Shown piece after piece: positions 1 to 64,000 of a stretch of 64,000 bases of DNA. The notes under the pieces are model-generated. The model searched no databases. It saw only the letters and a list, made by a program, of their open reading frames with translations, and had not been told where the DNA came from. Source of the stretch: an uncultured bacterium (GTDB taxonomy: Bacteria; Planctomycetota; Phycisphaerae; UBA1845); the NCBI GenBank assembly GCA_965371245.1, contig CBDUXT010000007.1, forward strand, positions 12,999 to 76,998, given 5' to 3'. Positions within the stretch are counted from its first letter, which is position 1. Every line of letters begins with the position of its first letter. Position numbers and translations under genes: made by a program.

Positions 1-119
1 GATCCACGAAAATGCCGTGGTTTCTCGGCGCGATCGCTGCGCACACTTGCCGCTACGACAATGATGTCACCAGGGTTTTCTAGAAGCGCTGGCGCGCTTC
101 GCACAGGGGAGGTCCGCGC

Positions 120-3100
120 ATGAACAACAACCGCAACACACGCACAACGCGGAGCCGGCGAACGACGGCTCCTTGGGAATGGACACGTACGCTCTTGGCG
201 CTGTGGATCTTGTCATGGGCCGGCACGGCTGCCTTCGCACAGCCCGTCGACTGGACCAAGTTCGCCGACGTCACGCAGCGCATCAAGGCGGCTCCAGAGG
301 TGTTGATAGACCTTGGTTGCTCGGGTGTGACCGGTGTGGACTTCGCCTGCGAGAAGGACATCGCCTCCGGCGACCTGAACGGTGACGGGAAGGACGATAT
401 TGTGATCGTTCGCAAGAGCCCGTTCTACGAGAACCTCGCAAAGCCGAATTACCTGTTCCTCAACGAGGGCGGCTTTGCCCTGGTGGACGTCACGGAGGAC
501 CGGGTCTGGGCCTCGGCGACGGAGACGGGCTTCGGCAGCTACTCCGAGCGCGACGTGTTGATCGTGGACGTTGACCCGGACCTGGATGAGGACAACAAGG
601 ACTTTAATGGTCTGGACGTGATCACGGTGCTCAACGCGGGGAATACGACGCGCATTCGGATTTACATTAACCAGGGCTGCTGTAGCGTGGACTGCGGTCC
701 GGACCCAGCTGACTCGTGCAGCGCCAACAGCGGGACGGTAACCAAGTGCAACACCCTAACGGCTACGGAGCTTGAGACACAATGGTGCGGTCTTCGGTAT
801 GAGGCACAGGAGGGAACGGACAACCGCATCCCGAGCTTCTCTCCGCGTCTTACGTCGTGCGCGATCGCCGCGGCCGACGTAAACGACGACGGATGCCCCG
901 ACCTCTTTGCCGGGGACTACAACAACACCCTGGAGGACCGGCTGCTGATCAACAAGCCTCCCGTGGGCGGGGCGACGGGGGTCTGTCGGGGCGTGTTCGA
1001 TGATAAGACCCAGGACAAGGCCTGCGGCGCGGGTAATCCGATCGCGACCTGCTGGGTTGAAGACTCATTCACCACCGGGGTACAGTTCGCGGACTTCAAC
1101 CACGACGGCTGCCCCGATATCTTCAAGGCGTCGAGGACCAACAGCAATGTCTGGAGGGCAAACAAGAAAGTGGGTGACGATTGTACGGGCGACTTCTTCG
1201 AGTCTGGTGGTGGAAGTGTAGCCGGCGGATACATGCTGTACGCGGTTGATCTGAACAATGACGAATGGGACGATATCTATGTCGCGGAATGCCAGGAGGA
1301 CCGCTTCCTGGTGAACAAGGCTGACGAAGATCCGGCCAAGTTTCGGGCCGCCGTTTCGGTTACTGGGCCCACCCAAACTTGGCGTTTCGGAGGTAACGTC
1401 TCGGAGGCGCTGGTCGACGACGACGACTACCCCGACGTGGTGGTGGCGAGTCTCGATGTGAACAGTGTGTCCTGCTCGCTACAACTGGGGATCAACCGAC
1501 CGACGGTCACCGCCAATCCCGGCTTTGCGCCGAATGTGACGATGGCCGAACCGCTGGTCAGCGTCTGTCAGGGCGGACCGGATGACGGAGACTCCTGTAC
1601 GAACGACATGGACTGCTCTGGGATCAGCATTTGCTGCTCCTCTCGGGCGTGGAACGTACATGGAACCTTCGACATGGGTGTCTTCAATCTCGATACCGGT
1701 GGAAAACCTGACCTGTGGTGCGGCACGTGCGACGGGAACCGGTTGTTTATTTCCGGCAGTAACCCGGTGCTCCGCGTCAAGGCGGGAGCGACCGGGACCG
1801 ACGACGGGTCGAGCTGGACCAACGCCTACCCCGATCTGACGAGCGCTCTTTCCGCCGCAGGAACACAGGCGGAGACGACGGCGTTTGTCGTGGAGGTTTG
1901 GGTCGCGGAGGGAACCTACACGCCGGCCACCTGTAGCACGGCTTGCACCGGAAGCTCGTCGGAGCGCGACGATTCGTTTGATCTTCCCTACGGGGTTGCG
2001 GTGTATGGCGGCTTCGCGGGTACGGAAACCCTCCTGGGCCAGCGCGACACCGAGGCCAACGTGACCACCCTCAGCGGCGACCTGAACGGGGACGATGACA
2101 CGACGGGTACGGCCGAGAACAGCAAGCGAGTCGTCAGCGTGGCGTCCGGATCCAGGGCCGAACTGGACGGCTTCACCATCTCGGATGGAAACGCGACCGG
2201 TTCCGGTTCCGGTGCCGGACTGGGGGTTGACGCCGGGGCGGGTCCGTCGGTGCGACGCTGTATCTTCCGTGACAACGTTGCGACGGGCAGCGGCGGGGGC
2301 ATGTACATCGCGGATGGAGCCGATGGCACTCTAGTCGTAAGCAGCCTCTTTTTCGACAATGACGCCGTGGTCGATGGCGGCGGGCTTCACATCGTGGGAG
2401 GCAACCCGAGGATTCTTGGGTGTACGTTCGCCGAGAACGACGCCCGGGGCAAGGGCGGCGGTGTCTACGCCGGACCCGACGCCCCGACCTTCCGCCAGAC
2501 CATTGCCTGGGATAATACGGATGGGGAAACACCGGTGAACGAACTCGCTCAGATTCACGTCCCGAGCGGCGGAGGCGCAAGCATCGAACACAATCTGATT
2601 AAGGATGAGGCTGTTGGGGGGGATGCTCCGTTCACTTCCACGAACAGGGACGCGGATCCGTTGTTCGTGGATGCCGCCGCCGGCGACTTCAGCATCCCGA
2701 CTACGTCCCCGGCCCTCAACACCGCCGAGGATGCGAGCGGCAACAAGACGATGAGGTACGCGCCCGCGGGAGTGCTTGAATCGGTCGATCTCGCCGGGGT
2801 AGTACGAACATCGGCGAGAGTCGACATCGGGGCATATCAGTTCCCCTGCCCCGGGGTGTTCCCTCCCCTCGCAACGACATTTTCAGGCGCAACGAATCGC
2901 TACCTTGAAGTTCTAACGCTTTCGATTCCCGGCTACGCCACCAGCGGCGCCATTCGCGTTACGGTCGATACCATGCCGGCGGGCATGACAAGTCTGGAGG
3001 GCTCGGTGTGGTGGGCGGGTACTCCTGAGTCCATTTGTGAACACTCGGGGACGCGCACCGGGTGTTCAGGCGGTGCCTCGTTTCGTGCCTCCAAGCTTGG

Positions 3101-3518
3101 GTGTACCAAACATAACGAAGCGTGGGGTACGGGACGCCTTTCGCTTTACAGTGATGTTATTGTCCCGGGCGGCACGTATAGTGTTCAAATGGTTGCCGAA
3201 AGTTGTGTAAGCCCCGGCGAGGAAGTCTTTTCGGCTGCCCTTTCGGTCACTATGCCGACTACATGGGGCGATATTGTGGGGTTCTTCAATCCAGGCACCG
3301 GGCTATGGGATCCGCCTGAGGGCGACGTCAGCGTTGGTGGTGACATCGTCGCGCTACTGGACAAGTTCAGCAACCTTCCCACGGCGCCGCTCAAGATCCA
3401 GATGGACATCCAGCCGGCCATTCCGGATCAGTTGATATCAATCGTAGAGATCACAAGGACGCTGGATGCTTTCAGCGGCGTGTCTTATCCGTTTGCGGCG
3501 GCCACCGCATGCCCATGA
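120..3518 (+). CDS. Secreted FG-GAP/VCBS-type repeat + right-handed beta-helix surface protein (1132 aa)
   Basis: Long ORF with GGAGG 8 nt upstream of the ATG. Signal-like N-terminus (TLLALWILSWAGTAAFA). Repeated Ca-loop motifs: DLNGDGKDDIVI, DVNDDGCPDLF, DFNHDGCPDIF, DLNNDEWDDIYV, VDDDDYPDVVV. The SWTNAYPDL...VWVAEGTY motif is followed by Gly-rich helix turns (GGGMYI, GGGLHI, GGGVYA). Confidence 0.75.
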   Translation: MNNNRNTRTTRSRRTTAPWEWTRTLLALWILSWAGTAAFAQPVDWTKFADVTQRIKAAPEVLIDLGCSGVTGVDFACEKDIASGDLNGDGKDDIVIVRKSPFYENLAKPNYLFLNEGGFALVDVTEDRVWASATETGFGSYSERDVLIVDVDPDLDEDNKDFNGLDVITVLNAGNTTRIRIYINQGCCSVDCGPDPADSCSANSGTVTKCNTLTATELETQWCGLRYEAQEGTDNRIPSFSPRLTSCAIAAADVNDDGCPDLFAGDYNNTLEDRLLINKPPVGGATGVCRGVFDDKTQDKACGAGNPIATCWVEDSFTTGVQFADFNHDGCPDIFKASRTNSNVWRANKKVGDDCTGDFFESGGGSVAGGYMLYAVDLNNDEWDDIYVAECQEDRFLVNKADEDPAKFRAAVSVTGPTQTWRFGGNVSEALVDDDDYPDVVVASLDVNSVSCSLQLGINRPTVTANPGFAPNVTMAEPLVSVCQGGPDDGDSCTNDMDCSGISICCSSRAWNVHGTFDMGVFNLDTGGKPDLWCGTCDGNRLFISGSNPVLRVKAGATGTDDGSSWTNAYPDLTSALSAAGTQAETTAFVVEVWVAEGTYTPATCSTACTGSSSERDDSFDLPYGVAVYGGFAGTETLLGQRDTEANVTTLSGDLNGDDDTTGTAENSKRVVSVASGSRAELDGFTISDGNATGSGSGAGLGVDAGAGPSVRRCIFRDNVATGSGGGMYIADGADGTLVVSSLFFDNDAVVDGGGLHIVGGNPRILGCTFAENDARGKGGGVYAGPDAPTFRQTIAWDNTDGETPVNELAQIHVPSGGGASIEHNLIKDEAVGGDAPFTSTNRDADPLFVDAAAGDFSIPTTSPALNTAEDASGNKTMRYAPAGVLESVDLAGVVRTSARVDIGAYQFPCPGVFPPLATTFSGATNRYLEVLTLSIPGYATSGAIRVTVDTMPAGMTSLEGSVWWAGTPESICEHSGTRTGCSGGASFRASKLGCTKHNEAWGTGRLSLYSDVIVPGGTYSVQMVAESCVSPGEEVFSAALSVTMPTTWGDIVGFFNPGTGLWDPPEGDVSVGGDIVALLDKFSNLPTAPLKIQMDIQPAIPDQLISIVEITRTLDAFSGVSYPFAAATACP

Positions 3519-3616
3519 CAGAGGCGAGGCCAACCGAAACGGAGGCGACGAACGTGAATCTGGTTTCCAAGAAACGTGCTAACTACGACATTGAGATCTC
3601 AAGAAGGGGGTTTCCC

Positions 3617-5155
3617 GTGACAAGAGCAATGCTTACGAGCCTAGTGCTGTTCGGTGCGCTTTGCGGACCGACACTGGCAGGAACGATCTATGTGGACGTC
3701 GATGCGACCGGCACCGGCGACGGACTGAGCTGGGCCAACGCCAAGACGACCGTGACGGCCGGCGTAACCGCGGCAACATCCGGTGACGAGGTGTGGGTGG
3801 CCGAAGGAAGCTATTATAACACCGTGACACTAAAGGACGGCGTGGCCATCATCGGCGGGTTCAACGGAACGGAGACGGCGTCGTCACAGGCTGATCCGCT
3901 GGCGAACCCCACGGACCTCAACGGAAGCGGCAATAGCCGGGTCGTCGAGGGCACGGACAATGCCGCCACGGCCGAGCTTCGCGGGTTCAACATCATCCGC
4001 GGCTTCGTGGACTGCCCAGAGTATGGTGCCGGCATGGAGCTGACCGACAGTGACGCGACGATCAGTGATTGCGTCTTCACGCAGAACGAGGCCGGCGCCC
4101 TGGGCGGTGCCCTTTGCAACTTCGGCGGCTCTCCCACGTTCACGAACTGCCGATTCGTTGGCAACGACGGGCAATGGGCCGGTGGCGCGATCGTCAACCG
4201 TTTCCTGGGAAGCCCGAGTTTCGTGAACTGTTTGTTCGCCCAGAACACGGCGTGGGAGGGCGGCGCGGTAGAGTCGCTTTCGGGATCGCCGAGCTTTACC
4301 AACTGCACGTTCTTCGGCAACTCGGCCTCCAAGGGAAAGGGTGGGGTCGCCTTTGACGTAACCGGCGGGGCCGTGTTTGAGAACTGCATCGTGTGGAGCA
4401 ACACGGCCCACGTGGCCGGCACGGAGGAGTTCTACAACCCAACCGGCGCGGCAGGCACAACCACCGCGCTGTACAGCGTGATTCAGGACGACGACCCCAA
4501 CGACGCAAACATCTACGCCGGAACCGGGAACATCGATGACGACCCCGCGTTGACAGTCACTGAGAGTGGAACCTGGTCCGAGAACGCCGTGCTTTTCGCC
4601 GGCTTTACGACGTTCGAGGTAGCGACAAGCACCTGGACAGCCGACGAACTGGCCGGGCTCTTGATCAACCCGGACACCAGCGGTGTCGCCATTGCCTTCA
4701 TCCAGAGCAACACTTCGACGGAGATCGTCGTTTTCGGCGGTTTTACGTCCGTGCTAGCCAGCGACAGCTTTGACATCATCGATCCGCACCTGGGATCGAG
4801 TTCCCCGTGCATCGACACCGGCGACCCGGCCGGCGTTACGGCGACGACCGACCTCGAGGGAAATGCTCGTGAGGTACAGGGGTTACCCGGCACGTGCGAC
4901 GTCGTGCTCGACATGGGCGCGTTGGAGTTCACGGCGGTCGACTGCTGTGAGGATCCCGATTGCTCGGCGCCGACGCCTTTGTGCGACACGTCGACATCCA
5001 CGTGTGTCCAGTGCTTTACTAACGGCGATTGCTCGGCGCCTACTCCTAAGTGTAAGACGTCGATATCCACGTGTGTCCAGTGCTTGACCGGCGGCGATTG
5101 TGGGCCAGGCGAGGACTGCGTAGGCAACTTTTGCCAAGGCGGCGAAGAGGGCTGA
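3617..5155 (+). CDS. Secreted beta-helix repeat protein with C-terminal Cys-rich tandem repeats
   Basis: ORF is open from 3509. An in-frame GTG at 3617 preceded by AAGGGGG gives a clean signal peptide (TRAMLTSLVLFGALCGPTLAG). It shares the LSWANA...VWVAEGSY opening motif with the upstream gene, followed by GGALCNF/GGAIVNR/GGAVESL/GGVAFDV turns. The C-terminus is DCSAPTPxCxTSxSTCVQC x2. Confidence 0.7.
   Translation: MTRAMLTSLVLFGALCGPTLAGTIYVDVDATGTGDGLSWANAKTTVTAGVTAATSGDEVWVAEGSYYNTVTLKDGVAIIGGFNGTETASSQADPLANPTDLNGSGNSRVVEGTDNAATAELRGFNIIRGFVDCPEYGAGMELTDSDATISDCVFTQNEAGALGGALCNFGGSPTFTNCRFVGNDGQWAGGAIVNRFLGSPSFVNCLFAQNTAWEGGAVESLSGSPSFTNCTFFGNSASKGKGGVAFDVTGGAVFENCIVWSNTAHVAGTEEFYNPTGAAGTTTALYSVIQDDDPNDANIYAGTGNIDDDPALTVTESGTWSENAVLFAGFTTFEVATSTWTADELAGLLINPDTSGVAIAFIQSNTSTEIVVFGGFTSVLASDSFDIIDPHLGSSSPCIDTGDPAGVTATTDLEGNAREVQGLPGTCDVVLDMGALEFTAVDCCEDPDCSAPTPLCDTSTSTCVQCFTNGDCSAPTPKCKTSISTCVQCLTGGDCGPGEDCVGNFCQGGEEG
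4958..5095 (+). repeat. Two tandem 69-bp (23-aa) Cys-rich coding repeats
   Basis: DCSAPTPLCDTSTSTCVQCFTNG / DCSAPTPKCKTSISTCVQCLTGG, nearly identical at the nucleotide level. A degenerate third unit (DCGPGEDCVGNFC) follows. Confidence 0.85.
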
Positions 5156-5164
5156 TAGGGGATC

Positions 5165-5200
5165 GTCCGGAGGGGCGCTTGCGTCCCGGCCCCTCCGGAC
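5165..5200 (+). terminator. GC-rich hairpin 10 nt after the stop codon
   Basis: Perfect 12-bp stem gtccggaggggc (5165-5176) / gcccctccggac (5189-5200) with a 12-nt loop. Followed by ttgg only, so there is no real U-tract. Confidence 0.5.
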
Positions 5201-6061
5201 TTGGCCGCCAGGGTCACCGATTGCACGGCGGTGGCCAAGACCCGACTGGGTCCGCTCTATGCGTAAATCGGATCCGGCAGGCTGTTCGAGGAGCGGCCGC
5301 TCACTCGGGCCGCCGCTCCCCGGAGTACTTTCAGGTCCCGAAGGCGGCATCGACGAGGGACGCCATCCTTCGTTCGATAACGAGGCTTCGCTCGATGACC
5401 TCGCCAAGAAGTTTCTTGAGGTCGCAACGGGAGAGGCGCTTGAGAATCTGTGGGTCGATGTTCGACGACGCGCCTTCGCCATCAGCTTGACTCACTCCAC
5501 CATCTGGGAGCGTGAGACAATAACATTTCAACCGACTTGCGGCCGCTGCCCGCCCAAGCGACCGCTCGGATTCCCTTGGGAAGCGTGCCCATTGCCTGCA
5601 TGTCGTGCCGCGCTTGCCCGAGGGTCGCTTTGAGTGGCTCCCTCTCCCCGCCCTGCCGACGTACGCGCTTTGCCGAAAGCTTTTCGCGCCCCTTGGCCTC
5701 CTCAAACTCGTTCTGGGTTTCCTCTAGGCATGAATCAAACAGTCGCTTCTTCGGTTTCTCGCGGGGTTTGGGGCTTCCGTTGAAGGTACGGTCGGCGGGC
5801 TCGGCATCAGACGAATGCGCGCTGGGAGTTCGAAGTCCGCGGCCGGCTGGCTTTGTGAGTTTGTGATAGCCTGTAGAGTGGGCGCCTGTACCAGCCACAT
5901 GAAACGCCGCTCAGGGCCGCCAGAAGGGGAATCTCCTGAGAGGAGGAGCGTTTTTGTCAAGAAAGCCAGAATCTTGCGACTTTGCGCGCACACTTTGGCG
6001 GTCTCACGCCATCAGTAGATTAGAGGGCCGTACGTCCGGCCACGCTGGGAGCAACAGGCAT

Positions 6062-6472
6062 ATGCGCCGGAACCAAACGGACAGTCTTCCCGAGGAACGG
6101 CAGGCTCTCCCGCCCAGGATCTTGCCACGCATCACTTGGAATGGGGAACCGGCCTCTGCATGCTTGAGCCACGAGCAATGGGAGGCGATTGCCTTTTCGC
6201 TCGACCTATCACACCAGCAAGAGCGAATCGTTCGATCTATCGTTGACGGACTCCACGAGCGCGAAATCGGACAGGAGATGCGCATCTCGACCTACACGGT
6301 TCATAGTCACGTTGTCCGGATGTACCAGAAGATCGGGGTTGCGAGTCGCACTGAACTCATGGTCCGGATCCTGCTTGTAGTGGTTGCACAGGGTTTTCGG
6401 AGCAATCGGGCTCGGTCGAAGGCGGAAAAACACCTGGACTCCGAAGCCCGTGCGGAGCCAAGGGAGGCTTGA
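6062..6472 (+). CDS. LuxR/FixJ-type HTH transcription regulator (no receiver domain)
   Basis: C-terminal LSHQQERIVRSIVDGLHEREIGQEMRISTYTVHSHVVRMYQKIGVASRTELMVRIL matches the LuxR-type HTH pattern. ORF is open from 5954 and the start is placed at an internal ATG (uncertain). Confidence 0.65.
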   Translation: MRRNQTDSLPEERQALPPRILPRITWNGEPASACLSHEQWEAIAFSLDLSHQQERIVRSIVDGLHEREIGQEMRISTYTVHSHVVRMYQKIGVASRTELMVRILLVVVAQGFRSNRARSKAEKHLDSEARAEPREA

Positions 6473-6715
6473 GTGCCCTTCACGCGCGTATCATGGTGCT
6501 CGGGCGACGGGTAGACGTTGAGACCGAAGCCCGGCGAGTTCGGGTCGGAGGTCAACGCGAGATCATCACCGCGGATGAGCGTCGCGGGGGAACGGATCAA
6601 CCGCCTGGACCTACCTCCGAACCGCTTCCGAAGACCCAAGACCTCGTCGAGACGGCGGACTCCGTGTCTGGATGACGGCACATCACGCTTTCGCCCAGTT
6701 TCCAGCGTCAATCCA

Positions 6716-7099
6716 TCACCGCACAAGGCCGCTCCTGGCTAGAGCGCGGTCAATCCGCTGCATGAGCACCACCGGCGAAAAAGGTTTGGCCAGGAAATCG
6801 ATGGCGCCACCCGATCTGGCCTTGTCTGGAAGCGCGGAATCCTTCTCGCTGGTCATAAGGATCACGGGAAGATCCAACCTTCGGGCGGACAACTCTCGCA
6901 GAACATCGAGCCCGGTCATCTCGGGCAGGCGGTAATCAAGAAGTAGACATCCCTTCCGGCCTGCCTGGTACGCCCTCAGGAAGTCCGTAGGGCTTTCGAA
7001 TGTCTCTAGGCTGAACTTCTCCGCCCTCGCCACGGCGCGAATCAGCCCAAGGACATGCGGATCGTCATCCACCGCGTACACAATGGGCGGGCTGACCAT
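6716..7099 (-). CDS. Stand-alone response-regulator receiver (REC) domain protein
   Basis: VYAVDDDPHVL...CLLLDYRLPEMTGLDVL...PVILMTS...AIDFLAKPF is the classic CheY-like pattern (DD pair, phospho-acceptor D, T, K). ORF is open to 7138 and the start is placed at MVSPPIVYAVDDD. Confidence 0.8.
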   Translation of the reverse strand: MVSPPIVYAVDDDPHVLGLIRAVARAEKFSLETFESPTDFLRAYQAGRKGCLLLDYRLPEMTGLDVLRELSARRLDLPVILMTSEKDSALPDKARSGGAIDFLAKPFSPVVLMQRIDRALARSGLVR

Positions 7100-7322
7100 G
7101 GTTCGAATTCCTAGCCAGAACCGGCGATCGGGGCGCACAGGAATACCTCACTACTACACTGATGGCGCAAGGGCTGGGAAATGTGCGCGAAAAGGCCGGT
7201 TCTTGTTGAAAGCGTCTCTCCCGCCCTCGGAAGCACGATTTCGGTGGACCAGGTCCTGTCGCAATTCGTCGGCCCATCCTGTACACTGGAGGAGGTCCGT
7301 CTTGTGAAGGGGAGAGCCTCAC

Positions 7323-7895
7323 GTGCCAGAGACGAATTCAGCCGGTTCAGAACCCTCAGCTGCCGTCGCGCTCATGTCCAAGCGGCTGAGCCACCATCAG
7401 GGCACCATCCGACGGTTCATTGCCAGACGGTCGGGCCCCCACGTTCTTCGAGAGACCACGGTGGACGATCTCTACCAGGACACAGTCGTGGTTGCCGTGT
7501 CCAAGGCCGAAGAGTTTGTCCATGGCGACGAGGCGAGCTTCGCAACCTGGTGTTTTGGGATCGCGCGAAACCTTATCAGCTCCACTGTGAGGCGGCAGAA
7601 GCGCTCCGCTGGCAATCGGCGAATCAGGGAGGCCGGTTCGACCGGTCCCGGAGTAAGCGAATCCAAGCTGGGCTTCGCGGGACGAACCCCATCAAGTCTC
7701 GCCGCGCTGGGCGAGTACTCCGTCGCACTTCGCAGCGCGATCGACGAGCTCCCGGAGCACTATCAAGAAGCGCTCATCGGTAACAGAATCGAAGAGCGAC
7801 CGATGAAAGAGGTCGCGGAAGGGCTGGGACGCTCACGGGCTGCCACCTGCCGGATCGTTCATCGCGCGATCGACGCTATAGAATTGGAGGAGTAG
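7323..7895 (+). CDS. ECF-type sigma-70 family factor
   Basis: Region 2-like DLYQDTVVVAVSK...FATWCFGIARNLI and region 4 HTH LPEHYQEALIGNRIEERPMKEVAEGLGRSRAATCRIVHRAIDAI. The start (GTG 7323 vs ATG 7374) is uncertain. The kinase gene starts 4 nt after its stop. Confidence 0.85.
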   Translation: MPETNSAGSEPSAAVALMSKRLSHHQGTIRRFIARRSGPHVLRETTVDDLYQDTVVVAVSKAEEFVHGDEASFATWCFGIARNLISSTVRRQKRSAGNRRIREAGSTGPGVSESKLGFAGRTPSSLAALGEYSVALRSAIDELPEHYQEALIGNRIEERPMKEVAEGLGRSRAATCRIVHRAIDAIELEE

Positions 7896-7899
7896 GGCC

Positions 7900-10473
7900 A
7901 TGGTCTCACCGGACGAATCAAACGATCGCCTCGGTGACGCGGCGGCGGACTACCTCAGCCGGGTTGACCTAGGCGAAACGCCGGACAGAGAGTCCCTCCT
8001 TGCCGAGTATCCCGATGTCGCCGAAGGATTGATCAAGTTCTTCAAGAAGCTGGACCGGTTCGATAAAGAGTTGGCGCGGGCGAAGGCCGCGGCTAAGGCT
8101 GATGGAATCGGTTCTTTCTTGGACTCGTCCGTGCCAGCCGCATCGAGCGGGGCGCGCTGGTCCGGCTCAGGCCGGCCCGCAATCAACGGCTTCAAGCTCT
8201 TTGAGGAGCTCGGCGGTGGAAGCCAGGGCGTTGTCTACAAGGCAACCCAGTTGGGGACCAATCGAACCGTCGCGTTGAAAGTCGTCCGTGGTGGGTTGTT
8301 CGCCTCACCGGACGCACGCCGCCGCTTTGCGAGGGAGGTGGAGCTCATCGCCCGTCTCACCCACCCCAACATTGTGGCCGTCCACGATTGCGGCCAGTCA
8401 ACGGGTTATGATTACTATGCGATGGAGTACATCGACGGCGAGTCTCTCGACACCTACTCGTCTTCGCGACATCTCGAAGTAGCCGAGACGGTCCGGCTGT
8501 TTCATTCCATCTGCCGTGCCGTCGGGTACGCCCACCAGAACGGGGTCATCCACAGGGATCTGAAACCATCGAACGTGATTATCGACAAGGAGGGGCAGGC
8601 CCACATCCTGGACTTCGGGCTGGCCAAGCCCACCGATGACGCAGCGGCGCCGATCAGCACCGCCGTCACTCAGCCGGGCGACTTCGCGGGCACCTGGTTC
8701 TACGCCTCCCCGGAGCAGGCACGAAAGGATCCCAGAGCCGTTGACGTTCGTAGCGACGTTTATTCGCTCGGCGTAATGCTCTACGAAATGCTCACCGACA
8801 CCCTGCCCTACCCCCTCATGGACGAACCCGCGGAGAGCATCGCTAAGCACATCTGCCACACCGCCCCCACGCGTCCGTCGCTGATTCGACGCGATATCGA
8901 TGATGACCTCGAGACCATCATCCTTGTAGCGCTAAACAAGGATCCGGACCGCCGGTACCAGTCCGGGGCGCAGTTTTCAAAGGACGTGGCGCATTACTTG
9001 GCGGGCGAGGTGATCGATGCCAAGCGCGACAGCCATTCGTACGTGCTGCGCAAGACGATACAGCGCCATCGCGTGCCCGTTGCCGCTGCTGGCATCGCTG
9101 TCACCGCTCTGATCCTCTTCACGGTAACGATCTCCATCCTGTACGCGCGCGCCGTGACGGCCCAGGCCACAACCACAGCGCGCATGGAGGTGGTCCGAAG
9201 CGCGGAAGGGTTCATGATTGACAAGCTGGCTAACCACGACTGGTCGGTAAACCGCGTCGCGGAGTTCGCCGAGGCCTACCCCAATCTTCCGGAGGTGCGG
9301 GCGTGGGCGCTCGAGCCGACGGAAGTGCCCGTGGACCTCTTCGCGCGCGTTGTTGCTGGCCTTCCTGAAGACATCGTGGAGAAGATTCGCGCGGGCGAGG
9401 GTCCTGGCTTCGATCTGGCTGCCGGGTGGCTCAGGGACCATGACACCGAACTTGAGGGAATCATCGAGCGTTCACAAACCTCTCGATTCACGTTTGGGGT
9501 CCAACGCACAGCCGACACAGGACTGGCGCTGTCACATATTCCAACGGGTCTCGGGCCCACTTCCAGGCTCTGTGATGCCCTCGTGGCACGGGCGCTAAAC
9601 GCCCACTTCGACGATCGCACACTACGCGCCGTTGGCAGTCTCGAGGCGGCCCGTTCGATCGCGCAAGACCTCGGCGATGGCAGCCTGCTTCTCCATCGGA
9701 TCTTCTCCACGACCATCCGGGAACGCATCTGCGACGCCGCGTTGGCGATGATGAGTCCTGTAGCGGATGAACAGGTGCCGTCGGCATACGTAGACTGGGT
9801 TCTTAGTGACCCGCCGTTCGTTGAGTTCCGGCCGGCGATGACCTTACAGCGCCTTCGCATAACGCAGATTATCGAGGAGGCGTCGTTTGGGCACCGCCAA
9901 GGCGGAGCCCCCAGGCTCGATCTTGCCACGTTACGCGATCAGCTCTCACCCATCTACGACGAATCCGATGAAGCGCTTGAGCGCTTGCGGGCAGTGGCTG
10001 AGAGTACCTCACCCATGGAGTTGCTTGAGATCTTTGACGCCTACATCTTAGATGTAGAGACCTGGGACGCGATCCCGTGGCTGACTCTGAAGAAGCAGAC
10101 CGACCAGGTGCATGCACAGGCGTCGAGCCGTCTCGCCTGGAATCTGATCGGTCCGGCTCTGGGAAACCACAAACTGGCGTTTCGCGGCCGGGCTCGGGGC
10201 AACGCAAGACGCGCCGCGATGGTTCTGTTCGGACACGTCTCGCGTTACCGTCACCGTCAGGGCCGTTGGCCAAATCGACTCGTGGACGCGGTCGAAGACC
10301 ACCGACGGCATCTGCTTATCGACCCGGTCGCCGGCCAACCCTTCGTCTATCGACTCAATAACGGATACCCCACCCTTTACTCTGTGAATGAGGATCGAGT
10401 CGATGACGGCGGCATCAACGGCCCCTGGGGGACTCCCGGAACCGACGTCGTGTTCTTCCCCATGTCTCCCTGA
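7900..10473 (+). CDS. Ser/Thr protein kinase with TM segment and large uncharacterised C-terminal domain (857 aa)
   Basis: Hanks motifs: GGGSQGVVYKA, VALKV, HRDLKPSNVIID, DFGLAK, SPEQ, DVYSLGVMLYEMLT. A hydrophobic helix (VPVAAAGIAVTALILFTVTISILY) comes after the kinase domain. Confidence 0.9.
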   Translation: MVSPDESNDRLGDAAADYLSRVDLGETPDRESLLAEYPDVAEGLIKFFKKLDRFDKELARAKAAAKADGIGSFLDSSVPAASSGARWSGSGRPAINGFKLFEELGGGSQGVVYKATQLGTNRTVALKVVRGGLFASPDARRRFAREVELIARLTHPNIVAVHDCGQSTGYDYYAMEYIDGESLDTYSSSRHLEVAETVRLFHSICRAVGYAHQNGVIHRDLKPSNVIIDKEGQAHILDFGLAKPTDDAAAPISTAVTQPGDFAGTWFYASPEQARKDPRAVDVRSDVYSLGVMLYEMLTDTLPYPLMDEPAESIAKHICHTAPTRPSLIRRDIDDDLETIILVALNKDPDRRYQSGAQFSKDVAHYLAGEVIDAKRDSHSYVLRKTIQRHRVPVAAAGIAVTALILFTVTISILYARAVTAQATTTARMEVVRSAEGFMIDKLANHDWSVNRVAEFAEAYPNLPEVRAWALEPTEVPVDLFARVVAGLPEDIVEKIRAGEGPGFDLAAGWLRDHDTELEGIIERSQTSRFTFGVQRTADTGLALSHIPTGLGPTSRLCDALVARALNAHFDDRTLRAVGSLEAARSIAQDLGDGSLLLHRIFSTTIRERICDAALAMMSPVADEQVPSAYVDWVLSDPPFVEFRPAMTLQRLRITQIIEEASFGHRQGGAPRLDLATLRDQLSPIYDESDEALERLRAVAESTSPMELLEIFDAYILDVETWDAIPWLTLKKQTDQVHAQASSRLAWNLIGPALGNHKLAFRGRARGNARRAAMVLFGHVSRYRHRQGRWPNRLVDAVEDHRRHLLIDPVAGQPFVYRLNNGYPTLYSVNEDRVDDGGINGPWGTPGTDVVFFPMSP

Positions 10474-10478
10474 GAAAA

Positions 10479-10517
10479 GGGTGTAAGCGCATGGCCCTGG
10501 AGCCCCAGGGCACACCC
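10479..10517. terminator. Hairpin between convergent genes (possible bidirectional terminator)
   Basis: Outer stem gggtgt (10479-84) / acaccc (10512-17). Inner stem ccctgg (10495-500) / ccaggg (10505-10) with loop agcc. Lies between the stop at 10473 (+) and the stop at 10539 (-). Confidence 0.4.
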
Positions 10518-10538
10518 TCCGATGCCCCCCACGTCACG

Positions 10539-10868
10539 TCATGAGGTTGAACCGCACGGGCAGGTCACTTCGGTCGTTCCGCTGGGGCATTCTTTGGTCT
10601 GATAGATGTCGCAGTAGCCAGCCCCCTCGCAACAGAGTACTCCGCCGCCTTCTGGGTCGGACAACCGCCTCTCGATCCCCTTGCCTCCGTCCAGGAGCGG
10701 CGAGAAGTTGCCCACATCCGTCTGACCGCTAAGAACGAAGCTCACCATCGAGCCGCTCAGCTCGTTGACGCCCGCGGATCCAAGAATGTCACTCGGTTGG
10801 CACACAGAACCCAAACCAAGAAGACCGACAGCCGACAGACTTAAAGCGAAACCCTTTCCTGCAAACAT
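10539..10868 (-). CDS. Small secreted Cys-rich protein (109 aa)
   Basis: Internal ATG at 10868 with AAGGAG 7 nt upstream. Signal-like MFAGKGFALSLSAVGLLGLGSV. The C-terminal 35 aa carry 6 Cys (VLCCEGAGYCDIYQTKECPSGTTEVTCPCG). The longer ORF (to 11069) has an Arg-rich, implausible N-terminus. Confidence 0.55.
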   Translation of the reverse strand: MFAGKGFALSLSAVGLLGLGSVCQPSDILGSAGVNELSGSMVSFVLSGQTDVGNFSPLLDGGKGIERRLSDPEGGGVLCCEGAGYCDIYQTKECPSGTTEVTCPCGSTS

Positions 10869-11686
10869 CACATGACTCCTTCTTTCGCGCGCAAAGCGGG
10901 CACGTTGCCCCAACGCGGCGCGTCGGGCCAAGCAACGGTTCCCTATTGCGAGGTGTGTTCTGGCGTTTCGGCCCCCAGGCACCGACCACGCGGCCCCCGA
11001 ATCCTTCGAGGTGCGCACACCGATGGCCCACCGCGCCGAGCGCAGGGTCACGGCGCTTTGCCGACCCACGCTACGAAACGGAAGTCATCACCGATGTGGT
11101 TGGCGCTCTTAGAGGTCTCTCGCTCTCTATGTTATTGATGGTAGAAGGCGCCCAGACCGTGCGCGCATCTTCAAGAAATTGTCCTGTCTCCTGCGAGCGC
11201 GCGGGTTGATGTCCCGCGTGCGATCCCTCGAGTGGTCCGGCCCAACGCATGCAGGATCCCGCGAAGCATCGTTGACCGTGAAGAGACCAGCCCAAGAGGC
11301 CGCATCGAGCGAGTGTGCGAGAGCATGAGCCAGGGCACGAGGAGGAATACCAGGAAGAAACGAAGCCAAGGTCGACCGCGTGAGGCTACGACGTTCGTAC
11401 AGCGAAGCTCGTGCAACGCAAAGCCGCCGTCAAGCTAGAGGCGACCCTTCCGGCAGGCACCGCCGCCTGCAACCCTCCGCCAGAAAACTCAGCGCACTCC
11501 GTGATTCCTGGCCGGGTTCGACGCTTGGTAATCAGCGGGCGGCGCAAGTCAGCCCTGAGCGTGAGGCTGTTGCCGCGACGCACCTGATTGAGGCTCAGTT
11601 CGACAAGCGATGTGCCGACGAGCGACTCAACTTGCGAGCGCGACAGCCGTTTGTCCAAGTCCGGGATTGACCGGCGGGAGAATAAC

Positions 11687-12562
11687 ATGGTTCGTAACAC
11701 GACGAGTGTAGCGGTCTATTGGGATTTCGAGAACGTACATTTGGCTCTGCGCGATGCGGACAAGAGCAAGCCAGCCCAGGCCGGAAAGTACGGGAAGGAG
11801 TTGGCGTTGGTCAAGATTGCGCCCGTCATGCGATACTTTGAATCGCTCGGCGACGTCGTCGTGCACAAGGCCTTTGCGGACTGGCGTCGTTTCTCGTGCT
11901 ATCAGTGGTCGTGCCTCAAGCACAGCATCGACCTGGTGCAGCTGTTCCCACCTGGACGGCATGCCAAGAACGGCGCTGACATCCGCCTTGCGGTCGAGGC
12001 CATCGATGATGTCTCTCGTCTGAGTCATATCTCACGGGTCGTCATTCTCGGGGGAGACAGCGACTTCATCCCGCTTGCGCAAAAGCTCCGCCAGCTCGGC
12101 AAGACTGTGATTGGGATCGCCGTGCGGGAATCCACGAACGAATACTGGCCGCATGCCTGTAGTGAATTCAGGTACTACCGTTCGCTGCTAGACGACAACA
12201 CTGCGGGCACCGGCAACGGAAGCGTGAAACGACAGCCCAGCGACTCCGCGACGAGCGCAGAGAAACTCGTGGCCGCAGCCGTGCGTGCTGCGCGAGGATC
12301 GTCTTCAGGCGACTGGGTAACCGCGTCGTCCGTGGGCCACGAACTCGGCCAGATTTACGCAGGCTTTGATTCAAGAAACTTCGGATGTCGATCACTTGTG
12401 GACATGCTGAAATCATGTGTCATCGTCGAGGTTCGTAAGAGCGGCGACGCCGTGTCCGTGCGCCTTCGGGAATCTGCATCCAAGACGAAAAACGGAAGTG
12501 GTCACGCAGCAAGCCAGGTCAGACTAAACGACGAAGCTCAGGCCGAAAGAAGCGTTGCGTGA
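11687..12562 (+). CDS. NYN (LabA/DUF88-like) nuclease domain protein with C-terminal OST-HTH/LOTUS-like domain
   Basis: VAVYWDFENV, ADWRRF, NGADIRLAVEAID and VVILGGDSDFIPLAQKLRQLGKTVIGIAV match the NYN/LabA pattern. The C-terminal WVTASSVGHELGQIYAGFDSRNFGCRSLVDMLKS...VEVRKSG resembles OST-HTH. Confidence 0.75.
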   Translation: MVRNTTSVAVYWDFENVHLALRDADKSKPAQAGKYGKELALVKIAPVMRYFESLGDVVVHKAFADWRRFSCYQWSCLKHSIDLVQLFPPGRHAKNGADIRLAVEAIDDVSRLSHISRVVILGGDSDFIPLAQKLRQLGKTVIGIAVRESTNEYWPHACSEFRYYRSLLDDNTAGTGNGSVKRQPSDSATSAEKLVAAAVRAARGSSSGDWVTASSVGHELGQIYAGFDSRNFGCRSLVDMLKSCVIVEVRKSGDAVSVRLRESASKTKNGSGHAASQVRLNDEAQAERSVA

Positions 12563-12952
12563 ACTACGCGATTCGCCAGGCAGATGCATCGGCCCTAAGC
12601 CACTCGTACCGACTTAAGACAACGACGTGGAATCCACGTCGTTGCGAACAGCTCCAGACCTCGGGGAGCCCGTCCGCAGGCGGGGCCAGCGGCACACCCT
12701 TTCGGCCGTCGCCGACTCGCTTCGCTCGGTCCGGGCGAGCGACGGCCGAAAGGGTCCCGAGCCGCAGGCCGTCAGCAAAGCCTGTTCTGTAAGCAGCGCA
12801 TGCGTACTCGTTTGCTCTGAGATTTCCGCAAGGGCGGGTCACGGTTTTTTCCTGGCACGAGGGAGCCTCTGGGTATGCCTCGAGTGGAATCGCCGCTGAA
12901 GGCCGGTTTGCGTCTCTTGGTACTTGCCCCTGCCGGCTGATCTGTGCCATGA

Positions 12953-14341
12953 TCACGTCATGGACAAATTCAACCCGTATACAGACTCCCTCGACGAGTA
13001 CGCTAGGTTTCGTGCTGCCCTGATGGAGAGCGTGACATCCGTGACCGACTCGCTGCGCGCTATTGGCGATGAGCTTGCCGCGGCCAACGAGACCGGTGAG
13101 GCGTGCTTCTTTGAGCATATGGCCGGGGCCGTGCAGCTGTTCGCCACCCGTTGGGCCGCCGGCCAGCAGACCTTTTCAACCAGGTCCGTGATCAAACGGT
13201 CAAGTGGTTTGTTCGACGCGGACGTCGGCTGGCGTTGACGGCTATCGCCTGCAGCTCGCCGTAGCATCGCCTGGGCACGATCCTCGTCGGCCTGCGACAC
13301 GAAGCGCCAGAGCGACTGGCGAACCACCGTAACAAACAAGCCGCACGGATTACGTGTGGCTACCCGCAGCGCATGCTGCGCCGCCGCGAAGAACCGTAGC
13401 CGCGACGCAGGGCAATCCGCCGCGAGCCCGACTTCCACCGCCCTCCGAAATCGCAGCATCAGCCGATCGGGATCACGCAGCTCTTTTATCGACAATGAAC
13501 GGAGCGCGTTCGACGGAGCGACCTCTGGTTTCGGTTGATTCGCCGTAGGCACCACGGACGGTTCTTGGTTCTTAGGATCCGTAAGGAGTTCTTGTTTCTT
13601 AATAGGGGGTGGCGATTTGGTGCTGTTTTCGCTCCGGCGGGGTGGCGATTCGGTGTCGGGGCCGCGCCACTGCGTGTTCACCCGTACCGCGGACCCGTGT
13701 CGTCGTGTCCACCTGTAGGTTGCCCGATCCTTTTCCATCCAGCCGAGCGGTACGACGGTAGCGGCGGCCCGTTTCACCGTGCGAACATCCAGGCCAAAGA
13801 GCTCCGCGACGAAGCGTATCGAGCAGCGGCCGCGTGAGTTGAACTCGCCGCCGGCCCGCACGTGACAACAACGAATCGTGATACCGAGCATGTATGCGAC
13901 AACGGCAGTCGACCCTCCAGCCGCCAGGTACCGCAACGCCTGGCGCGGCACGGGGATAGTACCGCGACGTGAGATACGGGCCGCCATATCGCGTGCTTGC
14001 CGGCCGAGTTCCACGCATGCCTTCAGTTCCACACGGCCATCTTTCTGCCGCAGGAGTCCGACTCGTTCGAGTTGTGCGAGGGCGGCGCGCACCTGCGACG
14101 CGCGAGCACAGCGGACCAGCAACTGAAGCTCCAGAACGACGGTGTCCCGCCAAAGCCCCTCACCACGCTTGGTTTCCTGGAGGCTCGCAACCTTCCGGCG
14201 CTCAGCGACCTCGTGAAGGCCAAGAAACACGCGAAAGCCAAGCCACGACAGCTCGCGCGACTTGTATGCACACCAGGCGGCGCACAGGTGATCAATGGAC
14301 AATAACCGATAGCCACCCTGCGGTTTTGTGACGTGTGCCAT
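12953..14341 (-). CDS. Hypothetical protein with two winged-helix-like segments (possible plasmid Rep-like protein)
   Basis: Long ORF, start placed at MAHVTKPQGGYRLL. wHTH-like stretches RAALAQLERVGLLRQKDGRVEL and RFVAELFGLDVRTVKRAAATV. Divergent from parA. The last ~95 codons overlap a convergent ORF and look compositionally poor. Function is inference only. Confidence 0.45.
   Translation of the reverse strand: MAHVTKPQGGYRLLSIDHLCAAWCAYKSRELSWLGFRVFLGLHEVAERRKVASLQETKRGEGLWRDTVVLELQLLVRCARASQVRAALAQLERVGLLRQKDGRVELKACVELGRQARDMAARISRRGTIPVPRQALRYLAAGGSTAVVAYMLGITIRCCHVRAGGEFNSRGRCSIRFVAELFGLDVRTVKRAAATVVPLGWMEKDRATYRWTRRHGSAVRVNTQWRGPDTESPPRRSENSTKSPPPIKKQELLTDPKNQEPSVVPTANQPKPEVAPSNALRSLSIKELRDPDRLMLRFRRAVEVGLAADCPASRLRFFAAAQHALRVATRNPCGLFVTVVRQSLWRFVSQADEDRAQAMLRRAAGDSRQRQPTSASNKPLDRLITDLVEKVCWPAAQRVANSCTAPAICSKKHASPVSLAAASSSPIARSESVTDVTLSIRAARNLAYSSRESVYGLNLSMT
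12960..13238 (+). CDS. Possible small helical protein overlapping the 3' end of the minus-strand ORF
   Basis: MDKFNPYTDSLDEYARFRAALMESVTSVTDSLRAIGDELAAANETGEACFFEHMAG reads as a natural helical protein. It shares wobble positions with the antisense ORF, so codon bias cannot discriminate the two. Confidence 0.3.
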   Translation: MDKFNPYTDSLDEYARFRAALMESVTSVTDSLRAIGDELAAANETGEACFFEHMAGAVQLFATRWAAGQQTFSTRSVIKRSSGLFDADVGWR

Positions 14342-14690
14342 GCGATTCCCCCCGTTGATGGTGTCGCCGGTGAGGCATTGACGAGGAACGCGACGGGCGC
14401 CGATTGTTCTTGACGCAGGGAACCGGTGTGCTACGGTGAGGTTGCGGCTTCTGGCCGCGTGCAAACTACCTATTCCTGCGGCAGGTTCAGGGCGCGGTCT
14501 TGCTTTGTCCTGGCCTGTCTCGGGGATTTTCTCCTGAGCTATCCCCTCCAGCGTGTTGTTAAACCAAACGCCTCCACCATACGATGCTGGCAGAAATGCG
14601 CAAGTGTTTTTTTGCGTACAGGCCGGCATGCAAGCATGCTCGCCAACAAAAAGGCTTGCGCTATTGCTCGTTTCGTGTCATAGCTGGGCC

Positions 14691-15401
14691 ATGTTCATCG
14701 CAATCGTGAATCAAAAGGGCGGTGTCGGCAAAACGACGATTGCCGTTCACCTGGCCATGTGGCTCGCGGAGCGCGGGGGCAGGATTGCCCTCATCGACAC
14801 GGACGAACAACAGACCGCGTCGCGTTGGCTTTCAGAGTCCGGCCAACACGTCAGAGTCATCACCGAGCACCGGGCGGAGGCACTCATCGAGTGTGGGCCG
14901 GCGTTGTCGGAGAGCTTCGATTTTGTAATCGCCGACGGTCCGGCCAACCTGGCCGAGTCTTCGCGTGCGTTGCTGCTCGTGGCAGACGTGGCCGTTATTC
15001 CGTGCGGGGCCACCGTGCCCGAGCTGGAGTCGACGAGCGCCACGATTCGGATGCTACGAAACGCCCAGGCGGTTCGGCGAACTGGGCTGCCCAGGGCGCT
15101 CCTGGTGTTGAGCCGTATGAAGCCCACACGCTTCCGGCTGACACGCGACGCAATGGAGGCCGCACACGCGTTTGGGACTCGGGTCGCCCGACACTCGGTA
15201 CCGGCACGCGAGGCCATCGCGGATGCCCCCGGCCAGCGAACGGCCGTCTGGAGGTTGGGGCCGCACGCACGCGACGCAGCTAACGGACTCGTACTGTTGC
15301 TAGAGGAGATAGAAAACTATGCCCAAGAATCGACGAAGCGCACTGGCGACGCTCACGGCGGAGCAGGAGACGTTCCTACGTCCGCCGCCAAGGCCGCCTG
15401 A
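14691..15401 (+). CDS. parA: ParA/Soj-family partition ATPase
   Basis: Deviant Walker A at the N-terminus, [22 protein letters not shown]. Also [13 protein letters not shown] and [14 protein letters not shown] is open from 14553 and the start is placed at [11 protein letters not shown]. Confidence 0.85.
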
Positions 15402-15669
15402 AACGCTAGCCCCGAAAGTGAGCCCATCGCCCAAACCACAGACACGCGTCGCTGGACCGATGCGAAGAGAACCGAACGTGGCATCAATGAATCATGCACG
15501 GCCGCTACGGTCAGTTACGCTTCGCTTGACCCCCGATGTGGCTGTTCTTCTGAGGCGTGCCTCCATCGAACGCTCACTTGACTACCAAGAGCCCTTTACC
15601 CAGCAGAGAATCACGGAGGACGCGCTTCGCGACTGGCTCGCCTCTCGCGGATACCGGACTAAGAAGTAG
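15319..15669 (+). CDS. Small basic protein downstream of parA (possible ParG/RHH-type centromere-binding partner)
   Basis: Overlaps the parA 3' end. The C-terminal [44 protein letters not shown] resembles a ribbon-helix-helix. The Pro-rich N-terminus is disordered-looking. Confidence 0.4.
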
Positions 15670-16399
15670 CGGCTTCGGCGGCACGTTGCGATAGTCCGCC
15701 GACCCCTCCTACGGGCGAGCTCGGCCAACTTCGGTCCGTCATCATCAAGGCCCAGCACAACTGCCGGTCAGACCGAATCAGGTACGCTCGCATGGAAGAC
15801 GTTCCCATCCAGCACGAGCACTGCGTCGTGTTTCGGCGGGACCGATAGGGGGGCGGGTGCCGAGGAATCCTCGGTCTCCCGTCCAGCCCGTTTCCCGAGC
15901 GATTTGCTCGGGATTCGCCGGAAACGGTGCTCGCAGCCACCCCGCCGCCGGCTCCTCCAGCCCCGCTCGCCAGTGTCTTCTGGATGCCATCCCGCCCGCT
16001 CCACCACCTATCGGCGGTGCGAAAACCCACGCTGGCGACGAAGCCAAGGCGGGCCCCAACGACCGCCCACGGGCGCACCGGCACACGGTTCACGTGGCCC
16101 ACGTGATGCCCCGTGTGACGGTACACCCACGGGGCATCTCAAGAACACATCGACGTGACACAAACCACGACCACGCAACGAGTTACATTCCGATGGGACA
16201 CCAGCGACGGTACACGAGTTGTCGGTTCGTTCGGGATGCCGCTCCACGCCGCCGTTCGGCACGGGCCATGATCGGCCGCTTCGACCGGTCCCGTCCACCG
16301 TCGATTCCGCTACCGTGCATTTAAGGATCCATCCGCACGATGGAAACTGCTCCTGCGGGCGGGTCTCGACTACCAGGAACACGAACCGGGAGAAGTGCT

Positions 16400-19138
16400 T
16401 CACCTGGGATCCGAGGGCGGAGCTTCAGATGGGTCCTTTGAAGGACCAATTTGGCCCAGAAAGCTTCGGGCCCGGTTCAATACCGTTTCGGCTTCGTTGT
16501 TGGCCGGTTCTAACTCGACCGCCGTCTGCGCCGCAACGACGGCCGGACCGTAGGCCCCAAGAGCCACTTCTGCCTTGGCAAGCTCGACAAGCAGACCCAC
16601 GTGGGTTGGGTTGTCATGGCGGGCGGCGACGGCTAACGATCGAGCAAGTTCGGCGTCGCCAAAGCGCCGAGCCACCGAGGAGTTCCATGCACGGGTCTCC
16701 GGCTGCAGATTCTCCAGGATCGCAAACGCCTTGAGGTTCCTCAGAGTACGTTTCGGATCCGGTCTTGTCCGTGCGAGTTCAGCCTTGAGCGCAAGGTACG
16801 TAGAGCCCCGCTGCACTTTGACCATCGACGGGCTAGTCGCCGCGTACCATGCCGCTTCCTCCGCCTCCTCGAAGCGCCCCGTCGCAAATAGGCATTTTGC
16901 GTACAGAAACCGGGGGAACCCGTCGTCAAGAAACGGAATAGCTGACTCAAGCGGCTCTATCGCCGCCTGATGTTTCTCAAGAAGGATAGGAACAAGAGAT
17001 TCTATTGTCGGCCACCAGGTCGCCGCTATCGGGGGCGGCATGAAGTCGATGGACGGAAACCTTGCTTCCGAGTTTCCCGCGATGCCCATACTTTGCACGA
17101 GGGCCATCAGGTGCGGCGCCACGGAAACCAACGCCTCGACGAACTGGGATGCACTGTTGGGGGCTGCTGGATCGCTGGAATCGGCGTACACCAGCGCTTG
17201 CGGCACACCCGCGAAGGCCACGCCCAGGGTTTGCAGGAAGTTCGGATCGTAAGGCGGTCCGATGTTGGCTAACGCATCGGACATGCCCGCCGTGTCCCCA
17301 TCGAGCGCGCGGCAAATTGCGATCCCGACCCATGCACTCGGATCCTCTGGGAACTTTGCGAGCGACGTTCCGAAGTGCTCAATCGCCTTTCCTACGTTAC
17401 CGTTGAACATGACGGCCGCCCCGAGCATCAACGAGGCCCGGTAGTGGAAGGGGTCCAGTTCCAGCGCACGATTCAGGAACTCAATCGTGTCCGGAAGCCC
17501 GGTTGCGATCAAAGCGCGGGCGTATGCGTCGTCGGCGACGGGTAGCCCCCTCTCAATCGCGCTTCGGATTAGCGCAACGCCAGCGTCTTGGCGTAGCGGT
17601 TTCCACAGATCGTAAACGCCCCGCCAGAGTTCGACTTGGCCGCGGTGTACGCCGATTTCCGAATCCGTGAGTGCCATCAGTTGGTCTAGCTCGGCCATTC
17701 CGCTCGGCCGGTCATACAACGCGTCCCAAGCCATGATCTTCTGTAGCCGCATCTCGATGGGATCCGGATGGCCCAGCGCTAATGCCAAGTCCGCGTGTTC
17801 GAGCACGGGTTCCCATTTTCCGCGCTGGGCGGCGAGGCGCGCCGCTTGAGCCGCGGAATCTGCCAGAGCCAGTTGCTTGATCTGCTGAGCCTGCTCCGCC
17901 GACTCCTTTGCCCGCCTCTCACCAATTGCGAAGTCCAGTGAAACAACGATGCCGGCAAGCAGAACAACGAACACGGCAGCCACGCTGGCTGCGGCCCCTT
18001 TGTTTCGACGGAGGAATTTTCTGAACCGGTAGCTGGCGCTCGGTGGACCCGCGGACACCGGCTCATGTCGTATGTGCCGCGCTATGTCCTCAGCAAGCGC
18101 CGAAACCGTGGCGTAGCGACGGGAGGCGTCCTTCTCCAGCGCCTTCATCGCAATCCAATCAAGGTCTCCCCGGAGCTGTTGCGCGAGCCGACGGGGGTCC
18201 GAGCGACGTTTTTCAGCGATCGTTCCCGATTCCGTTCCCAGGCCGCTGAGTCGAGTGCTCGGCTTGGGAGGCTCTACCTCACGAATGATGCGCTGAATCT
18301 CCGCGTAGCCGGCTCGCCGAAGGGCTCTTGAATCAAACGGAAGGGCTCCGACCAAGATTTCGTAGAGCAGAACGCCAAGCGAGTACACATCTGATCGGGT
18401 ATCGACATCTGAATCGGTCGCGCCCGCTTGCTCCGGGCTCATGTACTCGGGCGTTCCGACAAGCTGGCCCTGTTCGGTGAACAAGGTCTGCTCCGTCAGT
18501 TCGTGCCCTATCGCCTTGGCCACACCGAAGTCGATGATCTTCGGCACGGGTTTGTCGTCATGTGTCGCAACCAGAATATTCGAAGGCTTGATGTCGCGGT
18601 GGATCACACCTTTTTGATGAGCATGCTGCACACCGCCGCAGACCTGCACAAAAACGCCGAGGCGCTGGCGCATGTCGAGTTGCTCGCGATCACAATAGCT
18701 CGTGATGCGTTCGCCCGCCACGTACTCCATGACAAAGTACGGTCGAGCGTCCGTGCTGGTTCCGGCATCCAAGACCTTGGCAATGTTCGGATGGTTCATC
18801 AGCGCCAGCGCCTGCCGTTCGCTCTCGAACCGTGCAAGCACTTCCTTGGTGTCCATACCGAGTTTGATCACCTTCAGGGCGACACGACGTCGAATGGGTT
18901 CATGCTGCTCAGCCAAGTACACGGTGCCCATCCCGCCTTCTCCAAGCGCTTCCAGTATTCGGTAGGGTCCGATTTGGCTCGGAAGCGCTACTGCACGCCT
19001 TAGCCTTTCGGCTTCACGGCGCAGCAAGGGCGTGTCTTCGTCTGAGGGAACGCTCTTGGCCTGAGCGCGTGCCTTCGCAATCAGGTCGTGGTGCGACCGG
19101 GAACGCTCCGAATCGTCGCTCTTGGGTTCGCTTGGCAT
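16400..19138 (-). CDS. Ser/Thr protein kinase with TM segment and C-terminal TPR-like repeats (912 aa)
   Basis: GEGGMGTVYLAEQ, VALKVI, HRDIKPSNILV, DFGVAK, GTPEYMSPEQ, DVYSLGVLLYEIL. TM helix AASVAAVFVVLLAGIVVSL. The Ala/Leu-rich C-terminus is helical-repeat-like. Confidence 0.9.
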   Translation of the reverse strand: MPSEPKSDDSERSRSHHDLIAKARAQAKSVPSDEDTPLLRREAERLRRAVALPSQIGPYRILEALGEGGMGTVYLAEQHEPIRRRVALKVIKLGMDTKEVLARFESERQALALMNHPNIAKVLDAGTSTDARPYFVMEYVAGERITSYCDREQLDMRQRLGVFVQVCGGVQHAHQKGVIHRDIKPSNILVATHDDKPVPKIIDFGVAKAIGHELTEQTLFTEQGQLVGTPEYMSPEQAGATDSDVDTRSDVYSLGVLLYEILVGALPFDSRALRRAGYAEIQRIIREVEPPKPSTRLSGLGTESGTIAEKRRSDPRRLAQQLRGDLDWIAMKALEKDASRRYATVSALAEDIARHIRHEPVSAGPPSASYRFRKFLRRNKGAAASVAAVFVVLLAGIVVSLDFAIGERRAKESAEQAQQIKQLALADSAAQAARLAAQRGKWEPVLEHADLALALGHPDPIEMRLQKIMAWDALYDRPSGMAELDQLMALTDSEIGVHRGQVELWRGVYDLWKPLRQDAGVALIRSAIERGLPVADDAYARALIATGLPDTIEFLNRALELDPFHYRASLMLGAAVMFNGNVGKAIEHFGTSLAKFPEDPSAWVGIAICRALDGDTAGMSDALANIGPPYDPNFLQTLGVAFAGVPQALVYADSSDPAAPNSASQFVEALVSVAPHLMALVQSMGIAGNSEARFPSIDFMPPPIAATWWPTIESLVPILLEKHQAAIEPLESAIPFLDDGFPRFLYAKCLFATGRFEEAEEAAWYAATSPSMVKVQRGSTYLALKAELARTRPDPKRTLRNLKAFAILENLQPETRAWNSSVARRFGDAELARSLAVAARHDNPTHVGLLVELAKAEVALGAYGPAVVAAQTAVELEPANNEAETVLNRARSFLGQIGPSKDPSEAPPSDPR

Positions 19139-19196
19139 ACACTACCTCACAAAAGAGGTGACTCCGACTCCTTCGAGCGACTTGGGATCACGCCAG

Positions 19197-19823
19197 TCAC
19201 GGCGAATCAGTAAAAAACTGAGACGGTGTGCCCAGAAGGTCGCGCAGGCGGTCGTAGGCCCGAGCTCGCAGCATGTGCACGGCCCCCTTCGACCGGCCAA
19301 GCGCCTCGGCAACCTCACCCGGCGGTTTCTGTTCCAGGTCAAGCTCCCGCACGACCGTTTGATAATCATGGGGAAGCTTGGCCAGGGCACGCTCCAAGAG
19401 CTGCCGGGCCTCGCCCGCGGCAACTTGTCGACTGGGCGTTGCGTCCGAGCCGGCGAGATTACCGAAGAGTGTGATGTACGTTTCGTCGCTTCGAACGCGC
19501 GTGAGCTTCTTGCCGCGCGGCGGACGTTTGTCGCGGTCCAACGCGCGAATCGCATCGAGCATGTTGTTATGAGCGATCCGCTGCAGCCAACGGACGAAGG
19601 ATCCAACGCCTTCGGGTTCGAATCGACGGAATCGCATGAAGGCTTCCAGGTAGGTAACCTGAAGCACATCGTCCACGCCAAACGCGCTGCGATACCGCTG
19701 GGCGATTTTTCCGTCCAGGCTAGCCTCGACCTGCGGTCCGACCCGGGTTAGTAGCTCGCTCAGGGAGTCTTCATCGCCGGCCACGGCCTGATGAAGGAGT
19801 TCGTTGTCGCTTGCCGGCATCAC
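19197..19823 (-). CDS. ECF-type sigma-70 family factor
   Basis: Region 2 FGVDDVLQVTYLEAF...VGSFVRWLQRIAHNNMLDAIR. Region 4 LPHDYQTVVRELDLEQKPPGEVAEALGRSKGAVHMLRARAYDRL. Sits immediately upstream of the kinase gene on the same strand. Confidence 0.85.
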   Translation of the reverse strand: MMPASDNELLHQAVAGDEDSLSELLTRVGPQVEASLDGKIAQRYRSAFGVDDVLQVTYLEAFMRFRRFEPEGVGSFVRWLQRIAHNNMLDAIRALDRDKRPPRGKKLTRVRSDETYITLFGNLAGSDATPSRQVAAGEARQLLERALAKLPHDYQTVVRELDLEQKPPGEVAEALGRSKGAVHMLRARAYDRLRDLLGTPSQFFTDSP

Positions 19824-20025
19824 CTCTCCTCGCCTACCACATCACCAGCACTGATCTTCACCTGTTTGCGCGCAGATGCAAGAAATCGAAGAATCGGCGT
19901 GATTCCCTCCTGATCTCAACGCTCGAACCATTATGAGGGGCTGATATCGGCCCGTGTGCCCCGAAACGAGATTCGGTTTGTTTCGGAGCACCCGACCAGG
20001 TGAAAGGCTCCCAGGAGTTGGCCCG

Positions 20026-20667
20026 ATGTCGATCGTTCGATCCAACCGAGACGACGCAATTCTCGAAGCACTTGTACTGAAAGTGCGTGTGCTCTCACAG
20101 GAGATGATATCGCAGGCTTGGTGGTCAGAATCCGCGACGCCAAGCGTTCATGCCGGTCGCCGGCTCGAGCAGCTAACGAACGCTGATTTGCTCGAACGCA
20201 CCGACGTACTTGCCGAGCCGCTGCTGCCACTCGAAGCACCGATCTGTAGTTGGAAGCCCGGCGAGACCGACCCTGATTTCGAGGCCGTCGGCTACGCCTT
20301 ACAGAGCCGTTGGACCGAGCCACCACAACACACGCCGGTGTTTGTGGCGACCACCAAGTCCGTCAATCAGTACGGCGGTCGCGGGCGGGGCGGGCTTCAG
20401 CATCGCCTGCAGGCCACGCACGACCTTCACCTCGCGGCTGTCTATCTCCGCTATCTACGGCTCGACCCGGACTCGGCCACACGCTGGGTCGGCGAGGATC
20501 TGTTGGGGCAGGCCGGGTTCCGCATCAAGGATCCGGACGCCATCGTGCTCGGCTCCGATGGCAAACCCGACTGGGTTGTCGAGTTCGGCGGTCGCTACGA
20601 CGCCAGGCGGGTCAAGGAGTTTCACGAACACTGCGAACGGTTCGCCTTGAGGTATGAGCTATGGTGA
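20026..20667 (+). CDS. Replication-relaxation (Replic_Relax)-like wHTH protein, paralog 1
   Basis: AGGAG 8 nt upstream of ATG 20026. The N-terminal RDDAILEALVLKVRVLSQEMISQAWW...AGRRLEQLTNADLLER fits the wHTH pattern of that family. Its stop overlaps the next start (ATGGTGA). Confidence 0.45.
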   Translation: MSIVRSNRDDAILEALVLKVRVLSQEMISQAWWSESATPSVHAGRRLEQLTNADLLERTDVLAEPLLPLEAPICSWKPGETDPDFEAVGYALQSRWTEPPQHTPVFVATTKSVNQYGGRGRGGLQHRLQATHDLHLAAVYLRYLRLDPDSATRWVGEDLLGQAGFRIKDPDAIVLGSDGKPDWVVEFGGRYDARRVKEFHEHCERFALRYELW

Positions 20668-21350
20668 AAGAGCGCGACCTACAGCTCACCGACCGCGATA
20701 CCAGGATCCTCGATCACATTCGCGTGTTCCGCATGACCACGAAGGAGGTTCTGCAGCGCCTGTTTTTCGCCGGCCACGACATCGAGGCCGTAAAGAGCTG
20801 GCAGCGCCGTTTGCAGCGGGCAGGCTTGATTGGCACGGCCCACTTTATCAAGCCACGAAAGTACATCTACCTGACTGGCGATGCGATGCAGAAGGTCTAC
20901 GGAGAGCCGGCCAAGGCGGGCGGGCCGCTGACCGCGTTTCCACTCGCCCGCCAGTATGGCATCCTCGCGTTCTGCTGTCTGTTGGAATCGGTTCATCGCA
21001 AGATCAACGCGCGGCAGTTCTGCGACCGGTTCCCGACACTGGCGGACAACAAACTGCCGAAGGACTTCTACTACATCGACAAGGACAGCGACACGCACCG
21101 TCTTGGCTTGATCTACGTTGACCACGGTCGAAACGCGTCCCGAATCTATCAACGCTATCTGCGCATCGGCGGGCAACGGTTCAAGTGTTCATCGTGGCGG
21201 CAGGACGTCATCGAGCGCGATCGATTCATCGTCGCCATCGTGACCGCGAAGCCGGAGAAAAAGAAGCGAATCCAGGAAGTGTTTGATGGGCAAAGGCCGC
21301 GGATTCCGTACCGCATCGAGGCCGTCCCGGAACTGATTCACTTGATATAG
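20661..21350 (+). CDS. Replication-relaxation (Replic_Relax)-like wHTH protein, paralog 2
   Basis: LTDRDTRILDHIRVFRMTTKEVLQRLFFAGHDIEAVKSWQRRLQRAGLIGTAHF closely follows the family pattern (LT.RD..IL..L...R.lt..qv..lfF......a.rRL..L...GLi). Confidence 0.55.
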   Translation: MVKERDLQLTDRDTRILDHIRVFRMTTKEVLQRLFFAGHDIEAVKSWQRRLQRAGLIGTAHFIKPRKYIYLTGDAMQKVYGEPAKAGGPLTAFPLARQYGILAFCCLLESVHRKINARQFCDRFPTLADNKLPKDFYYIDKDSDTHRLGLIYVDHGRNASRIYQRYLRIGGQRFKCSSWRQDVIERDRFIVAIVTAKPEKKKRIQEVFDGQRPRIPYRIEAVPELIHLI

Positions 21351-21357
21351 GTTAGCC

Positions 21358-24288
21358 ATGCGACCGACCCTAGCAGAAACACGTGACCCCCTAAATCTTC
21401 CCGCCATGCCTCCGATGGATGGGCTCGAGTTGGACTACCGCACCGGAGCGCCACCGCAAGGCTTTCGTGGAGCGGCTGTTGGTCGCTACCTTGTCAGCGC
21501 TTCGTTCGCCGGGATTGTGGTCCTGATTGCACTTCGCCTTTCCGGCTTGCTCGATGTTCTGACCTCGCCGTTCGTGCTTGCCTGCGTCGTCCTGCTCTGT
21601 TGCGTGGCAGCGCTCTACCATTATCTCTACCTGTCGCACCGGTACGTGTGCATCGCCTGGCTCGTGGCAGGCCCCACGATCTGGTTTCTCATCATCGTGA
21701 CCCACGGCGCTGGACAGTTCCTGCTCTGTCTGGCACCGATCGGGTTTGCGACGTATGTCGCCCGCGCGATGGTCCTGCACCACGGCGCGTGGATGCACGC
21801 CAATCCCCACATGGGACGTGAAGACCGCCTTGCCTGGCGTGGTATCTGGGCGTCTGAAACGGCACGTGACACCGTTGCGTCGCCGGTACGCCTCTCCGCG
21901 CGATCCGAATGGCGTGAGCGCCGGCGATTCACCTGGGCCTTTAGCGTAGTTTGGCTCGCCGCCACGCTGGCTCTGATGACCTACGCCTCAAGACGCCCCT
22001 TCGCCGGCATCATGGCCCTCACGCTGTTTACTTCCGTGCTTGTACTCTTTGGCGTGATCAACACCTTGGACTACCCAGGTGCTCGCGTATCCCTGTTCAA
22101 GTGCGCAGGCTGCGTTTGGCGCGCGATTGTGTCGTGGTTTACGTACAATCCCGGAGACGTGGTCGCGCCGGGGGTTTTCCAGAGCCCCGGTGGATGGCTT
22201 GCCCATCGACATCGAATGACGCAGCTCGCCATCGGCGCCCTCGCGACGACGGTTGTGCCGCTGGCCTCGTATTTCCCGGTTGCCGTGATGGCGGCGCCCG
22301 CGGAGCAGTGGTTGCGGGCGGCGAGCCGGCCGTTGCCGTGGATCGAAGGAGGTGCCGATCGAGGAGTACCCATCCCGGCGCCGCCAACGCGTAACCAAGT
22401 TCTGGCCCGTCTCACCCAGGCTCAGCGCGTCTACCTTGACCAGCTCTCATCAGAGAATCAGCGGCGAAGATACCTGAACCAGGTTGCCACCGTGCTTCAT
22501 CAAGCCGCCGTCACTGAAGCGTTTCAACCGGCCTTTGATCGACTGACCACACCGCCTGAGTCCTGGCTGCTCGTCGCGGCCATTCAGGTCTACAACGGTC
22601 AAACCCAGTATGTCTGGGCCCTGACCATATCCTTGGCGATGTGCCTGATCGCCGGGCCGGTGGTTTTCTTCGCCGTTTGCTTCGCTGTCGGAGCCCGAAC
22701 CCTTGCCCACTTCTATCTTACACTCGACGCACCGGATGCCAGATACCACCGTTCCGACACAGTGTCGGCGTGGGATGCCTACCAGAAGCGTCTAGCCGAG
22801 TCACGTCACCTCACTCAGGACCGTATCGGCCGTCGTATCCGCGAACGTGACCACCTGCTGATCGGGCTGAACACCATCAACGATTATCCCGTTCTCTTGC
22901 ATCAGGACATCCTGACCGAACACGCACACTTCACCGGCGATTCCGGATCAGGCAAGAGCGCACTGGGGATCGCCCCAATCCTAACGCAACTGATCGGCAG
23001 GCCGGCCAGCTCCATCGTGGTGCTCGACCTCAAGGGCGATCGAGCGCTGTTCGAGTGTGCCCGCCTCGAAGCCCAGCGCCAAGGCATCCCGTTTCGATGG
23101 TTCACCAACCAGCCTAACAGTGCGACGTTTGCGTTCAATCCGTTTCTTCAGGCGCAGATGAAACAGATCTCCCGCGTGCAGCTCGCGGAGGTACTACTGA
23201 AATCGATGGGCCTCGAGTATGGCGGGGGGTACGGGCGCGCCTACTTCTCCTCGATGCATCGCGACGTGCTTACGAAACTCCTCGTTCAATTCCCTGAGAT
23301 CGACTCGTTCCGGTTGTTGTACCATTACCTCACGAACGCACGTGACTACATCGACGTCACGCGCGAGCAGCAGAGCCGTGGGGCGCACCTGATCACAACG
23401 GTCGGCATGCTAGCCGCGATAGACGCACTCAACGTTCGTCCAAACGACGCCGCTGACGAAGAAATCTTTGCCCGGCGCATCGACATGTCCGAAGTGGTTG
23501 CAAACCCCAACGTTGTGTATTTCCACCTCAAGACCCAGCTTCAAGAGGCCACGATGAGCGAGGTGGCCAAGCTAGCGCTCTTCTCACTACTCACCGCCGC
23601 CGTTCTGAACCCTGCTCGCGATCACCAGGTCTATCTGTTCGTTGACGAGTTTCAGCAGATCGTCTCGTCGGACATCGAGATCGTCCTCAGGATGGCCCGT
23701 GACTCAGGTATCGCGACCATCCTTGCCAATCAGACAATCAGTGACCTCGTCACGCATGATGCCGATCTGAGGCCAACGGTCCAAGCCAACACACGCTTCA
23801 AGCTCGTCTATTCGGCTACAGATCTCGCGCAGCAAGATGACGTTATCAAGGCGTCCGGGGAGGCGTTATACGAGATGTTCAACGTGACCGAGAGCTTCGA
23901 GAAAGGGCCCAGGGGTTTCTCCAGGAACGAACAGATCGGCCCCAGGATCAGACGCAACGATGTCATTCTCGCAAGCGACGACGAAAACCGAAGCATCGCC
24001 CACATCTCACGCGGTCGTGGCTACACCCAGTTCGGCGGCTTCCCGTTCCCGATGTATACGGCGTTTCACATTCCCAACGAAGAGTACGTGCGGCGAAGAA
24101 AAGCGCCGCCACCGGAACCCGCAGCCTATCCCGGCTCCTTTGTGGAGCCCCTCGACGGCGGTACTCGGGGTCTCCCGGCTACACCAGCCCAACAGCCCCC
24201 TCCAGCGGCTGAAGCACGACCCGTTCCATCTGACCCGGTCGAGCAGGGCCGGATCGATGACATCGGAGTGATACTCGATGAGTTCTAA
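21358..24288 (+). CDS. Polytopic membrane-anchored P-loop ATPase, type IV coupling protein (TraD/VirD4)-like (976 aa)
   Basis: The first ~480 aa contain many hydrophobic helices. They are followed by Walker A HFTGDSGSGKSALG, VVLDLKGD, Walker B VYLFVDEFQQIV and ILANQTISDL. Confidence 0.6.
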   Translation: MRPTLAETRDPLNLPAMPPMDGLELDYRTGAPPQGFRGAAVGRYLVSASFAGIVVLIALRLSGLLDVLTSPFVLACVVLLCCVAALYHYLYLSHRYVCIAWLVAGPTIWFLIIVTHGAGQFLLCLAPIGFATYVARAMVLHHGAWMHANPHMGREDRLAWRGIWASETARDTVASPVRLSARSEWRERRRFTWAFSVVWLAATLALMTYASRRPFAGIMALTLFTSVLVLFGVINTLDYPGARVSLFKCAGCVWRAIVSWFTYNPGDVVAPGVFQSPGGWLAHRHRMTQLAIGALATTVVPLASYFPVAVMAAPAEQWLRAASRPLPWIEGGADRGVPIPAPPTRNQVLARLTQAQRVYLDQLSSENQRRRYLNQVATVLHQAAVTEAFQPAFDRLTTPPESWLLVAAIQVYNGQTQYVWALTISLAMCLIAGPVVFFAVCFAVGARTLAHFYLTLDAPDARYHRSDTVSAWDAYQKRLAESRHLTQDRIGRRIRERDHLLIGLNTINDYPVLLHQDILTEHAHFTGDSGSGKSALGIAPILTQLIGRPASSIVVLDLKGDRALFECARLEAQRQGIPFRWFTNQPNSATFAFNPFLQAQMKQISRVQLAEVLLKSMGLEYGGGYGRAYFSSMHRDVLTKLLVQFPEIDSFRLLYHYLTNARDYIDVTREQQSRGAHLITTVGMLAAIDALNVRPNDAADEEIFARRIDMSEVVANPNVVYFHLKTQLQEATMSEVAKLALFSLLTAAVLNPARDHQVYLFVDEFQQIVSSDIEIVLRMARDSGIATILANQTISDLVTHDADLRPTVQANTRFKLVYSATDLAQQDDVIKASGEALYEMFNVTESFEKGPRGFSRNEQIGPRIRRNDVILASDDENRSIAHISRGRGYTQFGGFPFPMYTAFHIPNEEYVRRRKAPPPEPAAYPGSFVEPLDGGTRGLPATPAQQPPPAAEARPVPSDPVEQGRIDDIGVILDEF

Positions 24289-25630
24289 CGAAGGAGCCAC
24301 CACCATGTCGCATGATGAATCGAAGAGCATCGGTTTCCCTCCCTTGATGGCCGCGGTCTTCGCCGGCGCCATGCTGCTACTCGTAGCTTACTCGCTCTTC
24401 TCCGCCCAGTGGGGCACCGTCTCGGTGGGCTTGGTCGATGTAGGGTCGGCCTCCGGATCAGCCACCGACTTCGTCCCGGCCCAACAAAACGTGCTTGAGA
24501 GCGTCGAAAACGAACGCCGCGCGTTGGCCAAGACGCGATTGCTGATGCTGTCGCAGGAATCCGAGGAGGTCAGCGCACTCGTGGCTGACCTCGAGATCGA
24601 GATCAGGGCGTGGGAGGCCGAGATCCTTCCGCTCTTGGAGAATGACTCCGGAAAATCACTTGCCCTCAACCCGGACTACGTCGAAGTGTTTCGTCAAATC
24701 CAGTCGAGCACGAGTCGTTCGGATCGTGGGACGCCCGAACACCATCGTGCATTGCTGGCAAGCATCATGGAGCCGGTGGAGAAAGCGCTCGCGGACCCAT
24801 CCTTCGCCTACTCGCCGAGTGAACAGCTCATCACCCAACTGGACAGCCTCAAGACTTCAATCCAGGAGGCGATCAAGTCCTACCGCGAACCACGGCAACA
24901 GATCCAAAGCATAGTCTCGACCCACCTCCGGAATCCAGTAGCGGCCCCTGGTGAGCTGACGCTACGACAGACGCTTGAAGCGCTCGCAGAGTGCGAAGCG
25001 ATGGAGCAGGCGCAGGCCATTGCTGATGCCGTTGCGGCAGAACGAGCCAAGGCGCAGGAAGAATTCGCCGCCCTGGAAGCCGAGAAGGCTCGCAACGAGG
25101 CCGCCCGAGAGCTGGCGCGACAGCGTCAAGAAGAGCGGAACCGTCAAGCCGAAGCCGAGCGAAGCCTGGCTCGCCAGCGCGAAGACGAACAGCGTCGTGC
25201 GGCCGCCGCCAAGATCGCCGAGGTGCATCGACGCGCGGCCGATCCAGCGATTCAAGCCAAGTACAAGCCGTTTCTGGCGAAGGGAAGGTTTCGCTTCTTT
25301 CCGGGCGGACAGAGGGCCTACAAACCCAAGGGCTACCGATACCCTCGACCAGCGTCCTTCAAGCGCCTTCGAGAGTGTGGCATACTCCGAAACATCGTTG
25401 TCTTCTTGAAGACCGGCAAAGGCTCGATTGGTGGGCGTCAGACGAACTACGGCAATGTCATCTACTACGTGGACAGCGACGGTTTTGCCAGCCAAGGCTA
25501 CGGCAATGACCGACCAACCTGGTCCGGATACCCCAATACAGAAGCCCAGTGGCGAGCGGCTACCGCTCGTTTCCGAGAGTTTCTCGAACTCGCTCCGTAC
25601 TGGATCAAGAGCGGCGTACTACTTCCGTAG
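24278..25630 (+). CDS. Membrane-anchored coiled-coil protein (450 aa)
   Basis: Overlaps the upstream stop by 11 nt (alternative ATG at 24305 after GAAGGAG). TM helix FPPLMAAVFAGAMLLLVAYSLF. Long charged E/R/A/Q heptad-like stretch (ERAKAQEEFAALEAEKARNEAARELARQRQEERNRQAEAERSLARQRE). Confidence 0.6.
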   Translation: MSSNEGATTMSHDESKSIGFPPLMAAVFAGAMLLLVAYSLFSAQWGTVSVGLVDVGSASGSATDFVPAQQNVLESVENERRALAKTRLLMLSQESEEVSALVADLEIEIRAWEAEILPLLENDSGKSLALNPDYVEVFRQIQSSTSRSDRGTPEHHRALLASIMEPVEKALADPSFAYSPSEQLITQLDSLKTSIQEAIKSYREPRQQIQSIVSTHLRNPVAAPGELTLRQTLEALAECEAMEQAQAIADAVAAERAKAQEEFAALEAEKARNEAARELARQRQEERNRQAEAERSLARQREDEQRRAAAAKIAEVHRRAADPAIQAKYKPFLAKGRFRFFPGGQRAYKPKGYRYPRPASFKRLRECGILRNIVVFLKTGKGSIGGRQTNYGNVIYYVDSDGFASQGYGNDRPTWSGYPNTEAQWRAATARFREFLELAPYWIKSGVLLP

Positions 25631-25741
25631 TGATCGCTTGCATGCGGCCACCGAGTTGTGCTAGAAAAAAGGGCGAGGCCCCGAGTTGGCACAAACTCGG
25701 AGACTCGCCAAAACCTCTCGACAACAAACCTAAAACGGCAC

Positions 25742-25912
25742 CTAACTGGTGAAGTGGTCAATGCAAAGGAACACCCACAGGGCACACAATCCTAGTATCA
25801 GTAGGATGCGCTTCCAAAGTGGTGGGCCAAACGGATGCTCGCGTTGGACAGTAAACTGCCCCACATCCACTTCTCTCCAACGGTCGCCGCCTGGACGGAA
25901 CAGGATCTTCAT
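25742..25912 (-). CDS. Possible 56-aa single-pass membrane peptide (below the ORF-track size cut-off)
   Basis: GGAGGA 6 nt upstream of ATG 25912. MKILFRPGGDRWREVDVGQFTVQREHPFGPPLWKRILLILGLCALWVFLCIDHFTS has a C-terminal TM helix. Lies 45 nt downstream of the PC4-like gene on the same strand. Confidence 0.35.
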   Translation of the reverse strand: MKILFRPGGDRWREVDVGQFTVQREHPFGPPLWKRILLILGLCALWVFLCIDHFTS

Positions 25913-25957
25913 GCTAAATCCTCCAGGGTTTGCCTGGGCTTGCAGCCCAGGCGGGTT

Positions 25958-26260
25958 CTACTTCTTGGGTCTTGAAGCAGCGTATCGCGGATCAACCCCA
26001 TTGGTTTTTGGGATGAGCAATCGAGCCGCATCCCGAACCCATGCGCCGGCACGAATCGCCGCACGGGCCACGTCCTCGAGGTCCTCGGGGTAGAAGGCAG
26101 CTCGATACCCCTTCGCCCCATCGCTGGACGTTTCCAAACGGCGCAGGCTGATCTTCAGTATCAGGCCACCCTTCGGGGCTCTGTTGGCCCAGACGGTCGC
26201 ATGAACCATGCCGAACGTAAATTCCTGCACCGGTATTCCGGTCTGTTTCTTGTCTTCCAT
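25958..26260 (-). CDS. Small PC4-like (putative ssDNA-binding) protein, paralog 1
   Basis: EFTFGMVHATVWANRAPKGGLILKISLRRL...GYRAAFYPEDLEDVARAAIRAGAWV aligns by eye with the paralogs at 28078 and 48231. Confidence 0.55.
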   Translation of the reverse strand: MEDKKQTGIPVQEFTFGMVHATVWANRAPKGGLILKISLRRLETSSDGAKGYRAAFYPEDLEDVARAAIRAGAWVRDAARLLIPKTNGVDPRYAASRPKK

Positions 26261-27012
26261 GGCATCCTCATCGGATTCTTACCGCCAAAGTTCTTCAACG
26301 GTATCTGTTACAATCTCCTCGTCCACCACCACTCCGGCGACAGCTCATGCATGCACAAGCAGCCGACGCAATGTCGTGTAACGAGTTGAGAATGTCGTGA
26401 AGAGCGCTCTGTCGAAAGGCAACGCCGATTGTATTGTCACGCCCGGGCGCTCGCAGGCGGATGGTCGTCGTTCATTCTAGTATCTCGCCCTGAACGACGA
26501 GGGCGGAACCACAAACCCAAAAGGGATTGTCTTCGTTAGCCGGAATCGCTTCTGAACTTGCCAAAGAGCACGCGGCCAAGGCCGCCACTCCATTATACCC
26601 TGCGGCCTCGCCCGCGAGGGCCTTCGGTGGCAAGAATCGCCCAGGCTGGACAGCGGCAGTCCGCCCGTCGGTCACGGTTGGTTCCCTTGGGGCTTCGTTG
26701 GTCTTGTTGAGTCGCGTGTGTCCTAGACATCTTTTTGCGCTTTTTCCCACGGTGGTCGAAGGTTGGTCGTGCGTTTGGGCCAGTTGCGCGACGACGACCA
26801 CCTGGCCGTGGTCTGTGTGCGTTACCCGGCGCACTTGACAATTCTCGTGTTTTCTGTCGTTAATAGACGCTTCACGCAGTTCCTTGTCATCTCGCAAATC
26901 TGAGTAGTTCATCCAACCCCGAAACTCATCGACCGCTTGCCCGAGCCGCCGCCGAGTGTTCGGTGGTGCAAGTCACGGTTTTCACGCGGTTTTCAAGCTG
27001 ACAGGAGGAGCT

Positions 27013-28038
27013 ATGCGCACGCTCAACGATGCAAGCCAACAACTTTTCGAACGGTCTCCCGACGAGCGATTCGAATCACTTCGAACGCTCTGGGAGCACT
27101 GCCAACAGGAGAAAGCGGAATCACTTGACCGGTGGGTTCCGCCGGAACAGTTCCGAGCGGAGCCCGACGCCGGAGGGCTGAGACTCAGCGTCGGCGAGGA
27201 TTCGCTACGTTTGAACGATTGGAGCTTCGGCCAGGTCTGCCGGCTTGCCGGCGTCACCAAAGATACCGTCAATCGCCTGTCGCCCGATACCGCGGCAAGT
27301 GTCATGGAAGAGACACTGCCTCGGAACGGGAAGCCGTTTCAGGTGCTTACGCGAGACCACCGCGTCCGCGCGGTCCATGGAGCGAGCTACACCCGGCTCT
27401 ACAACGCCGACCTGCTCACGATGCTCCGTGAGTTCGCGACGGATTTCGAGCCGGCGCCCGTCGGCGTCAACGGCGCGACCGGATTGTATTGCGGAGAGCA
27501 AGATATGTTCTGCTTCCTGATCGATCCGTCGGGCTGGGCGGAGATTGCCGGTGAGGCCTTCGCTCCGGGTTTTTTCGTTTGGAACTCAGAGGTCGGACGC
27601 CGTTCGCTCGGTGTCAAGACGTTCTGGTTTCAGGCCGTCTGCCAGAATCACATCGTCTGGGACGCGGTCGAGGTCGTGGAGTTCAGCCGCAAACACACGG
27701 CCAAGGTCCACGACGGGCTTCGCGACATCCGCGACATCATCGCCCGCCTAGTCGAAAGCCGCGACCGCCGCCGCGACAGCTTTGTGCGCGTGGTGGAAAA
27801 AGCCGCCGCTCAGCGACTTGGTTCCGACGCCGACGAGGTTCTCGAAGTTCTCAAGGACCGCGGCATCCGGCGAACGCTCGCCAAGGAGGCCGTGCAACTC
27901 GCCGAAGCCAATGGCCGCGGATTCACGGTGTTTGCGATTGTGGACGCCCTCACACGCGTCGCCGGCCGAATGAAGTACGCCGGCGACCGCGTAGAGGCTG
28001 ATGAGAAGGCCGGGAAGCTGCTTGCGCTCGTAGCGTAA
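27013..28038 (+). CDS. DUF932-like (phage/plasmid-associated) protein
   Basis: AGGAGGAG upstream of ATG 27013. The core LYCGEQDMFCFLID...GFFVWNSEVGRRSLGVKTFWFQAVCQNHIVW matches my recollection of the DUF932 signature (..DrDmF.fl....GF...NSevG..sl........vC.N). Confidence 0.65.
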   Translation: MRTLNDASQQLFERSPDERFESLRTLWEHCQQEKAESLDRWVPPEQFRAEPDAGGLRLSVGEDSLRLNDWSFGQVCRLAGVTKDTVNRLSPDTAASVMEETLPRNGKPFQVLTRDHRVRAVHGASYTRLYNADLLTMLREFATDFEPAPVGVNGATGLYCGEQDMFCFLIDPSGWAEIAGEAFAPGFFVWNSEVGRRSLGVKTFWFQAVCQNHIVWDAVEVVEFSRKHTAKVHDGLRDIRDIIARLVESRDRRRDSFVRVVEKAAAQRLGSDADEVLEVLKDRGIRRTLAKEAVQLAEANGRGFTVFAIVDALTRVAGRMKYAGDRVEADEKAGKLLALVA

Positions 28039-28077
28039 GCGGCTCCCGGCCATGGTTAACAACAAGGAGAAAAGAGA

Positions 28078-28350
28078 ATGGCTAACAACAAACCTGTTCA
28101 CGAAGTTCGGCTCGGCGTCGTCAAGGCCGCTGTTTGGGCAAACGACACCAAGGTCGGCGTCCGTTACGGCGTGACCTTCCAGCGCCTGTACAAGGACGGC
28201 GACGAGTGGAAGACGACCGAGAGCTTCGGTCGTGACGACCTGCCGCTTGTCGCCAAGGTCGCCGACATGGTCCACACCTGGATCTACCAGGAAGGGCGAA
28301 ACGGCAACGGCGCCGAACGCACGGAGTCCGACTCCGGCGACGGATCGTAG
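28078..28350 (+). CDS. Small PC4-like (putative ssDNA-binding) protein, paralog 2
   Basis: AAGGAGAA upstream of the ATG. VHEVRLGVVKAAVWANDTKVGVRYGVTFQRLYKDGDEWKTTESFGRDDLPLVAKVADMVHTWI, then an acidic/Gly tail. Confidence 0.7.
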   Translation: MANNKPVHEVRLGVVKAAVWANDTKVGVRYGVTFQRLYKDGDEWKTTESFGRDDLPLVAKVADMVHTWIYQEGRNGNGAERTESDSGDGS

Positions 28351-28760
28351 ATACGGACGGTTTTCCAGAGGCCCAAACCGCACCACCGGGCCTCTACCGG
28401 ATTCTCGCCTCCGCAGGCGCCTTGAGTATTGCACTGTACGAGTTTCGAACGGAAAGACCGGGCGCTCCGGCCCCAGAGAGTTCCATCGCAGTGACAACCA
28501 CCAAATCAGACGACCATGTAGGAAGGTGCCGAATCTCACCCCGCCGCGGCGTTGCCACGGAGCCCAGCCAGAGGCGAGAACCCGGAGCCGACGGCCGTAG
28601 ATGAGAGGCGCTAACAAACAACCGACTATTCGTGTTCCGTTGGTCTGACATATCAGCCGAGCGTTTCGACACTGGACGGCATTTGAATACAGGCAATACC
28701 GGAATCTCCTCATAAACTGCGACAGCCGCAACGACAGAGACAACCGGTTGTAGGATGTCC

Positions 28761-31700
28761 TCAAGGGTCAATCGTGATTGCTCGACATCCGTCGTTTCCA
28801 GCCGGGCACACATCAGTGCATCCATTGAAGACATCTACACCGGCCTTAAGGTATTGGGTGCCGATTAGTGCCCCACAGTTCATTCCGTACGTAACGGGGA
28901 ACCTCAAAGACTGACCTGGGGCAAGTGAATTCACATTAAACGTGAGTACGAACAAGGGGAATCCCGCGCAGGCACCGTAGTCACCGCAAGCCGAGTTAAG
29001 ACATATTCCGGTTCTCCAACAGCGCGGCTCAGAAGATATGTTGCCCACGTTTGTCACCTGTACGGTCCAAGAAACTGAATTACATATCCTTCCGCGTGAC
29101 GGAGCGTCGAGTATCTCGAACTCCAGATCCCAAATCGGGACGGCGATCGGCAGTTGGACGTTCAGGCAATCGTTGGAGGGCGTGGAATCCAAGAGAAGTG
29201 AGCATGCAGTGACAGTAAACTCGTTCAGCCCTCCGCAAGCACCGGACGAGAGCGGTGTCAGAAGACTTACGAAACCTGTTGCTTCTCCGAAGGCCGGGAC
29301 TTGGACTGTCGTTTCACCGCAATTCCCTTGAATGCACACTCTCGCAGTGGCGGCCGTGCCGGTTGAACCTGAGTTACGGAGTGCCACGCCATAGTTGCGC
29401 GGCCCGATCCCCCCAATGACCCCGCCGGGCAGGATGATACTCGCGACGGATACCTCCGGCGGCAGGTCGAGAGGGCAGCCGGTGGAATCCACGGCAACGT
29501 CCGTGGTTCCGGGACACTGATCCATCTGATCGGGCACGCCGTCGCCATCCCCGTCGAGAACACACCCGACCTGATCAACTATCCCTCCGGTTGTTCCAGG
29601 ACAATCGTCGAGATCATCGTTGACGCCATCTTCGTCGCTGTCCCGTTGATTCGCAGCACAACCGCGGTCGTCAACGGCTAGCAAGGATTCTGTCGCAGGA
29701 CACTCGTCGAGGTCGTCGAAGACTCCGTCGCCGTCCTTGTCGATCCCACGCCCCGGCTCAAACCCCACGGCCACGGGAAGCAAGGCCACGCCCTGCGGAG
29801 ATTGCAGCCCGGTGATCGGTAAGTCCTCAACGTCGGTTCCATCGAGGTCGGCGCGATGGATTTTGTCCGTCAGCGAATCCGCCCAGTAAATCTTGCCACC
29901 CTCAGGATCGATCACAATTCCTTGTGGTGATAGGAGCCCCGAAATTGGCAGCTCCTCAACAGACGTACCATCCAGGTTCGCGCGTCGAATCGCGTCCGCG
30001 CCATTGTCGGTCCAGTAGATCTTCTTGTTAAGTGGGTCCATGGCGATGCCCTGTGGGGAGATGAGGCCGCTGATCGGCAAGTCCTCCGCGTCGGTTCCAT
30101 CGAGGTCGGCGCGCTGGATCTTGTCTGTCAGTGAGTCGATCCAGTAGATCTTGCCACCCGCGGGATCGACCACAATTCCTTGCGGTGACAGCAGCCCGGA
30201 AATCGGCAGCTCCTCAGCAGATGTACCATCCAGGTTCGCGCGCCCAATTGTGTCCGTTCCACTGTCGGTCCAGTAGATCTTCTTGTTAAGTGAGTCCACG
30301 CCGATGCCCCGCGGGGAGATGAGCCCGCTGATCGGTAGGTCCTCAACGCCGCTTCCATCGAGGCCGGCGCGCTGGATTTTGTCCGTCAGCGAGTCGGTCC
30401 AGTAGATCTTGAAACCCACGGGATCGACCGCAATTCCTTGCGGTGATAGGAGTCCAGAAATCGGCAGCTCCTCAACAGATGTACCATCCAGGTTTGCGCG
30501 TCTAATTGTGTCCGTGCCAACGTCGGTCCAGATGATTGATGCCGCCGATGGTGGGGGCGGGGAACTCTCCGCATGGAGAAAACGGATGTTATCCACCCAA
30601 ACGGTACCCGCGCTAAGCCCCGGGTTGAGATCCTTTTCAACCACGAAGGCAATCTCGCCCAATGGATATTGGGAGGACACGGCCACCTCCATCGTATGCA
30701 CGATACCCGGCGGCAAAACCAGTGTATTGGTATCTCGCGTCTCGGCTAGGTTGGTCTTGAGTTCTTTTCTCAGTGTGACCGCGGATGACACTTCCACATC
30801 ACATACTACGCGGTCGCAGGGTTTCACCATAGTAACTTCAGGCTCCAGAACAACCCAAGCGTCGTCTGGCGAGTTGTCCAATGTCCAGCGAAATTCCAGT
30901 CGGCGCTCTCCGTTAGTCGTGAGCACATCCGCCTCGTTACCTTCATTGGTGATCGGTGGCCGGATGGGCTCCTGAAAATCAAAGAGCGTATCGATGACCG
31001 GCGTCCGACACACGCGGATCGGCACCGCGATGTTCAGTTGGAATATGCATAGCGTTTCGCGCAGTGCGCGCGCCATGCTCACGGTGCAAGGTGAGTCTCC
31101 GACCTTGTGAACGATGACGCCATCGACGGAGCATCCATTGCGTGCATTGGAAATGGTCACCTCTTCACCCTCGACCAATCCAAGATCTTCAAACAAGCTT
31201 TGAGCGATCCACACCTCCATCACTCCTGCAGGTTGCCCGGGTGCATTGCAGATCAGTGGTGCACGCGCAAATGTGCCCGCGGCCAGCTCGTCTCCATCCG
31301 GGCTGCCATCAGCGTCGCTGTCTGTACTCTTGGGATCCAGCCCGAACTGCACCTCGAACCCGTCCTCTACACCATCGCCGTCGGTGTCTTTGGATGCCGG
31401 ATCCGTTCGTGAGACGAGTTCTTCGAAGATATCCGAAAGCCCGTCCTCGTCGGTGTCGGGGCCGTCGGGCGTCGGGTCTTCGACCTGGCTCGGGTCCACG
31501 GGAAGGTCCGCGATGATCGGGGCCACCATACCATCCCGACTTCCGTAGAGATCCTGAATCATGCCTATGTCTACCTGCGACAGAACCGCGCGCGCCGCAC
31601 CTCGCGACTCCCGATCGATCGACTCATGCATCACAGCGCCGATGTCGTCGGCATGGACGAGCCCTAGGCTATGTCCCAGCTCGTGAAGGACGAGCGCAAA

Positions 31701-32276
31701 CTGGACATTTTCCTCCGCGGGATCCTGAAGCTGATCGAAGACCTGTACGATCTGCCTGACCGGTTCATCGCCGCTGGGTAGCTCGGCCCAACCCCAGAAT
31801 TCCACGCTATCCTCGCGTAGTGGCTCGCAACAGGGAGGTGATGCGCAAGGCGCGCATAACTCGATCTCAATGTCGGCCGGCTCGTTCGCTCCTGCCTCCC
31901 TGATCTCCAGGGGCACGAGCCTCGCATACGCCTCCGCCGCGTCCATATATAGCGCGCTGAGGGTATTGAGGTCGGCATCTTCTACCGGACCGGTTACCCT
32001 GTATGCGAGTTCACTCTTCGACCACTTGTTTCGAGCCCGCCCCCCCAAGCCGGTTCCGTTTGACGACGTGCGGGGGCCCTTCGGAATCGAATCACTCCTG
32101 ATCGACCCGCCAGGGGAGACGAACGCGCCCGGAGGGATTTCAAAGCAGCTCAACGCCCAGGCCATGACGAAGTTAGCAAGGACCAGTCGTGGCCATGGCC
32201 AGCTACGCCAACGAATGCCTGCCGATCCACTTGCGATCCACACATCCGTACTTTGGGATTGTGTCGGTTCCGACAT
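28761..32276 (-). CDS. Large secreted mosaic protein: zinc metalloprotease (HExxH, matrixin-like) + TSP3-like Ca-binding repeats + six-bladed YWTD beta-propeller + C-terminal Ig-like region
   Basis: LVLHELGHSLGLVHADD (HExxHxxGxxH). Asp-rich DTDEDGLSD, DTDGDGVEDG, DSDADGSPDGD, DKDGDGVFDD, DSDEDGVNDD and DGDGDGVPDQ loops. Six KIYWTD repeats. ORF is open to 32315 and the start is placed at MSEPTQSQ. Confidence 0.85.
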   Translation of the reverse strand: MSEPTQSQSTDVWIASGSAGIRWRSWPWPRLVLANFVMAWALSCFEIPPGAFVSPGGSIRSDSIPKGPRTSSNGTGLGGRARNKWSKSELAYRVTGPVEDADLNTLSALYMDAAEAYARLVPLEIREAGANEPADIEIELCAPCASPPCCEPLREDSVEFWGWAELPSGDEPVRQIVQVFDQLQDPAEENVQFALVLHELGHSLGLVHADDIGAVMHESIDRESRGAARAVLSQVDIGMIQDLYGSRDGMVAPIIADLPVDPSQVEDPTPDGPDTDEDGLSDIFEELVSRTDPASKDTDGDGVEDGFEVQFGLDPKSTDSDADGSPDGDELAAGTFARAPLICNAPGQPAGVMEVWIAQSLFEDLGLVEGEEVTISNARNGCSVDGVIVHKVGDSPCTVSMARALRETLCIFQLNIAVPIRVCRTPVIDTLFDFQEPIRPPITNEGNEADVLTTNGERRLEFRWTLDNSPDDAWVVLEPEVTMVKPCDRVVCDVEVSSAVTLRKELKTNLAETRDTNTLVLPPGIVHTMEVAVSSQYPLGEIAFVVEKDLNPGLSAGTVWVDNIRFLHAESSPPPPSAASIIWTDVGTDTIRRANLDGTSVEELPISGLLSPQGIAVDPVGFKIYWTDSLTDKIQRAGLDGSGVEDLPISGLISPRGIGVDSLNKKIYWTDSGTDTIGRANLDGTSAEELPISGLLSPQGIVVDPAGGKIYWIDSLTDKIQRADLDGTDAEDLPISGLISPQGIAMDPLNKKIYWTDNGADAIRRANLDGTSVEELPISGLLSPQGIVIDPEGGKIYWADSLTDKIHRADLDGTDVEDLPITGLQSPQGVALLPVAVGFEPGRGIDKDGDGVFDDLDECPATESLLAVDDRGCAANQRDSDEDGVNDDLDDCPGTTGGIVDQVGCVLDGDGDGVPDQMDQCPGTTDVAVDSTGCPLDLPPEVSVASIILPGGVIGGIGPRNYGVALRNSGSTGTAATARVCIQGNCGETTVQVPAFGEATGFVSLLTPLSSGACGGLNEFTVTACSLLLDSTPSNDCLNVQLPIAVPIWDLEFEILDAPSRGRICNSVSWTVQVTNVGNISSEPRCWRTGICLNSACGDYGACAGFPLFVLTFNVNSLAPGQSLRFPVTYGMNCGALIGTQYLKAGVDVFNGCTDVCPAGNDGCRAITIDP
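29763..30536 (-). repeat. Six tandem 129-bp YWTD-blade coding repeats organised as three 258-bp A-B units
   Basis: Blades 1, 3 and 5 share G(T/A)D(T/A)I(R/G)RANLDGTS(V/A)EELPISGLLSPQGI. Blades 2, 4 and 6 share LTDKI(Q/H)RA(G/D)LDG(S/T)(G/D)(V/A)EDLPI(S/T)GL(I/Q)SP(R/Q)G(I/V). High nucleotide identity is visible on the plus strand. Confidence 0.9.
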
Positions 32277-32326
32277 TCTCTTTATCCTTTCCCGACAGGG
32301 CCGAATACGCCACAACGGGGCCAGCG

Positions 32327-33703
32327 TCAGTCGCTGATTCCCTGCTTCCTTCTGAACTCTCGCAACTCGCCTACCTTGTCGTGGTTCCCGAGGCGGTAGT
32401 AGATGGCCTCCGCTGCCCTGACCGCGTCGTCACGGCATGGAGCGTCGTCCACAGTGGAACACCACTCGGCCTTCAACAGGAGCAGGCGGGCCTGCTCACC
32501 CCAAAGCCCTGCCGCGCGCGCCGCGTCTATCGCCATGGTGAGCTGAAGGGCAATATCAGGAACCGCATGTCCGAGGTTGGCCAATCGGATGAGAAGATCG
32601 TGACATCGAATCTGATACAATGGGATCTGTGCGTCCGTCGTATCCTGAAGCGCCTTCCGGATGCGCGCCTCCAGAGCCGCTTTGTCGCCGTTATTTGCAC
32701 CAGGAACCTCAAGCTCTGTTACCGCGATGTCTAATGCCGCCACTCTGCAAATGAAGCCACCAAGTTGAGATCCCAGATCGCACGAGTTGGCGTCGTACTC
32801 CGGCAGGAATCTGGTACGCAGCTCCACTAGTTCGGCGGCCGCGAGGTCGGGGCTACCCTCATTAAGATAGCGGGAGATTCTCCCTTGCCGGGCTTCCAGT
32901 TCGTGCCAGACATCTCCGTTGGCCTTGAACCATTGTAGTGCGCGTTCGCGATAATAGGAAGCCTGGGGATCATTTCCTAAAGCCCTGGCGAGCGTGGCGT
33001 CTCGGATGGCGCGACGCATTGGGTCGAGTTGTGCCACTTTGATGTCGCTTAGAACCTCCGCGGCCTGTCCGACGGCGCCTCGATGCATCAGGGCGACCGC
33101 CTGCAGAATCGAAACCCGCAACTGTCGGCTCGGATCACACTGTGACGCAACCATTAGCCGCACCGCGTTTTGCGCGTAGGCTTCGGTGTTGCCCATCTGT
33201 ATTTTGAGTCGCGTGTCATCGTAAAGGGTGTCGAAAAGCAGAGCAGAAGGCAAGACATCCTCGTTCTTAAGAACCGTACCGAACCATTCTTGAGCGAGCA
33301 GGTAGTTGCCGGTTACGAACCGTATCAGACCCTTCACGTATTGGCCGCGAATCGCGACAAGACCGCTGAACTGGTTCTTGTTGGCTTCTGCCTCCTGCCA
33401 AAGCCTCTCCGCATCCACGATGTTACCTTTGTACAACTCTGCCACCGTCGCGTATAACAAGACCTCGGCCTCACACTTGCATTCTTCTAACGCGGCAGGA
33501 GCGCCCGAATCGCCTGTTGGGCAGGTGGATCGCGCCTTTCGTACTTGCTCCGCCACTTCAAGCCAGTCGGCGCGTTCCGCTGCCAGTTCGATATCCGGTA
33601 GATAGTCGCACGGGGTTGGCGTGCATCTTACGGCGAGAAACAGAAAGCCTCCGCTTGCCGCCAGCACTGCACAGACCAGCCAGACTAGCAAGCTCGCCAG
33701 CAT
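32327..33703 (-). CDS. Membrane-anchored TPR-like repeat protein
   Basis: TM helix MLASLLVWLVCAVLAASGGFLFLAV, followed by helical repeats with A/L/Y/W/G spacing typical of TPR. ORF is open to 33823. Confidence 0.65.
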   Translation of the reverse strand: MLASLLVWLVCAVLAASGGFLFLAVRCTPTPCDYLPDIELAAERADWLEVAEQVRKARSTCPTGDSGAPAALEECKCEAEVLLYATVAELYKGNIVDAERLWQEAEANKNQFSGLVAIRGQYVKGLIRFVTGNYLLAQEWFGTVLKNEDVLPSALLFDTLYDDTRLKIQMGNTEAYAQNAVRLMVASQCDPSRQLRVSILQAVALMHRGAVGQAAEVLSDIKVAQLDPMRRAIRDATLARALGNDPQASYYRERALQWFKANGDVWHELEARQGRISRYLNEGSPDLAAAELVELRTRFLPEYDANSCDLGSQLGGFICRVAALDIAVTELEVPGANNGDKAALEARIRKALQDTTDAQIPLYQIRCHDLLIRLANLGHAVPDIALQLTMAIDAARAAGLWGEQARLLLLKAEWCSTVDDAPCRDDAVRAAEAIYYRLGNHDKVGELREFRRKQGISD

Positions 33704-34715
33704 CCCGGAGCGCTCCTTCGCCCAGAACGGTCGCAACCGCGTTCGCAGACTGCCACAGAATTTGCGGACCCGTTTCGAGACCTTCCACTCTTTCCGACGT
33801 CGAGTTCCGAAGCGTCTCCTCATCGTTCGCTCCCCACTCCTCCCCTGAATGGAATGCTATCCGCCCGGCAACAGTGTCGATTCCGCGAGCCTGATGAAGT
33901 CGAAACGACTCTTCGGACTGTGGATGCGGAGGGGAATCAGTATACGCATACTTGACAGCATCTTCAGGCTATCGCCTCATTTAGTAAGGTGCGGTAATCC
34001 CGTAAAGTGCCCATGTCTCTTCGTTGACCCGGTTTGACAGCGAGGGCCGCGTCATGGCTGTAGGGCTCGAAGGCAGAGTTGGATCGATGTCGGTCGCATT
34101 AGACAGGGGCCTTAGGATCTCCCGGGCCGCCTGATCGAGCCCAACAAAGCTTTGAGCCCGGGTCTTCCAGATGGATCGATCGTGACGGCATAAACTGTGC
34201 AGATCCCCCTTGTGGTTCAAGCGTCTTGTGCCATTCTATCAGCGGCATCCAATGGGCGGTAGACCAAGACAGGAACTTCGTGGGCAGTCGGGTGGCAAAC
34301 TCAGGCTCGATTTCGACGGAGCGGAGGGGATCTCAGTTCGCAGAACGTATGTTCCCGCTTGCTATCTGCGAGATTCATGTAGCCTATGCCGTTGGCGCTG
34401 CCGTAGGCTACACAAACAGCCAAGTGGCATCGCCCGTGTCTGAATCCCGACTTGACGTACAGGCTCCAGCAAAAAAGGAGAAACATCAGTTTCTCGCGCA
34501 CATCTTGGGACCCCGAAGCCATTACGATAGTGGCGATCGAGTTCCCCGTCTTGGTGGGAGGTGCCGGGATAGAATTGTAACCTTGGAGGCGCCAACTCGG
34601 AAAGGCTGGGTGAGATGGTCTCGTCCCCCGTATGCCGCGAGGCGTAGAAACAGCCCTATAAGCTTCATCTCAACCGGACAAGCGCAGCGAAAGCCGGGAG
34701 GAGCGACCGGCCAGG

Positions 34716-35918
34716 TCAAATCGGCACGTCGTGGGACGCGCTCTCGGACACCGATATCCGCCGCTTGTCGTAGATTTGGGTCGTAGTTACGTGCCGGTGA
34801 CCGAGTAGATCCTGTACTTTCCGGATTTCCACGCCACCTCCGAGCAGCAGCGTTGCCGTCGTAGCCCGAAGGGAATGCGGCGTGTAAATGCACCGCGACA
34901 CTGTCGTCCCGTCGGCCGTGGCCTCTCGCTTCACCGCGCCAGGTAGGCGGCGCAGATATTCCATGATTAGGTGATACATGCCCATGGGATGGAAGTGCCG
35001 CTCGGCCAGCTTGTCGCTGTTCGAGCTGGCCCGCGGTCGGAAGAGCGGCCCACACGTGAGACCGGATCTGTCGATGTACTCGGCGATTGCCTCGGCCGCA
35101 GCGAAGTGCAGGCCAATTGTTCGATGTCTACAGCCCTTTTCGCTCAGCCGGATCGTTGCTTCCTCACCGTCGCGGTGGAAGTCGCTGAGCTTGAGCCGGC
35201 AACCGGCCCCGATTCGCGCCCCCGCGTACAGGTAGAACTTCAGAATCGCACGATCGCGCGCATCGACGAGCGAGTCGCTGGCAGGCATGTTCATCAGCTG
35301 CCGCGCTCGCGTGGCTGGGAGCGCCCTGGTGTCGTGAAGCGGGTCGTTCGATTCCCGACTGATGAACTGTGCGTGGGCCGGATTCGGCACTGTGATCGGC
35401 AAGCGTAGCTCCACCGCTGAGGCCGCCAGGAACTTATAGAAGCTCGACAGCGACGAGATTCGCCGGTTCAAGGTCTTCGGCGCCGCCTGGTGCAAGATCA
35501 GATGTTCCCGGTAGGCCTGAACGTCCTTCACGGACACGGTGTACATTCGCCACGACTCAGCGGGCCAATCGAAGCCCACGAATCTGATGAAGGATTCCAC
35601 GTCCTGCCGGTAGGCGCGTTGCGTGTGCGGACTCCGGCGACGGGCGACCCAGGTTTCGAACAAGCCTGCCACGCAGCTGTAGAACGTCTCAACGCGGTGA
35701 CGTACCTCCGGCGTCACGTGACCGACGAGAACGGGTGGAAGCCCGACCCGGTCGGTCGGGTCTGTGAGCAGGTTGCTGGTATTCGTAATGTCCGTCGTCC
35801 TGTCCACGTGTTCTTGGATGCCCGATGTACCGCACGGCACAGGGCCGTGATTGCACTGAATCGTTGCGGTTTTTCCCTTCTCGCTCGCGCTGCCACTGTT
35901 GATAGAATCTCTTATCAT
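34716..35918 (-). CDS. Tyrosine recombinase / integrase
   Basis: SAM-like N-domain (SPHTQRAYRQDVESFIRFVG). Catalytic-domain motifs ARIGAGCRLKLSDF, GCRHRTIGL, HSLRATTATLLL, LLGHRHVTTTQIYD. ORF is open to 35972. Confidence 0.85.
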   Translation of the reverse strand: MIRDSINSGSASEKGKTATIQCNHGPVPCGTSGIQEHVDRTTDITNTSNLLTDPTDRVGLPPVLVGHVTPEVRHRVETFYSCVAGLFETWVARRRSPHTQRAYRQDVESFIRFVGFDWPAESWRMYTVSVKDVQAYREHLILHQAAPKTLNRRISSLSSFYKFLAASAVELRLPITVPNPAHAQFISRESNDPLHDTRALPATRARQLMNMPASDSLVDARDRAILKFYLYAGARIGAGCRLKLSDFHRDGEEATIRLSEKGCRHRTIGLHFAAAEAIAEYIDRSGLTCGPLFRPRASSNSDKLAERHFHPMGMYHLIMEYLRRLPGAVKREATADGTTVSRCIYTPHSLRATTATLLLGGGVEIRKVQDLLGHRHVTTTQIYDKRRISVSESASHDVPI

Positions 35919-35944
35919 AAGTCGCAGGCCCGGCGCAAGCCGTC

Positions 35945-36274
35945 TTGCGACGGGCCGATTCCCGCATGTCATTCGTCGACTTCCTTGACTTGGAATTCGA
36001 GCACCGCATCGGCCGGCAGCCGTTTCCCCGGCGGCACATGGACTCGGATCCCTTGGACCGGATCGTCAGGAAGTACGCGCGCCGGCTCGGCCTCACCCGT
36101 GGCTACTCGGCCCACTCGATGCGGGCCACGTTCATCGCAACGGCTTTGGAGAACGGCTGCAGCCTGGAGGATGTCCAGCGCGCCGCCGGCCACGCTGACC
36201 CATCGACGACCACGCTCTACGATCGGCGCGGCTATAACCCCGAAAAATCCGCCTCATTTTTCGCCAATTACTGA
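35945..36274 (+). pseudogene. 3' fragment of a second tyrosine recombinase gene (C-terminal ~95 aa only)
   Basis: LDRIVRKYARRLGLTRGYSAHSMRATFIATALENGCSLEDVQRAAGHADPSTTTLYDRR carries box II (HxxR...H...Y) only. No Arg-I or N-terminal domain lies upstream. It abuts the 5' end of the opposite-strand integrase. Confidence 0.7.
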
Positions 36275-36596
36275 TCCAATCGCCCATTTTCACAGCCAAG
36301 AATCTCGCTGCTGCTGTACGCAAGCCCGCTAACGAGTACAATGCGCCGAGACCTGGGGTCGCTGATCGCCAGATAACCGTTGCCCAGGAGCGACCTTGCA
36401 GGAGCCCCGAGCGGTACACTTGCCGTTACGTTCGGCCATCGACAGGTCGCAAGGAGGTCGTTTTGGAGGAGTTGTGCTGATCGTAGTAAGGGCCCCGTTC
36501 ATGATCTTCCGCTTCAGGGCCAATCAACTCGTTGATAATGCTTGCTTTCGCGAATGACTTGCGGCCTGCGCGGTAGCCAGCGCTACAGGTGCGATA

Positions 36597-37640
36597 ATGA
36601 GGTTTATCGATCTTTTTGCAGGGCTGGGCGGTTTTCACCTGGCGCTATCGCGCCTTGGTCACGAGTGCGTCTTTGCATCCGAACTTGATGACCGTCTCCG
36701 CGAATTATATGAGAAGAATTTCGGTATCCGGCCGGCTGGCGATATTCGCACGGTTCAGATAGGCACGATCCCTGCCCACCAGCTTCTTTGTGCGGGATTC
36801 CCATGCCAACCGTTCTCCAAAGCTGGCTCACAGCACGGCAAGAACTGCCCCAAGTGGGGCGATCTCTTCGGCTACGTGCTGAAGATTCTGCGGCACCGCA
36901 AACCTCGTTTTCTCCTTCTCGAAAACGTGCCAAATCTGTCCAAACACAACGATGGGGATACATGGAATTCAATGCGAACGGCTCTCCGCCGCGCTGGTTA
37001 CGACGTCTCCGAGCAAAGGCTCTCACCACACCAGTTTGGAATTCCGCAGGTCCGTGACCGAATCTACATCGCTGGTTCGCGTGCGGGACTCAACGGCTTT
37101 GCTTGGCCTACTGCAACAAGAACGCCCACCTCGATTGTAACGGCGCTCGACGACCAACCTGACGAAGCGCGACCCCTTTCTAGGCAGGTCACAGAGTGCC
37201 TTCGGGTCTGGCAGGCGTTTATCCGAAGCTTTCCCAAGAAGAAAGAACTGCCCTCATTCCCAATCTGGTCGATGGAGTTCGGTGCCACATATCCGTACGC
37301 GCAGCAAACGCCCAATGCTCTCGGCACGCGCGCGCTGTGTGCGTATCACGGCGCCCACGGCGTGCCACTGAATTCTGTGCCACCATCTGAACGGATGCTG
37401 GCGCTTCCGTCCTACGCCCGCACTCGCCAACGTCGTTTTCCGGATTGGAAGATCCAGTTTATTGCCCAGAATCGCGCCCTCTACGATGAGAACAAACATT
37501 GGATCGACAAATGGCTCCCCCGTATACTCCAGTTTCCCCCGAGCCTTCAGAAGCTTGAATGGAACTGCAAGGGTGAAATACGCGACATCTGGAGATACGT
37601 TATTCAGTTTCGCGCTTCTGGCGTTCGGGTGAAGCGGCCG
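36597..37640 (+). pseudogene. dcm: DNA (cytosine-5) methyltransferase, 3'-truncated (motifs IX-X missing)
   Basis: Motif I FIDLFAGLGGF, IV GFPCQPFS, VI LLENVPNL, VIII QVRDRIYIAG, then KLEWN...IQFRASGVRVKRP. After ~37640 the frame continues as a ~100-aa Ala/Pro/Ser/Thr-rich nonsense tail to 37964. Confidence 0.75.
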
Positions 37641-38053
37641 ACGCCCGCACGAACGTCCCTGGCGTCACCAAAAAAGACCGCCCGTTGTCCGCCGAGCACT
37701 TCGCCGAGTTCGAGCATTGCCACGGCACCGACCCCAACGGCCGCTTCGGGCCTGGGAAACGCAAGACGCGCCGCGAATCCGACAGCCCTTCCGGCGACAA
37801 GGGTTGGCTCGGCGGCGACCGCTGGCGCCGCTTCGGCATCGACGAAGTCAAAGCCCGCGACTTCAAACTCGACGGTTTCAAATGGCTCAAGGACGAATCC
37901 CTCGACGACGCGGACAACTTGCCTGAACCGGAGGAGCTTGTCACGGATGCGATCGGCGAGCTAGAAGCAGCGACGGAAGAACTTCAGATGGTCCTAGGCC
38001 TGCTGGAGCAAAGTCAGGCGAACGAGGTGCTGGAAAAGGAGGTGTCAGCTTGA
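37640..38053 (+). pseudogene. hsdM: 3' remnant of type I R-M methylase subunit hsdM (last ~135 codons, no start or catalytic domain)
   Basis: In the +2 frame relative to dcm: DARTNVPGVTKKDRPLSAEHFAEFEHCHG...DRWRRFGIDEVKARDFKLDGFKWLKDESLDDADNLPEPEELVTDAIGEL. This parallels the EcoKI HsdM C-terminus (DMRTNM..., RWRKFSREWI, ISWLKDKDSIDADSLPEPDVLA). Confidence 0.75.
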
Positions 38054-38943
38054 CGTTCTACTCGCGCCGCAATACGCCACCACCGACGGAACTCCTGTAT
38101 GACGTTCCTGATCTGGTCCGCAGCCGGATCGCCGCCATTCTGGAGCATCACGTTGCTCGTGGGCAAGCCGGTGTCATGTTTATGAATAGCCTCGAAGGTC
38201 TACTAACTCGCACGTATGGCGGTCTCGCGGGCCCCGGCTATGAGGCGGCGCGCCAGAGCGACATCCCCGTGATACAGCACTTCTTCTCCTGCACAGATGA
38301 GCAGGCGTTAGACTTCATCGAAGCCTGTTTCAGCTTGAACATGTCTTGTGGCGGGCAGGTGACTATCGACGAGATCAACGCTGTTCTGCGTGAGGAGGGA
38401 ATCGGTTACGAATTGTCGAAGTACCTCGGGCCCGGATTAACTAGCGGTGAGATTCGGATCGGGCAGCCTATTCCTGAGGACCAGCTACCGCGAGTCATCA
38501 GAGTTGATAGCCAAGCGATCCACGCCGAGGTGGTCGCGCCGGCGCTTGGGCTTCTATCGAACCCCATCTTCGGGGTCGCCAATACCGAAATGCTCAAGGC
38601 ACACGGCGATCATCGCGCCGGGCAAGACGAAGATGCCATTACCGCCTGCTGCTCAGCCTTTGAGAGCGTGCTGAAGACGATCTGTGACCAGAAAGGGTGG
38701 ACCTTCGACGCGGACAAAGACACCTGCGCGACGCTCGTTGATACCTGTTACAAGGAAGGCTTGTTCGCCTCGTTCTATTTGGAGCTTTTCAAGCGTGTCG
38801 GCACGATCCGCAACAAGCTGGGCGACGCGCACGGCCGCGGGCCGACGCCGCTTCACGATGTGGAAGCCGCCCATGCGGAACACATGCTCTACATGGTCTC
38901 GACCCACATTATCCTCTTGTGCAAACTAGCGGGGCTTGAATGA
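38050..38943 (+). CDS. AbiJ-like protein with C-terminal Abi_C/HEPN-type motif (297 aa)
   Basis: TTG start overlaps the hsdM stop (TTGA). The C-terminal helix pair contains R-x6-H, IRNKLGDAHG (38809-38832), as in the Abi_C (HEPN clan) pattern lRN..g.aHG. The N-terminal YDVPDLVRSRIAAIL resembles AbiJ N-domains. Confidence 0.5.
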   Translation: MTFYSRRNTPPPTELLYDVPDLVRSRIAAILEHHVARGQAGVMFMNSLEGLLTRTYGGLAGPGYEAARQSDIPVIQHFFSCTDEQALDFIEACFSLNMSCGGQVTIDEINAVLREEGIGYELSKYLGPGLTSGEIRIGQPIPEDQLPRVIRVDSQAIHAEVVAPALGLLSNPIFGVANTEMLKAHGDHRAGQDEDAITACCSAFESVLKTICDQKGWTFDADKDTCATLVDTCYKEGLFASFYLELFKRVGTIRNKLGDAHGRGPTPLHDVEAAHAEHMLYMVSTHIILLCKLAGLE

Positions 38944-40475
38944 CTTCGGTCTCGCTCAATTCAACGACCCTGAACGCGGACATCGACGAATTGCCAGAGG
39001 GGTGGACGGTTGCCTCGCTCGGCAGAGTGACGCAAGTCGTCTCGAACATCAAACCGGCGAAGGAGCCCAACCGGGTCTTCCGATACGTGGACATTGGGGC
39101 GGTCGACAACGGCACTAACCGGATCGCTGGGACTAGGAACGTCCAAGGCAAAGATGCACCGTCGCGTGCTCGCAGACCAATTCGCCCAAACGATGTCTTG
39201 TTCTCGAATGTTCGTACGTACTTGCGCAACATGGCCTTGGTTACTGAGGTCGATCACGCGGACGTCTGTTCTACCGGGTTTACGGTGTTGCGGTCGAACG
39301 GTGCAGCCCTACCTAGCTTTCTGTTCTGCGCGGCTTTGCGAGATAGCTTTATCGATGCAGTTACGAAGACTCAAACTGGGACCCACTACCCGGCGACTAG
39401 CGAGGCCAAGGTTCGTGCTGCGTCAATCCCACTGCCGCCGCTTTCCGAGCAGGTGAGGATCGTCGAGGCGATCGAACGCTTGACGGCTCGCGTTGATTCA
39501 GCTCGTCAGCGACTTGGCAACGTCCCCAAGATCCTGAAACGCTTCCGCGAAACTATCCTCGCCGCAGCCTGTACCGGACGACTCACCGAAGCCTGGAGAG
39601 AGGGGCACGCTGGCACTCGAAGTGCCGTCGAGCAGCTCGCGGAGTTTGAGTCCGCACATGCTCGACTGCGTAGCTCCAGCGCCGGAACCCGCGCTGCAAA
39701 GGCGGAGGCCACACTCGAGCTCGATGGACTACCTGATCTGCCATCAACATGGTGCTACCGAAGCGCGGACTCGATCGTCGATCCAGCTACGGTTATCTCA
39801 TACGGCATCGTGCTTCCCGGCCCCGAAGTGGAACGTGGCATTCCGTACGTCCGACAGCAGGATGTCATCGATGGCACCGTTCTCGTCGACCAACTCCGTC
39901 GCACCACACCTGAGATCGCGGCGAAACATCAGCGGTCAACACTTGTGACCGGGGATGTTCTCCTGTGCATCATCCGTCACCTTCGAGTTGCGATCGTTCC
40001 ACCTGGGATCGATGGAGCGAATCTCACGCAGGGTACCGTTCGACTCCGCCCTGCTCGGGTTGCCTCCGGACCGTATCTCGCCATGTACCTCGGCGGTATC
40101 CACGCCCAGAACTGGATGCGACAGCGCCACTTTGGCATGTCCATGCCTCGCATCAATGTGAGGGATGCACGCGCGCTCCCGGTCGCGGTTCCACCTGTCC
40201 AAGAGCAAGCTGAAATCGTCCAGCGCGTTCAGTCGTTGATGAAACTCGCGAACGCCATCGAGCGTCGCGTTGTCGCCGCAACTGCACGGGCGGACAAAAT
40301 CACCCAGGCAGTGCTGGCCAAAGCCTTTCGCGGCGAACTCGTTCCCACCGAAGCCGAGCTTGCCCGCGCCGAAGGCCGCCGCTACGAATCCGCGGTCGAC
40401 CTGCTTGCTCGTATCAATTCGCGTGTTGAATCTGTTCCAAAGGTTCGGCGGCGCAAACAAAGGACAAGTCGTTGA
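38940..40475 (+). CDS. hsdS: Type I restriction-modification specificity subunit HsdS (two target-recognition domains)
   Basis: LPEGWTVASLGRV...NDVLFSNVRTYL...STGFTVLR...IPLPPLSEQVRIVEAIERL, then a second half LPDLPSTW...GDVLLCIIR...VAVPPVQEQAEIVQRVQSLM...LAKAFRGELVP. ATGA overlap with the upstream gene. Confidence 0.85.
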   Translation: MTSVSLNSTTLNADIDELPEGWTVASLGRVTQVVSNIKPAKEPNRVFRYVDIGAVDNGTNRIAGTRNVQGKDAPSRARRPIRPNDVLFSNVRTYLRNMALVTEVDHADVCSTGFTVLRSNGAALPSFLFCAALRDSFIDAVTKTQTGTHYPATSEAKVRAASIPLPPLSEQVRIVEAIERLTARVDSARQRLGNVPKILKRFRETILAAACTGRLTEAWREGHAGTRSAVEQLAEFESAHARLRSSSAGTRAAKAEATLELDGLPDLPSTWCYRSADSIVDPATVISYGIVLPGPEVERGIPYVRQQDVIDGTVLVDQLRRTTPEIAAKHQRSTLVTGDVLLCIIRHLRVAIVPPGIDGANLTQGTVRLRPARVASGPYLAMYLGGIHAQNWMRQRHFGMSMPRINVRDARALPVAVPPVQEQAEIVQRVQSLMKLANAIERRVVAATARADKITQAVLAKAFRGELVPTEAELARAEGRRYESAVDLLARINSRVESVPKVRRRKQRTSR

Positions 40476-43141
40476 GTGACGTTGAAGCCAATCAAAGCCA
40501 AGAAGCATCTCCTGATGTGGAGGGCTCGCTAGACGTTGTCCAGTGGAGTCGGCAACTGCCGATTTGGATGCACGATGCGCTCCGCCGACTCTACCAGCAT
40601 GGAATATTGACCTCCAAAGATGATGACGAACTCCTTTCGATCTGCGCAACCGCCAACGGCGTAGAGCTTGAATCTGTGCCCAAAGTAGACCCAATTCCAC
40701 TCGATCCGGCGCACGTACCTGACGATAGACAGGTCGAGAATCCGGTCGCGCTGGTCGAACTTCGTGATTTGCTCCATGTGAACGCCGTCGCACCTGATCA
40801 GAAACTCGCATTTGCTCAGTCGGGTCTGACGATTATCTACGGTGATAACGGTTCAGGTAAATCAGGTTATGTACGTTTACTAAAGCGTGCGTGCCGGGCC
40901 CGGCACCGCGAAGGCTCGCTACTGCCGAACGTATACGCCGACCCGCCAACCAGCCCGGCCAGCGCTAAGCTCAAGTACTCCATCAATCAACAGAACCATA
41001 ACCATGATTGGGTCGATGGTAGCGACTCAACACCCTCGGAACTCTCGCGCATAAGCGTGTTTGATTCACGCTGCGCTGAAACCCACGTCACAGGCAAGAA
41101 TGAGTTGGCCTACACTCCGCGCGCGCTAGCAGTTCTGTCGGAGCTGGCGAAAGCCGCTCAAAGGATGAAGGCCAAGCTGCAGCAATTGCAGAGGCAACTA
41201 GAAGCAGAGCGACCACCCTGGATGACCACGATGCCGAAGCCGTTTCGTGATACGACGGCCGTCGGCAAACTTATTGGCGGGTTATCCGCCGATACCACAA
41301 TCGAATCTGTCGACGGGCTCGCGCGATTAACAAGCGCCGAGGAACTCCGCCTCAATCAACTCAAAACGGACTTGGGCGAGCTGCCTTTCCGCACGGTGCA
41401 AAGGCTGCGTGGCACGGTCCAGCGATTGGACTCTGCGATCAATCTCGTTGAAACAGCAGTTCGGGCTCTTTCGGATGAGAGTGTCTCGACTTTCCGTAAG
41501 CAGCTTGAGGAACTTACGGTGAAGCGCGACGCCGCACGCATTGCGGCAGACGTGAGAGCAGGCGACTACCCACTGTTAGGTGTCGGATCTGGGAGTTGGA
41601 AATCACTCTGGGAGGCCGCCCGCAAGTATTCTGAATCTGACGCGTATGCTGATCAGCCTTTTCCTGTCACGGTGGAGAATGCTAGATGTGTGCTTTGCCA
41701 ACAAGAGCTGGATTCGACCGCTAGCGACCGGCTGACTCGCTTTGAGGCATTCGTTAAGAATGAGACGCAAGTACAATTCGAGGCCGCGACGCGCTCAGTT
41801 GATGCTGGCCGAAGCACGTTTCGCGACCTCCAGTTGATTCCAGGTGAGATTCGCGCTGCGCGCGACGTTGTCCGGACAGAACTTGATCAGCGGAACCTTG
41901 CGACAGTATTACGACGCTATCTGATGCGAGCGCTCCGAATCCTATCGACTATCCTAAAAACCGAAGCGGCCGCTGATCTCGATACACTGCGTCAGCTTGG
42001 CGTCTCACCGCTTGATGAATTGCGTTTGGTACGCGATAACCTCAACACTCGAATCGCCGAGCTATCATCCGCGACAAACTCCGACTCACAGCGCCAGCTT
42101 GAAACCGAACGCGATGAACTGGAGGACCGTCTGTGGCTCAGGTCGTCGCGTCAGTTGGTTCTTCGTGAAATGCGCCGGCTTGTCAAGTTGTCGATGATCA
42201 AGTCGGCACTTGACGATACGAGCACGAACCGCGTCACACGGCACGCGACGCGGCTTGCAGCCGAAGTGGTTACCGCGAAGCTCCGGGATTGCTTCGCGCG
42301 CGAAGTCGAAAAGCTCGGAATCGGAAGTCTGCGTGCTGAAATGTCGCAACTCGGAGGAATGACGGGAGATTCGATATTCGGAATCACATTGATACGCAGC
42401 CGAAGCACAAGCGTGGCCGACGTGTTCAGTGAAGGAGAATTCCGATGCATCGCCCTTGCCGCGTTCCTGGCCGAACTTGCTACCGCCGACGATCAATCTG
42501 GGATCGTATTTGACGATCCGGTTTCTTCACTCGATCACAATCACCGTGAAGCCGTCGCGAAGCGATTGGCTGAGGAGGCGTCAAATCGGCAAGTAATCGT
42601 TTTTACGCACGACATCGTTTTCTTGTGCGAATTGGATGAGGCTGCGCGAGAGCAAGGCTTCGATCCAAAGTACCAATGCATCACACGAGGGGACGAGGCT
42701 GCGGGCTTCGCAACCTCGGAAATACCTCATAACAAACAACCGCCTCAAAGTGCTCTTTCAGGGATCGAGACACACCTCGATAACACCAAGCGACAGTACG
42801 AAACGGGACAGCAGGCCGAGTGGACAAGGACTGCCAAGTCGATCGCCGGTCAGATTCGTGACTGCTGGGAACTCGCCGCCGAACATGCGCTCAAGCCGGT
42901 GATGTCTCGGTTTTCGCACAAGACGGCACCATCCAGATTCAACGCTGTGTCCGTTTTGGACGCTTCGGATTCCACGGAGATGAAAGAAGGATATGCGTGC
43001 TGCTCCGGATGGGCGCACACCTCTGGCCCTGCGGCCCAGGCCGCTCCCGCTACGCCCGCAGAGCTTCAGGCGGAAATCAACCGCCTCAAGCACTGGCTGG
43101 AGGCTATCGAACTAAAGCAAGCAGGGCTGCGATCAACTTAG
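40472..43141 (+). CDS. Rad50/ABC-type ATPase with coiled-coil CxxC hook (AAA_13 / RloC-like, possible anticodon nuclease), 889 aa
   Basis: Walker A GDNGSGKSG (40841-64). ~500-aa helical insert with CVLC (41687-98) near its midpoint. Signature-like FSEGEFRCIALAAFL, Walker B/D-loop GIVFDDPVSSLD, H-loop VIVFTHD. The C-terminal domain has IRDCWE (R-x3-E, 42857-71) and a downstream GWAHTSG. TTGA overlap with hsdS. Confidence 0.55.
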   Translation: MSDVEANQSQEASPDVEGSLDVVQWSRQLPIWMHDALRRLYQHGILTSKDDDELLSICATANGVELESVPKVDPIPLDPAHVPDDRQVENPVALVELRDLLHVNAVAPDQKLAFAQSGLTIIYGDNGSGKSGYVRLLKRACRARHREGSLLPNVYADPPTSPASAKLKYSINQQNHNHDWVDGSDSTPSELSRISVFDSRCAETHVTGKNELAYTPRALAVLSELAKAAQRMKAKLQQLQRQLEAERPPWMTTMPKPFRDTTAVGKLIGGLSADTTIESVDGLARLTSAEELRLNQLKTDLGELPFRTVQRLRGTVQRLDSAINLVETAVRALSDESVSTFRKQLEELTVKRDAARIAADVRAGDYPLLGVGSGSWKSLWEAARKYSESDAYADQPFPVTVENARCVLCQQELDSTASDRLTRFEAFVKNETQVQFEAATRSVDAGRSTFRDLQLIPGEIRAARDVVRTELDQRNLATVLRRYLMRALRILSTILKTEAAADLDTLRQLGVSPLDELRLVRDNLNTRIAELSSATNSDSQRQLETERDELEDRLWLRSSRQLVLREMRRLVKLSMIKSALDDTSTNRVTRHATRLAAEVVTAKLRDCFAREVEKLGIGSLRAEMSQLGGMTGDSIFGITLIRSRSTSVADVFSEGEFRCIALAAFLAELATADDQSGIVFDDPVSSLDHNHREAVAKRLAEEASNRQVIVFTHDIVFLCELDEAAREQGFDPKYQCITRGDEAAGFATSEIPHNKQPPQSALSGIETHLDNTKRQYETGQQAEWTRTAKSIAGQIRDCWELAAEHALKPVMSRFSHKTAPSRFNAVSVLDASDSTEMKEGYACCSGWAHTSGPAAQAAPATPAELQAEINRLKHWLEAIELKQAGLRST

Positions 43142-43161
43142 ACCAACCATGCCATACATTC

Positions 43162-43947
43162 CTACTCAAAGACTCGAACAATCCGGCGTTTCCAGGGAAC
43201 GTTTCCGACGGGAACCAGTTCATTACCTGCAACACGGCGCGCGCGGTTGACGGCCCGCCACACATTGAGAAGCTGGACCCGAATCGGTGCATACGGCTGA
43301 AATTCTATGGCCGCAAAATCAGCTCCGACCACTGCTGCCGAGCGGTAACACGCTCGGTCAAGAAACCACTCCTTCAGCCGCAAATACTCAGCCCGCTCGA
43401 TTCGCACACAAGCGTGTCCGTTGCGGTAGCTGAGGCCGTAACCTGCGAACTTTATCGGAACGCGACGAGCGTCGCGTATTCGGCGAGTTTCTTCGTCAAA
43501 GTAACGGTGGCCCCCGTGCGTGGCCATCAGCAGGAAACACCGCTCGTTCCGGATGTACTGTATGTTGGCCAAGCCGGCGCGCTTGCGACGGGCGCGCTCC
43601 CATCGTGACACGTCGATGCCGTATTTCTTGATGAGCTTGGCGTCCACCACGGCCGGATCCTTCCTCTCTGGAATCCGTCCGGCCACGTAGAACCAATAGC
43701 CATGCCGTAGGTATTGTACGGCAACTTGCTGCACGAATCCTTCGACGGACGTAGCCACGCATCGGTACTCAACTCGCTTCTTTCCCACGCTCTTCTCTCG
43801 TAATTCTGGCGGCCGAACCGGACCCCATACCGGGACGCCGTCGGGAATAGATTGCACCGTATGCACACGGCTCCTCCCCGGCCACCAATTGCACACCGAA
43901 CAACTTGGGATTGTTTGTCGGCACAATCCCGAAAGCCATCGAACCAT
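43162..43947 (-). CDS. Hypothetical protein (conserved-looking, function unknown)
   Basis: ORF is open to 44016 and the start is placed at the internal MVRWLSG to avoid overlap with the upstream gene. The protein-like core is VQYLRHGYWFYVAGRIPERKDPAVVDAKLIKKYGIDVSRWERARRKRAGLANIQYIRNERCFLLMATHG. No family was recognised. Confidence 0.4.
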   Translation of the reverse strand: MVRWLSGLCRQTIPSCSVCNWWPGRSRVHTVQSIPDGVPVWGPVRPPELREKSVGKKRVEYRCVATSVEGFVQQVAVQYLRHGYWFYVAGRIPERKDPAVVDAKLIKKYGIDVSRWERARRKRAGLANIQYIRNERCFLLMATHGGHRYFDEETRRIRDARRVPIKFAGYGLSYRNGHACVRIERAEYLRLKEWFLDRACYRSAAVVGADFAAIEFQPYAPIRVQLLNVWRAVNRARRVAGNELVPVGNVPWKRRIVRVFE

Positions 43948-43978
43948 GTTGGTGCACGACCAACCTTCAACAATTGAC

Positions 43979-44188
43979 TCAGCCGCAGAAGCCAAGCAGC
44001 GCGCGCAGGTCATCATCCGTCGGCGGGCGACCGATGCCTTCGGTGTAGAGCGCCACGAGGCGTTCCCTCACCTTCCAGGGCAGATCGTCCGGTTCAACGA
44101 GGACGAGTCCCGTAGCCTGCAACTGCTCGACGTAGTCTGCGGCCGGGTCACCAATTACGGCGCCGTTTGCCGTTTTCCACCAACCCAT
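43979..44188 (-). CDS. Small acidic hypothetical protein (69 aa)
   Basis: GGAGGA 6 nt upstream of ATG 44188. MGWWKTANGAVIGDPAADYVEQLQATGLVLVEPDDLPWKVRERLVALYTEGIGRPPTDDDLRALLGFCG. Confidence 0.55.
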   Translation of the reverse strand: MGWWKTANGAVIGDPAADYVEQLQATGLVLVEPDDLPWKVRERLVALYTEGIGRPPTDDDLRALLGFCG

Positions 44189-45459
44189 GTTTATCCTCCG
44201 TCGTACACTCGAAACCTCCCTTCGATTCACGATTACCAGCGTGCTTCGCGCAGCGAACCGGGCGCGGCCACACTTGTTTCCAAGTTGACCGCGCCCAGTA
44301 ATAAGAAGCAGCGCGAAGCACCACTCGATCAACCGCCATGCACCACGTACACGTCGGCTATCAACGTCAGATCATCGCCACAGGCCGCTCGCGCTCCCGC
44401 GCGAGTCGCATGTGACCACGTAACCACCTCGTCAAAGGACCGATGCGGACCGATTCCGCACCGGCACACCGTACAAATGGAATACCCGTCAGCCCTTTCG
44501 TTGTTGTCACGCATCCGGCACCACCCGGACGCACAAACGGCCCGCCACTGCCTTGCAGCGGAATCCGCTCCCGATTCATCGGGACTTCTACTTGGGCCAC
44601 ACTCCCACTCTGCAGCGTTTGAATCACGCGGCTAACCAAGCCGCGCACCGGGCACCAGGCCGGCGGCTGCAGAGCTTCCCGGATTATCAGCAGTTGTTCA
44701 CCAATCAGTCACGTCGCTAGGCCGTGTTACCGGCCGGGTCTACGTCGTATGTCCGCGCTTCCGCAACGGCATAGTTTCCCCGCCATCGGCGGGATTTCAG
44801 CGGGCAGAAACAAGAAGCTCCCGCTTACCCGTCAACGTAGATTCTTCGCGGTTCGGCACCGTCTCTGATTGATGTGACCAGCAAGCCCTTACGGGCCTTT
44901 CATGGTTGAGCTTTTCGCGGTCCGCTGTTTGGGCGGATCCCCGGACGAGTCAGGTCCGGTCGCGCGTGTCGCCACGCTGCGAGCTCCCCACGCTGGCCAA
45001 GGTTGAACAAGCCTCCGAGACTTTCACCCGATTTGCGCACTGCAACGGTGAGCTTCGGCTCGAACCCCCTGGATAGGATTTGTCGTACACGACAAGACGC
45101 ACCTACTTCAACTGCTGCGACCTCGGCGATCCGCGTAACACCACGGCTCGTCGAGGCGCGTCTCCGTCGCCCCGATTCAAAATGTCAATTCGCTATCGGA
45201 TAGAACTGCAGGATTACTTCCTTTTTCGGAGATTAGTCTGCAGAGCCTCCGTCGAGCCGGACAAGCGCGTCTCCACGCATCCGGCTCTACGGGTAGCATC
45301 GTTGCGACTGGTGAGGTCGCACTCTTAGCCCGGCTGGTGAAGCCAGGTTTACCGAGTGATGCCGCCCATTTGTACGTTGTCACGGTTACGTGTTGACGTT
45401 CGTGACGAACACGAGGTCTTCGCCTCGTTCAAGGAACCTAGCGTACTCGCCAGCCAAAG

Positions 45460-46167
45460 TCACGCCGCAGATGCCAACTTTATGGCAGCTTCGCTTTGCA
45501 TGCGCGTTTGAATCGAAGCGGGAATCCAACCGTAACCGTTGCGAATCGAGACTTCGGTAATCGTAAACTGCCGGGGATCCTCAAACTCGAAGTACGGCGC
45601 GTGATACGACAGAAGGACGAGGTCGGCGACCGGCGCGGTGAACGTATGGACGAGTCCACGCGTGAGAACGACCACGTCGCCGGCCTGAACGACAACAGAG
45701 CGTAGCTCATTGCAGCTAGCGCCTTCGGGCATGTAGTGGAACAGACCGAACCCGGCGGCGATGGCGATGAACCGGTCGGACAACTCGTGGACATGGAGCG
45801 GCAGGTCCACGGTGCCTTCCGAGAAACAGAGATACACCAGGGCGTTGTCGTCATCGGCGTCGTCGCGCCATACGCCGCCCGCAATCCCGGCGTTGCCCTC
45901 GAAACCGGGCTCGACCCGAATCGGGTGACGTTGGAGCAGTTGATCAGCGAGCGCGGAGGGCGACGGCGTCGTCGAGCCTAGCGCGACCCGACCCTTGACA
46001 AACACCGGTGCCACTCCAGCGGCATCAGCACGGATGCGACCTAGCGCCTGGCGGGCCACCGACATGATGGCCTGTAGAGGGCTGGCGGACTCCCCAGCCC
46101 TTACGTCGTACTGCACGTTGCGATTCCCTGCAACACGATCCTCAAATACCGCCCGCACCGCGTTCAT
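45460..46167 (-). CDS. Cupin-fold protein
   Basis: The C-terminal half, DLPLHVHELSDRFIAIAAGFGLFHY...VVVQAGDVVVLTRGLVHTF, fits the two cupin motifs (HxH..E ... G....P....H). ORF is open to 46353 and the start is placed at MNAVRAVF. Confidence 0.5.
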   Translation of the reverse strand: MNAVRAVFEDRVAGNRNVQYDVRAGESASPLQAIMSVARQALGRIRADAAGVAPVFVKGRVALGSTTPSPSALADQLLQRHPIRVEPGFEGNAGIAGGVWRDDADDDNALVYLCFSEGTVDLPLHVHELSDRFIAIAAGFGLFHYMPEGASCNELRSVVVQAGDVVVLTRGLVHTFTAPVADLVLLSYHAPYFEFEDPRQFTITEVSIRNGYGWIPASIQTRMQSEAAIKLASAA

Positions 46168-46314
46168 CGGGCACCACCTTCCCGCCTCTCGGCAAAGCTC
46201 CTCGCATCGGCGAGACAAGACCACCGCGCATCGCCCCGACCGCGCGGGGCATCCAATGTTCGGTACTTGTTTGGTACGCAGCAAAACCGCAAAGTCAAGG
46301 TACGAAATCGAAAA

Positions 46315-46953
46315 ATGCCTCCTGACGCAGATATTTTCGTCCCGACCACCCACTTGACCAGGGAAGCCCGGATTCAGGTGCTGCTGGAGGAATACCGCGC
46401 GCTGTACGGCCTTCTGACCTTCCGGTTGGGGGCTATGGACCGTCGTCTGCCCGTCGCCGGGGGCGCACTTGGCGCCCTGCTCGGCGCATCAACGGCCATG
46501 CCAGCGGACACAAAGCTCGCGTTCTTGCTCGGGCTGCCTGTGGCGCTCCTCTGGCTACTGCTTTCCACGGTCCAGCATGCCCGATCGAAGGAGGACCACC
46601 TTCGCAGAATTGACGAGATTGAGCGGCTCGTGAACCGGCTTGCGGGTGAAGAGTTGCTGGTTTTTCAGTCCCGGCACCCGAACAAGCGGCGGACGACGGC
46701 CGGCCGGTCAGGCTTCGGAACGGTTCTGTCCGTCCTCTCGACCTGCTGGATGATGTTGGCCGCCTGCTGTTTTCTGGTCTCGACGCCGCCCCGACTGCTA
46801 GAGCTGGGCGGGATCCTCGCCTACTACCTCTACAACGCTGGCTTGGCCGGAATGATGCTCCACGCGGTCCTCCGGCTTCGACGGTACCGCTACCGCCGCC
46901 CCCCTGCGGACGGCCCCCAACTTTTTGAGGCGTATTCGCAAGATTGGACTTGA
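46315..46953 (+). CDS. Integral membrane protein (about 4 TM helices), unknown function
   Basis: Hydrophobic helices: LPVAGGALGALLGA, LAFLLGLPVALLWLLLS, FGTVLSVLSTCWMMLAACCFLV, LGGILAYYLYNAGLAGMMLHAVL. Divergent from the cupin gene. Confidence 0.45.
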   Translation: MPPDADIFVPTTHLTREARIQVLLEEYRALYGLLTFRLGAMDRRLPVAGGALGALLGASTAMPADTKLAFLLGLPVALLWLLLSTVQHARSKEDHLRRIDEIERLVNRLAGEELLVFQSRHPNKRRTTAGRSGFGTVLSVLSTCWMMLAACCFLVSTPPRLLELGGILAYYLYNAGLAGMMLHAVLRLRRYRYRRPPADGPQLFEAYSQDWT

Positions 46954-46980
46954 CCCACCCCGATTCGTTCGTTAGCACGT

Positions 46981-47403
46981 ATGCGTACAAGACTGAAGGA
47001 GACCCTGGTGGCCCGAGCGAGCCGATCCAATCAACAAGAACCCATCGGCGACGTGCTCCGGGCGCGCCGCATCGAGGAGCTGCACAAAGGCCTCCGCGAG
47101 ATGGCCAGGATTCTCGAGATTGCGCCGGCTCATCTGACTGACCTGGAGAAGGGTCGTCGCACCCCGTCAGAAGACCTGCTCTTACGCATTGCCCAGGCGT
47201 ACGGCATCGCTGAACCCGAGCTCCGCGCCGGCTGGAGCCGAGCTGAAGGCATCGTAAGCGAAGTCGCGACCCAAGACCCTCTTACCGCGGAAAAGGTCCC
47301 GGAGTTCCTGCGTACCGCGCGCAAGCTATCACAAGATCAGTGGGACAAACTCATCAGCGAAGCCCGTCGTATGTCGGCCAAGAAGGGGCGTCGCAAGGAT
47401 TGA
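46981..47403 (+). CDS. XRE-family helix-turn-helix regulator
   Basis: IGDVLRARRIEELHKGLREMARILEIAPAHLTDLEKGRRTPSEDLLLRIAQAYGI is the canonical Cro/C1 HTH pattern. Confidence 0.75.
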   Translation: MRTRLKETLVARASRSNQQEPIGDVLRARRIEELHKGLREMARILEIAPAHLTDLEKGRRTPSEDLLLRIAQAYGIAEPELRAGWSRAEGIVSEVATQDPLTAEKVPEFLRTARKLSQDQWDKLISEARRMSAKKGRRKD

Positions 47404-47406
47404 GGT

Positions 47407-48177
47407 TTGATGCCAGCAGCGCAGCCAGCCAAGTTGCTTGAACCACGCCGTGGCGGTCGGCAGACCGACCAGCGCGCCTGGTCCACGCTTGAGCGTTGTC
47501 GCACGAGGCTGGGTCTTGAGGGACTCCCGTTGCCGATACCGGTCGAAGAGTGGATCGAAGGCCCCCTTGGTATTCAATTCGGGTTCTCCGATCTCAGCCA
47601 CCTCGGTGACGGTGTTCTCGGCGCTGCGTTTGTCGATAGCCCCCAAATCCTGATCGACGAGAAGGCGCTGGAGCACGAAGGGCGGTGCCGTTTCACGTGT
47701 GCCCACGAACTCGGTCACCTGGTCATGCACAAACGCATCCGAGCGCGTTTCCATGGCACAACAGCCGGTGTCACGTTCTCAACGAACAAGTACGAGCGCC
47801 AGGCCGATCGTTTCGCCGCGGCGTTCCTGATGCCATTGCCACAGCTTGAGCGGGCGATCGTGCGCTCTTTCGACGATCGCCGCCTGGAACGGGTGCCCTG
47901 CACGCACGAGTTGAAGCAGGTTACTGCGGAGTCTGAGTGGCTTTGGCGTTACCGGGTTCTTCCGGCCATCACACGCACCTTCAATGTGTCGCTATCGGCG
48001 GCAGTATTCCGATGCACCGAAATCCAGTTACGGATCACGAACCCGCAGCCGTTGATGCCGAGGCGGTTGGTTCAAAGGCTGTTGGAACCGGCCGAACCCA
48101 ACGATACCGTCAGCGCAGTCCAAGTCATCGACGGTCGTCCCCAGTACCGCGAAACCCTGACGGGCGAGGCGTCATGA
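47407..48177 (+). CDS. ImmA/IrrE-family zinc metallopeptidase (DUF955-like)
   Basis: HEXXH in RFTCAHELGHLVMH, with downstream E...ADRFAAAFLMP typical of ImmA/IrrE. Starts 4 nt after the XRE gene. Confidence 0.75.
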   Translation: MMPAAQPAKLLEPRRGGRQTDQRAWSTLERCRTRLGLEGLPLPIPVEEWIEGPLGIQFGFSDLSHLGDGVLGAAFVDSPQILIDEKALEHEGRCRFTCAHELGHLVMHKRIRARFHGTTAGVTFSTNKYERQADRFAAAFLMPLPQLERAIVRSFDDRRLERVPCTHELKQVTAESEWLWRYRVLPAITRTFNVSLSAAVFRCTEIQLRITNPQPLMPRRLVQRLLEPAEPNDTVSAVQVIDGRPQYRETLTGEAS

Positions 48178-48230
48178 TTTTTTTTTGCGACAAATGTACG
48201 CATGTTAGCGAACGATATAAGGAGTTGGGC

Positions 48231-48506
48231 ATGAGCGACGCAGTGAAACCGATCAAGGAATTCCGCGCTGGCACGGCCGTGGCGGCCATCTGGGTCAGCA
48301 AGGCGGCGGTGAAGGGACGAAGCACGGCGCAGCATTCGATCCGCGTGCAAAAGCGTTATCGCGACGACCGTTCCGGCCAGTGGAAGTCGACCACGTATTT
48401 TCGCCCGGACGAATTGCCAAAACTCGCCCTCGTGGTGTCGCACGCGTACGAGTTCTTGACATTGCGCGAGGCCGCGGACATGGGTCCGACGCCAAAGCAG
48501 GATTGA
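48231..48506 (+). CDS. Small PC4-like (putative ssDNA-binding) protein, paralog 3
   Basis: AAGGAG 6 nt upstream of ATG 48231. IKEFRAGTAVAAIWVSKAAVKGRSTAQHSIRVQKRYRDDRSGQWKSTTYFRPDELPKLALVVSHAYEFL aligns with the paralogs at 25958 and 28078. Confidence 0.7.
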   Translation: MSDAVKPIKEFRAGTAVAAIWVSKAAVKGRSTAQHSIRVQKRYRDDRSGQWKSTTYFRPDELPKLALVVSHAYEFLTLREAADMGPTPKQD

Positions 48507-48518
48507 TTGCGGGGCGCT

Positions 48519-48842
48519 ATGCTGCAATACGACCTAACCGGCACGCGGCTCTTCCGCGCGGCTACGGGCACCGACCTTCCCGGTGACGGCGAGATGTTCG
48601 CGGTCACGGCAGCGCTGCTTCTACACCATGATGCATCATACGGCAGCTTGTCGCGGTGTACCCTGGTATTCGATGAGTCTGATCTCGCCGGCGTCGCCGA
48701 GTGCGTCGAATACCGTTTGCCTGCCCTCGTTTCTGACATCGGAGAAGGGACGCAGCTGCGCGAACGGTTGCGCGACTTCGTTGGCATGACCATCGGGTGC
48801 GACGTTCCCTTCACCCGTTGCGCTTCGCCGCATCCAACATGA
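48519..48842 (+). CDS. Hypothetical protein
   Basis: ORF immediately after the PC4-like gene. MLQYDLTGTRLFRAATGTDLPGDGEMFAVTAALLLHHDASYGSLSRCTLVFDESDLAGVAECVEYRL. No family was recognised. Confidence 0.35.
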   Translation: MLQYDLTGTRLFRAATGTDLPGDGEMFAVTAALLLHHDASYGSLSRCTLVFDESDLAGVAECVEYRLPALVSDIGEGTQLRERLRDFVGMTIGCDVPFTRCASPHPT

Positions 48843-48973
48843 GCCCCGAAACGAACGCCGGCCGGTGGCCGCCCCGACGGTGCCCGGTCTGATGGGGCTG
48901 GAGAACGAACCCATTGGCAGACCGCTGTGGACACCCGAAGTACCACTCAGCATCTTGACCCGGAGGGTAAGAA

Positions 48974-49306
48974 ATGACCGATCAAGCCCACAATTACCAA
49001 CCCGACGATGAGCAACGCAGCGCTCAGTTCGAACGCCAACCCGCCGACAATGTTCCGGGCGCGGCGTGCCGGCTTTCGAGCCTTCCCGACCCGTGTACTT
49101 CGGCCCAGCTTGCCGCCACCCTGGGCAAATCGCCGAAGACGCTTGTGGACTGGTGTCAGGAGCGCGCGTACACTCATATCCCGTGCTTTCGGCTCGGGAA
49201 CCGGTGGTATCACCGCCTTCCCGAGTTGATGCGATGGCTCAACGGGATCAAGAGTGGTCAGGTCGAGTTTCGCCGTAAACCGCGCATCTCCGGGAAAAGG
49301 AGGTGA
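48974..49306 (+). CDS. xis: Excisionase-type (MerR/HTH_17-like) DNA-binding protein
   Basis: GGAGGG upstream. TSAQLAATLGKSPKTLVDWCQERAYTHIPCFRLGNRWYHRLPELMRWL fits the excisionase HTH pattern (..aa..Lgvs..Tly.w...g.iP..r.G.r..f....l..Wl). Sits 3 nt before int. Confidence 0.6.
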   Translation: MTDQAHNYQPDDEQRSAQFERQPADNVPGAACRLSSLPDPCTSAQLAATLGKSPKTLVDWCQERAYTHIPCFRLGNRWYHRLPELMRWLNGIKSGQVEFRRKPRISGKRR

Positions 49307-49309
49307 CGT

Positions 49310-50620
49310 ATGGCGAGAAAGGAGGAACGATCTCACCGTTGGACGAAGTCAGAACGCGTCGGCGAGGTTACGCTCTTTCTTACACCGCGTAGTCCATACT
49401 GGCAAATGTACTGGGAGATCGAGGTGCCAGCGCCCAACGGCCAAGCTGGTCGGGCGGCATCACCTCGTCAGGCGGTTTCAAAGAGCACTCGCGAAACAGA
49501 TCTCGCGTTCGCCCGGCTCGTTGCCGGCCGCAGGAGTGAGGAGCTCTTTCGGGGGCGGCACTATCCGGAGGAGCGGCAGGCGCCGCAGCAAACGCGGATC
49601 GGCCCGGTGTTCGATGCATTCATCGCGTACATCGAAACGTTGGATCGCAGCCACGACTACGTTTCGAAGCTCAAGGGAAGACTGAAGTGCCTGATAGGCT
49701 GGATGGAGAAGCGACGGTTGGTCTTTGTGCAAGACATTAGCGCGAGCTTGTTGCAGAGGTTCCAGACGTATCTGCGGACCGAACGAGGTGTCACGACGTC
49801 GACAGCGAATCATTATCTCGACGCCGTGCACAATTTCTGCGGCTACGCCATCTTCAAGCGCAAGCTCATGGCCGGCCCGAACCCGGCGGCCACAGGGCGC
49901 CAAGCTGAATTGGATCGGCTCCCGCGCCGCACGCTTCCGCCACCGACCATTTATCCGGATCAGGTCAACGCCGTGATCGAGGCGGCCGCAAACCACTTTG
50001 ATACGCAGATTGTGAACCTCATCGTGTTCATCTGCGAAGGTGGCTTTCGATTTCAGGAGCTCCAGTTTCTTCAGGTCGGCGACATCGACCTCAAGGAGCG
50101 CGAGATCATCCTGGACATCAAGCGGCCTGAACCCGGCCGGGTTCGCCCGGAGCTGCGCAGGCGATGCCTGACGGCCGAGGGACTATGGGTTCCCAAGAGT
50201 CGTGCCGCCCGCCGTCCGGTGCATATCACCGACCGGCTGGCACGAACGATCGGGTCCATGGGACTCGGGCAGGCAACTGATTGGGTGTTTCTCAATCAGG
50301 CGGGAAACCAGATCGCCGGCAACAAGACCCTTGACCACCTCAAGCGATACGCGCTTGAAGCGGACGTGTTGGTGGAACCGCATCCGAAGACGGGTGAGCC
50401 TTGGTCTTTGCTTCGATGGCACTGGCTTAGGCACTACCATCGAACTCGTGCCCACGTCAGCAAGATCCGACGCGAGGTGTCAAAGCTCGCGATGGGTCAT
50501 GCGGCCGACCCCGTCCATGACCACTACCGTGGCTTGGACCGGTTTGCGTTTCACGCGGAGTACGCCAAGTTCGAGAGTGGGCTCGATGACGCGCTTCTGA
50601 CCACGAAAAAGGCGCCTTAA
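49310..50620 (+). CDS. int: Tyrosine recombinase / phage-type integrase adjacent to ssrA
   Basis: GGAGGTG upstream. Catalytic motifs GGFRFQELQFLQVGDI, WVPKSRAARRPVHI, WHWLRHYHRTRA, LAMGHAADPVHDHY. The stop lies 77 nt from the tmRNA 3' end. Confidence 0.9.
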   Translation: MARKEERSHRWTKSERVGEVTLFLTPRSPYWQMYWEIEVPAPNGQAGRAASPRQAVSKSTRETDLAFARLVAGRRSEELFRGRHYPEERQAPQQTRIGPVFDAFIAYIETLDRSHDYVSKLKGRLKCLIGWMEKRRLVFVQDISASLLQRFQTYLRTERGVTTSTANHYLDAVHNFCGYAIFKRKLMAGPNPAATGRQAELDRLPRRTLPPPTIYPDQVNAVIEAAANHFDTQIVNLIVFICEGGFRFQELQFLQVGDIDLKEREIILDIKRPEPGRVRPELRRRCLTAEGLWVPKSRAARRPVHITDRLARTIGSMGLGQATDWVFLNQAGNQIAGNKTLDHLKRYALEADVLVEPHPKTGEPWSLLRWHWLRHYHRTRAHVSKIRREVSKLAMGHAADPVHDHYRGLDRFAFHAEYAKFESGLDDALLTTKKAP

Positions 50621-50630
50621 GGTCAGAGTT

Positions 50631-50650
50631 ACTGGGCACTGACTGGGCAC
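50631..50650 (+). promoter_or_regulatory. Two direct ACTGGGCAC 9-mers, 11 bp centre-to-centre (candidate integrase arm/core-type sites)
   Basis: actgggcac (50631-39), tg, actgggcac (50642-50), lying between the int stop and the ssrA 3' end. Confidence 0.35.
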
Positions 50651-50697
50651 ACCTTTTTTCGTGCTTGTAACCCTTTGTCTGACAACGAGTTAGTAAC

Positions 50698-51049
50698 TGG
50701 AGGCGGGGGGAATCGAACCCCCGTCCCGCGACGGCTCCGGTGGTGCCTCTACGTGCGTAGTCGGTCGTTTGAATCTCGGAAGCGCCGGCGCCGGCCGACA
50801 GGCTCTGGTGCTTCCCAGTCCGACTGTGAGTTCGCCCACGCGCGGTCAGGCGTCACGCGCGGGCTAGCCCGCTTATCGGCGTCTTACGGATTAGCGAGCG
50901 TCATCCGATCGACGGGCTACCTATCTCTAGGCGGCCATGGCAAATGAAGAGTTGCCATTTCTAGTTGCGCCAGGTGTTTAACGAGGCCTCCTGACAACCT
51001 CGGCACGCCACACTACCTTTGACTCGCCCGGTCGAATCCAATCGCCCCC
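50698..51049 (-). ncRNA. ssrA: tmRNA (transfer-messenger RNA, one-piece)
   Basis: On the minus strand the 5' end is GGGGGCGATTGGATTCGACCGGG and the 3' end is GGACGGGGGTTCGATTCCCCCCGCCTCCA (T-arm + acceptor). The acceptor stem GGGGGCG/CGCCUCC has the G3:U pair. The internal tag ORF GCA ACT AGA AAT GGC AAC TCT TCA TTT GCC ATG GCC GCC TAG gives (A)TRNGNSSFAMAA*. Confidence 0.92.
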
Positions 51050-51704
51050 GACGGATCGAATCACTGCGACGATCGATGCCTCCCGTTTGGCAGGGCTCCC
51101 TTCGTCCGTCCAGATGCTAGACGCTCAACCCCCGTAGTCAACCGCGGTGGTGCTTTGCGACCGTTCCCGGGCGCATGACAGCTTTGGCGGGGGGGGGTGC
51201 AAAGCCATCTTGACGGCGCCACGCTGCGTCAGAGCCGTGGGCGCAAGCCCACGGGCACGATGCGAACAAGCACAGGGCTTCTACGATACAAGACCGGTCA
51301 CAGGGCTCGCGCCCTATGCTCTGAAAACTGCCCGCCGATTCGGTGATGCAACCACCGTTCCCCTGCACACGGCTCTTACAACGAAGTGGCGCCATACGGG
51401 ACGCACCGCAGCGCGCTTGCAAAGCTACGTCCCCAATGCCGGTCTTTGTGCGAGGTCTCTTCGGCCGTTCCTGGTTCCGTGCGGGCGCGACCGAATCGGG
51501 ACTATGCGGCGCATTTTCGCGGCCAACCTATCCCCGGTCGATCTAGGCGTCCGACACGCGTGGAATGATGGATGCCATGGCCAAGCGCGGCGCCGCATGT
51601 CGTTCGTCCCAGGACCCGGGCTGGAACGCCGGACCGTCGTACCCCTCAATCCATTTGTGTCGCGGCACTAGTGCTGCGACACGACTCATTCGATGGGTGG
51701 CGCG

Positions 51705-51782
51705 GGGTGGCATGGGCAAACTCGTTTGCCCGTGCTCTTCCGATCGCCTACACGGGCAAGCTGCCGCTTGCCCATGCCACCC
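51705..51782. repeat. Composite palindromic element (outer stem enclosing two hairpins), variant copy
   Basis: Outer stem gggtggcatg...catgccaccc. Inner hairpins gggcaaactcgtttgccc and gggcaagctgccgcttgccc. Same architecture as the copies at 56235 and 60898. Confidence 0.6.
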
Positions 51783-51975
51783 ACCAAATCACGTGTGTCA
51801 ACGCACTAGCACATCGCCACGCATAAACTTGCGAGTTGGGTGGCTCGTGGCTTTAGCCGAAGGGGACGCGAATCCGGTGAGTACTCGAGTCCCCCACCTC
51901 TGACGAGGTGGGCTTCCCACCGAGCAAGACCCGCAGATTCAAGGTTGGCCGTACAAGAGTTTGACGTAGGTTTAC

Positions 51976-53091
51976 TCAGCCGCGCATGCGGGCCGCGCGC
52001 GTCAGCCGCGCGCTGAGGCGCGAGGTTCTGGAAACCGAGCGGCGGGTCTTGGTGCCCTTGGCTGACTTGGGATCGTCGGGGGCATTCGGATCATCGAAGC
52101 AACAGCCGAGGCGGCGGATTCGCTCCTGGCGACGCCGAAGTAACGCATGGGGTGTGCGCCGCTTCAGGTCGTTCAGCGCACCTACGATGTGTTTCTCCAA
52201 AGTGGCGGCCGCCCCCTCTGGGTCTCGATGGGCGCCCCCGATCGGCTCCGGAATGATCTCATCCACCAGGTCCAGACGGATGAGGTCGCGCGCGGTTAGC
52301 TTCAGAGCCTCCGCCGCGTGTTGGCGGCGCTCCGCCGTCTTCCAGAGAATGGCCGCACATCCCTCGGGCGAAATCACTGAGTAAAACGCGTGCTGCATGA
52401 TGGCCACACGGTCGCCGACGGCCAGTCCCAGCGCCCCTCCGCTGCCACCCTCGCCGATCACGACACAGACAATCGGGGTACGCAGGCGGGACATCTCCAT
52501 GAGGTTGGTGGCGATCGCCTGGCCGATGCCGCGTTCCTCGGAGCCGATCCCTGGATAGGCGCCTTGCGTATCGACCAGGCAAACGACCGGCAGCCCGTAT
52601 TTTTCAGCAAGGCGCATCTTCAACAGGGCTTTGCGATAGCCTTCCGGATGAGCACATCCGAAGTTGCATGCGATGCGTTCGGTGACCTCCTTGCCCTTGT
52701 TGTGCCCGATGAACATCACCTTGTGGCCGCCGATCCGGGCGAAGCCGGTCATGATGGCCTTGTCGTCGCCGAAGGTTCGATCGCCGTGCAGCTCGGTAAA
52801 ATCACGGAAGATCATTCGCAGATAATCGGTAGAGAGGGGGCGCTTCGCGTGACGCGCGACCAGGACGGTCTCCCACGGCGTCAGGCTGTTGTACAACCGT
52901 TTGAGCGTTGTCTTGAATCGGGTGCGCTGTTGTCGGATGTCGGTCGTGAGCTCGCGCTTGCCGAGGCCGTGCTCCCGCTCCATCTCCTGGATGTCGTTCT
53001 GGATGCGCGCGAGCGGTTTCTCGAACTCGAGGAACGGTCCCACACCTGGTGCGGCGGCACCGCCCGACATGACTGCCGGTTCCGTACTCAT
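51976..53091 (-). CDS. accA: Acetyl-CoA carboxylase carboxyltransferase alpha subunit
   Basis: LEFEKPLARIQNDIQEME, LTPWETVLVARHAKRP, ELHGDRTFGDDKAIMTGFARIGG, PVVCLVDTQGAYPGIGSEERGIGQAIA, VIGEGGSGGALGLAVGD, SVISPEGCAAILWK. ORF is open to 53226 and the start is placed at MSTEPAV. There is a basic ~45-aa C-terminal extension. Confidence 0.92.
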   Translation of the reverse strand: MSTEPAVMSGGAAAPGVGPFLEFEKPLARIQNDIQEMEREHGLGKRELTTDIRQQRTRFKTTLKRLYNSLTPWETVLVARHAKRPLSTDYLRMIFRDFTELHGDRTFGDDKAIMTGFARIGGHKVMFIGHNKGKEVTERIACNFGCAHPEGYRKALLKMRLAEKYGLPVVCLVDTQGAYPGIGSEERGIGQAIATNLMEMSRLRTPIVCVVIGEGGSGGALGLAVGDRVAIMQHAFYSVISPEGCAAILWKTAERRQHAAEALKLTARDLIRLDLVDEIIPEPIGGAHRDPEGAAATLEKHIVGALNDLKRRTPHALLRRRQERIRRLGCCFDDPNAPDDPKSAKGTKTRRSVSRTSRLSARLTRAARMRG

Positions 53092-53294
53092 CGTTGGGCT
53101 CGCTGAGAATCTGTGTTGGCGATTACCGTTTCGACCGTCCATCCGCGCCGACGGCCCCAGTGTTGGCGAACAGATTATCCTTTGATCGGCACGAGGCAAG
53201 GATATTCGAGAACTCGCCCAAAACATTTCAACCGAGGGTCGAGCCGAATCCGTGCCGAGATAGCCACTAAGGTCTTGTCAAATAGATGGTTACG

Positions 53295-54521
53295 TCACGG
53301 CGCATGGGGTTTGTCGAGTGCATCTCCCTGGCGTATGACCTCATCGATCCGCCGGACCGCTTCCTTCATGACTTCGGCTGCTTCGGCCGGCATGGCGATA
53401 CGAAGGGCGATCCGACTGAGAAGTACGTCGAGCTCGTGGATGATCCGGCGGCGCTGCGATCGTTTGTCGCTCGCGTCTTGGGTTGAGACGATCCCGGGCG
53501 ATCGATCCGTCGCCGGCGATGACACCTCCGCAAGCCGGCGCGTCAACGCGCCCGCCATCTTCAGCATCGTGTCGCCCTCGCCTGGATACACACGGCCGAT
53601 ACCGCGGGCGGCCGCGTGCAATCGAGCGAACGCGCCATCGATCCAGGGAAGAAGTGCCGGATCAATGGCCTTTTCATCCGGAAGCAGAACGCGGGCCGCC
53701 TGATCGAACCGTTCCGCAGCGATGAGGCTCTCGATGGATTCGGCTCGACCGGGCGAAGCGGCTGCCTTCTTGTGTTTCGCTCTGGGCGGCACTTCAGAGG
53801 GAGGCGCGGTCACTTTGACGTCGCCGATGGTTAGGGGCGATTCGATTCGATGTTCGACTGTCGTCGTCTGCGAGGCGACTTGCGGGGATTGTGGCGAGAA
53901 GGCCGCGCCTGTGGCGTTGGTTCCACGGTCGTCATCCATCGCGGCGGGTGTCGCGCTCTGCGGGCCGATGGGCGGCGCGTCGCGCGCGTCTGAAAGGGCT
54001 ATCTGGATCTCCACGCTGCGCGATGCAAGCGAGCTGCCGGCTGGGTACAGTTCTGTAACCGGGCCGGCCGCCGACAAGCCTTGCCGTTCGACCCACTCGA
54101 AGACCACGGCGTAGTCCCGACTCGGCGCGGGGGATCGACCTTCGATGGTCATCGACGCGACGCGTTCCGCTTTCCGGGTGGCCGTTTGGAAACCGGAGCT
54201 GGGCTCGTGCTCGTCGTGAAGGATGAAGCCGATCTCGGTCTCAAGTGACGCGCCCAGGCTGCGGGGAGCCTTCAGATAGCGGATGAACAGTGGGCCGGGC
54301 TGGCGGTGTTGGACCATGTACGCACGCACCTCGCGTACGAGGGGGCCAATGGTCCAGTAGGTTCCCTTGTGGGCTCGATAGGCCACCCGTAGCGGCTCCA
54401 ACTGCCGCAGCTTGATGACGGCGCCGTTGCTCTTCGTCGGAACCGGCTGCTCGGGCGAAAGCCCTCCGCAGGCTGCCTGCGCGAACGATAGGGCAAGCCG
54501 GCATAAGACAGTTGAAATCAT
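53295..54521 (-). CDS. Secreted/lipoprotein-like protein with N-terminal GyrI-like (effector-binding) fold and helical C-terminal region
   Basis: Signal-like MISTVLCRLALSFAQAACGG. The pattern RVAYRAHKGTYWTIGPLVREVRAYM...ETEIGF...RVASMTIEGRSPAPSRDYAVVFEWVERQGL...PVTELY resembles duplicated GyrI-like halves (inference). Confidence 0.45.
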   Translation of the reverse strand: MISTVLCRLALSFAQAACGGLSPEQPVPTKSNGAVIKLRQLEPLRVAYRAHKGTYWTIGPLVREVRAYMVQHRQPGPLFIRYLKAPRSLGASLETEIGFILHDEHEPSSGFQTATRKAERVASMTIEGRSPAPSRDYAVVFEWVERQGLSAAGPVTELYPAGSSLASRSVEIQIALSDARDAPPIGPQSATPAAMDDDRGTNATGAAFSPQSPQVASQTTTVEHRIESPLTIGDVKVTAPPSEVPPRAKHKKAAASPGRAESIESLIAAERFDQAARVLLPDEKAIDPALLPWIDGAFARLHAAARGIGRVYPGEGDTMLKMAGALTRRLAEVSSPATDRSPGIVSTQDASDKRSQRRRIIHELDVLLSRIALRIAMPAEAAEVMKEAVRRIDEVIRQGDALDKPHAP

Positions 54522-54621
54522 GTTCGCCCCTTCAGTGCGTTCTAACCGCGACCGCACGATCGGTTGCGGCTGGGTTCCTGGATAGCAGCTTTCCGAGGCG
54601 GGTCAATACCCGTTGCGAAAC

Positions 54622-55247
54622 TTAGCCCAAGTTACGCAGTTGCGAAGTGATATCGGCCTTGGCGTTATCGTCAGGGCTGACTTTTCGCAAGAGTCGTGAC
54701 TGCATTTGTTCGATTTCATCGATCCTTTTCAGTCGTTGGGGAAGGTCAAGACCCAGCCGGTTGAGCAAGACATTTTGAGCATCATCCGGCTTGGTGACGC
54801 ATCGCAATCGTATCGTTCGCTTGCTCCCGTCGGCCATCTTGGCTGTCCGGGGCGAACACTCGTAGCAGTCCGCGCTTTGGTAGGTCGGGTCATCGACCCG
54901 GCACCTTCGGGCCACGTTCGACGTCGTACGGATTCGCGCGTACCCTTAGCGCGGTGGCGTTGCGAAGTCGCGTGGCACATCGATGCCTGATAAGTGGGAA
55001 GAACGGTTCGGCAGTCGAGAATACGCGACGCTCTGGCGGCGGACAGGTCAACGTCTTGGGATGAGATATCGGTGCCGCGCCATGCCGGGTCGATGACCCG
55101 ACCTATCCGGCTCTCTCGTTTCGACAGTTCACCGAGATACGCGACCACACGATGCCGGGAGCCTTTGCCCGTGCGATACGATTCGACGAGCGCCCAATAC
55201 GTGTGCTTCTTGCGACCCTTGCGTCGTTCCAAACGCTTGAGAAACAT
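54622..55247 (-). pseudogene. Internally deleted/frameshifted IS4/IS1634-like transposase remnant
   Basis: N-terminal MFLKRLERRKGRKKHTYWALVESYRTGKGSRHRVVAYLGEL (55247 downward), and in another frame a C-terminal-type RTIRLRCVTKPDDAQNVLLNRLGLDLPQRL (ORF 54622..54915). The DDE core between them is absent. Confidence 0.55.
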
Positions 55248-55715
55248 GGCATCCCTGCTGTTGAGTAACGTTTCCTCTACAACGAGAATGGCACAAAAAA
55301 ACGCTCGGGCAAGCAACTTGGTCGTGACTACACGGCGTTTGAGCAGACAAATCCTTCAGCATGGCCCGCTATCGATGGGTTCTTTTCAAAGATTCCTCCG
55401 AATCTTCAACTACTGCGTAACTTGGGCTAGCAGGAGAGGCGGGCCTTCCAGGGACGGGAGCGCGTCTGGGGCTTGGGGATCCAACGCTCGGTAGGGCCTG
55501 CCGGGGCACGGAATGCCAACCACCGATGTACGACTCGACAAGCCAAATCGTTGGGCACGTCCGGGATGCACCGCTTCTTTTGCTCATCCGGTCATCGGCG
55601 GCTATGTTTCCAGCACGATGCGACAGACCGGTCTTGGCGTTGCTCCGTAGCGCGCGTGGTTCAACGGGCCGTCGGCGGCGACCGGCCGGCCCGGTCCGGC
55701 TCAGGAGGATGGATC

Positions 55716-56066
55716 GTGAACGATGCGACGACGACGGTGGCCGACTTGAAGTCCCTGGTCCAAGACTTCGTCGCCCAGCGAGCGTGGGAGCCGTTCCACG
55801 ACGCGAAGAACCTCTCCTGCTCGATCGCCATCGAGGCGGCCGAATTGATGGAACATTTCCAGTGGCTGAGAAGCGATCAACTTCCGTCGGTCCGAAAGGA
55901 CGAGGCGCAAATGCAACAGGTTCGAGAGGAGATCGCGGACGTCCTCGCCTACGTCGTGTCGTTTGCGAGCACCATGGAGATCGACCTGGCCTCGGCGCTC
56001 AAGGACAAGATGCAAAAAAACGCCGTGAAGTACCCCGCCGATTCCTATCGCGGGCGGTTTCGTTGA
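55716..56066 (+). CDS. MazG-type nucleotide pyrophosphohydrolase domain protein
   Basis: GGAGGA upstream of GTG 55716. FVAQRAWEPFHDAKNLSCSIAIEAAELMEHFQW...VREEIADVLAYVVSFASTMEIDLASALKDKMQKNAVKYP carries the EExxE...D motifs. Confidence 0.75.
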   Translation: MNDATTTVADLKSLVQDFVAQRAWEPFHDAKNLSCSIAIEAAELMEHFQWLRSDQLPSVRKDEAQMQQVREEIADVLAYVVSFASTMEIDLASALKDKMQKNAVKYPADSYRGRFR

Positions 56067-56234
56067 GGCGGCGGGGCCGCCTATTCATGCGGGCGCTGCC
56101 ACGTGATGGGCTTGGGCGGGGCATCGCCGCGGCCATGCGGCCGGTGCGACACGCGTTGCTCATTGAGCGGTGCGCATCGCCCACGGCGCATCGGTTTTGC
56201 CTACGCCGGTCTGTCGAAGAAAGGTTCCCCTCTT

Positions 56235-56288
56235 GTGTGGCACCGGCATCTTGCCGGTGCTCTCACGGGCTGGAAGCCCGTGCCACAC
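56235..56288. repeat. Composite palindromic element (54 nt), copy A
   Basis: gtgtggcac-ccggcatcttgccgg-tgctctca-cgggctggaagcccg-tgccacac followed by cttttcaacgg. Identical to copy B except for the central spacer. Lies between convergent genes. Confidence 0.85.
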
Positions 56289-56303
56289 CTTTTCAACGGC
56301 CCG

Positions 56304-56951
56304 CTACGTGCGTTCTTCGGCCTCTTCGCGGAGGTGGCCGATGATGTTGTGCCATACCTGTGCCACTTCCTGGAATTCGTACTGCAGCACGTCGGCCAGG
56401 AGAACGTAGTCCTGAACCTGGAGGGCCTCCTTGACTTGAAGGAGCGTGCCCATCGGTCGCTGAATCAGCGCGACGAGCGTTTCGCCGCCGGCTTGGGCTG
56501 TCTCCGGGTCCAGCCCGAGCATCTCGATGGACTTCCCTAGCGCCTCGTGAATCTGTTGCCAGGTCCGCAGGCACTCGCCGAGCATCGTGGTGGCCTCGCT
56601 CGTTAGCCCCTGCGTCAACAGGTTGGCCACCTCCTGGCATGCCGTTTCACTGTCGCAGAGGCAGCGGGCGGCCTGCTCCATGGCATCGGTGACCAGAGAT
56701 CCGGTGGTCCCGGTGAAGACCTCCAGGCGTTCGAAGGAACGGGCGGGCTTGAGGAGTGTCTCGGCCATCTCGTTGGCCGGCACGTCGGTTCCGTCGCACC
56801 GGAACCCGACCACGACTTGGGCCGAGCCGCACAGCGCCGTTTGGACCTGGTGCAGCGACTCCTCGATCGTGGCCTCCTCAGCGAGAAAGCCTGTTTCGAT
56901 CGGTTTGTCGTCCAGGAAGATATCCAAGGCGCTTCTCCTTGTGTGGCGCAC
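56304..56951 (-). CDS. Hypothetical cytoplasmic protein (215 aa)
   Basis: Clean ORF with acidic helical composition. No motif was recognised. Confidence 0.45.
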   Translation of the reverse strand: MRHTRRSALDIFLDDKPIETGFLAEEATIEESLHQVQTALCGSAQVVVGFRCDGTDVPANEMAETLLKPARSFERLEVFTGTTGSLVTDAMEQAARCLCDSETACQEVANLLTQGLTSEATTMLGECLRTWQQIHEALGKSIEMLGLDPETAQAGGETLVALIQRPMGTLLQVKEALQVQDYVLLADVLQYEFQEVAQVWHNIIGHLREEAEERT

Positions 56952-57029
56952 GACCTCGTGTTTCGCCGCACTCGCTTCGTTATCGGCTTGATCGTGCCGT
57001 TGGCCGCAATCGGTCCGCCCTGTTAGGAA

Positions 57030-57797
57030 TCAGGTTGACCTCTTCTTCGAACCGCTCTCAAACGGGGGAGGGACCTTCCACTCGCCAAGCAGCGCCACCA
57101 TGTCCGTGACCCCGAGTGGTCGGGGTAGCGCGTACAACTCGCCGTAGCGGACACCGATCATGCTTCCATCGACGCCGGCGCCGCTACGAATGTAGTGCTC
57201 CAGGCCGGCGAGTCGTTCCCCGTCGAACTGGGAGCGATAGCATCGAACGGCCTCCAGCTTTTGCTCGAGCGTGTCGCTGATATCCACGACGAATTGGCTG
57301 TGCCAGTGATGCACCTCGGCAGCCAACCGGACGGGGCGGTAGACCAGATGATCGATGCGGAACGGTTCGGTGCCGTCGAACCGCTCCTCCCATTTTGTGA
57401 GCTGCGCGTAGAACCGCGAGGCCTCGGTGATGAGCTGGGCCTGGTAGTGGTCCGGCGAGGCGCTGGGCGTCCGTCCGGCCATCCCCACCAGCACCTTGGG
57501 GCGATACCGCCGCAGAACGGTAGCAACGCGATACCGGGCTTCCGGACCGTCCATCAACACGCGGTTCGGTATGTCCAACATCTCACACACCTGAACGCCG
57601 AGAATGTCCGCGGCGGATCGCATCTCCTTCATCCGTGTTTCGGGCGTGCCGCGCGGGGTCGGCTCCCCGTTGGTCATGTGGACCATGCCGACGCGATAGC
57701 CCTGCTTGACCAGCTTGGCGATCGTTCCGCCCATGGTGATCTCCAGGTCGTCGGGGTGGGGCGCCGTAAACACGATGTCGAGGTGTGCATCTGCCAT
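57030..57797 (-). CDS. PIG-L/LmbE-family N-acetylglucosaminyl deacetylase
   Basis: VFTAPHPDDLEITMGGTIAKLVKQGYRVGMVHMTNGE carries the AHPDD.E signature, plus downstream H/D residues. Confidence 0.8.
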   Translation of the reverse strand: MADAHLDIVFTAPHPDDLEITMGGTIAKLVKQGYRVGMVHMTNGEPTPRGTPETRMKEMRSAADILGVQVCEMLDIPNRVLMDGPEARYRVATVLRRYRPKVLVGMAGRTPSASPDHYQAQLITEASRFYAQLTKWEERFDGTEPFRIDHLVYRPVRLAAEVHHWHSQFVVDISDTLEQKLEAVRCYRSQFDGERLAGLEHYIRSGAGVDGSMIGVRYGELYALPRPLGVTDMVALLGEWKVPPPFESGSKKRST

Positions 57798-57985
57798 CCG
57801 GTCGAGAATCTCCTGCGCTGAGCATGGGGAAGAGTGCGTCCGGCAAGACTATAGGCCGGTCCGTCCGAGTCGACAACGGTGGGGCGTGTCCGGCCACTGG
57901 ACCGCGCTGGTCCCGGTGCCCGAGCGGATCAGGCAGCGGGATAAGCCTCTGGTGATTCGGCGGCTCACGCGGTACAACTGTGGTC

Positions 57986-58477
57986 ATGACACGGAGCGAG
58001 GCTCAGGACAGTGACCGCGACGAGATCGCGGAGTTCATCGAGCGGCACTGGCACAGCCGCGTCGTGATGAGCCGAGGGCGGGCGTTCCAGCCGCACCACG
58101 AGGGGGCGATCCTGGAACGCGCCGAGGGGCGAATCGTCGGGTTGCTGACGTACCACATCGATCACGAGGGGATGGAGATTCTGACGCTCAACAGCACCCT
58201 TGAGGGCCGGCGCATCGGTTCGTCATTGATGCTGGACGCGATCGAAACGGCCCGCAAGCGAGGCTGCCGCCGGATTTTCCTGACCACCACCAACGTGAAC
58301 CTTCGCGCGATTGGGTTCTACCAACGGCTCGGCTTCCGAATGGTGGCGATCAACGTCGGGGTGGTGGATGAGGCCCGGAAGACGAAGCCCGAGATTCCGG
58401 AGACCGACGAGCGCGGCATTCCGATTCGTGACGAGATTCTCATGGAGCTTGAGGTCGAGCCCTATCTCGACGGGTAG
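57986..58477 (+). CDS. GNAT-family N-acetyltransferase
   Basis: RRIGSSLMLDAIETARKRGCRRIFLTTTNVNLRAIGFYQRLGFRMV is the acetyl-CoA-binding motif A (R/Q-x-x-G-x-G/A). Confidence 0.8.
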   Translation: MTRSEAQDSDRDEIAEFIERHWHSRVVMSRGRAFQPHHEGAILERAEGRIVGLLTYHIDHEGMEILTLNSTLEGRRIGSSLMLDAIETARKRGCRRIFLTTTNVNLRAIGFYQRLGFRMVAINVGVVDEARKTKPEIPETDERGIPIRDEILMELEVEPYLDG

Positions 58478-58685
58478 ACCACGCCCGCCGCCGCGTTTTC
58501 CGCGGTTCCAGGGTTGCCAACGCGGTCCGGTGATGCTTGCCCACCTTTCACGCTCCTGCACCCGCACGGGGCTTTTTTCATCTGTTCAGGCGGCGGTAGT
58601 CTGCTCCAAATCGTCATCCTATAGTGAAACGGTCGACGATGGTCGATAAAACGCCACGTCAAGGCACTATAGGAGGTCTACGCGC

Positions 58686-59732
58686 ATGGATGAAGCGGGA
58701 ACGGCGGGACGGTCGCGCAAAGACTGGCGGCGGGGGCGCTCAGAGGCGATCAAGCGTCTCTTGGAGGAATATGCCCCGAGCCGGAACGACGACCTGCTGT
58801 TTCAAATGATGGTGACGATCTGCCGACTCGGGGCGGACGACGCCGATCGCGGAGACCTGAAGGTGCTCAACGTGGCGCTGAAGGAGCTGCGATACGCATT
58901 CAAGATCTTTGCACCCTATACGGAGACGCCCAAGGTCAGCATCTTCGGGTCGGCCCGCACGCCGGAATCCCATCCCCAGTACATCGAAGCCAAGAAGTTC
59001 GCGACGTTGATACAGCGGGCCGGCTGGATGGTCATCACCGGCGCTGGTGACGGCATCATGCGGGCCGGACACCACGGTGCCAGCCGGCGCTCGAGCTTCG
59101 GTGTGGCGATCAGTCTCCCGTTCGAGCAGTCGGCCAACACGATCATTGCCAAGGATCCCAAGCTGGTGAACTTCAAGTATTTCTTCACGCGGAAGCTCGT
59201 CTTCGTGAAGGAGGCCAAGGCGATCGTTCTGTTTCCGGGTGGGTTTGGGACCCAGGACGAGGGATTTGAGTCCTTGACGCTGATCCAGACGATCAAGGCC
59301 TCCCCCGTGCCCGTGGTGCTCTGCCATGAGCCCGGAGGAAGCTACTGGAATGATTGGCTCCGGTTCGTACGTGTTGCGCTGCTGCACAAGGCCATGATCG
59401 ACGAACAAGACATGAACCTCTTTCGTATCACCGATCGCGCCGAGGACGCCGTTGCGGAGGTTGTCCAGTTCTACCGGCGCTTCCATTCGGCCCGTTTCGT
59501 GGGTGAGAAGCAGGTTTTCAGGTTGAATCAGCCGCTTTCCGCCGAAACGCTCTCGGACATCAACGATTCCTTCGCCGATATTATCTTGACGGGCCGATTC
59601 GAACAGCACGACGGACCCGTCGAAGAGGAAAACGGGGCCTACCCGGAAAAGGCCAGGCTGGTGTTCGCCTTTGATCGCCGCAGTGCCGGTCGGCAGCGGT
59701 TGTTGATCAACCGGATCAATGCGGAGGTGTAA
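58686..59732 (+). CDS. LOG/TIGR00730-family Rossmann-fold nucleotide-binding protein (long form)
   Basis: VSIFGSARTPESHPQYIEAKKFATLIQRAGWMVITGAGDGIMRAGHHGA and VLFPGGFGTQDEGFESLTLIQT match the PGGxGTxxE LOG signature. Confidence 0.75.
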   Translation: MDEAGTAGRSRKDWRRGRSEAIKRLLEEYAPSRNDDLLFQMMVTICRLGADDADRGDLKVLNVALKELRYAFKIFAPYTETPKVSIFGSARTPESHPQYIEAKKFATLIQRAGWMVITGAGDGIMRAGHHGASRRSSFGVAISLPFEQSANTIIAKDPKLVNFKYFFTRKLVFVKEAKAIVLFPGGFGTQDEGFESLTLIQTIKASPVPVVLCHEPGGSYWNDWLRFVRVALLHKAMIDEQDMNLFRITDRAEDAVAEVVQFYRRFHSARFVGEKQVFRLNQPLSAETLSDINDSFADIILTGRFEQHDGPVEEENGAYPEKARLVFAFDRRSAGRQRLLINRINAEV

Positions 59733-59780
59733 GCGTGCTGCGCCGGGCATCGACGCCAACCGCGAGTAGGAGGTCATCCA

Positions 59781-60869
59781 ATGTCATCCGAGACTCATCC
59801 AGAAGAGACAAGACCAGCCGCCGACGACGTGGCGATGGTCGAGAAGCTCGTTACGTCCAACGACCAGATTCGGTCCCTCCTCGGTCGCGTGATCGTGGGG
59901 CAGGAAGCGGTCATCGATCAGTTGTTGGTGGCGCTGTTTTCCGGCGGGCACTGCATCCTCGAGGGTGTTCCCGGCCTGGCCAAGACATTGCTGGTCAGCA
60001 CGCTGGCGCGGCTCCTGTCGTTGAGCTTTTCGCGCATTCAATTTACCCCCGATCTGATGCCGTCGGACATCACCGGGACGGAGGTCATCGAGGAGGATCG
60101 CGGGACGGGTGCTCGATCGCTTCGCTTCGTGAAGGGGCCGATCTTCGCAAACGTCGTCCTCGCCGACGAGATCAACCGGACGCCGCCCAAGACGCAGGCG
60201 GCGCTGCTGGAGGCGATGCAGGAGAACCAGGTTACGGCCGCCGGATTCCCTCACAAGCTGCCCAAGCCCTTCTTCGTGCTGGCGACGCAGAACCCCATTG
60301 AGCAGGAAGGAACGTATCCGCTGCCCGAGGCGCAGCTCGATCGATTCATGTTCAAGATCCTCGTCGATTACCCGTCCGAGAGCGAGGAATTCGAGATCGT
60401 GAAGATGACCACCGCCTCGCACGAAGCGAAACTCGAACGGACGCTCAACGCCCGCGACGTCTTGGCGCTTCAGGACATCGTCCGTCGCGTGCCATGCGCC
60501 GACCATGTCATCCGTTACGCCGCGCGTCTGACCCGTGCCACGCGGGTGGGAAAGGGCGAAGTGCCCCAGGTCGTGAAGGACTATGTGGCGTGGGGCGCGG
60601 GGCCGCGCGCATCGCAGCATCTCGTTTTGGCCGCCAAGGCGCGGGCGGTGCTGAAGGGACGCTACTACGTGTCCATCGACGACATCCGCGCGGTTGCTCA
60701 CCCGGTCTTGCGGCATCGCGTGTTGACCAACTTCAACGCTGAGGCGGACGGTGTCCGCAGCGACGACATCGTCGATCGCCTTCTGGAATCGTTGCCGTCT
60801 GATGCGTCCACCATGATGGACGAGGGACTGGCCGGTCGCGTGTTTGCGGCGCCGCGGACCGAGTCGTAG
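59781..60869 (+). CDS. MoxR-family AAA+ ATPase
   Basis: [86 protein letters not shown]. Confidence 0.9.
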
Positions 60870-60897
60870 GAGTCGGTCGAAGAAGTCTCGACCGCGC

Positions 60898-60951
60898 GTG
60901 TGGCACCGGCATCTTGCCGGTCAAAACACGGGCTGGAAGCCCGTGCCACAC
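60898..60951. repeat. Composite palindromic element (54 nt), copy B
   Basis: gtgtggcac-ccggcatcttgccgg-tcaaaaca-cgggctggaagcccg-tgccacac followed by tttttcaacgg. Lies 28 nt after the moxR stop and before the DUF58 gene. Confidence 0.85.
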
Positions 60952-61072
60952 TTTTTCAACGGATGGGTAGCCCTATCCTACCGCTTTGTTCGATGGGCGG
61001 CTCCGAAAGATAGCCTTGGCCGAAGCGCAGCCGGCGTTGCGGTCCGTGCCCGTCCGCCTTGGCAACAGCGAC

Positions 61073-62017
61073 ATGGAAGAAGCCAAACACGACTACCGAA
61101 AATACCTGGAGCCGAAGGTCTTGGCGCGAATCGGCGGCCTGGAGCTGCGCGCTCGCATGATCGTCGAGGGCTTCTTCATGGGCATGCACCATAGCCCGCA
61201 CCACGGAGCCTCGGTCGAGTTCGCCGACCACCGCGCCTACAGCCAGGGAGACGACCTGCGGCATATCGATTGGAAAGTCTTTGGCAAGACCGACAAGTAT
61301 TACATCAAGGAGTACGAGCAGGAAACCAACCTCGACTTGATGCTGGTGGTCGATGCCAGCGAGTCGATGGACTACCGGTCGGCTGACGCCAGTCTGTCGA
61401 AGTTCGAGTATGCCACCGCCACGGCCGCGGCCATCGCCTATCTCACGTTGCAACAGCAGGACTCCGTCGGGCTGATCATGTTCGACGAGGATCTCCGGCA
61501 GGTCATCAAGCCTTCCAACGCCGCGCATCAGTGGCGAACGCTCGTCAAGGAGTTGGCCGGCAACGTCGGTGGTGCAAAAACGTCGATGGGCAGGGTTCTG
61601 CACGCGCTCGCGGAACGCCTGGTCCGCCGAATGCTCGTGATTCTCATCAGTGATCTGTTCGACGACGCCGACGCCATCCTCAAGGGGTTCCGGCACCTGC
61701 GCTACCGTCGGCATGAGCTGATCGTTTGGAACATCTGGGATCCGGCCGAACTCAACCTGCCGTTCAAGGGGCCAATCCTTTTCGAGGGGCTCGAGTCGTC
61801 CGGTCGGTTGCTGACCGATCCGCGTTCGCTTCGAGCTCGCTATCTGGACGAAGTCGAGCGATTTCAGAACCGGCTTCGCGCGGGGTGCGGTCACATGCAG
61901 ATTGACTTTACCGTGTTCAACACCGCCGCGGCGCTCGATACGGCCCTGAGCGTTTATCTGGCGACGCGCAACGTCCGGCTGCGACGTCGGTCTTCGCGCG
62001 TCCTGGGAGGAACGTAA
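61073..62017 (+). CDS. DUF58 (vWA-like) protein of the MoxR/Bat operon
   Basis: GGLELRARMIVEGF..G.H.SP.HG.SVEFADHRAYSQGDDLRHIDWKVFGKTDKYYIKEYEQETNLDLMLVVDASESM is the canonical DUF58 pattern. ORF is open from 60986. Confidence 0.85.
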   Translation: MEEAKHDYRKYLEPKVLARIGGLELRARMIVEGFFMGMHHSPHHGASVEFADHRAYSQGDDLRHIDWKVFGKTDKYYIKEYEQETNLDLMLVVDASESMDYRSADASLSKFEYATATAAAIAYLTLQQQDSVGLIMFDEDLRQVIKPSNAAHQWRTLVKELAGNVGGAKTSMGRVLHALAERLVRRMLVILISDLFDDADAILKGFRHLRYRRHELIVWNIWDPAELNLPFKGPILFEGLESSGRLLTDPRSLRARYLDEVERFQNRLRAGCGHMQIDFTVFNTAAALDTALSVYLATRNVRLRRRSSRVLGGT

Positions 62018-62022
62018 CGGGC

Positions 62023-64000
62023 ATGTCGTTACTCTTCGGCCAGGTTATGCCGTTTGTTCATCCCGGCGTCGCGGGCCTCGCGATGGCGACCGGTTTGATC
62101 CCCGTCCTCGTGCACCTCATCAACCGGCGCCGGTACGTGCGCGTTCGTTGGGCCGCGATGTCGTTTCTCATGGCCGCCAATCGACGGACCGCGCGCCGTG
62201 TGTGGTTGGAGGAGCTTCTACTCTTGTTGACCCGCGTTACGCTGATCGTCCTGTTCGGGCTCGCCGTCGCGCGCCCGTTCCTGCCTTCGTCTTCGGCACT
62301 GCCGTTTCGATCGTCCGGTGTCCATCGCGTGATCCTGTTGGACAACTCCCTCTCCATGGACGCAGGGATGCCGGACGAAGCGAGCCGCTTCGAACTCGCC
62401 AAGCGCTGTGCCCAGGGTTTGCTCGGCTCGTTCGCCGCGTCGGATGGCGTCAGCATCGTGACACTCGCGCGGCCGGCGGAGGCCGTCATCGCAGAGGCCG
62501 CCTATGACCGCCGTTTCGCGCGCGAGCGGCTGTTCTCCATCCACCCGACGCAGCGCAGCACCGACACGGTGGGGGCCTTGGACATCGCCCTGGACCTCCT
62601 TCGCGAGTCTCGGTTCCCGGAAGCGAATCGCGCCGTCTACCTGATCTCAGATCTGCCCAATCACATCTGGAGCGGCGACGCCGACCGACCCACGGCGGCC
62701 ATGCGCGCTCTGGCGCGTGTCGCCGATGCGCTGGTCGATTCCGGCGCTGACCTCACGGTCGTCGTCGTGGCGGACGACGCCACGCCGAATACCGGCATCA
62801 CCAGTCTGGCGGCGGAGTCTCCCCTCGTCGGTGTCGATATGCCCGTGCAGGTGACGACGCAGGTGACGAACTTCGGGACCTCGACCGTGCGCGGCGCGGA
62901 GCTCCAGGTTCGGCGGGACGGTCAGATCATCCGGCGAGAGAAGCTGAGACCCCTTGAACCGGGTGGCACGAGCGTTACGCTGATTACGCTGGAGTTCGCG
63001 GCGCCCGGCACGCATGTGATTGAGACGCGGCTGTCCGGCCTGCCGCGCGACGCGCTGGCCCACGACGACGCGAGGTTTCTGTCCATCGAGGTTCGTGAGA
63101 CGGCGCCCGTGCTGCTCGTTGACGGCCGCCCCGGTGCCACGAAGTTGGCGGGACAGGCCGGGTTCCTGGCTACGGCTCTGGCTCCGCGAGTCGCGCCGAC
63201 CGACGCGATGCTCCTTTCTCCCGCAGTGATCACATACTCCGAGCTCGCCGGCGAGGCGCTGTCTTCGTTCGACGTGGTCGTCCTGTGCAACGTCCGGCGA
63301 TTGTCCGAGGCCGCGTGGCGGCGACTGGAAGGGTTCGTCGATCGTGGGGGGGGGTTGTTTGTCTTCGCGGGCGATCTTGTCAGCGTCGATCACTACAATC
63401 GCCTGGGGTATCGTGCCGGGGAAGGACTGTTGCCGGGGCGACTGGCTCGCTCCACGGTCGATCCGAGCGAACGCGCCCAGGACTTGACGATAGCGCCCAG
63501 TCGCCTCGACCACCCGGTGGTCCGGGCGTTCGCCGACCATCCCGAAAGCGGTTTGTTCCTGGCGCGGGTGGATCGCTATCTTCCGATTGAGCCCGACCCG
63601 CAACGCGCCGAGGTGTTGCTGCGCTACTCGGATGACGCGCCGGCGTTGGTCGCGTCGGCTTTCGGGAAAGGCCGCGTGCTGCTCTGCACGACGACGGCCA
63701 ACATGGACTGGACGAATCTGCCGGCCAAAGGCGACTACGTTTCGCTCATGCTGTCCGCCATGGCCCACCTGGCACCGCGCCACGGCGGACATCGCAACGT
63801 GTTGGTGGGCGATCGCCTGCGTGAGCCGTTGACCCCCGCCGAAACGTCGATGCCGCTGCGTGTCGTCTCGGGCGACCGCGCGTCCGCCGAACCCGCCCTG
63901 GTTCCCGACGGCGAGACGCTCGCGCTTGAGTATGGACCGATCCAGCGGGCGCGCGTGCTCACTATTTCCATTGGGGCGACCACGCGGCACTTCGTGGCCA
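62023..64000 (+). CDS. BatA-like protein (aerotolerance-regulator N-terminal TM domain + vWA-like region), 3' end outside the window
   Basis: Not in the ORF track because there is no stop before the window end. Manual translation from ATG 62023 gives MSLLFGQVMPFVHPGVAGLAMATGLIPVLVHLINRRRYVRVRWAAMSFLMAANRR...LLLLLTRVTLIVLFGLAVARP...HRVILLDNSLSM. The frame stays open where checked (62641-63030: VYLISDLPNHIW...). Confidence 0.75.
   Translation, partial: MSLLFGQVMPFVHPGVAGLAMATGLIPVLVHLINRRRYVRVRWAAMSFLMAANRRTARRVWLEELLLLLTRVTLIVLFGLAVARPFLPSSSALPFRSSGVHRVILLDNSLSMDAGMPDEASRFELAKRCAQGLLGSFAASDGVSIVTLARPAEAVIAEAAYDRRFARERLFSIHPTQRSTDTVGALDIALDLLRESRFPEANRAVYLISDLPNHIWSGDADRPTAAMRALARVADALVDSGADLTVVVVADDATPNTGITSLAAESPLVGVDMPVQVTTQVTNFGTSTVRGAELQVRRDGQIIRREKLRPLEPGGTSVTLITLEFAAPGTHVIETRLSGLPRDALAHDDARFLSIEVRETAPVLLVDGRPGATKLAGQAGFLATALAPRVAPTDAMLLSPAVITYSELAGEALSSFDVVVLCNVRRLSEAAWRRLEGFVDRGGGLFVFAGDLVSVDHYNRLGYRAGEGLLPGRLARSTVDPSERAQDLTIAPSRLDHPVVRAFADHPESGLFLARVDRYLPIEPDPQRAEVLLRYSDDAPALVASAFGKGRVLLCTTTANMDWTNLPAKGDYVSLMLSAMAHLAPRHGGHRNVLVGDRLREPLTPAETSMPLRVVSGDRASAEPALVPDGETLALEYGPIQRARVLTISIGATTRHFVA

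Follow-up and report, generated by a model that had tools for sequence, protein, structure and literature searches.

The question raised by this locus is what three small proteins of about 90 residues, encoded at separate places within 64,000 nt of DNA from an uncultured planctomycete (the whole analysed stretch, referred to here as the window), contribute to the mobile elements on which they appear to lie. A first-pass annotation had taken them for paralogs whose sequence pattern recalls the PC4/YdbC fold of single-stranded DNA (ssDNA) binders, with a role in element transfer, replication or anti-defence. Copy 1 (c1; 25958..26260, minus strand, 100 aa) is recognized as an open reading frame that matches both c2 by BLASTP and an HMM of c2-type proteins. 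Copy 2 (c2; 28078..28350, plus strand, 90 aa) is an open reading frame preceded by an AAGGAG site, and copy 3 (c3; 48231..48506, plus strand, 91 aa) is an open reading frame that again matches the c2-type HMM; for both of these an AlphaFold model is available. All three are called genes in the public annotation, with identical boundaries, and reside on one contig of 95,657 bp.

Pairwise BLASTP aligns every pair significantly, with 34 % identity between c1 and c2 (E 2e-8), 31 % between c2 and c3 (E 6e-11) and 28 % between c1 and c3 (E 3e-4). An HMM trained solely on c2-type homologs returns 37.4 bits for c3 and 29.4 bits for c1, whilst the top score among the 2,000 shuffles used as a null is 13.9 bits. 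Judged by these alignments, the three proteins are true paralogs, diverged members of one family, and in this respect the first-pass annotation was right. The finer features it described are less uniform. Strong ribosome-binding sites had been credited to two of the three copies, and c2 and c3 indeed each have AAGGAG, but c1 is also served, by GAGGA. The beta-rich motif of the N-terminal half is found in all three, albeit with alanine at the position of the motif's valine in c3. The second motif, R.Y.D..G.WK, is a composite that c2 and c3 follow loosely and c1 hardly at all, as the latter has none of the family-conserved residues R11, Y38 and W44; the W-I/V said to terminate the helix is missing from c3.

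With regard to the individual copies, c2 is a canonical member of the family, with a disordered, Asn/Gly-rich and acidic tail after its core (residues 8–77). By its sequence, c1 is a divergent and probably degenerate paralog: it retains P, E, G, A, W20, N22, R36, F50 and L55, and only a single clear c1-like relative was encountered (locus L056, 19415-19648). The third copy belongs to a distinct subfamily of 127 proteins. The C-terminal ends differ as well (SRPKK in c1, SDSGDGS in c2 and PTPKQD in c3), such that the c1 tail is basic and c2 alone among the window copies has an acidic one. The closest relatives of the window proteins come from Tepidisphaeraceae and other Planctomycetota.

Beyond the window, c2 has more than 2,700 homologs, and a profile search extends the family to 5,884 or more clusters at 50 % identity; its members are drawn almost entirely from Planctomycetota or Verrucomicrobiota. 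These proteins are approximately 80–120 aa in length, with a core of about 70 residues, and display 60–87 % identity across orders, with many near-invariant positions. Their carriers are conjugative plasmids and integrative elements; multiple copies per element or genome are common, and a second copy occurs within 10 kb in about 9 of 80 genomic loci. Neither c1, c2 nor c3 has a match above noise in Pfam, PHROGs, NCBIfam or the sequences of the PDB, and no recurrent Pfam or PHROG family is seen among 150 diverse members, so that the family is without a model in any of Pfam, NCBIfam and PHROG. The few strong Pfam or PHROG matches within those 150 are fusions or mis-called proteins, e.g. transposases. 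A phage origin was rejected because not one member is present in the viral collections IMG/VR and INPHARED.

The AlphaFold models of c2 and c3, which are independent of one another, both display a β-β-β-β-α arrangement, with pLDDT of at least 90 across most of the core. For c2 the predicted elements are strands at 8–12, 15–24, 27–40 and 43–47 and a helix at 52–77 (mean pLDDT 84.7, with 96–98 in most of the core); for c3 they are strands at 9–13, 16–27, 30–44 and 51–54 and a helix at 59–83 (pLDDT 83.4). This order is the defining topology of type II PC4-like ssDNA/RNA binders (Janowski & Niessing 2020, PMC7549692), and it is as far as the agreement with PC4 and YdbC goes. The Pfam models PC4 (PF02229) and DUF2128 (PF09901) have zero matches at E-values up to 10, both for c1–c3 and among the 150 diverse members. 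Comparison of family profiles by hhalign with PC4 and with DUF2128, the latter also as a 47-sequence set, gives probabilities of 0.03–0.3 %, whereas the positive control, PC4 against DUF2128 with the same profiles, gives 74 % (E 2.8e-5). Foldseek returns nothing significant (E ≤0.001) when PDB and BFVD are searched with the c2 model and PDB with the c3 model, and the top 50 matches include no PC4, YdbC, T5 or SP_0782 entry; the power of these searches is limited, as the models are monomers of a small domain that is probably an obligate dimer. The weak matches comprise PUR repeat III (E 0.76), coat proteins of ssRNA phages and, at rank 37, a viral 'PC4 C-terminal domain' protein. Those that recur (COMM domain, NTF2-like, PBP2a/VIM fragments, levivirus coats and PUR repeat III) have TM-scores of 0.2–0.4 and were discounted.

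Homology to PC4 or YdbC is consequently unsupported, because hhalign places the family at 0.03–0.3 % with a control that works at 74 %, and Pfam and Foldseek are likewise negative: the family is no detectable relative of PC4. The first-pass annotation had itself named structural similarity to PC4-like folds as the yardstick for its attribution, and by that measure the attribution stands unconfirmed. Since neither Foldseek nor hhalign shows a relation to PC4 or DUF2128, any argument from fold to function here proceeds from topology alone.

Within that limit, comparison with the type II PC4-like set (human PC4 CTD, 1PCF; Lactococcus lactis YdbC/DUF2128, 2LTD/2LTT; Streptococcus pneumoniae SP_0782; and the phage T5 protein, 4BG7) reveals both resemblance and divergence. 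The predicted core of some 65–75 residues in β-β-β-β-α order is shared, as are conserved aromatic and basic residues in the strands and a small size that would agree with a homodimer; certain PC4-like proteins, moreover, are encoded by phages or mobile elements and have roles in recombination or replication (PMC8545432). In contrast to PC4-like proteins, the family has a longer β2-β3 hairpin (strands of 10–15 residues), a longer helix (about 25 residues), a long disordered tail in many members, and a range centred on mobile elements of Planctomycetota and Verrucomicrobiota. PUR repeat III of Pur-alpha (5FGO, 8CHW) similarly consists of β-β-β-β-α repeats that dimerise, and it appears at ranks 4–5, 9 and 16 among the Foldseek matches of the c2 model, although at non-significant E-values of 0.76–1.2. 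With TM-scores of 0.21–0.40 and an rmsd above 10 Å there is no meaningful superposition, and this eukaryotic protein has no sequence relation to the family.

A survey of gene neighbourhoods, proposed in the first-pass annotation, identified two fixed modules, DUF932-[family] and ImmR-ImmA-[family]-orfX-xis-int. The first is represented in the window by c2. Its backbone includes a TrwB/TraD-like type IV coupling protein (21358..24288, plus strand; Pfam TrwB_AAD_bind and TraG-D_C, NCBIfam SXT_TraD), with a 450-aa open reading frame on its 3′ side that has no Pfam match (orf450; 24278..25630, plus strand). The DUF932-like gene (27013..28038, plus strand) encodes 341 aa from an ATG that follows an AGGAGG site, the open reading frame as listed starting from a GTG at 26956. 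Its product scores just under the cut-off of 23 bits for Pfam DUF932 (22.4 bits, E 1.2e-4) and has no sequence relative in the PDB; the c2 gene starts 39 nt past its stop codon. Between the DUF932-like gene and the divergent c1 gene is a non-coding spacer of about 750 bp (26261..27012) with several short inverted repeats and no sigma-70 consensus, which is a candidate regulatory region and possibly oriT.

In 46 of the 80 loci, a homolog of the DUF932-like protein (55–67 % identity) is encoded directly upstream of a family gene and in the same orientation, with a gap of approximately 40–100 nt. That c1 and c2 bracket the DUF932-like gene, as had been described, is correct for the window; as a conserved arrangement it was rejected, because the minus-strand open reading frame at the c1 position in locus L088 was tested and is not c1-like. 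The order of coupling protein, DUF932-like gene and c2-type gene is otherwise the same in L088. By tblastn, homologs of the coupling protein are found in 10 of the 80 loci and those of orf450 in 3. In several loci an unannotated neighbour cluster of about 436 aa adjoins one of about 1,000 aa, and from their size and position we infer that these are orf450 and the coupling protein.

The second module surrounds c3, which, as the first-pass annotation had it, sits between an ImmA/IrrE-type gene and xis-int. It opens with an Xre/HTH_3 repressor-like gene of ImmR type (46981..47403, plus strand; Pfam HTH_3, E 1.4e-8), followed by an ImmA/IrrE-type metalloprotease gene (47407..48177, plus strand; Pfam Peptidase_M78, E 2.3e-17) and c3 itself. 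Downstream are a 107-aa open reading frame beginning MLQYDLT (orfX; 48519..48842, plus strand), an excisionase-like gene (xis; 48974..49306, plus strand; Pfam HTH_17) and, at the end of the element, a tyrosine integrase gene (49310..50620, plus strand; Pfam Phage_integrase and Phage_int_SAM_5). The order HTH-ImmA-[c3]-orfX-xis-integrase recurs in four of five sampled places, whilst the fifth has T4SS genes upstream, then [c3]-xis-int. In L081, L084, L086 and L087 a Peptidase_M78 gene lies directly 5′ of the c3-type gene, with an HTH_3 gene in the same position as in the window, and orfX, whose position is conserved, has 43–44 % identity (E 1e-26 and 2e-26) to the corresponding frames in L081 and L086.

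Beyond the integrase is a tmRNA gene (ssrA; 50695..51049, minus strand), identified by ARAGORN and by Rfam RF00023 (148 bits). It is the probable integration site, because its 3′ end abuts the integrase gene; no second copy of that 3′ end, and no att repeat, was found within the window. The coupling protein (21358-24288), a further integrase (34716-35972), the element-end integrase (49310-50620) and xis bear out the claim that the family genes lie on mobile-element DNA.

The c3 setting lends some weight to a regulatory reading, which we consider unlikely: the protein would bind DNA sequence-specifically or as an architectural factor, either assisting excision and integration or acting as a transcription factor within the ImmR/ImmA switch, and would not be a general coat for ssDNA. 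Recombination directionality factors and regulators are typically small DNA binders that form dimers, c3-type genes always stand directly 5′ of xis-int and mostly right after HTH-ImmA, and c2-type genes are sometimes followed by a WYL/WCX regulator. The fixed place of the c3 type next to xis-int would fit a regulator, or an accessory factor of recombination, no less well than an ssDNA coat, and PC4-like folds include transcription cofactors (PMC7549692). However, the family shows no regulator signature such as HTH or RHH, an element or genome often contains several copies, and members also occur after DUF932 and beside ArdC, RadC and ParB genes on plasmids. The DDDIPF-type tips of some members, detailed below, point to the SSB interactome rather than to transcription.

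These further settings are diverse in content. Neighbours include ArdC-N proteins, orphan N6/N4 methylases, ResIII helicases, DUF2726, Tpt1/KptA and ParB, in addition to integrases, HTH_17 proteins, PD-(D/E)XK nucleases and WYL regulators. The conjugative plasmid pPSMK1 (MOBP) carries ArdC-like, RadC and SprT-like genes after its family gene, and on pSINAC03 (MOBF/MPF_T) the family gene is followed by one for a 620-aa ParB-like protein. A PD-(D/E)XK-unk258-family-WYL module occurs in 9 loci; the 258-aa unk258 was considered as an annealase, and has no match in Pfam, NCBIfam or PDB. In the leading regions of plasmids, SSBs, methylases and anti-defence genes cluster together (PMC11541004). By analogy, the gene neighbours of the family match such content, which makes the leading region a candidate for its location; neither the window nor most loci yielded an oriT or a relaxase. 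A tblastn search of 1.4 Mb (the window and related loci) with E. coli SSB as the sole probe found no E. coli-type SSB; for plasmids, the gene tables of PLSDB are incomplete.

Leading regions are also anti-defence islands (PMC11541004), and it is conceivable, if quite improbable, that the protein acts early in transfer as an anti-defence effector, either as a nickase resembling AcrIIA22 or as an inhibitor of a nuclease or sensor. The wealth of ArdC-N, orphan methylase and Tpt1/KptA neighbours and the acidic tails of many members would agree with this, and anti-CRISPR activity has been proven for a small PC4-like protein of mobile elements (PMC8545432). That protein, AcrIIA22 (PDB 7JTA), is likewise a very small β-sheet protein of variable regions in mobile elements, and is PC4-like by fold only; it is a nickase of clostridial mobile elements that relaxes plasmid DNA (PMC8545432), and differs from the present family in having no C-terminal helix and oligomerising via its β-strands. 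Against such a role, no similarity to AcrIIA22 or to a known anti-defence family was found in searches of Pfam, PHROGs, NCBIfam and the PDB, and c3-type genes belong to an integration module and not to an anti-defence island. Anti-defence genes are, furthermore, usually patchy and fast-evolving, whereas the family is strongly conserved and part of the element backbone, unlike a patchy accessory gene.

The C-terminal ends of certain members provide a different kind of evidence. Approximately 10 % of the family ends in an acidic-x-Phe tail, although no such Phe tip is found in c1, c2 or c3. One protein (P0140) ends in TPDDDIPF, and thus in the exact canonical SSB tip DDDIPF, whilst others end in DRIPF (P0196) or EVPF (P0147 and P0124). 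Phenylalanine is terminal in 16 of 149 representatives, as opposed to 20 of 740 control ORFs (p = 6e-5), and all ten Phe-ended copies within the loci are DUF932-linked (10/10; p = 0.0025). Part of the family therefore displays an SSB-like layout of folded core, low-complexity linker and acidic tip with Phe. This last association, the tight same-strand pairing with DUF932 (46 of 80 loci) and the fact that no canonical relaxase was seen on coupling-protein backbones carrying c2-type genes could be read as marking an obligate partner of the DUF932-like protein, be it a DNA-targeting or regulatory subunit or, if DUF932 processes DNA, a relaxosome-type accessory; this is a slim prospect, as members also occur without DUF932 (the c3 module, the 9 PD-(D/E)XK-unk258-WYL loci, and pSINAC03 and pPSMK1 with their MOBF and MOBP relaxases), from which it follows that the link is not obligatory family-wide.

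The resemblance to bacterial and plasmid OB-fold SSBs (PF00436) extends to their niche, on conjugative plasmids and integrative and conjugative elements (ICEs) near ArdC, methylase, RadC and ParB-type genes (PMC11541004), as well as to the order of folded domain, Gly/Asn/Gln-rich disordered linker and acidic tip, in some cases DDDIPF or a close variant. It does not extend to the fold: the family is predicted to form a four-stranded meander plus helix and not the five-stranded OB barrel, its core has about 70 residues as against roughly 110 in SSB, and there is no sequence similarity, with the Pfam SSB model matching neither c1–c3 nor any of the 150 members.

Taken together, the family probably binds the single-stranded DNA of its element. 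More specifically, we favour the reading that these small proteins are the element's own ssDNA-coating protein, a functional analogue of plasmid SSB on a non-OB fold, with a probability slightly short of even (roughly 0.45). Of what the first-pass annotation had suggested about function, the PC4 basis is lost, whilst the ssDNA-binder idea fits the synteny and gains independent support from the leading-region-type neighbours and from the SSB-like tips of part of the family. It counts against an ssDNA binder that the core of the family is not markedly basic.

In each protein, some 70 core residues are predicted to fold into an antiparallel β-meander of four strands with one long amphipathic helix behind it, and a disordered tail comes last. 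As an ssDNA coat, the protein would dimerise via the helix and bind single-stranded nucleic acid on the exposed face of the sheet through the near-invariant aromatic and basic residues R11, K16, W20, R36, Y38, W44 and K45; c1, in which several of these putative binding residues are lost, is probably a degenerate or re-purposed copy. Such a protein may coat the ssDNA of the element during conjugative transfer, upon entry into the recipient or in rolling-circle replication after excision. The c2 type would be co-transcribed with the DUF932-like gene on the coupling-protein backbone. The c3 type would be co-transcribed with the ImmR/ImmA switch and xis-int, and would therefore be made when excision of the element is induced. 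A bolder version, which we regard as tentative and on balance doubtful, is that the family is a new non-OB class of ssDNA-binding protein that stands in for SSB on the conjugative plasmids and ICEs found in the PVC superphylum, part of which has convergently acquired or captured the SSB tip (DDDIPF) and thereby plugs into the host's SSB-interaction network during transfer and establishment.

Nearly all knowledge of conjugation comes from Proteobacteria and Firmicutes, and the mobile elements of Planctomycetota and Verrucomicrobiota are very little known. A large family without annotation in current databases (5,884 or more clusters at 50 % identity) is now defined as a backbone gene of the latter elements, with two fixed gene modules to its name, and cultured hosts and plasmids exist in Singulisphaera acidiphila (pSINAC03), Phycisphaera mikurensis (pPSMK1) and Planctomicrobium sp. 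SH664. If the favoured reading is true, the family could usefully mark ICEs and leading regions when PVC genomes are searched, and its members, as SSB analogues on a different fold, some with the SSB tip, would show clearly that the 'hub' architecture of SSB has evolved convergently.

Open reading frames were confirmed for three small proteins of the window exactly where the first-pass annotation had placed them, namely c1 (25958–26260, minus strand, 100 aa), c2 (28078–28350, plus strand, 90 aa) and c3 (48231–48506, plus strand, 91 aa), and all three appear in a public protein collection, with the same boundaries and on a single 95,657-bp contig. Their proposed paralogy is borne out by pairwise BLASTP, which is significant for c1 and c2 (34 % identity, E = 2e-8), for c2 and c3 (31 %, E = 6e-11) and for c1 and c3 (28 %, E = 3e-4). 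Against a profile of c2-type homologues only, c3 and c1 score 37.4 and 29.4 bits, respectively, compared with a top score of 13.9 bits for 2,000 composition-matched shuffles. A Shine–Dalgarno-like sequence precedes each of the three genes, rather than two of them having a strong ribosome-binding site as first described. The first of the proposed motifs (h-x-h-G-x-V...) fits all copies if a single substitution in c3 is allowed for; the second (R.Y.D..G.WK) is a composite that c1 mostly fails, as alignment with c2 and family conservation show it to lack the conserved R11, Y38 and W44, and the terminal W-I/V is not found in c3.

The wider family is very large. Homologues of c2 number more than 2,700 at E ≤ 1e-3, all of them unnamed or 'hypothetical' and none with a Pfam domain, and searching 1.84 billion representatives with a profile yielded 5,884 clusters at 50 % identity. 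Neither c1–c3 nor 150 diverse members matched any Pfam, NCBIfam or PHROG family, no PDB sequence matched the family, and no published description of it was found in the literature. Counting one genome per species, relatives are encoded at at least 583 loci, the best 80 of which lie nearly all in Planctomycetota (Pirellulales, Gemmatales, Planctomycetaceae, Phycisphaerae and Tepidisphaeraceae) and Verrucomicrobiota, with seven genomes contributing two or three loci each. No member was found in IMG/VR or among GenBank phages. Seven PLSDB plasmids carry the gene, two of them typed as conjugative: Singulisphaera acidiphila pSINAC03, where it is followed by a gene for a 620-aa ParB-like protein, and Phycisphaera mikurensis pPSMK1, where ArdC-like, RadC and SprT-like genes follow.

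AlphaFold modelling with family alignments gave confident and similar predictions for c2 (pLDDT 84.7, and 96–98 across most of the core) and c3 (pLDDT 83.4), each a meander of four β-strands, a helix of ~25 residues and a disordered tail. This is the β-β-β-β-α order that defines the type II PC4-like fold, whose recognised members have 'no apparent sequence conservation' (PMC7549692). Topology is, however, all that agrees with the PC4/YdbC relationship initially suggested. Foldseek returned no match at E ≤ 0.001 from the PDB (c2 and c3 models) or BFVD (c2 model), and no PC4, YdbC, T5 or SP_0782 entry stood in the top 50; weak, poorly superposed matches were to PUR repeat III, ssRNA-phage coats and one viral PC4-domain protein. 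Using hhalign, family profiles reached a probability of ≤0.3 % against PC4 and DUF2128 alignments (PC4 and YdbC seeds 100 % identical to 1PCF and 2LTD), versus 74 % (E = 2.8e-5) for PC4 against DUF2128 as positive control. No relationship of the family to PC4/YdbC is thus detectable, and homology to them was rejected as unsupported. On the basis of the models it may at most be another independent lineage with PC4-like topology, and the label should be dropped, or kept solely as 'PC4-like topology, unconfirmed'.

The most likely reading, held with a confidence of roughly 0.45, is that the family protein is an element-encoded small dimeric ssDNA binder, a non-OB analogue of plasmid SSB. The earlier proposal of a small ssDNA binder for element transfer, replication or anti-defence loses its PC4 basis, and draws instead on C-terminal tips, neighbours and synteny. 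Near-invariant residues are mostly aromatic or basic and lie on strands (R11, K16, W20, R36, Y38, W44 and K45), a pattern suggestive of an ssDNA-binding β-sheet. The tails after the helix are of low complexity, Asn/Gly/Gln-rich and net acidic, and about 10–12 % of members end in acidic-x-Phe. Amongst family representatives, P0140 combines the full core with a 45-residue linker and an exact SSB tip (...DDDIPF), whilst P0196 ends in ...DRIPF and both P0147 and P0124 in ...EVPF. A C-terminal Phe is present in 16 of 149 representatives versus 20 of 740 control ORFs taken from the same loci (Fisher p = 6e-5), and all 10 Phe-ended copies in genomic loci are of the DUF932-linked type (p = 0.0025). 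A tblastn search with E. coli SSB as query revealed no OB-type SSB in the 1.4 Mb of window and loci, a weak negative. Neighbouring genes encode ArdC-N, N6/N4 methylases, ResIII helicases, DUF2726, Tpt1/KptA, ParB, MutS-I-only proteins, MBL nuclease, integrases and HTH_17, a set that agrees with published accounts of plasmid leading regions, in which genes for SSBs, orphan methylases and anti-defence proteins lie close together and are switched on early (PMC11541004).

With regard to c3, its placement between ImmA/IrrE and xis-int was correct: HTH_3, Peptidase_M78 (ImmA), c3, a 107-aa ORF, HTH_17 (the excisionase-like xis) and a tyrosine integrase (49310–50620, plus strand) form one same-strand string. 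The conserved 107-aa ORF ('MLQYDLT...', 48519–48842, plus strand) shows 43–44 % identity to ORFs that occupy the equivalent site in two of the other elements sampled (L081 and L086); it is another backbone gene of the integration module that lacks annotation. The integrase stop lies 75 nt from the 3′ end of a tmRNA gene (50695–51049, minus strand; Rfam 148 bits), the classic layout for island insertion at ssrA; a search for a further copy of this 3′ end, as an att repeat, found none within the 64-kb window. The c3-type subfamily comprises 127 proteins. Four of the five places sampled contain HTH_3, Peptidase_M78, the c3-like gene, often a small ORF (the 107-aa ORF homologue in L081 and L086), usually xis, and an integrase. 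The fifth, a bona fide conjugative element, contains TrbL, VirB8, CagX, TrbI and DUF2274 ahead of the c3-like gene, xis and integrase. The position of c3 favours a rival explanation, that the protein is an accessory factor for excision or transcription. An anti-defence effector is a further rival, with a precedent in the PC4-like nickase AcrIIA22 (PMC8545432).

The DUF932-like gene (27013–28038, plus strand) is bracketed by c1 and c2, as originally described; c1 diverges from it across a non-coding gap of ~750 bp, and c2 starts 39 nt after its stop. Several short inverted repeats (e.g. 26465–26500 and 26571–26616) mark the gap (26261–27012), which may be the site of divergent promoters or an oriT. 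Upstream lie a ParA gene (14553–15401), a Ser/Thr kinase and two ORFs without assigned function, a TrwB/TraD-like coupling protein (21358–24288) and a 450-aa ORF; no relaxase or mating-pore genes were found in the window. A DUF932-like homologue (55–67 % identity to that of the window) stands directly upstream of the c2-type gene, on the same strand, at 46 of the best 80 of at least 583 loci, and coupling-protein homologues occur at 10 of these 80. One locus, L088, repeats the window backbone in order: methylase, two ORFs, coupling protein, ORF, DUF932-like gene and family gene. The frequent occurrence of the family without DUF932 nonetheless weakens the case for a role as its dedicated partner.

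A second context, at nine loci, consists of a PD-(D/E)XK nuclease, a 258-aa protein with no detectable family, in some cases a 137-aa ORF, the family gene and then a WYL/WCX regulator, and resembles an exonuclease/annealase/SSB recombination cassette. The module lies upstream of the family gene (at about 10001) in L024, L045, L047, L067, L068, L071, L075, L080 and others, starts with a small ORF, and sometimes has an MBL-fold nuclease after the regulator. Singulisphaera-type elements repeatedly carry, a few genes downstream from the pair of DUF932 and family genes, ~400-aa proteins that consist of MutS domain I (mismatch-binding) and lack the ATPase (L010, L011 and L017; ~6–7 kb, ~14 kb).

Downstream of c2 are a large M10-peptidase/β-propeller protein, one ORF without assigned function and a tyrosine recombinase (34716–35972). 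The first of these, cargo adjoining c2, is a 1,184-aa protein with a matrixin (M10) peptidase domain (28761–32315, minus strand), in which three tandem 258-nt repeats (29781–30554, 79–84 % identical) encode YWTD/LDL-receptor class B propeller blades. Between the two recombinases sits a defence-type cluster (36597–43141) of C5 cytosine methylase, AbiJ-NTD/DUF7014 protein, type I R-M S subunit and AAA_13/SMC-like ATPase. Inside the island, Rfam gives a match to the catalytic domain of group II introns (RF00029, 45.8 bits) at 45195–45289 (minus strand); as the adjacent minus-strand ORF (43162–44016) has no Pfam match, the intron is perhaps ORF-less or degraded. Elsewhere, a 'tRNA-???' whose anticodon has four bases (tcaa) is called by ARAGORN at 13145–13233 (plus strand), where Rfam has no tRNA match at the gathering threshold; the call is either spurious or marks a tRNA that is unusual or decayed. 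A 91-nt intergenic repeat (56209–56299 and 60872–60962, 82 % identical), each copy with two GC-rich hairpins, is possibly a REP-like element or terminator module.

The coupling protein, recombinases and xis in the window support the view that the copies lie on mobile-element DNA. The conserved contexts at genomic loci, on plasmids and in c3 modules show the family to be part of the backbone of conjugative and integrative elements, its subfamilies belonging to particular modules. As small ssDNA binders, c2-type proteins would be expressed together with DUF932 on the transfer backbone, and c3-type proteins with the ImmR/ImmA–xis–int induction module, c1 probably being a degenerate copy. Mobile elements are already known to encode small ssDNA binders; what is new is a distinct, very large, PVC-superphylum-specific family with a different fold and, in some members, SSB-type tips.

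Follow-up and report, generated by a model that had tools for sequence, protein, structure and literature searches.

The founding HEPN member of the Abi_C/AbiJ group is AbiJ (Abi-859) of Lactococcus lactis, a single-protein abortive-infection system, and the mechanism of AbiJ is still uncharacterised (PMC13064643). The AbiJ-NTD4 domain was defined on the protein CBY_0614, and N-terminal domains of AbiJ proteins were proposed to act as sensors and as inhibitors of the HEPN toxin (PMC3710099). The same 2013 survey found linkage to restriction-modification (R-M) genes mainly for AbiJ proteins without such a domain (PMC3710099). SadR of Staphylococcus aureus, an Abi_C protein, degrades single-stranded RNA and migrates in a native gel with about double the mass of the monomer; changing R, N or H of its RNEYGDAH motif to alanine abolishes both the RNase activity and the defence against phages and plasmids (PMC13590631). 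SadR, 266 aa long, provides defence as the product of one gene, which adjoins rlmH/SCCmec and does not lie inside an R-M operon. PrrC and RloC, on the other hand, are HEPN-type RNases found within type I R-M clusters as a second line of defence. Both have an ABC ATPase at the N-terminus, and the R-M enzyme keeps them silent.

Here we describe an AbiJ-like gene in a 64-kb window (the whole stretch of DNA that was analysed). Its product shares the two-domain architecture and the length of about 300 aa with the CBY_0614/STM4504 family (NF046078; Anantharaman et al. 2013), with NTD4 and HEPN profiles both matching, but it falls in a divergent Planctomycetota branch that is partly embedded in type I R-M operons. 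By motif and published description, SadR is similar in having an Abi_C-type HEPN domain with a nearly identical motif of the same spacing (RNEYGDAH vs. RNKLGDAH in the window protein) and different in having an Sdh5-like N-terminal domain rather than NTD4. The N-terminal domain of L. lactis AbiJ also differs from that of the window protein. In contrast to PrrC and RloC, the AbiJ-like protein lacks an ATPase, and its gene outlasts the loss of hsdM and hsdR.

The AbiJ-like gene and its neighbours

The features discussed below are all on the + strand:

36597..37638, +, 3'-truncated C5 cytosine DNA methylase gene (dcm-like); Pfam DNA_methylase, PADLOC DruM
37639..38053, +, remnant of hsdM (3' end), about 124 codons plus stop; tblastn, PADLOC MTase_I, DNA homology
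38038..38042, +, GGAGG ribosome-binding site, 7 nt 5' of the TTG start; read from the sequence
38050..38943, +, AbiJ-like gene for a 297-aa protein, with TTG as start and TGA as stop codon
38059..38415, +, AbiJ-NTD4 domain, residues 4-122; Pfam PF18863 (the globular N-terminal domain reaches about residue 150, position 38499)
38578..38925, +, HEPN domain of the C-terminal half, residues 177-292; Pfam DUF7014 with an overlapping Abi_C match
38809..38832, +, putative catalytic motif R254-N255-K-L-G-D-A-H261 (R-phi-x5-H), with G262-R-G264-P265 directly after it; conservation
38940..40475, +, hsdS, 511 aa, apparently intact; PADLOC Specificity_I, Pfam Methylase_S
40472..43141, +, 889-aa ABC-type ATPase (AAA_13), a defence candidate listed as PDC-S06 in PADLOC; PADLOC, Pfam

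The ORF at 38050-38943 is a genuine gene, far beyond what a chance ORF would be. A word-indexed search retrieved 247 homologues of about 300 aa, and a profile search with a threshold of E<=1e-3 matched 2,473 cluster representatives. The TTG start is also used by the two closest relatives (L024 and L033), and the N-terminus aligns with those of the homologues. A search of viral contigs gave a single distant match and a search of a phage collection gave two, also distant; the AbiJ-like clade is therefore not phage-borne. For the wider family, 334 copies were found on plasmids. Plasmid-borne members of the CBY_0614/STM4504 family are 27-28% identical to the window protein across 93-98% of its length. 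On the two plasmids inspected, the gene was solitary among toxin-antitoxin (TA) or IS genes. Pseudogenised copies were seen in two other genomes (L012 and L013).

Domain architecture and predicted fold

The preliminary description of this locus had called the protein AbiJ/Abi_C (HEPN)-like with an N-terminal resemblance to AbiJ, and both points hold. Judged by profile matches, the protein combines an N-terminal AbiJ-NTD4 domain with a C-terminal AbiJ/Abi_C-type HEPN domain. AbiJ_NTD4 (PF18863) matched residues 4-122, scoring 36.0 bits when residues 1-150 were searched and 33.8 bits with the full-length sequence (cutoff 34). This domain, presumed to be a sensor or regulatory domain, was matched in all 27 aligned homologues, as was DUF7014. 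An AF2 model of NTD4 by itself had a pLDDT of 86 and a pTM of 0.80, and nothing in the PDB resembled it in a Foldseek search (best E 1.2, probability 0.05).

For the C-terminal half, the suggested check against Pfam Abi_C and HEPN profiles had a split outcome, as DUF7014 scored 42-45 bits, over its cutoff of 27, while Abi_C reached 19-21 bits, under its cutoff of 24. Abi_C matched 13 of 27 homologues at E<=1e-3, and it is a precomputed match on every homologue that has listed Pfam domains. The NCBIfam model STM4504/CBY_0614 (NF046078) matched with an E of 2.5e-36 and 125.4 bits, under its cutoff of 150, in an alignment confined to residues 148-291 (model positions 132-280). By these scores the window protein is a divergent relative of the NF046078 family and not a member that PGAP would name.

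The C-terminal half is predicted to adopt a helical HEPN fold. The AF2 model of the full protein had a pLDDT of 85, with lower values in the motif loop (60-78), and nearly all of its top Foldseek matches in the PDB were HEPN proteins, including 2hsb (target TM 0.73), 1ufb (target TM 0.70), HepT toxins, the sacsin HEPN domain and Csm6, with a modest best E of 4.8e-3. The R-x6-H motif described earlier (R254...H261) is present, and RN-x5-H is kept in 61 of 62 relatives. Across 27 aligned sequences, R254, N255, L257, H261, G262, G264 and P265 are invariant.

Searching the sequences of the PDB with a profile of the family returned nothing significant (best E 0.25), PADLOC gave no AbiJ match for the window protein, and Pfam and NCBIfam profiles detected no ATPase domain in its 297 aa. 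PADLOC matches to CBASS cyclase models were short (residues 195-230, 13-17 bits) and were dismissed as local helix similarity.

Decayed R-M genes in the window

The gene had been described as wedged between hsdM and hsdS. This is the ancestral arrangement, seen in several relatives, but in the window only 124 codons of hsdM survive, preceded by a truncated dcm. The upstream ORF taken for hsdM (36597-37964) is instead a C5 cytosine methylase, with a Pfam DNA_methylase match (1.6e-54) over residues 1-174 and a PADLOC DruM match of residues 2-349 to model positions 9-358 of 457. Past the junction, three-frame translation shows this ORF continuing in the wrong frame for hsdM until its stop at 37964. 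DNA homology to three hsdM genes sets in abruptly at 37639, and from there the relic is 78-80% identical to HsdM residues 360-482 of 495 (tblastn) and matches PADLOC MTase_I positions 386-484 of 487.

The preliminary description also proposed translational coupling on both sides of the AbiJ-like gene. On the downstream side, the AbiJ-like stop and the hsdS start do share a 4-nt overlap (ATGA, 38940-38943). On the upstream side, the relic stop and the AbiJ-like start overlap in TTGA, but the frame of the hsdM tail has no gene start of its own, and this overlap is therefore a vestige of coupling.

HsdS appears complete, with residues 17-493 matching positions 5-445 of 461 of PADLOC Specificity_I (2.7e-79), two stretches matched by Pfam Methylase_S, and 50% identity to the HsdS of L029 over residues 21-503. 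Neither hsdR nor an intact hsdM was found within the 64-kb window by tblastn or by Pfam scans of other large ORFs. The window thus holds an intact hsdS, an hsdM relic and no hsdR, i.e., no functional type I R-M system, and the R-M scaffold is therefore defunct unless complemented in trans. The locus is heavily rearranged (integrases, part of a group II intron and the truncated dcm), and the genomic island around it is bounded by integrases and a tmRNA gene. A scan of 35900-43400 for sigma-70 promoters and terminators gave results at or below shuffled expectation.

Downstream of hsdS lies the PDC-S06 ATPase gene (PDC-S06 4.8e-184, AAA_13 3.4e-19), which shares 4 nt with the end of hsdS. It had been called an RloC-like ATPase, and it is indeed an AAA_13/PDC-S06 ATPase, but a Pfam scan of its C-terminal 159 aa matched no family and detected no nuclease domain. 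The PrrC model matched it in the ABC signature region (residues 670-719) and nowhere else. The literature on PDC-S06 consists of listings and gives no mechanism.

Genomic contexts of relatives

How often the gene sits inside a type I operon had been raised as a question for a wider survey. About one fifth of the related loci, mostly from Planctomycetota, have the order hsdR-hsdM-(variable cargo)-AbiJ-like-hsdS, while the remainder are stand-alone; among about 50 informative loci, an adjacent R-M system is missing at about 40. Embedded relatives include L001, L002, L026, L029, L035, L040, L061, L074 and L077. At least 10 embedded loci are independent and they fall in two clades. In all embedded loci the AbiJ-like gene is immediately 5' of hsdS, and in 9 of 10 the two share a 4-nt NTGA stop/start overlap. 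Between hsdM and the AbiJ-like gene there may be nothing, a gene of about 215 aa, a Schlafen/HATPase_c_4 gene, or both. The ~215-aa gene is present in L001 and L026 and missing in the window, L029, L040 and L024. L001, L026 and L036 each have a small gene that overlaps with the start of the AbiJ-like gene.

The slot 3' of hsdS is occupied by different defence genes at different loci (PDC-S06, Lamassu or an OLD-like ATPase). The preliminary description had proposed that the RNase and the ATPase form a double effector in one R-M scaffold. This idea, with PDC-S06 as a conserved partner, was rejected because PDC-S06 was found in none of the 80-odd related loci. At the solo loci inspected, the neighbours were unrelated to each other, and the plasmid and groEL-adjacent copies inspected had no conserved partner.

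Retention of the AbiJ-like gene after R-M loss

The window and its two closest relatives carry three different deletions, each of which destroyed hsdM and hsdR. What remains of hsdM is 124 codons in the window, 31 in L024 and about 75 in L033, and L024 has lost hsdS as well. Nevertheless, the AbiJ-like ORF is intact in all three. The window and L024 proteins are 86% identical with a dN/dS of 0.16, and the three pairs among window, L024 and L033 gave 0.16, 0.11 and 0.07, with both domains constrained. The AbiJ-like gene is thus under purifying selection despite the loss of hsdM and hsdR. A predicted RNase gene spared by three independent R-M deletions argues for autonomous cargo, with type I operons as its carriers.

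Discussion

We consider it likely that the AbiJ-like protein is an autonomous, two-domain, single-protein abortive-infection RNase of the AbiJ/Abi_C family (CBY_0614/STM4504 branch) that has hitch-hiked in the cargo slot of type I operons. The HEPN domain, probably as a dimer, would cleave single-stranded RNA by means of R254, N255 and H261. NTD4 would keep this RNase silent until a phage component is sensed, upon which RNA cleavage would stop translation and abort the infection. The gene would function on its own throughout. In the ancestor of the clade, it may have entered the slot between hsdM and hsdS and become translationally coupled to hsdS, gaining operon expression and co-mobility. 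Later, in this genome, a deletion would have joined a dcm from next door to the end of hsdM and eliminated hsdR, and the AbiJ-like gene, hsdS and the PDC-S06 ATPase would have stayed intact through the decay of the R-M system.

A different role is suggested by PrrC. The RNase might be made in a fixed ratio with HsdS, held latent by the M2S or R2M2S complex and activated once a phage knocks out the enzyme with an anti-restriction protein. The constant position directly 5' of hsdS, the NTGA overlap in 9 of 10 loci and the recurrence of embedding in two clades are all consistent with such a guard, for which PrrC-EcoprrI and the many HEPN families inside R-M operons provide precedent (PMC3710099). 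However, most family members have no R-M neighbour, and the protein has in NTD4 a putative regulator of its own and lacks the ABC ATPase of PrrC and RloC. Retention of an intact gene under purifying selection in three lineages without hsdM and hsdR, one of them also without hsdS, is difficult to explain if the R-M complex is a required silencer. We therefore regard a PrrC-like guard as unlikely.

The 4-nt overlap with hsdS could nevertheless reflect a functional tie to HsdS and not mere compaction. It is conceivable, though we would give it a rather small chance, that in the embedded clade the AbiJ-NTD4 RNase physically partners HsdS, either as an R-M guard or as an RNase gated by DNA sequence, and that in the window this pair works without HsdM and HsdR, perhaps together with PDC-S06. 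If true, such a partnership would be a new kind of R-M guard or DNA-sequence-gated RNase.

It could also be supposed that the gene is an inert passenger, left over from a dying defence island and no longer expressed or functional here. The 5' part of the operon, presumably with its promoter, is gone, the locus is heavily rearranged, and pseudogenised copies exist in other genomes. Set against this, the frame is intact, all invariant residues are kept, the gene has its own GGAGG site, the dN/dS of 0.16 was measured against a copy that lost its R-M system independently (L024), and hsdS and PDC-S06 downstream are intact too, all of which makes an inert gene improbable.

Least probable of all is the toxin of a two-gene TA pair, neutralised by the ~215-aa upstream gene, by HsdS or by an RNA antitoxin of the kind that AbiV and AbiF have, for even though many HEPN toxins are TA components, AbiV was reported as a type III TA toxin (PMC13064643) and a small gene overlaps the AbiJ-like start at three loci, the ~215-aa gene is missing from the window and three other loci, no MNT-type neighbour is present (the window neighbours being the hsdM relic and hsdS), the plasmid and groEL-adjacent copies inspected lack a conserved partner, and, with respect to a type III RNA antitoxin, positions 36000-44000 contain no tandem repeats and there is no Rfam match in or beside the gene.

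Returning to the autonomous RNase that we favour, the AbiJ-like locus shows neither a novel mechanism nor a novel type of system. It does extend the AbiJ-NTD4/HEPN family by a Planctomycetota branch with many members; the most recent survey counted this architecture in only 3 of 2,815 Abi_C proteins. The repeated loss of hsdM and hsdR around a retained AbiJ-like gene also provides a natural experiment on the scaffold dependence of effectors embedded in R-M operons.

AbiJ-like gene, domains and motif

The 297-aa ORF that the preliminary description placed at 38050-38943 was found as stated; it lies on the + strand and has a TTG start with GGAGG 7 nt 5' of it. ATGA at 38940-38943 combines its TGA stop with the ATG that begins hsdS, the gene behind it. 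A word-indexed search retrieved 247 homologues, almost all ~300 aa long, whose N-termini align with the TTG start, and among 1.84 billion cluster representatives searched with a profile, 2,473 matched at E<=1e-3, of which 1,684 reached E<=1e-10 and 603 reached E<=1e-30. These homologues and profile matches show the gene to be real. The genes of the locus are as follows.

36597-37964: C5 cytosine methylase (dcm-like), 3'-truncated (Pfam DNA_methylase, PADLOC DruM)
37639-38053: hsdM 3' relic, last ~124 HsdM residues, in another frame than ORF 36597-37964
38050-38943, +: AbiJ-like gene, TTG start, TGA stop, 297 aa
38940-40475: hsdS (PADLOC 2.7e-79 across almost the full model)
40472-43141: AAA_13 ATPase, PDC-S06, 889 aa (PADLOC 4.8e-184)

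When the whole protein was scanned, Pfam DUF7014 matched residues 177-292 (42 bits vs a cutoff of 27), AbiJ_NTD4 matched residues 4-122 (33.8 bits vs 34), and Abi_C scored 19 bits vs 24; with the halves scanned separately, NTD4 rose above its cutoff (36.0 bits) and DUF7014 reached 44.7 bits. All 27 aligned homologues match both DUF7014 and NTD4, and 13 of them match Abi_C. The proposed AbiJ-like N-terminal domain is borne out, as is the Abi_C/HEPN assignment. The protein also matches the NCBIfam 'STM4504/CBY_0614 family protein' (2.5e-36), at 125 bits against a naming cutoff of 150 and along its C-terminal half only. The predicted motif RNKLGDAH does lie at 38809-38832 (R254 to H261) and is conserved: R254, N255, L257, H261, G262, G264, and P265 are invariant in the 27-sequence alignment, which covers 42-86% identity, and RN-x5-H is kept in 61/62 relatives from genome and metagenome contigs.

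In the AlphaFold2 model (pLDDT 85) the C-terminal domain is helical, and the best PDB matches of the model, at modest E-values (best 4.8e-3), are nearly all HEPN proteins: AF_0298 (2hsb, target TM 0.73), TT1696, HepT toxins, sacsin HEPN, and Csm6. The N-terminal domain modelled on its own gave a pLDDT of 86 and a pTM of 0.80, and no structural neighbour was found for it in the PDB.

This NTD4 + AbiJ-HEPN architecture is already known. AbiJ-NTD4 was defined on the prototype CBY_0614 by Anantharaman et al. (2013), and the same year saw descriptions of the AbiJ family with its NTD1-5 domains and of R-M operons that carry embedded HEPN genes, AbiJ genes among them (PMC3710099). The S. aureus protein SadR, which has an Abi_C domain, breaks down ssRNA and total RNA and not DNA or dsRNA and migrates in native gels at about twice its monomer mass; alanine replacement of R225, N226, or H232 in its motif RNEYGDAH abolishes both RNase activity and phage defence (2026 study, PMC13590631). 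The skeleton and spacing of that motif are identical in the window protein (RN..GDAH). The NTD4 domain occurs in just 3/2,815 Abi_C proteins in the census of the SadR study (PMC13590631).

Genomic contexts of the relatives

Relatives occur mainly in Planctomycetota MAGs (Phycisphaerae, Pirellulales, Gemmataceae, and Thermoguttaceae). To class the neighbours in 84 fetched loci, phmmer was run with the Pfam-annotated hsdR, hsdM, hsdS, and Schlafen proteins of loci L026 and L029. The AbiJ-like gene is directly followed by hsdS in ten distinct loci, namely the window and nine embedded relatives (L001/L036, L002, L026, L029, L035, L040, L061, L074, and L077), and 9/10 have a 4-nt overlap (NTGA) between its stop and the hsdS start. 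Where upstream DNA was available, the order is hsdR-hsdM-cargo-AbiJ-like-hsdS; the placement between hsdM and hsdS in the preliminary description holds for several relatives and for the ancestral state, and in the window hsdM is a ~124-residue tail. Between hsdM and the AbiJ-like gene, L035 has nothing clearly conserved, L001 has a ~215-aa gene, L029, L002, and L040 have a Schlafen/HATPase_c_4 gene, and L026 has both. The ~215-aa protein, which matched no Pfam family, is encoded with the AbiJ-like gene in L001, L026, and L036. A recurrent second cargo is a ~620-aa Schlafen (SLFN_AlbA_2) + HATPase_c_4 protein, encoded at these positions.

L026, 7465-9351
L029, 8140-9996
L002, 5285-7129
L040, 508-2469

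The genes after hsdS vary too, and include Lamassu (L029), an OLD-like ATPase (L026), and PDC-S06. The last of these occurs in the window and in none of its relatives, which leaves unsupported the suggested double effector of a HEPN RNase and an RloC-like ATPase in one R-M scaffold. The ATPase itself stands as AAA_13; no RloC-type nuclease domain was detected in it by Pfam, as no family matched the last 159 residues. This ABC ATPase carries a CxxC element (CVLCQQ), and its N-terminal 103 residues had no Pfam match either. PDC-S06 is a candidate single-gene system, for which the literature searched gave no mechanism.

About 40 other informative loci lack an adjacent R-M gene. Neighbour-joining placed the embedded loci within the window's half of the tree, interleaved with solitary ones. 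More distant members (27-28% identity, full length), annotated STM4504/CBY_0614 by PGAP, reside on 334 plasmids, mostly conjugative enterobacterial; in the two copies inspected, the gene is solitary, surrounded by TA and IS genes. Viral contigs contain essentially no members of the clade. Two copies are pseudogenes: one (L013 6309-8444) is cut in two by ~1.1 kb that carries two ORFs on the minus strand and may be an IS element, and the other (L012 8001-8913) is frameshifted, with a type I R-M cluster on the minus strand next to it.

Decay of the R-M genes around an intact AbiJ-like gene

The upstream gene, taken for hsdM in the preliminary description, turned out to be a truncated dcm-like methylase followed by the hsdM tail. 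ORF 36597-37964 begins with a DNA_methylase domain (1.6e-54, residues 1-174; DruM positions 9-358 of 457) and is low-complexity sequence downstream of it. The relic corresponds to HsdM residues 360-482 of 495 by tblastn (78-80% identity) and to positions 386-484 of 487 of PADLOC MTase_I. Because DNA homology with three different hsdM genes begins abruptly at 37639, we conclude that a deletion joined the truncated dcm out of frame to the hsdM tail. In the resulting dcm'::'hsdM chimera (36597-38053; ~347 dcm codons, breakpoint ~37639) the ORF passes through the hsdM tail out of frame and ends at a stop at 37964. Both methylases are probably dead in the window, and hsdS looks intact from its sequence. 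The HsdR, HsdM, and Schlafen-ATPase of related operons, as tblastn queries, found nothing further in the 64 kb, and Pfam scans found no hsd genes among the other large window ORFs.

Both of the window's closest relatives have also lost R-M sequence. L024 (86% identity) adjoins groES-groEL; just the last ~31 hsdM codons are kept upstream (9901-10000), downstream of groEL, and on the other side the ATGA overlap is kept and homology ends after it. L033 (70% identity) has directly upstream an in-frame 186-aa fusion ORF (1938-2498) of the first ~105 HsdR and the last ~75 HsdM residues. Counting the window, the three loci represent three independent deletions, each of which removed R-M catalytic parts and spared the AbiJ-like ORF together with a stretch of the hsdM 3' end. 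The TTG start is kept in all three; pairwise dN/dS values are 0.16, 0.11, and 0.07, with dS saturated in pairs involving L033, and both domains are constrained. Retention of the hsdM tail suggests that sequences there (an RBS, possibly an internal promoter) serve AbiJ-like expression; a promoter scan of the locus was uninformative.

A mobile island around the gene

The AbiJ-like/hsdS/PDC-S06 cluster sits on a mobile island with these features.

21358-24288: type IV coupling protein, TrwB/TraD-type
26956-28038: DUF932 gene; its L029 counterpart, at 60% identity, lies before hsdR
34716-35972: integrase
46981-48177: HTH_3 regulator (140 aa), then IrrE/ImmA-type M78 peptidase (256 aa)
49310-50620, +: tyrosine integrase
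50695-51049, -: tmRNA gene (Rfam 148 bits)

The stretch 21358-28038, with the coupling protein and the DUF932 gene, is recognizable as conjugative-element remnants, and the DUF932 likeness to L029 suggests that ~9.6 kb (28039-37638) replaced hsdR and the hsdM 5' part. Pairs of an HTH regulator and an IrrE/ImmA-type peptidase commonly serve mobile elements as a stress-responsive switch. The tyrosine integrase directly adjoins the tmRNA gene, as is classic for sites where islands integrate; positions 26-52 kb yielded no direct repeat of the tmRNA 3' end.

Several other elements were observed. A match (45.8 bits) to the full length of the 77-nt Rfam group II intron model lies at 45195-45289 (-), with no intron reverse-transcriptase ORF identified nearby among the ORFs scanned, and 43514-43744 has 71% DNA identity to an L029 stretch immediately 5' of the gene for a group II intron RT. 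A 1184-aa ORF (28761-32315, -) has an M10 peptidase domain, six LDL-receptor class B (YWTD) repeats, and three tandem 258-nt DNA repeats (29781-30554, 79-84% identical). An ARAGORN 'tRNA-???' call with a four-base anticodon (tcaa) at 13145-13233 falls within an ORF of 558 aa on the minus strand and is probably spurious.

Proposed mechanism and significance

We consider it fairly likely that the AbiJ-like protein is an autonomous sensor-effector. NTD4 would gate the HEPN RNase, infection would trigger it, and RNA cleavage would abort phage growth, with the R-M operon as vehicle and expression platform and not a required partner. An NTD-gated HEPN was put forward in 2013 for AbiJ-NTD architectures (PMC3710099), and the Abi_C part of that model now has biochemical support from SadR (PMC13590631). 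The main rival, a PrrC-like guard held latent by the R-M enzyme, would fit the conserved coupling to hsdS; it is nevertheless unlikely, as it sits poorly with the many solitary copies and with a gene that outlasts the loss of hsdM and hsdR. We give little credence to an inert remnant, which the intact frame, the invariant residues, and purifying selection contradict. Slightly less probable still is a TA pair, whether its antitoxin were a protein or an RNA, since neither a conserved partner nor repeats were found.

The analysis adds modestly to what is known, with a large, previously unremarked Planctomycetota branch of AbiJ-NTD4/HEPN proteins, their recurrent position as the last cargo gene ahead of hsdS, and clear evidence of the AbiJ-like gene outliving its R-M scaffold.

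Follow-up and report, generated by a model that had tools for sequence, protein, structure and literature searches.

We analysed a window of 64,000 nt from an uncultured bacterium (GCA_965371245.1 CBDUXT010000007.1:12999-76998) that contains the gene of a large ATPase at 40472–43141. All features described here are on the plus strand and are numbered from the first nucleotide of the window. The ATPase gene follows an intact hsdS gene (38940–40475), which encodes the specificity subunit of a type I restriction-modification (R-M) system, and an intact AbiJ-like gene of the same operon (38050–38943; AbiJ_NTD4 and DUF7014/Abi_C, STM4504/CBY_0614 family), both of which were recognized by profile searches. 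Further upstream, a truncated type I methyltransferase gene, hsdM, consists of its C-terminal 136 codons only (37640–38047), joined to a dcm-like gene that lacks its 3' end. With hsdM truncated and hsdR absent from the locus, the local type I R-M system is decayed. The reading frames of the AbiJ-like gene, hsdS and the ATPase gene overlap end to end, suggesting that they are translationally coupled. The ATPase gene starts with TTG, with AAGGA located 7 nt 5' of this start codon, and shares four nucleotides (TTGA) with the end of hsdS; this overlap of stop and start likewise suggests translational coupling. The gene is part of an integrase- and tmRNA-associated mobile island that contains R-M and Abi genes.

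The ATPase gene encodes 889 aa, and its translation contains all motifs listed in a preliminary description of this DNA, at the same positions. To assess conservation, we used 71 diverse representatives of the family (27–65% identity, median 33%). The protein begins with a three-helix domain (residues 14–61, 40511–40654) for which the AlphaFold2 (AF2) model predicts helices at residues 14–28, 31–43 and 48–61 with pLDDT >90; W25, W32 and D35–L40 are conserved in this domain, and it has no match in Pfam. The N-lobe of an ABC ATPase follows (residues 92–207, 40745–41092), delimited by Pfam, the AF2 model and conservation, and includes the Walker A motif GDNGSGKSG (G124–G132, nt 40841–40867). The C-lobe (residues 622–727, 42335–42652), delimited by Pfam, conservation and an hhalign alignment to the C-lobe of RloC, includes the signature SEGE (residues 653–656, nt 42428–42439), the Walker B/D-loop FDDPVSSLD (residues 680–688, nt 42509–42535) and the H-loop FTHD (residues 711–714, nt 42602–42613). 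These motifs, with H713 for the H-loop, are invariant or nearly so among the 71 relatives; K130, S653, D681, D682 and H713 are kept in all of them, as is H849 close to the C-terminus. The AF2 model of the whole protein (mean pLDDT 84.6) comprises a head, a pair of helical arms joined by the apical loop, and a tail that is entirely alpha-helical. Foldseek matches it to the heads of SMC and Rad50 together with their coiled coil (E about 3e-9), the best matches also include the heads of RecN and JetC, and Pfam reports SMC_N and AAA_13. The protein is thus, as the preliminary description had proposed, an ABC ATPase of the Rad50/SMC type, and an insert of about 400 largely helical residues divides its head.

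The insert consists of an ascending helical arm (residues 217–391, 175 aa, 41120–41644; AF2 model and DSSP), an apical non-helical loop (residues 392–414, 41645–41713) and a descending helical arm (residues 415–614, 200 aa, 41714–42313). The loop holds the motif CVLC, a candidate zinc hook (C406 and C409, residues 406–409, nt 41687–41698). Since the loop is flanked by the two helical arms, the CxxC lies near the midpoint of the insert, exactly where it had been described before, and both cysteines are invariant (71/71). In the model, the arm lengths are compatible with a putative antiparallel coiled coil. The protein resembles Rad50, SbcC and SMC proteins, including JetC and LmuB from defence systems, in having an ABC head split by a long helical insert, and its apical CxxC is similar to the zinc hook of Rad50. 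However, its arms are far shorter and it has an additional conserved C-terminal domain.

When comparing the protein to the defence profiles of PADLOC, we find a full-length match to PDLC04891 (PDC-S06; E=4.8e-184, residues 21–880 against profile positions 6–854 of 858). This family of candidate anti-phage proteins has been catalogued before as "RloC-like", and our protein adds one member to it; the anti-phage role of PDC-S06 is a candidate role and is listed as a prediction. A classical RloC orthologue, that of Shewanella ANA-3, carries the same label. Furthermore, a protein of P. phymatum STM815 is a full-length member of the present subfamily (644 bits) and corresponds to entry 31, identified here by its flanking genes, in the table of RloC orthologs published in 2008 (PMC2610378). 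RloC is a wobble-nucleotide-excising, zinc-responsive anticodon nuclease described from Geobacillus kaustophilus and Acinetobacter baylyi (Davidov & Kaufmann 2008, PMC2610378). It is defined by ABC motifs, a CXXC and the pattern R-x3-E-x36-52-H, often with a Ser before the His, and mutagenesis of Geobacillus RloC confirmed the triad (PMC2610378).

Our protein shares with RloC the order of its parts, that is, an ABC head, a helical insert of about 400–500 aa with a central CxxC and a C-terminal tail of about 130–150 aa bearing R-x3-E...S..H. The region from the hook to the H-loop is detectably homologous: the family HMM aligns it with ANA-3 RloC (38 bits), pairing the nearly identical hook contexts RCVLCQQ and RCPFCQQ, and hhalign of the family against the RloC C-lobe yields a probability of 96.9%. 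The TTG start also has parallels, as 13 of the 70 RloC ORFs in the 2008 paper begin with GUG and one with UUG (PMC2610378). The two differ in that our protein is about 90–140 aa longer and has the extra N-terminal three-helix domain, such that Walker A begins at residue 124 compared to residues 32–38 in ANA-3. In addition, JGI names the C-terminal fragments of classical RloC 'wobble nucleotide-excising tRNase' whereas it names the present subfamily a generic ABC protein.

The C-terminal all-alpha domain (residues 758–887, about 130 aa, 42743–43132; pLDDT 89, pTM 0.84 in the AF2 model) is the putative effector and occurs only as the end of the architecture of about 870 aa. Its motif, R796-x3-E800-x48-H849 with S845 before the His, fits the RloC rule. 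R796 and E800 lie within IRDCWE (residues 795–800; R796 to E800 at nt 42857–42871), and H849 is encoded by nt 43016–43018. The bare pattern R-x3-E-x36-52-H is unspecific, with three matches within this protein alone, and thus only the conservation of R-x3-E...H carries weight. R796 is kept in 68/71 representatives, W799 in 70/71, E800 in 69/71, R813 in 69/71, D833 in 67/71 and S845 in 65/71; E804 and W875 are further conserved residues of the domain. Among the three histidines that had been proposed as partners of the R-x3-E, the one at +53 (H849) is thus conserved together with the Arg and the Glu, whereas those at +9 (H805) and +20 (H816) are not conserved among the 71 representatives. The Arg and the Glu, at i and i+4 on a helix, could also have a structural role.

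The proposed relationship of this domain to the nucleases of PrrC and RloC found no support in homology searches. Pfam AAA_13 spans positions 1–713 in ANA-3 RloC, but in our protein it ends at profile position 619 of 713 and does not cover the tail, for which we detect no homology to that of RloC. The hhalign probability between the two C-terminal profiles is 0.1%, with a shallow RloC profile (Neff about 3.5–3.8) that may miss a distant relationship. An alignment to RloC anchored on the ABC lobe places R796 opposite R651 and H849 opposite H693; however, its Sum_probs of 89.3 is within the null of shuffled controls (80.4 +/- 9.4). In ANA-3 RloC, the PrrC HMM of PADLOC extends into the nuclease region, whereas in our protein it matches only residues 670–719, that is, the region of the signature and Walker B, and the isolated tail has no PrrC match at E up to 10. 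No significant fold match to the C-terminal domain was found in PDB or BFVD, and no significant profile match among PDB sequences. Likewise, no search placed the domain in a non-nuclease family; with R-x3-E conserved as well, neither of the refuting outcomes named in the preliminary description has occurred. As there is no detectable homology or significant fold match, the assignment of a nuclease function rests on the motif, its position and analogy.

The preliminary description had also stated that rlo genes are located within type I/III R-M loci. This linkage holds in so far as the gene follows hsdS, but the R-M system here is decayed and a type I hsdM is nearby in only 3 of 80 related loci; in this respect, the subfamily is similar to RloC, which is also only occasionally found in type I R-M loci. 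The family is distributed sporadically and its neighbourhoods vary. That the neighbouring genes differ between loci suggests a self-contained effector.

PrrC, the tRNA-Lys anticodon nuclease of the E. coli EcoprrI type I R-M locus, has about 400 aa and lacks a coiled-coil or zinc-hook insert. To our knowledge, it is always found within an intact type I R-M locus (hsdM-hsdS-prrC-hsdR) that silences it. Our protein resembles PrrC in that an ABC-type NTPase is followed by a C-terminal tail with R-x3-E...H, and in that the gene is located directly after hsdS in a former type I R-M operon. It differs from the compact PrrC in its length of 889 aa including the insert of about 400 aa, and in its locus, where hsdM is cut to a remnant and hsdR is missing. 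The spacing from E to H is also different, with 48 residues here compared to 31 in PrrC, whose corresponding residues are R320/E324/H356 (PMC2610378). HEPN RNases fused to ABC ATPases include the PrrC/RloC/APECO1_4465 and ERFG_01251 groups (Anantharaman et al. 2013, PMC3710099). The all-alpha C-terminal domain behind an ABC ATPase, the invariant His and the R-M or mobile-island contexts are reminiscent of these proteins, and several HEPN structures are among the non-significant Foldseek matches of the C-terminal domain. The canonical Arg of the HEPN motif Rx4-6H is however not conserved (at position 843, only 47/71 representatives have R or K, and our protein has Cys), and no significant sequence or fold match of the domain to any HEPN entry was found.

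We thus favour the reading, with a probability of about 0.6, that the gene encodes an RloC-like abortive-infection or defence protein that acts as a single polypeptide, with the tail as putative RNase effector. By analogy with Geobacillus RloC, the CxxC would pair two protomers via a shared Zn2+. The ATPase head may sense a signal related to DNA, for instance breaks, the presence of foreign DNA or the status of an R-M complex, and the hook would gate the C-terminal domain in concert with the binding or hydrolysis of ATP. This domain would act as a metal-independent RNase via R796/E800/H849, and cleavage of tRNA anticodon loops, which we infer purely by analogy, would shut down translation in infected cells. 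Since its type I R-M partner in cis is decayed, the protein would act autonomously, as apparently most family members do.

The absence of detectable homology in the tail can be read in two further ways. One possible reading, which we regard as tentative, is that the subfamily of about 870 aa is a distinct lineage that kept the sensor of RloC (head and hook), gained the N-terminal three-helix domain and replaced the effector by an unclassified all-alpha domain with R796/E800/R813/D833/S845/H849. If so, its chemistry or its target differs from that of the RloC/PrrC anticodon nucleases; the domain could target another RNA, or its output could be something other than nuclease activity and be coupled to variable partners such as AbiJ-like or HipA-like toxins. 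A somewhat less probable reading is that the protein serves solely in sensing or regulation, as a Rad50-like ATPase comparable to LmuB, AriA or PtuA, and that the C-terminal helical bundle docks or gates a partner toxin as the separate effector. This partner would be the AbiJ-like protein (38050–38943) here and a HipA-like kinase module elsewhere. The AbiJ-like gene is not only in the same operon here but also present at the locus of an 86%-identical homologue, which has an intact hsdM upstream, and a conserved HTH - HipA_C - ~374-aa gene module is found directly upstream in 26/80 related loci (e.g. L004), with HipA_C just downstream in another (L002). Weak PADLOC matches to LmuB, AriA and mad3 point in the same direction. 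No partner is universal, however, as the AbiJ-like gene is found in 0/80 related genome loci and the HipA module in a third of them. Moreover, the tail combines an invariant His with an Arg, a Glu, a second Arg, an Asp and a Ser that are nearly invariant, as is more usual for catalytic sites than for docking surfaces, and PADLOC treats PDC-S06 as a single-gene system. We therefore consider this reading unlikely compared to that of an RNase effector within the same polypeptide.

The decay of the R-M genes raises the question whether the ATPase gene is an intact-looking but silent passenger of a type I R-M/RloC cassette disrupted by the loss of hsdM and hsdR. The fused hsdM remnant, the missing hsdR and the deletion chimeras of relatives that occur in metagenomes (P0151, P0259) would fit such decay. 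Yet the ORF of 889 codons is uninterrupted with every family-invariant residue intact, its neighbours hsdS and the AbiJ-like gene have likewise remained intact, with overlapping frames that suggest translational coupling, and most relatives have no R-M system in cis, all of which makes a silent remnant quite improbable. Least credible of all is a housekeeping ATPase for DNA repair or chromosome maintenance (Rad50/SbcC/SMC/RecN type) with no role in defence: heads of SMC, Rad50, RecN and JetC give the best matches in structure and NCBIfam reports weak RecF and Rad50 matches, but a Pfam scan of the neighbouring ORFs (28.7–53.2 kb) detected neither an Mre11/SbcD-like nor a kleisin partner, and the location in a mobile island with R-M and Abi genes, the sporadic distribution, the variable neighbourhoods and the full-length match to a family of defence candidates argue against it.

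The gene of the ATPase (40472-43141, plus strand) encodes 889 aa. It begins with a TTG codon that shares the bases TTGA with the TGA stop of the upstream hsdS, and AAGGA lies 7 nt 5' of this start. In the translation, all motifs of the preliminary description were found where it had placed them: Walker A GDNGSGKSG (residues 124-132), CVLC (residues 406-409, nt 41687-41698), SEGE (653-656), FDDPVSSLD (680-688), FTHD (711-714) and IRDCWE (795-800), which is followed by histidines at 805, 816 and 849. We predicted the structure with AlphaFold2 from 68 homologues (mean pLDDT 84.6). The model consists of an N-terminal three-helix domain (residues 14-61), an ABC N-lobe (92-207), a first helical arm (217-391), a non-helical loop of lower confidence that carries the CxxC (392-414), a second helical arm (415-614), an ABC C-lobe (622-727), a beta-hairpin (733-748) and an all-alpha tail (758-887). 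Because the two arms span 175 and 200 residues, the CxxC lies near the midpoint of the insert, as had been proposed from the sequence, and an antiparallel packing of the arms is compatible with the model. When the whole model was compared to the PDB with Foldseek, the matches were heads of SMC, Rad50, RecN and JetC with their coiled coils (best E=3e-9). Motifs, model and fold matches thus bear out the earlier description of a Rad50-like ATPase with a mid-insert CxxC: the protein has a split ABC head of the Rad50/SMC type, an invariant CxxC in the middle of the insert and a helical tail that is specific to its family.

At E of 1e-5 or better, we detected 1299 homologues, and two conserved motifs matched the family in 422 of ~185,000 species genomes. 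Conservation was estimated from an alignment of the ATPase with 70 diverse members of the family, all of them full-length (identity 27-65%, median 33%). Both hook cysteines (C406, C409), the head residues K130, S653, D681, D682 and H713, and H849 of the tail are found in 71/71 sequences. The tail further contains W799 (70/71), E800 and R813 (both 69/71), R796 (68/71), D833 (67/71) and S845 (65/71), so that an invariant His is accompanied by a near-invariant Arg, Glu, Arg, Asp and Ser. Among the three histidines suggested earlier as catalytic candidates, only the one at +53 (H849) stood, whereas H805 and H816 are unconserved and were rejected. The resulting tail motif, R796-x3-E800-x48-H849 with the conserved S845, corresponds to the operational definition of RloC from 2008, which includes the spacing R-x3-E-x36-52-H (PMC2610378). 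The doubt about the histidine spacing is thereby settled in favour of an RloC-like spacing, with x48 lying within x36-52. The corresponding regular expression matches three separate places within the ATPase alone; the bare pattern is weak evidence by itself, and the weight rests on the conservation. In Geobacillus RloC, R692, E696 and H737 have been validated by mutagenesis (PMC2610378). Validated RloC proteins are those of G. kaustophilus (YP_146738) and A. baylyi (Q6FFN1). By analogy, we treat R796, E800 and H849 as candidates for a catalytic role.

The family itself is already known from PADLOC and from the 2008 table of RloC orthologues. Over its full length, the ATPase is assigned by PADLOC to PDC-S06 (PDLC04891, E=4.8e-184), a label for a predicted, candidate single-gene system. 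Pfam AAA_13 covers residues 404-777 (profile positions 256-619 of 713) and SMC_N also matches, while searches of NCBIfam and of PDB sequences gave generic ABC matches only. We retrieved two orthologues of the 2008 table from PLSDB. Entry 31, from (Para)burkholderia phymatum STM815, was recognised from its neighbours, which are genes for a ligase, a diguanylate cyclase and a helicase-like protein. The family HMM matches this protein from end to end (644 bits), and its R782-x3-E786, R801, D820, S832 and H836 align with the counterpart residues of the ATPase. Thus, the ~870-aa subfamily to which the ATPase belongs was already counted as RloC in 2008; the table flags entry 31 with "Poor ACNase triad?" (PMC2610378). 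The analogy to RloC drawn in the preliminary description agrees with the literature.

Entry 60, a 746-aa protein from plasmid 1 of Shewanella sp. ANA-3, was recognised by gene size and flanking genes, and this one listed orthologue served as our reference for classical RloC. It is spanned end to end by Pfam AAA_13 (positions 1-713), the PrrC HMM extends into its nuclease region, and it matches another PDC-S06 HMM (E=2.9e-266). The label PDC-S06 therefore spans the ~870-aa subfamily and the one classical orthologue tested. In comparison to ANA-3 RloC, the subfamily is extended at its N-terminus by a three-helix domain of ~90 aa; Walker A lies at residue 124 in the ATPase and at residue 32 in ANA-3 RloC. 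The names in public databases also differ. Relatives of the ANA-3 tail and other classical RloC fragments are called 'wobble nucleotide-excising tRNase' in JGI/IMG, whereas the ~870-aa proteins are called 'energy-coupling factor transporter ATP-binding protein EcfA2' (JGI/IMG) or 'AAA family ATPase' (NCBI), and are thus systematically under-annotated.

When comparing the ATPase family to ANA-3 RloC, we find an alignment of the family HMM at 38 bits, which starts at the hook, continues along the second arm and takes in the signature, Walker B and H-loop. It pairs the hook contexts RCVLCQQ (ATPase) and RCPFCQQ (ANA-3), by which the CxxC context is homologous to the RloC hook. A profile-profile comparison of the C-lobes reached 96.9% probability. 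For the tail, homology to the RloC C-terminal profile was not found by local hhalign (0.1% probability). With the ABC lobe as an anchor, a greedy alignment pairs R796 with R651 and H849 with H693 (Sum_probs 89.3); this lies within one standard deviation of column-shuffled (80.4 +/- 9.4) and block-shuffled (80.7 +/- 7.6) controls, and we rejected it as evidence of homology. The tail and the N-terminal 123 residues match no Pfam family at E up to 10, and the helical insert (467 aa) gave just four chance-level Pfam matches (E of 0.026 or more). In PADLOC, the tail is matched only by its own two PDC-S06 models, and among 1.84 billion representatives it was found only at the C-terminal end of ~870-aa proteins or their fragments (208 clusters). 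Its profile gave nothing significant against PDB sequences. A separate AlphaFold2 model of residues 750-889 (pLDDT 89, pTM 0.84) had no significant match in the PDB or BFVD, where only generic helical bundles appeared. Seven HEPN structures were among these non-significant matches, all with E of 0.29 or more, and the arginine of the HEPN-type Rx4-6H motif is unconserved (position 843 is R/K in 47/71 sequences and Cys in the ATPase). Only the tail and the N-terminal extension are moderately novel aspects of the subfamily.

We propose, with a probability of roughly 60% and by analogy to RloC (PMC2610378, PMC3458546, PMC3874168), that the protein is a zinc-hook ATPase gating a tRNA-cutting RNase in its tail. 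The CxxC hook would support Zn-dependent dimerisation and the head would act as a sensor of DNA or DNA damage; ATPase activity and hook would then gate a metal-independent C-terminal RNase, which would attack tRNA anticodon loops and thereby stop translation. Hook mutants of RloC are hyperactive. If our proposal is true, the ATPase is another example of a widespread suicide switch made of one protein, which couples sensing at the DNA level to a shut-off of translation. The finding opens no long-standing question; the conserved Arg, Glu and His in the C-terminal domain of the subfamily offer a clean mutational test.

The main alternative is that the tail is non-catalytic and that the ATPase is the sensor of toxins encoded by other genes, which would be AbiJ-like in the window and HipA-like elsewhere. 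The AbiJ-like gene (38050-38943, plus strand; AbiJ_NTD4 and DUF7014/Abi_C, NCBIfam STM4504/CBY_0614 family) lies between an hsdM remnant and hsdS. A gene of 66% identity has the same place in L006, a locus in which an 86%-identical homologue of the ATPase (P0002) is part of the cassette hsdM - abiJ-like - hsdS - ATPase. We compared these genes to 80 genome loci of ATPase relatives with 37-43% identity. In 26 of them, a conserved same-strand module of an HTH gene, a HipA_C kinase-like gene and a gene for a ~374-aa protein precedes the ATPase. The AbiJ-like gene is absent from all 80, which led us to reject it as an obligate partner. As no partner gene is universal across the related loci, we consider the sensor-for-toxins explanation possible but clearly the less probable one. 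The ~374-aa protein has no Pfam match on record (L004, with the module at 6242-8938 of that locus). Separately, two metagenomic proteins (P0151, P0259) are deletion chimeras in which its N-terminus is joined to an ATPase tail.

Type I hsdM occurs within 10 kb of the relative in 3/80 loci, which agrees with the description of RloC as rarely linked to restriction-modification; type I or III loci hold only 8/72 RloC orthologues (PMC2610378). Two relatives (L001, L002) lie directly 3' of hsdS within complete type I loci, and three others (L004, L005, L008) have unrelated defence-type neighbourhoods. The homology between the window and L006 runs from nt 37640, which is codon 360 of hsdM, to the ATPase stop codon. 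Since it ends exactly there, everything downstream is different cargo. At its upstream end, an ORF for a C5-cytosine DNA methyltransferase (36597-38047) contains motifs I, IV (PCQ), VI (ENV) and VIII (QVRDR), without IX and X. The methyltransferase homology stops near aa 349 and the ORF then enters, out of frame, the 3'-terminal 136 codons of hsdM, for which the identity to the L006 gene is 75%. This region is a gene-fusion scar with both genes truncated. We found no hsdR in the window; its type I system has lost the methyltransferase core and hsdR. Three genes are intact, namely the AbiJ-like gene, hsdS and the gene of the ATPase, and the start codon of each overlaps the stop of the preceding gene. 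A silent relic is an unlikely reading of the ATPase. A housekeeping repair protein of the Rad50/SMC type, to which the head is similar in fold, is less likely still, and we rejected this idea.

The ATPase is encoded within a mobile defence island. A tyrosine integrase (49310-50620) adjoins the 3' end of a tmRNA gene on the minus strand (50695-51049; 148 bits in Rfam, with the odd ARAGORN tag GLARA*), suggesting an ssrA-integrated island that contains the ATPase. To find the limits of this island, we searched the remainder of the window for direct repeats of the tmRNA 3' end, and none reached 12 nt. The G+C content is 0.56-0.57 over the ATPase gene and ~0.61 in the flanks. An HTH_3 (Xre-type) gene followed by a Peptidase_M78 (ImmA/IrrE-like) gene (46981-48177, plus strand) and an integrase are also present 3' of the ATPase homologue in L001, a Phycisphaerales MAG; thus, both islands have a common backbone. 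A second tyrosine integrase (34716-35972, minus strand; Phage_integrase and SAM-like N domain) is found shortly before the truncated methyltransferase; it may be part of the element that destroyed hsdM and hsdR when it inserted or recombined. A group II intron match (45195-45289, minus strand; Rfam RF00029, 45.8 bits, gathering score 40) is probably a remnant, because we noted no intact ORF for a reverse transcriptase in its vicinity; the L001 island has a short RVT_1 ORF at a comparable place. Convergent with the ATPase gene is a 284-aa ORF (43162-44016, minus strand) that matches nothing in Pfam, NCBIfam or PADLOC.

Further away, ARAGORN reports a 'tRNA-???' at 13145-13233 (plus strand) with a four-base anticodon (tcaa); this prediction is probably spurious and overlaps a long ORF on the minus strand (12953-14629). 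Lastly, a 1184-aa ORF (28761-32315, minus strand) combines six LDL-receptor class B (YWTD) repeats with beta-propeller signals of the SGL/arylesterase lactonase type and a matrixin (Peptidase_M10) segment, an unusual combination in bacteria.
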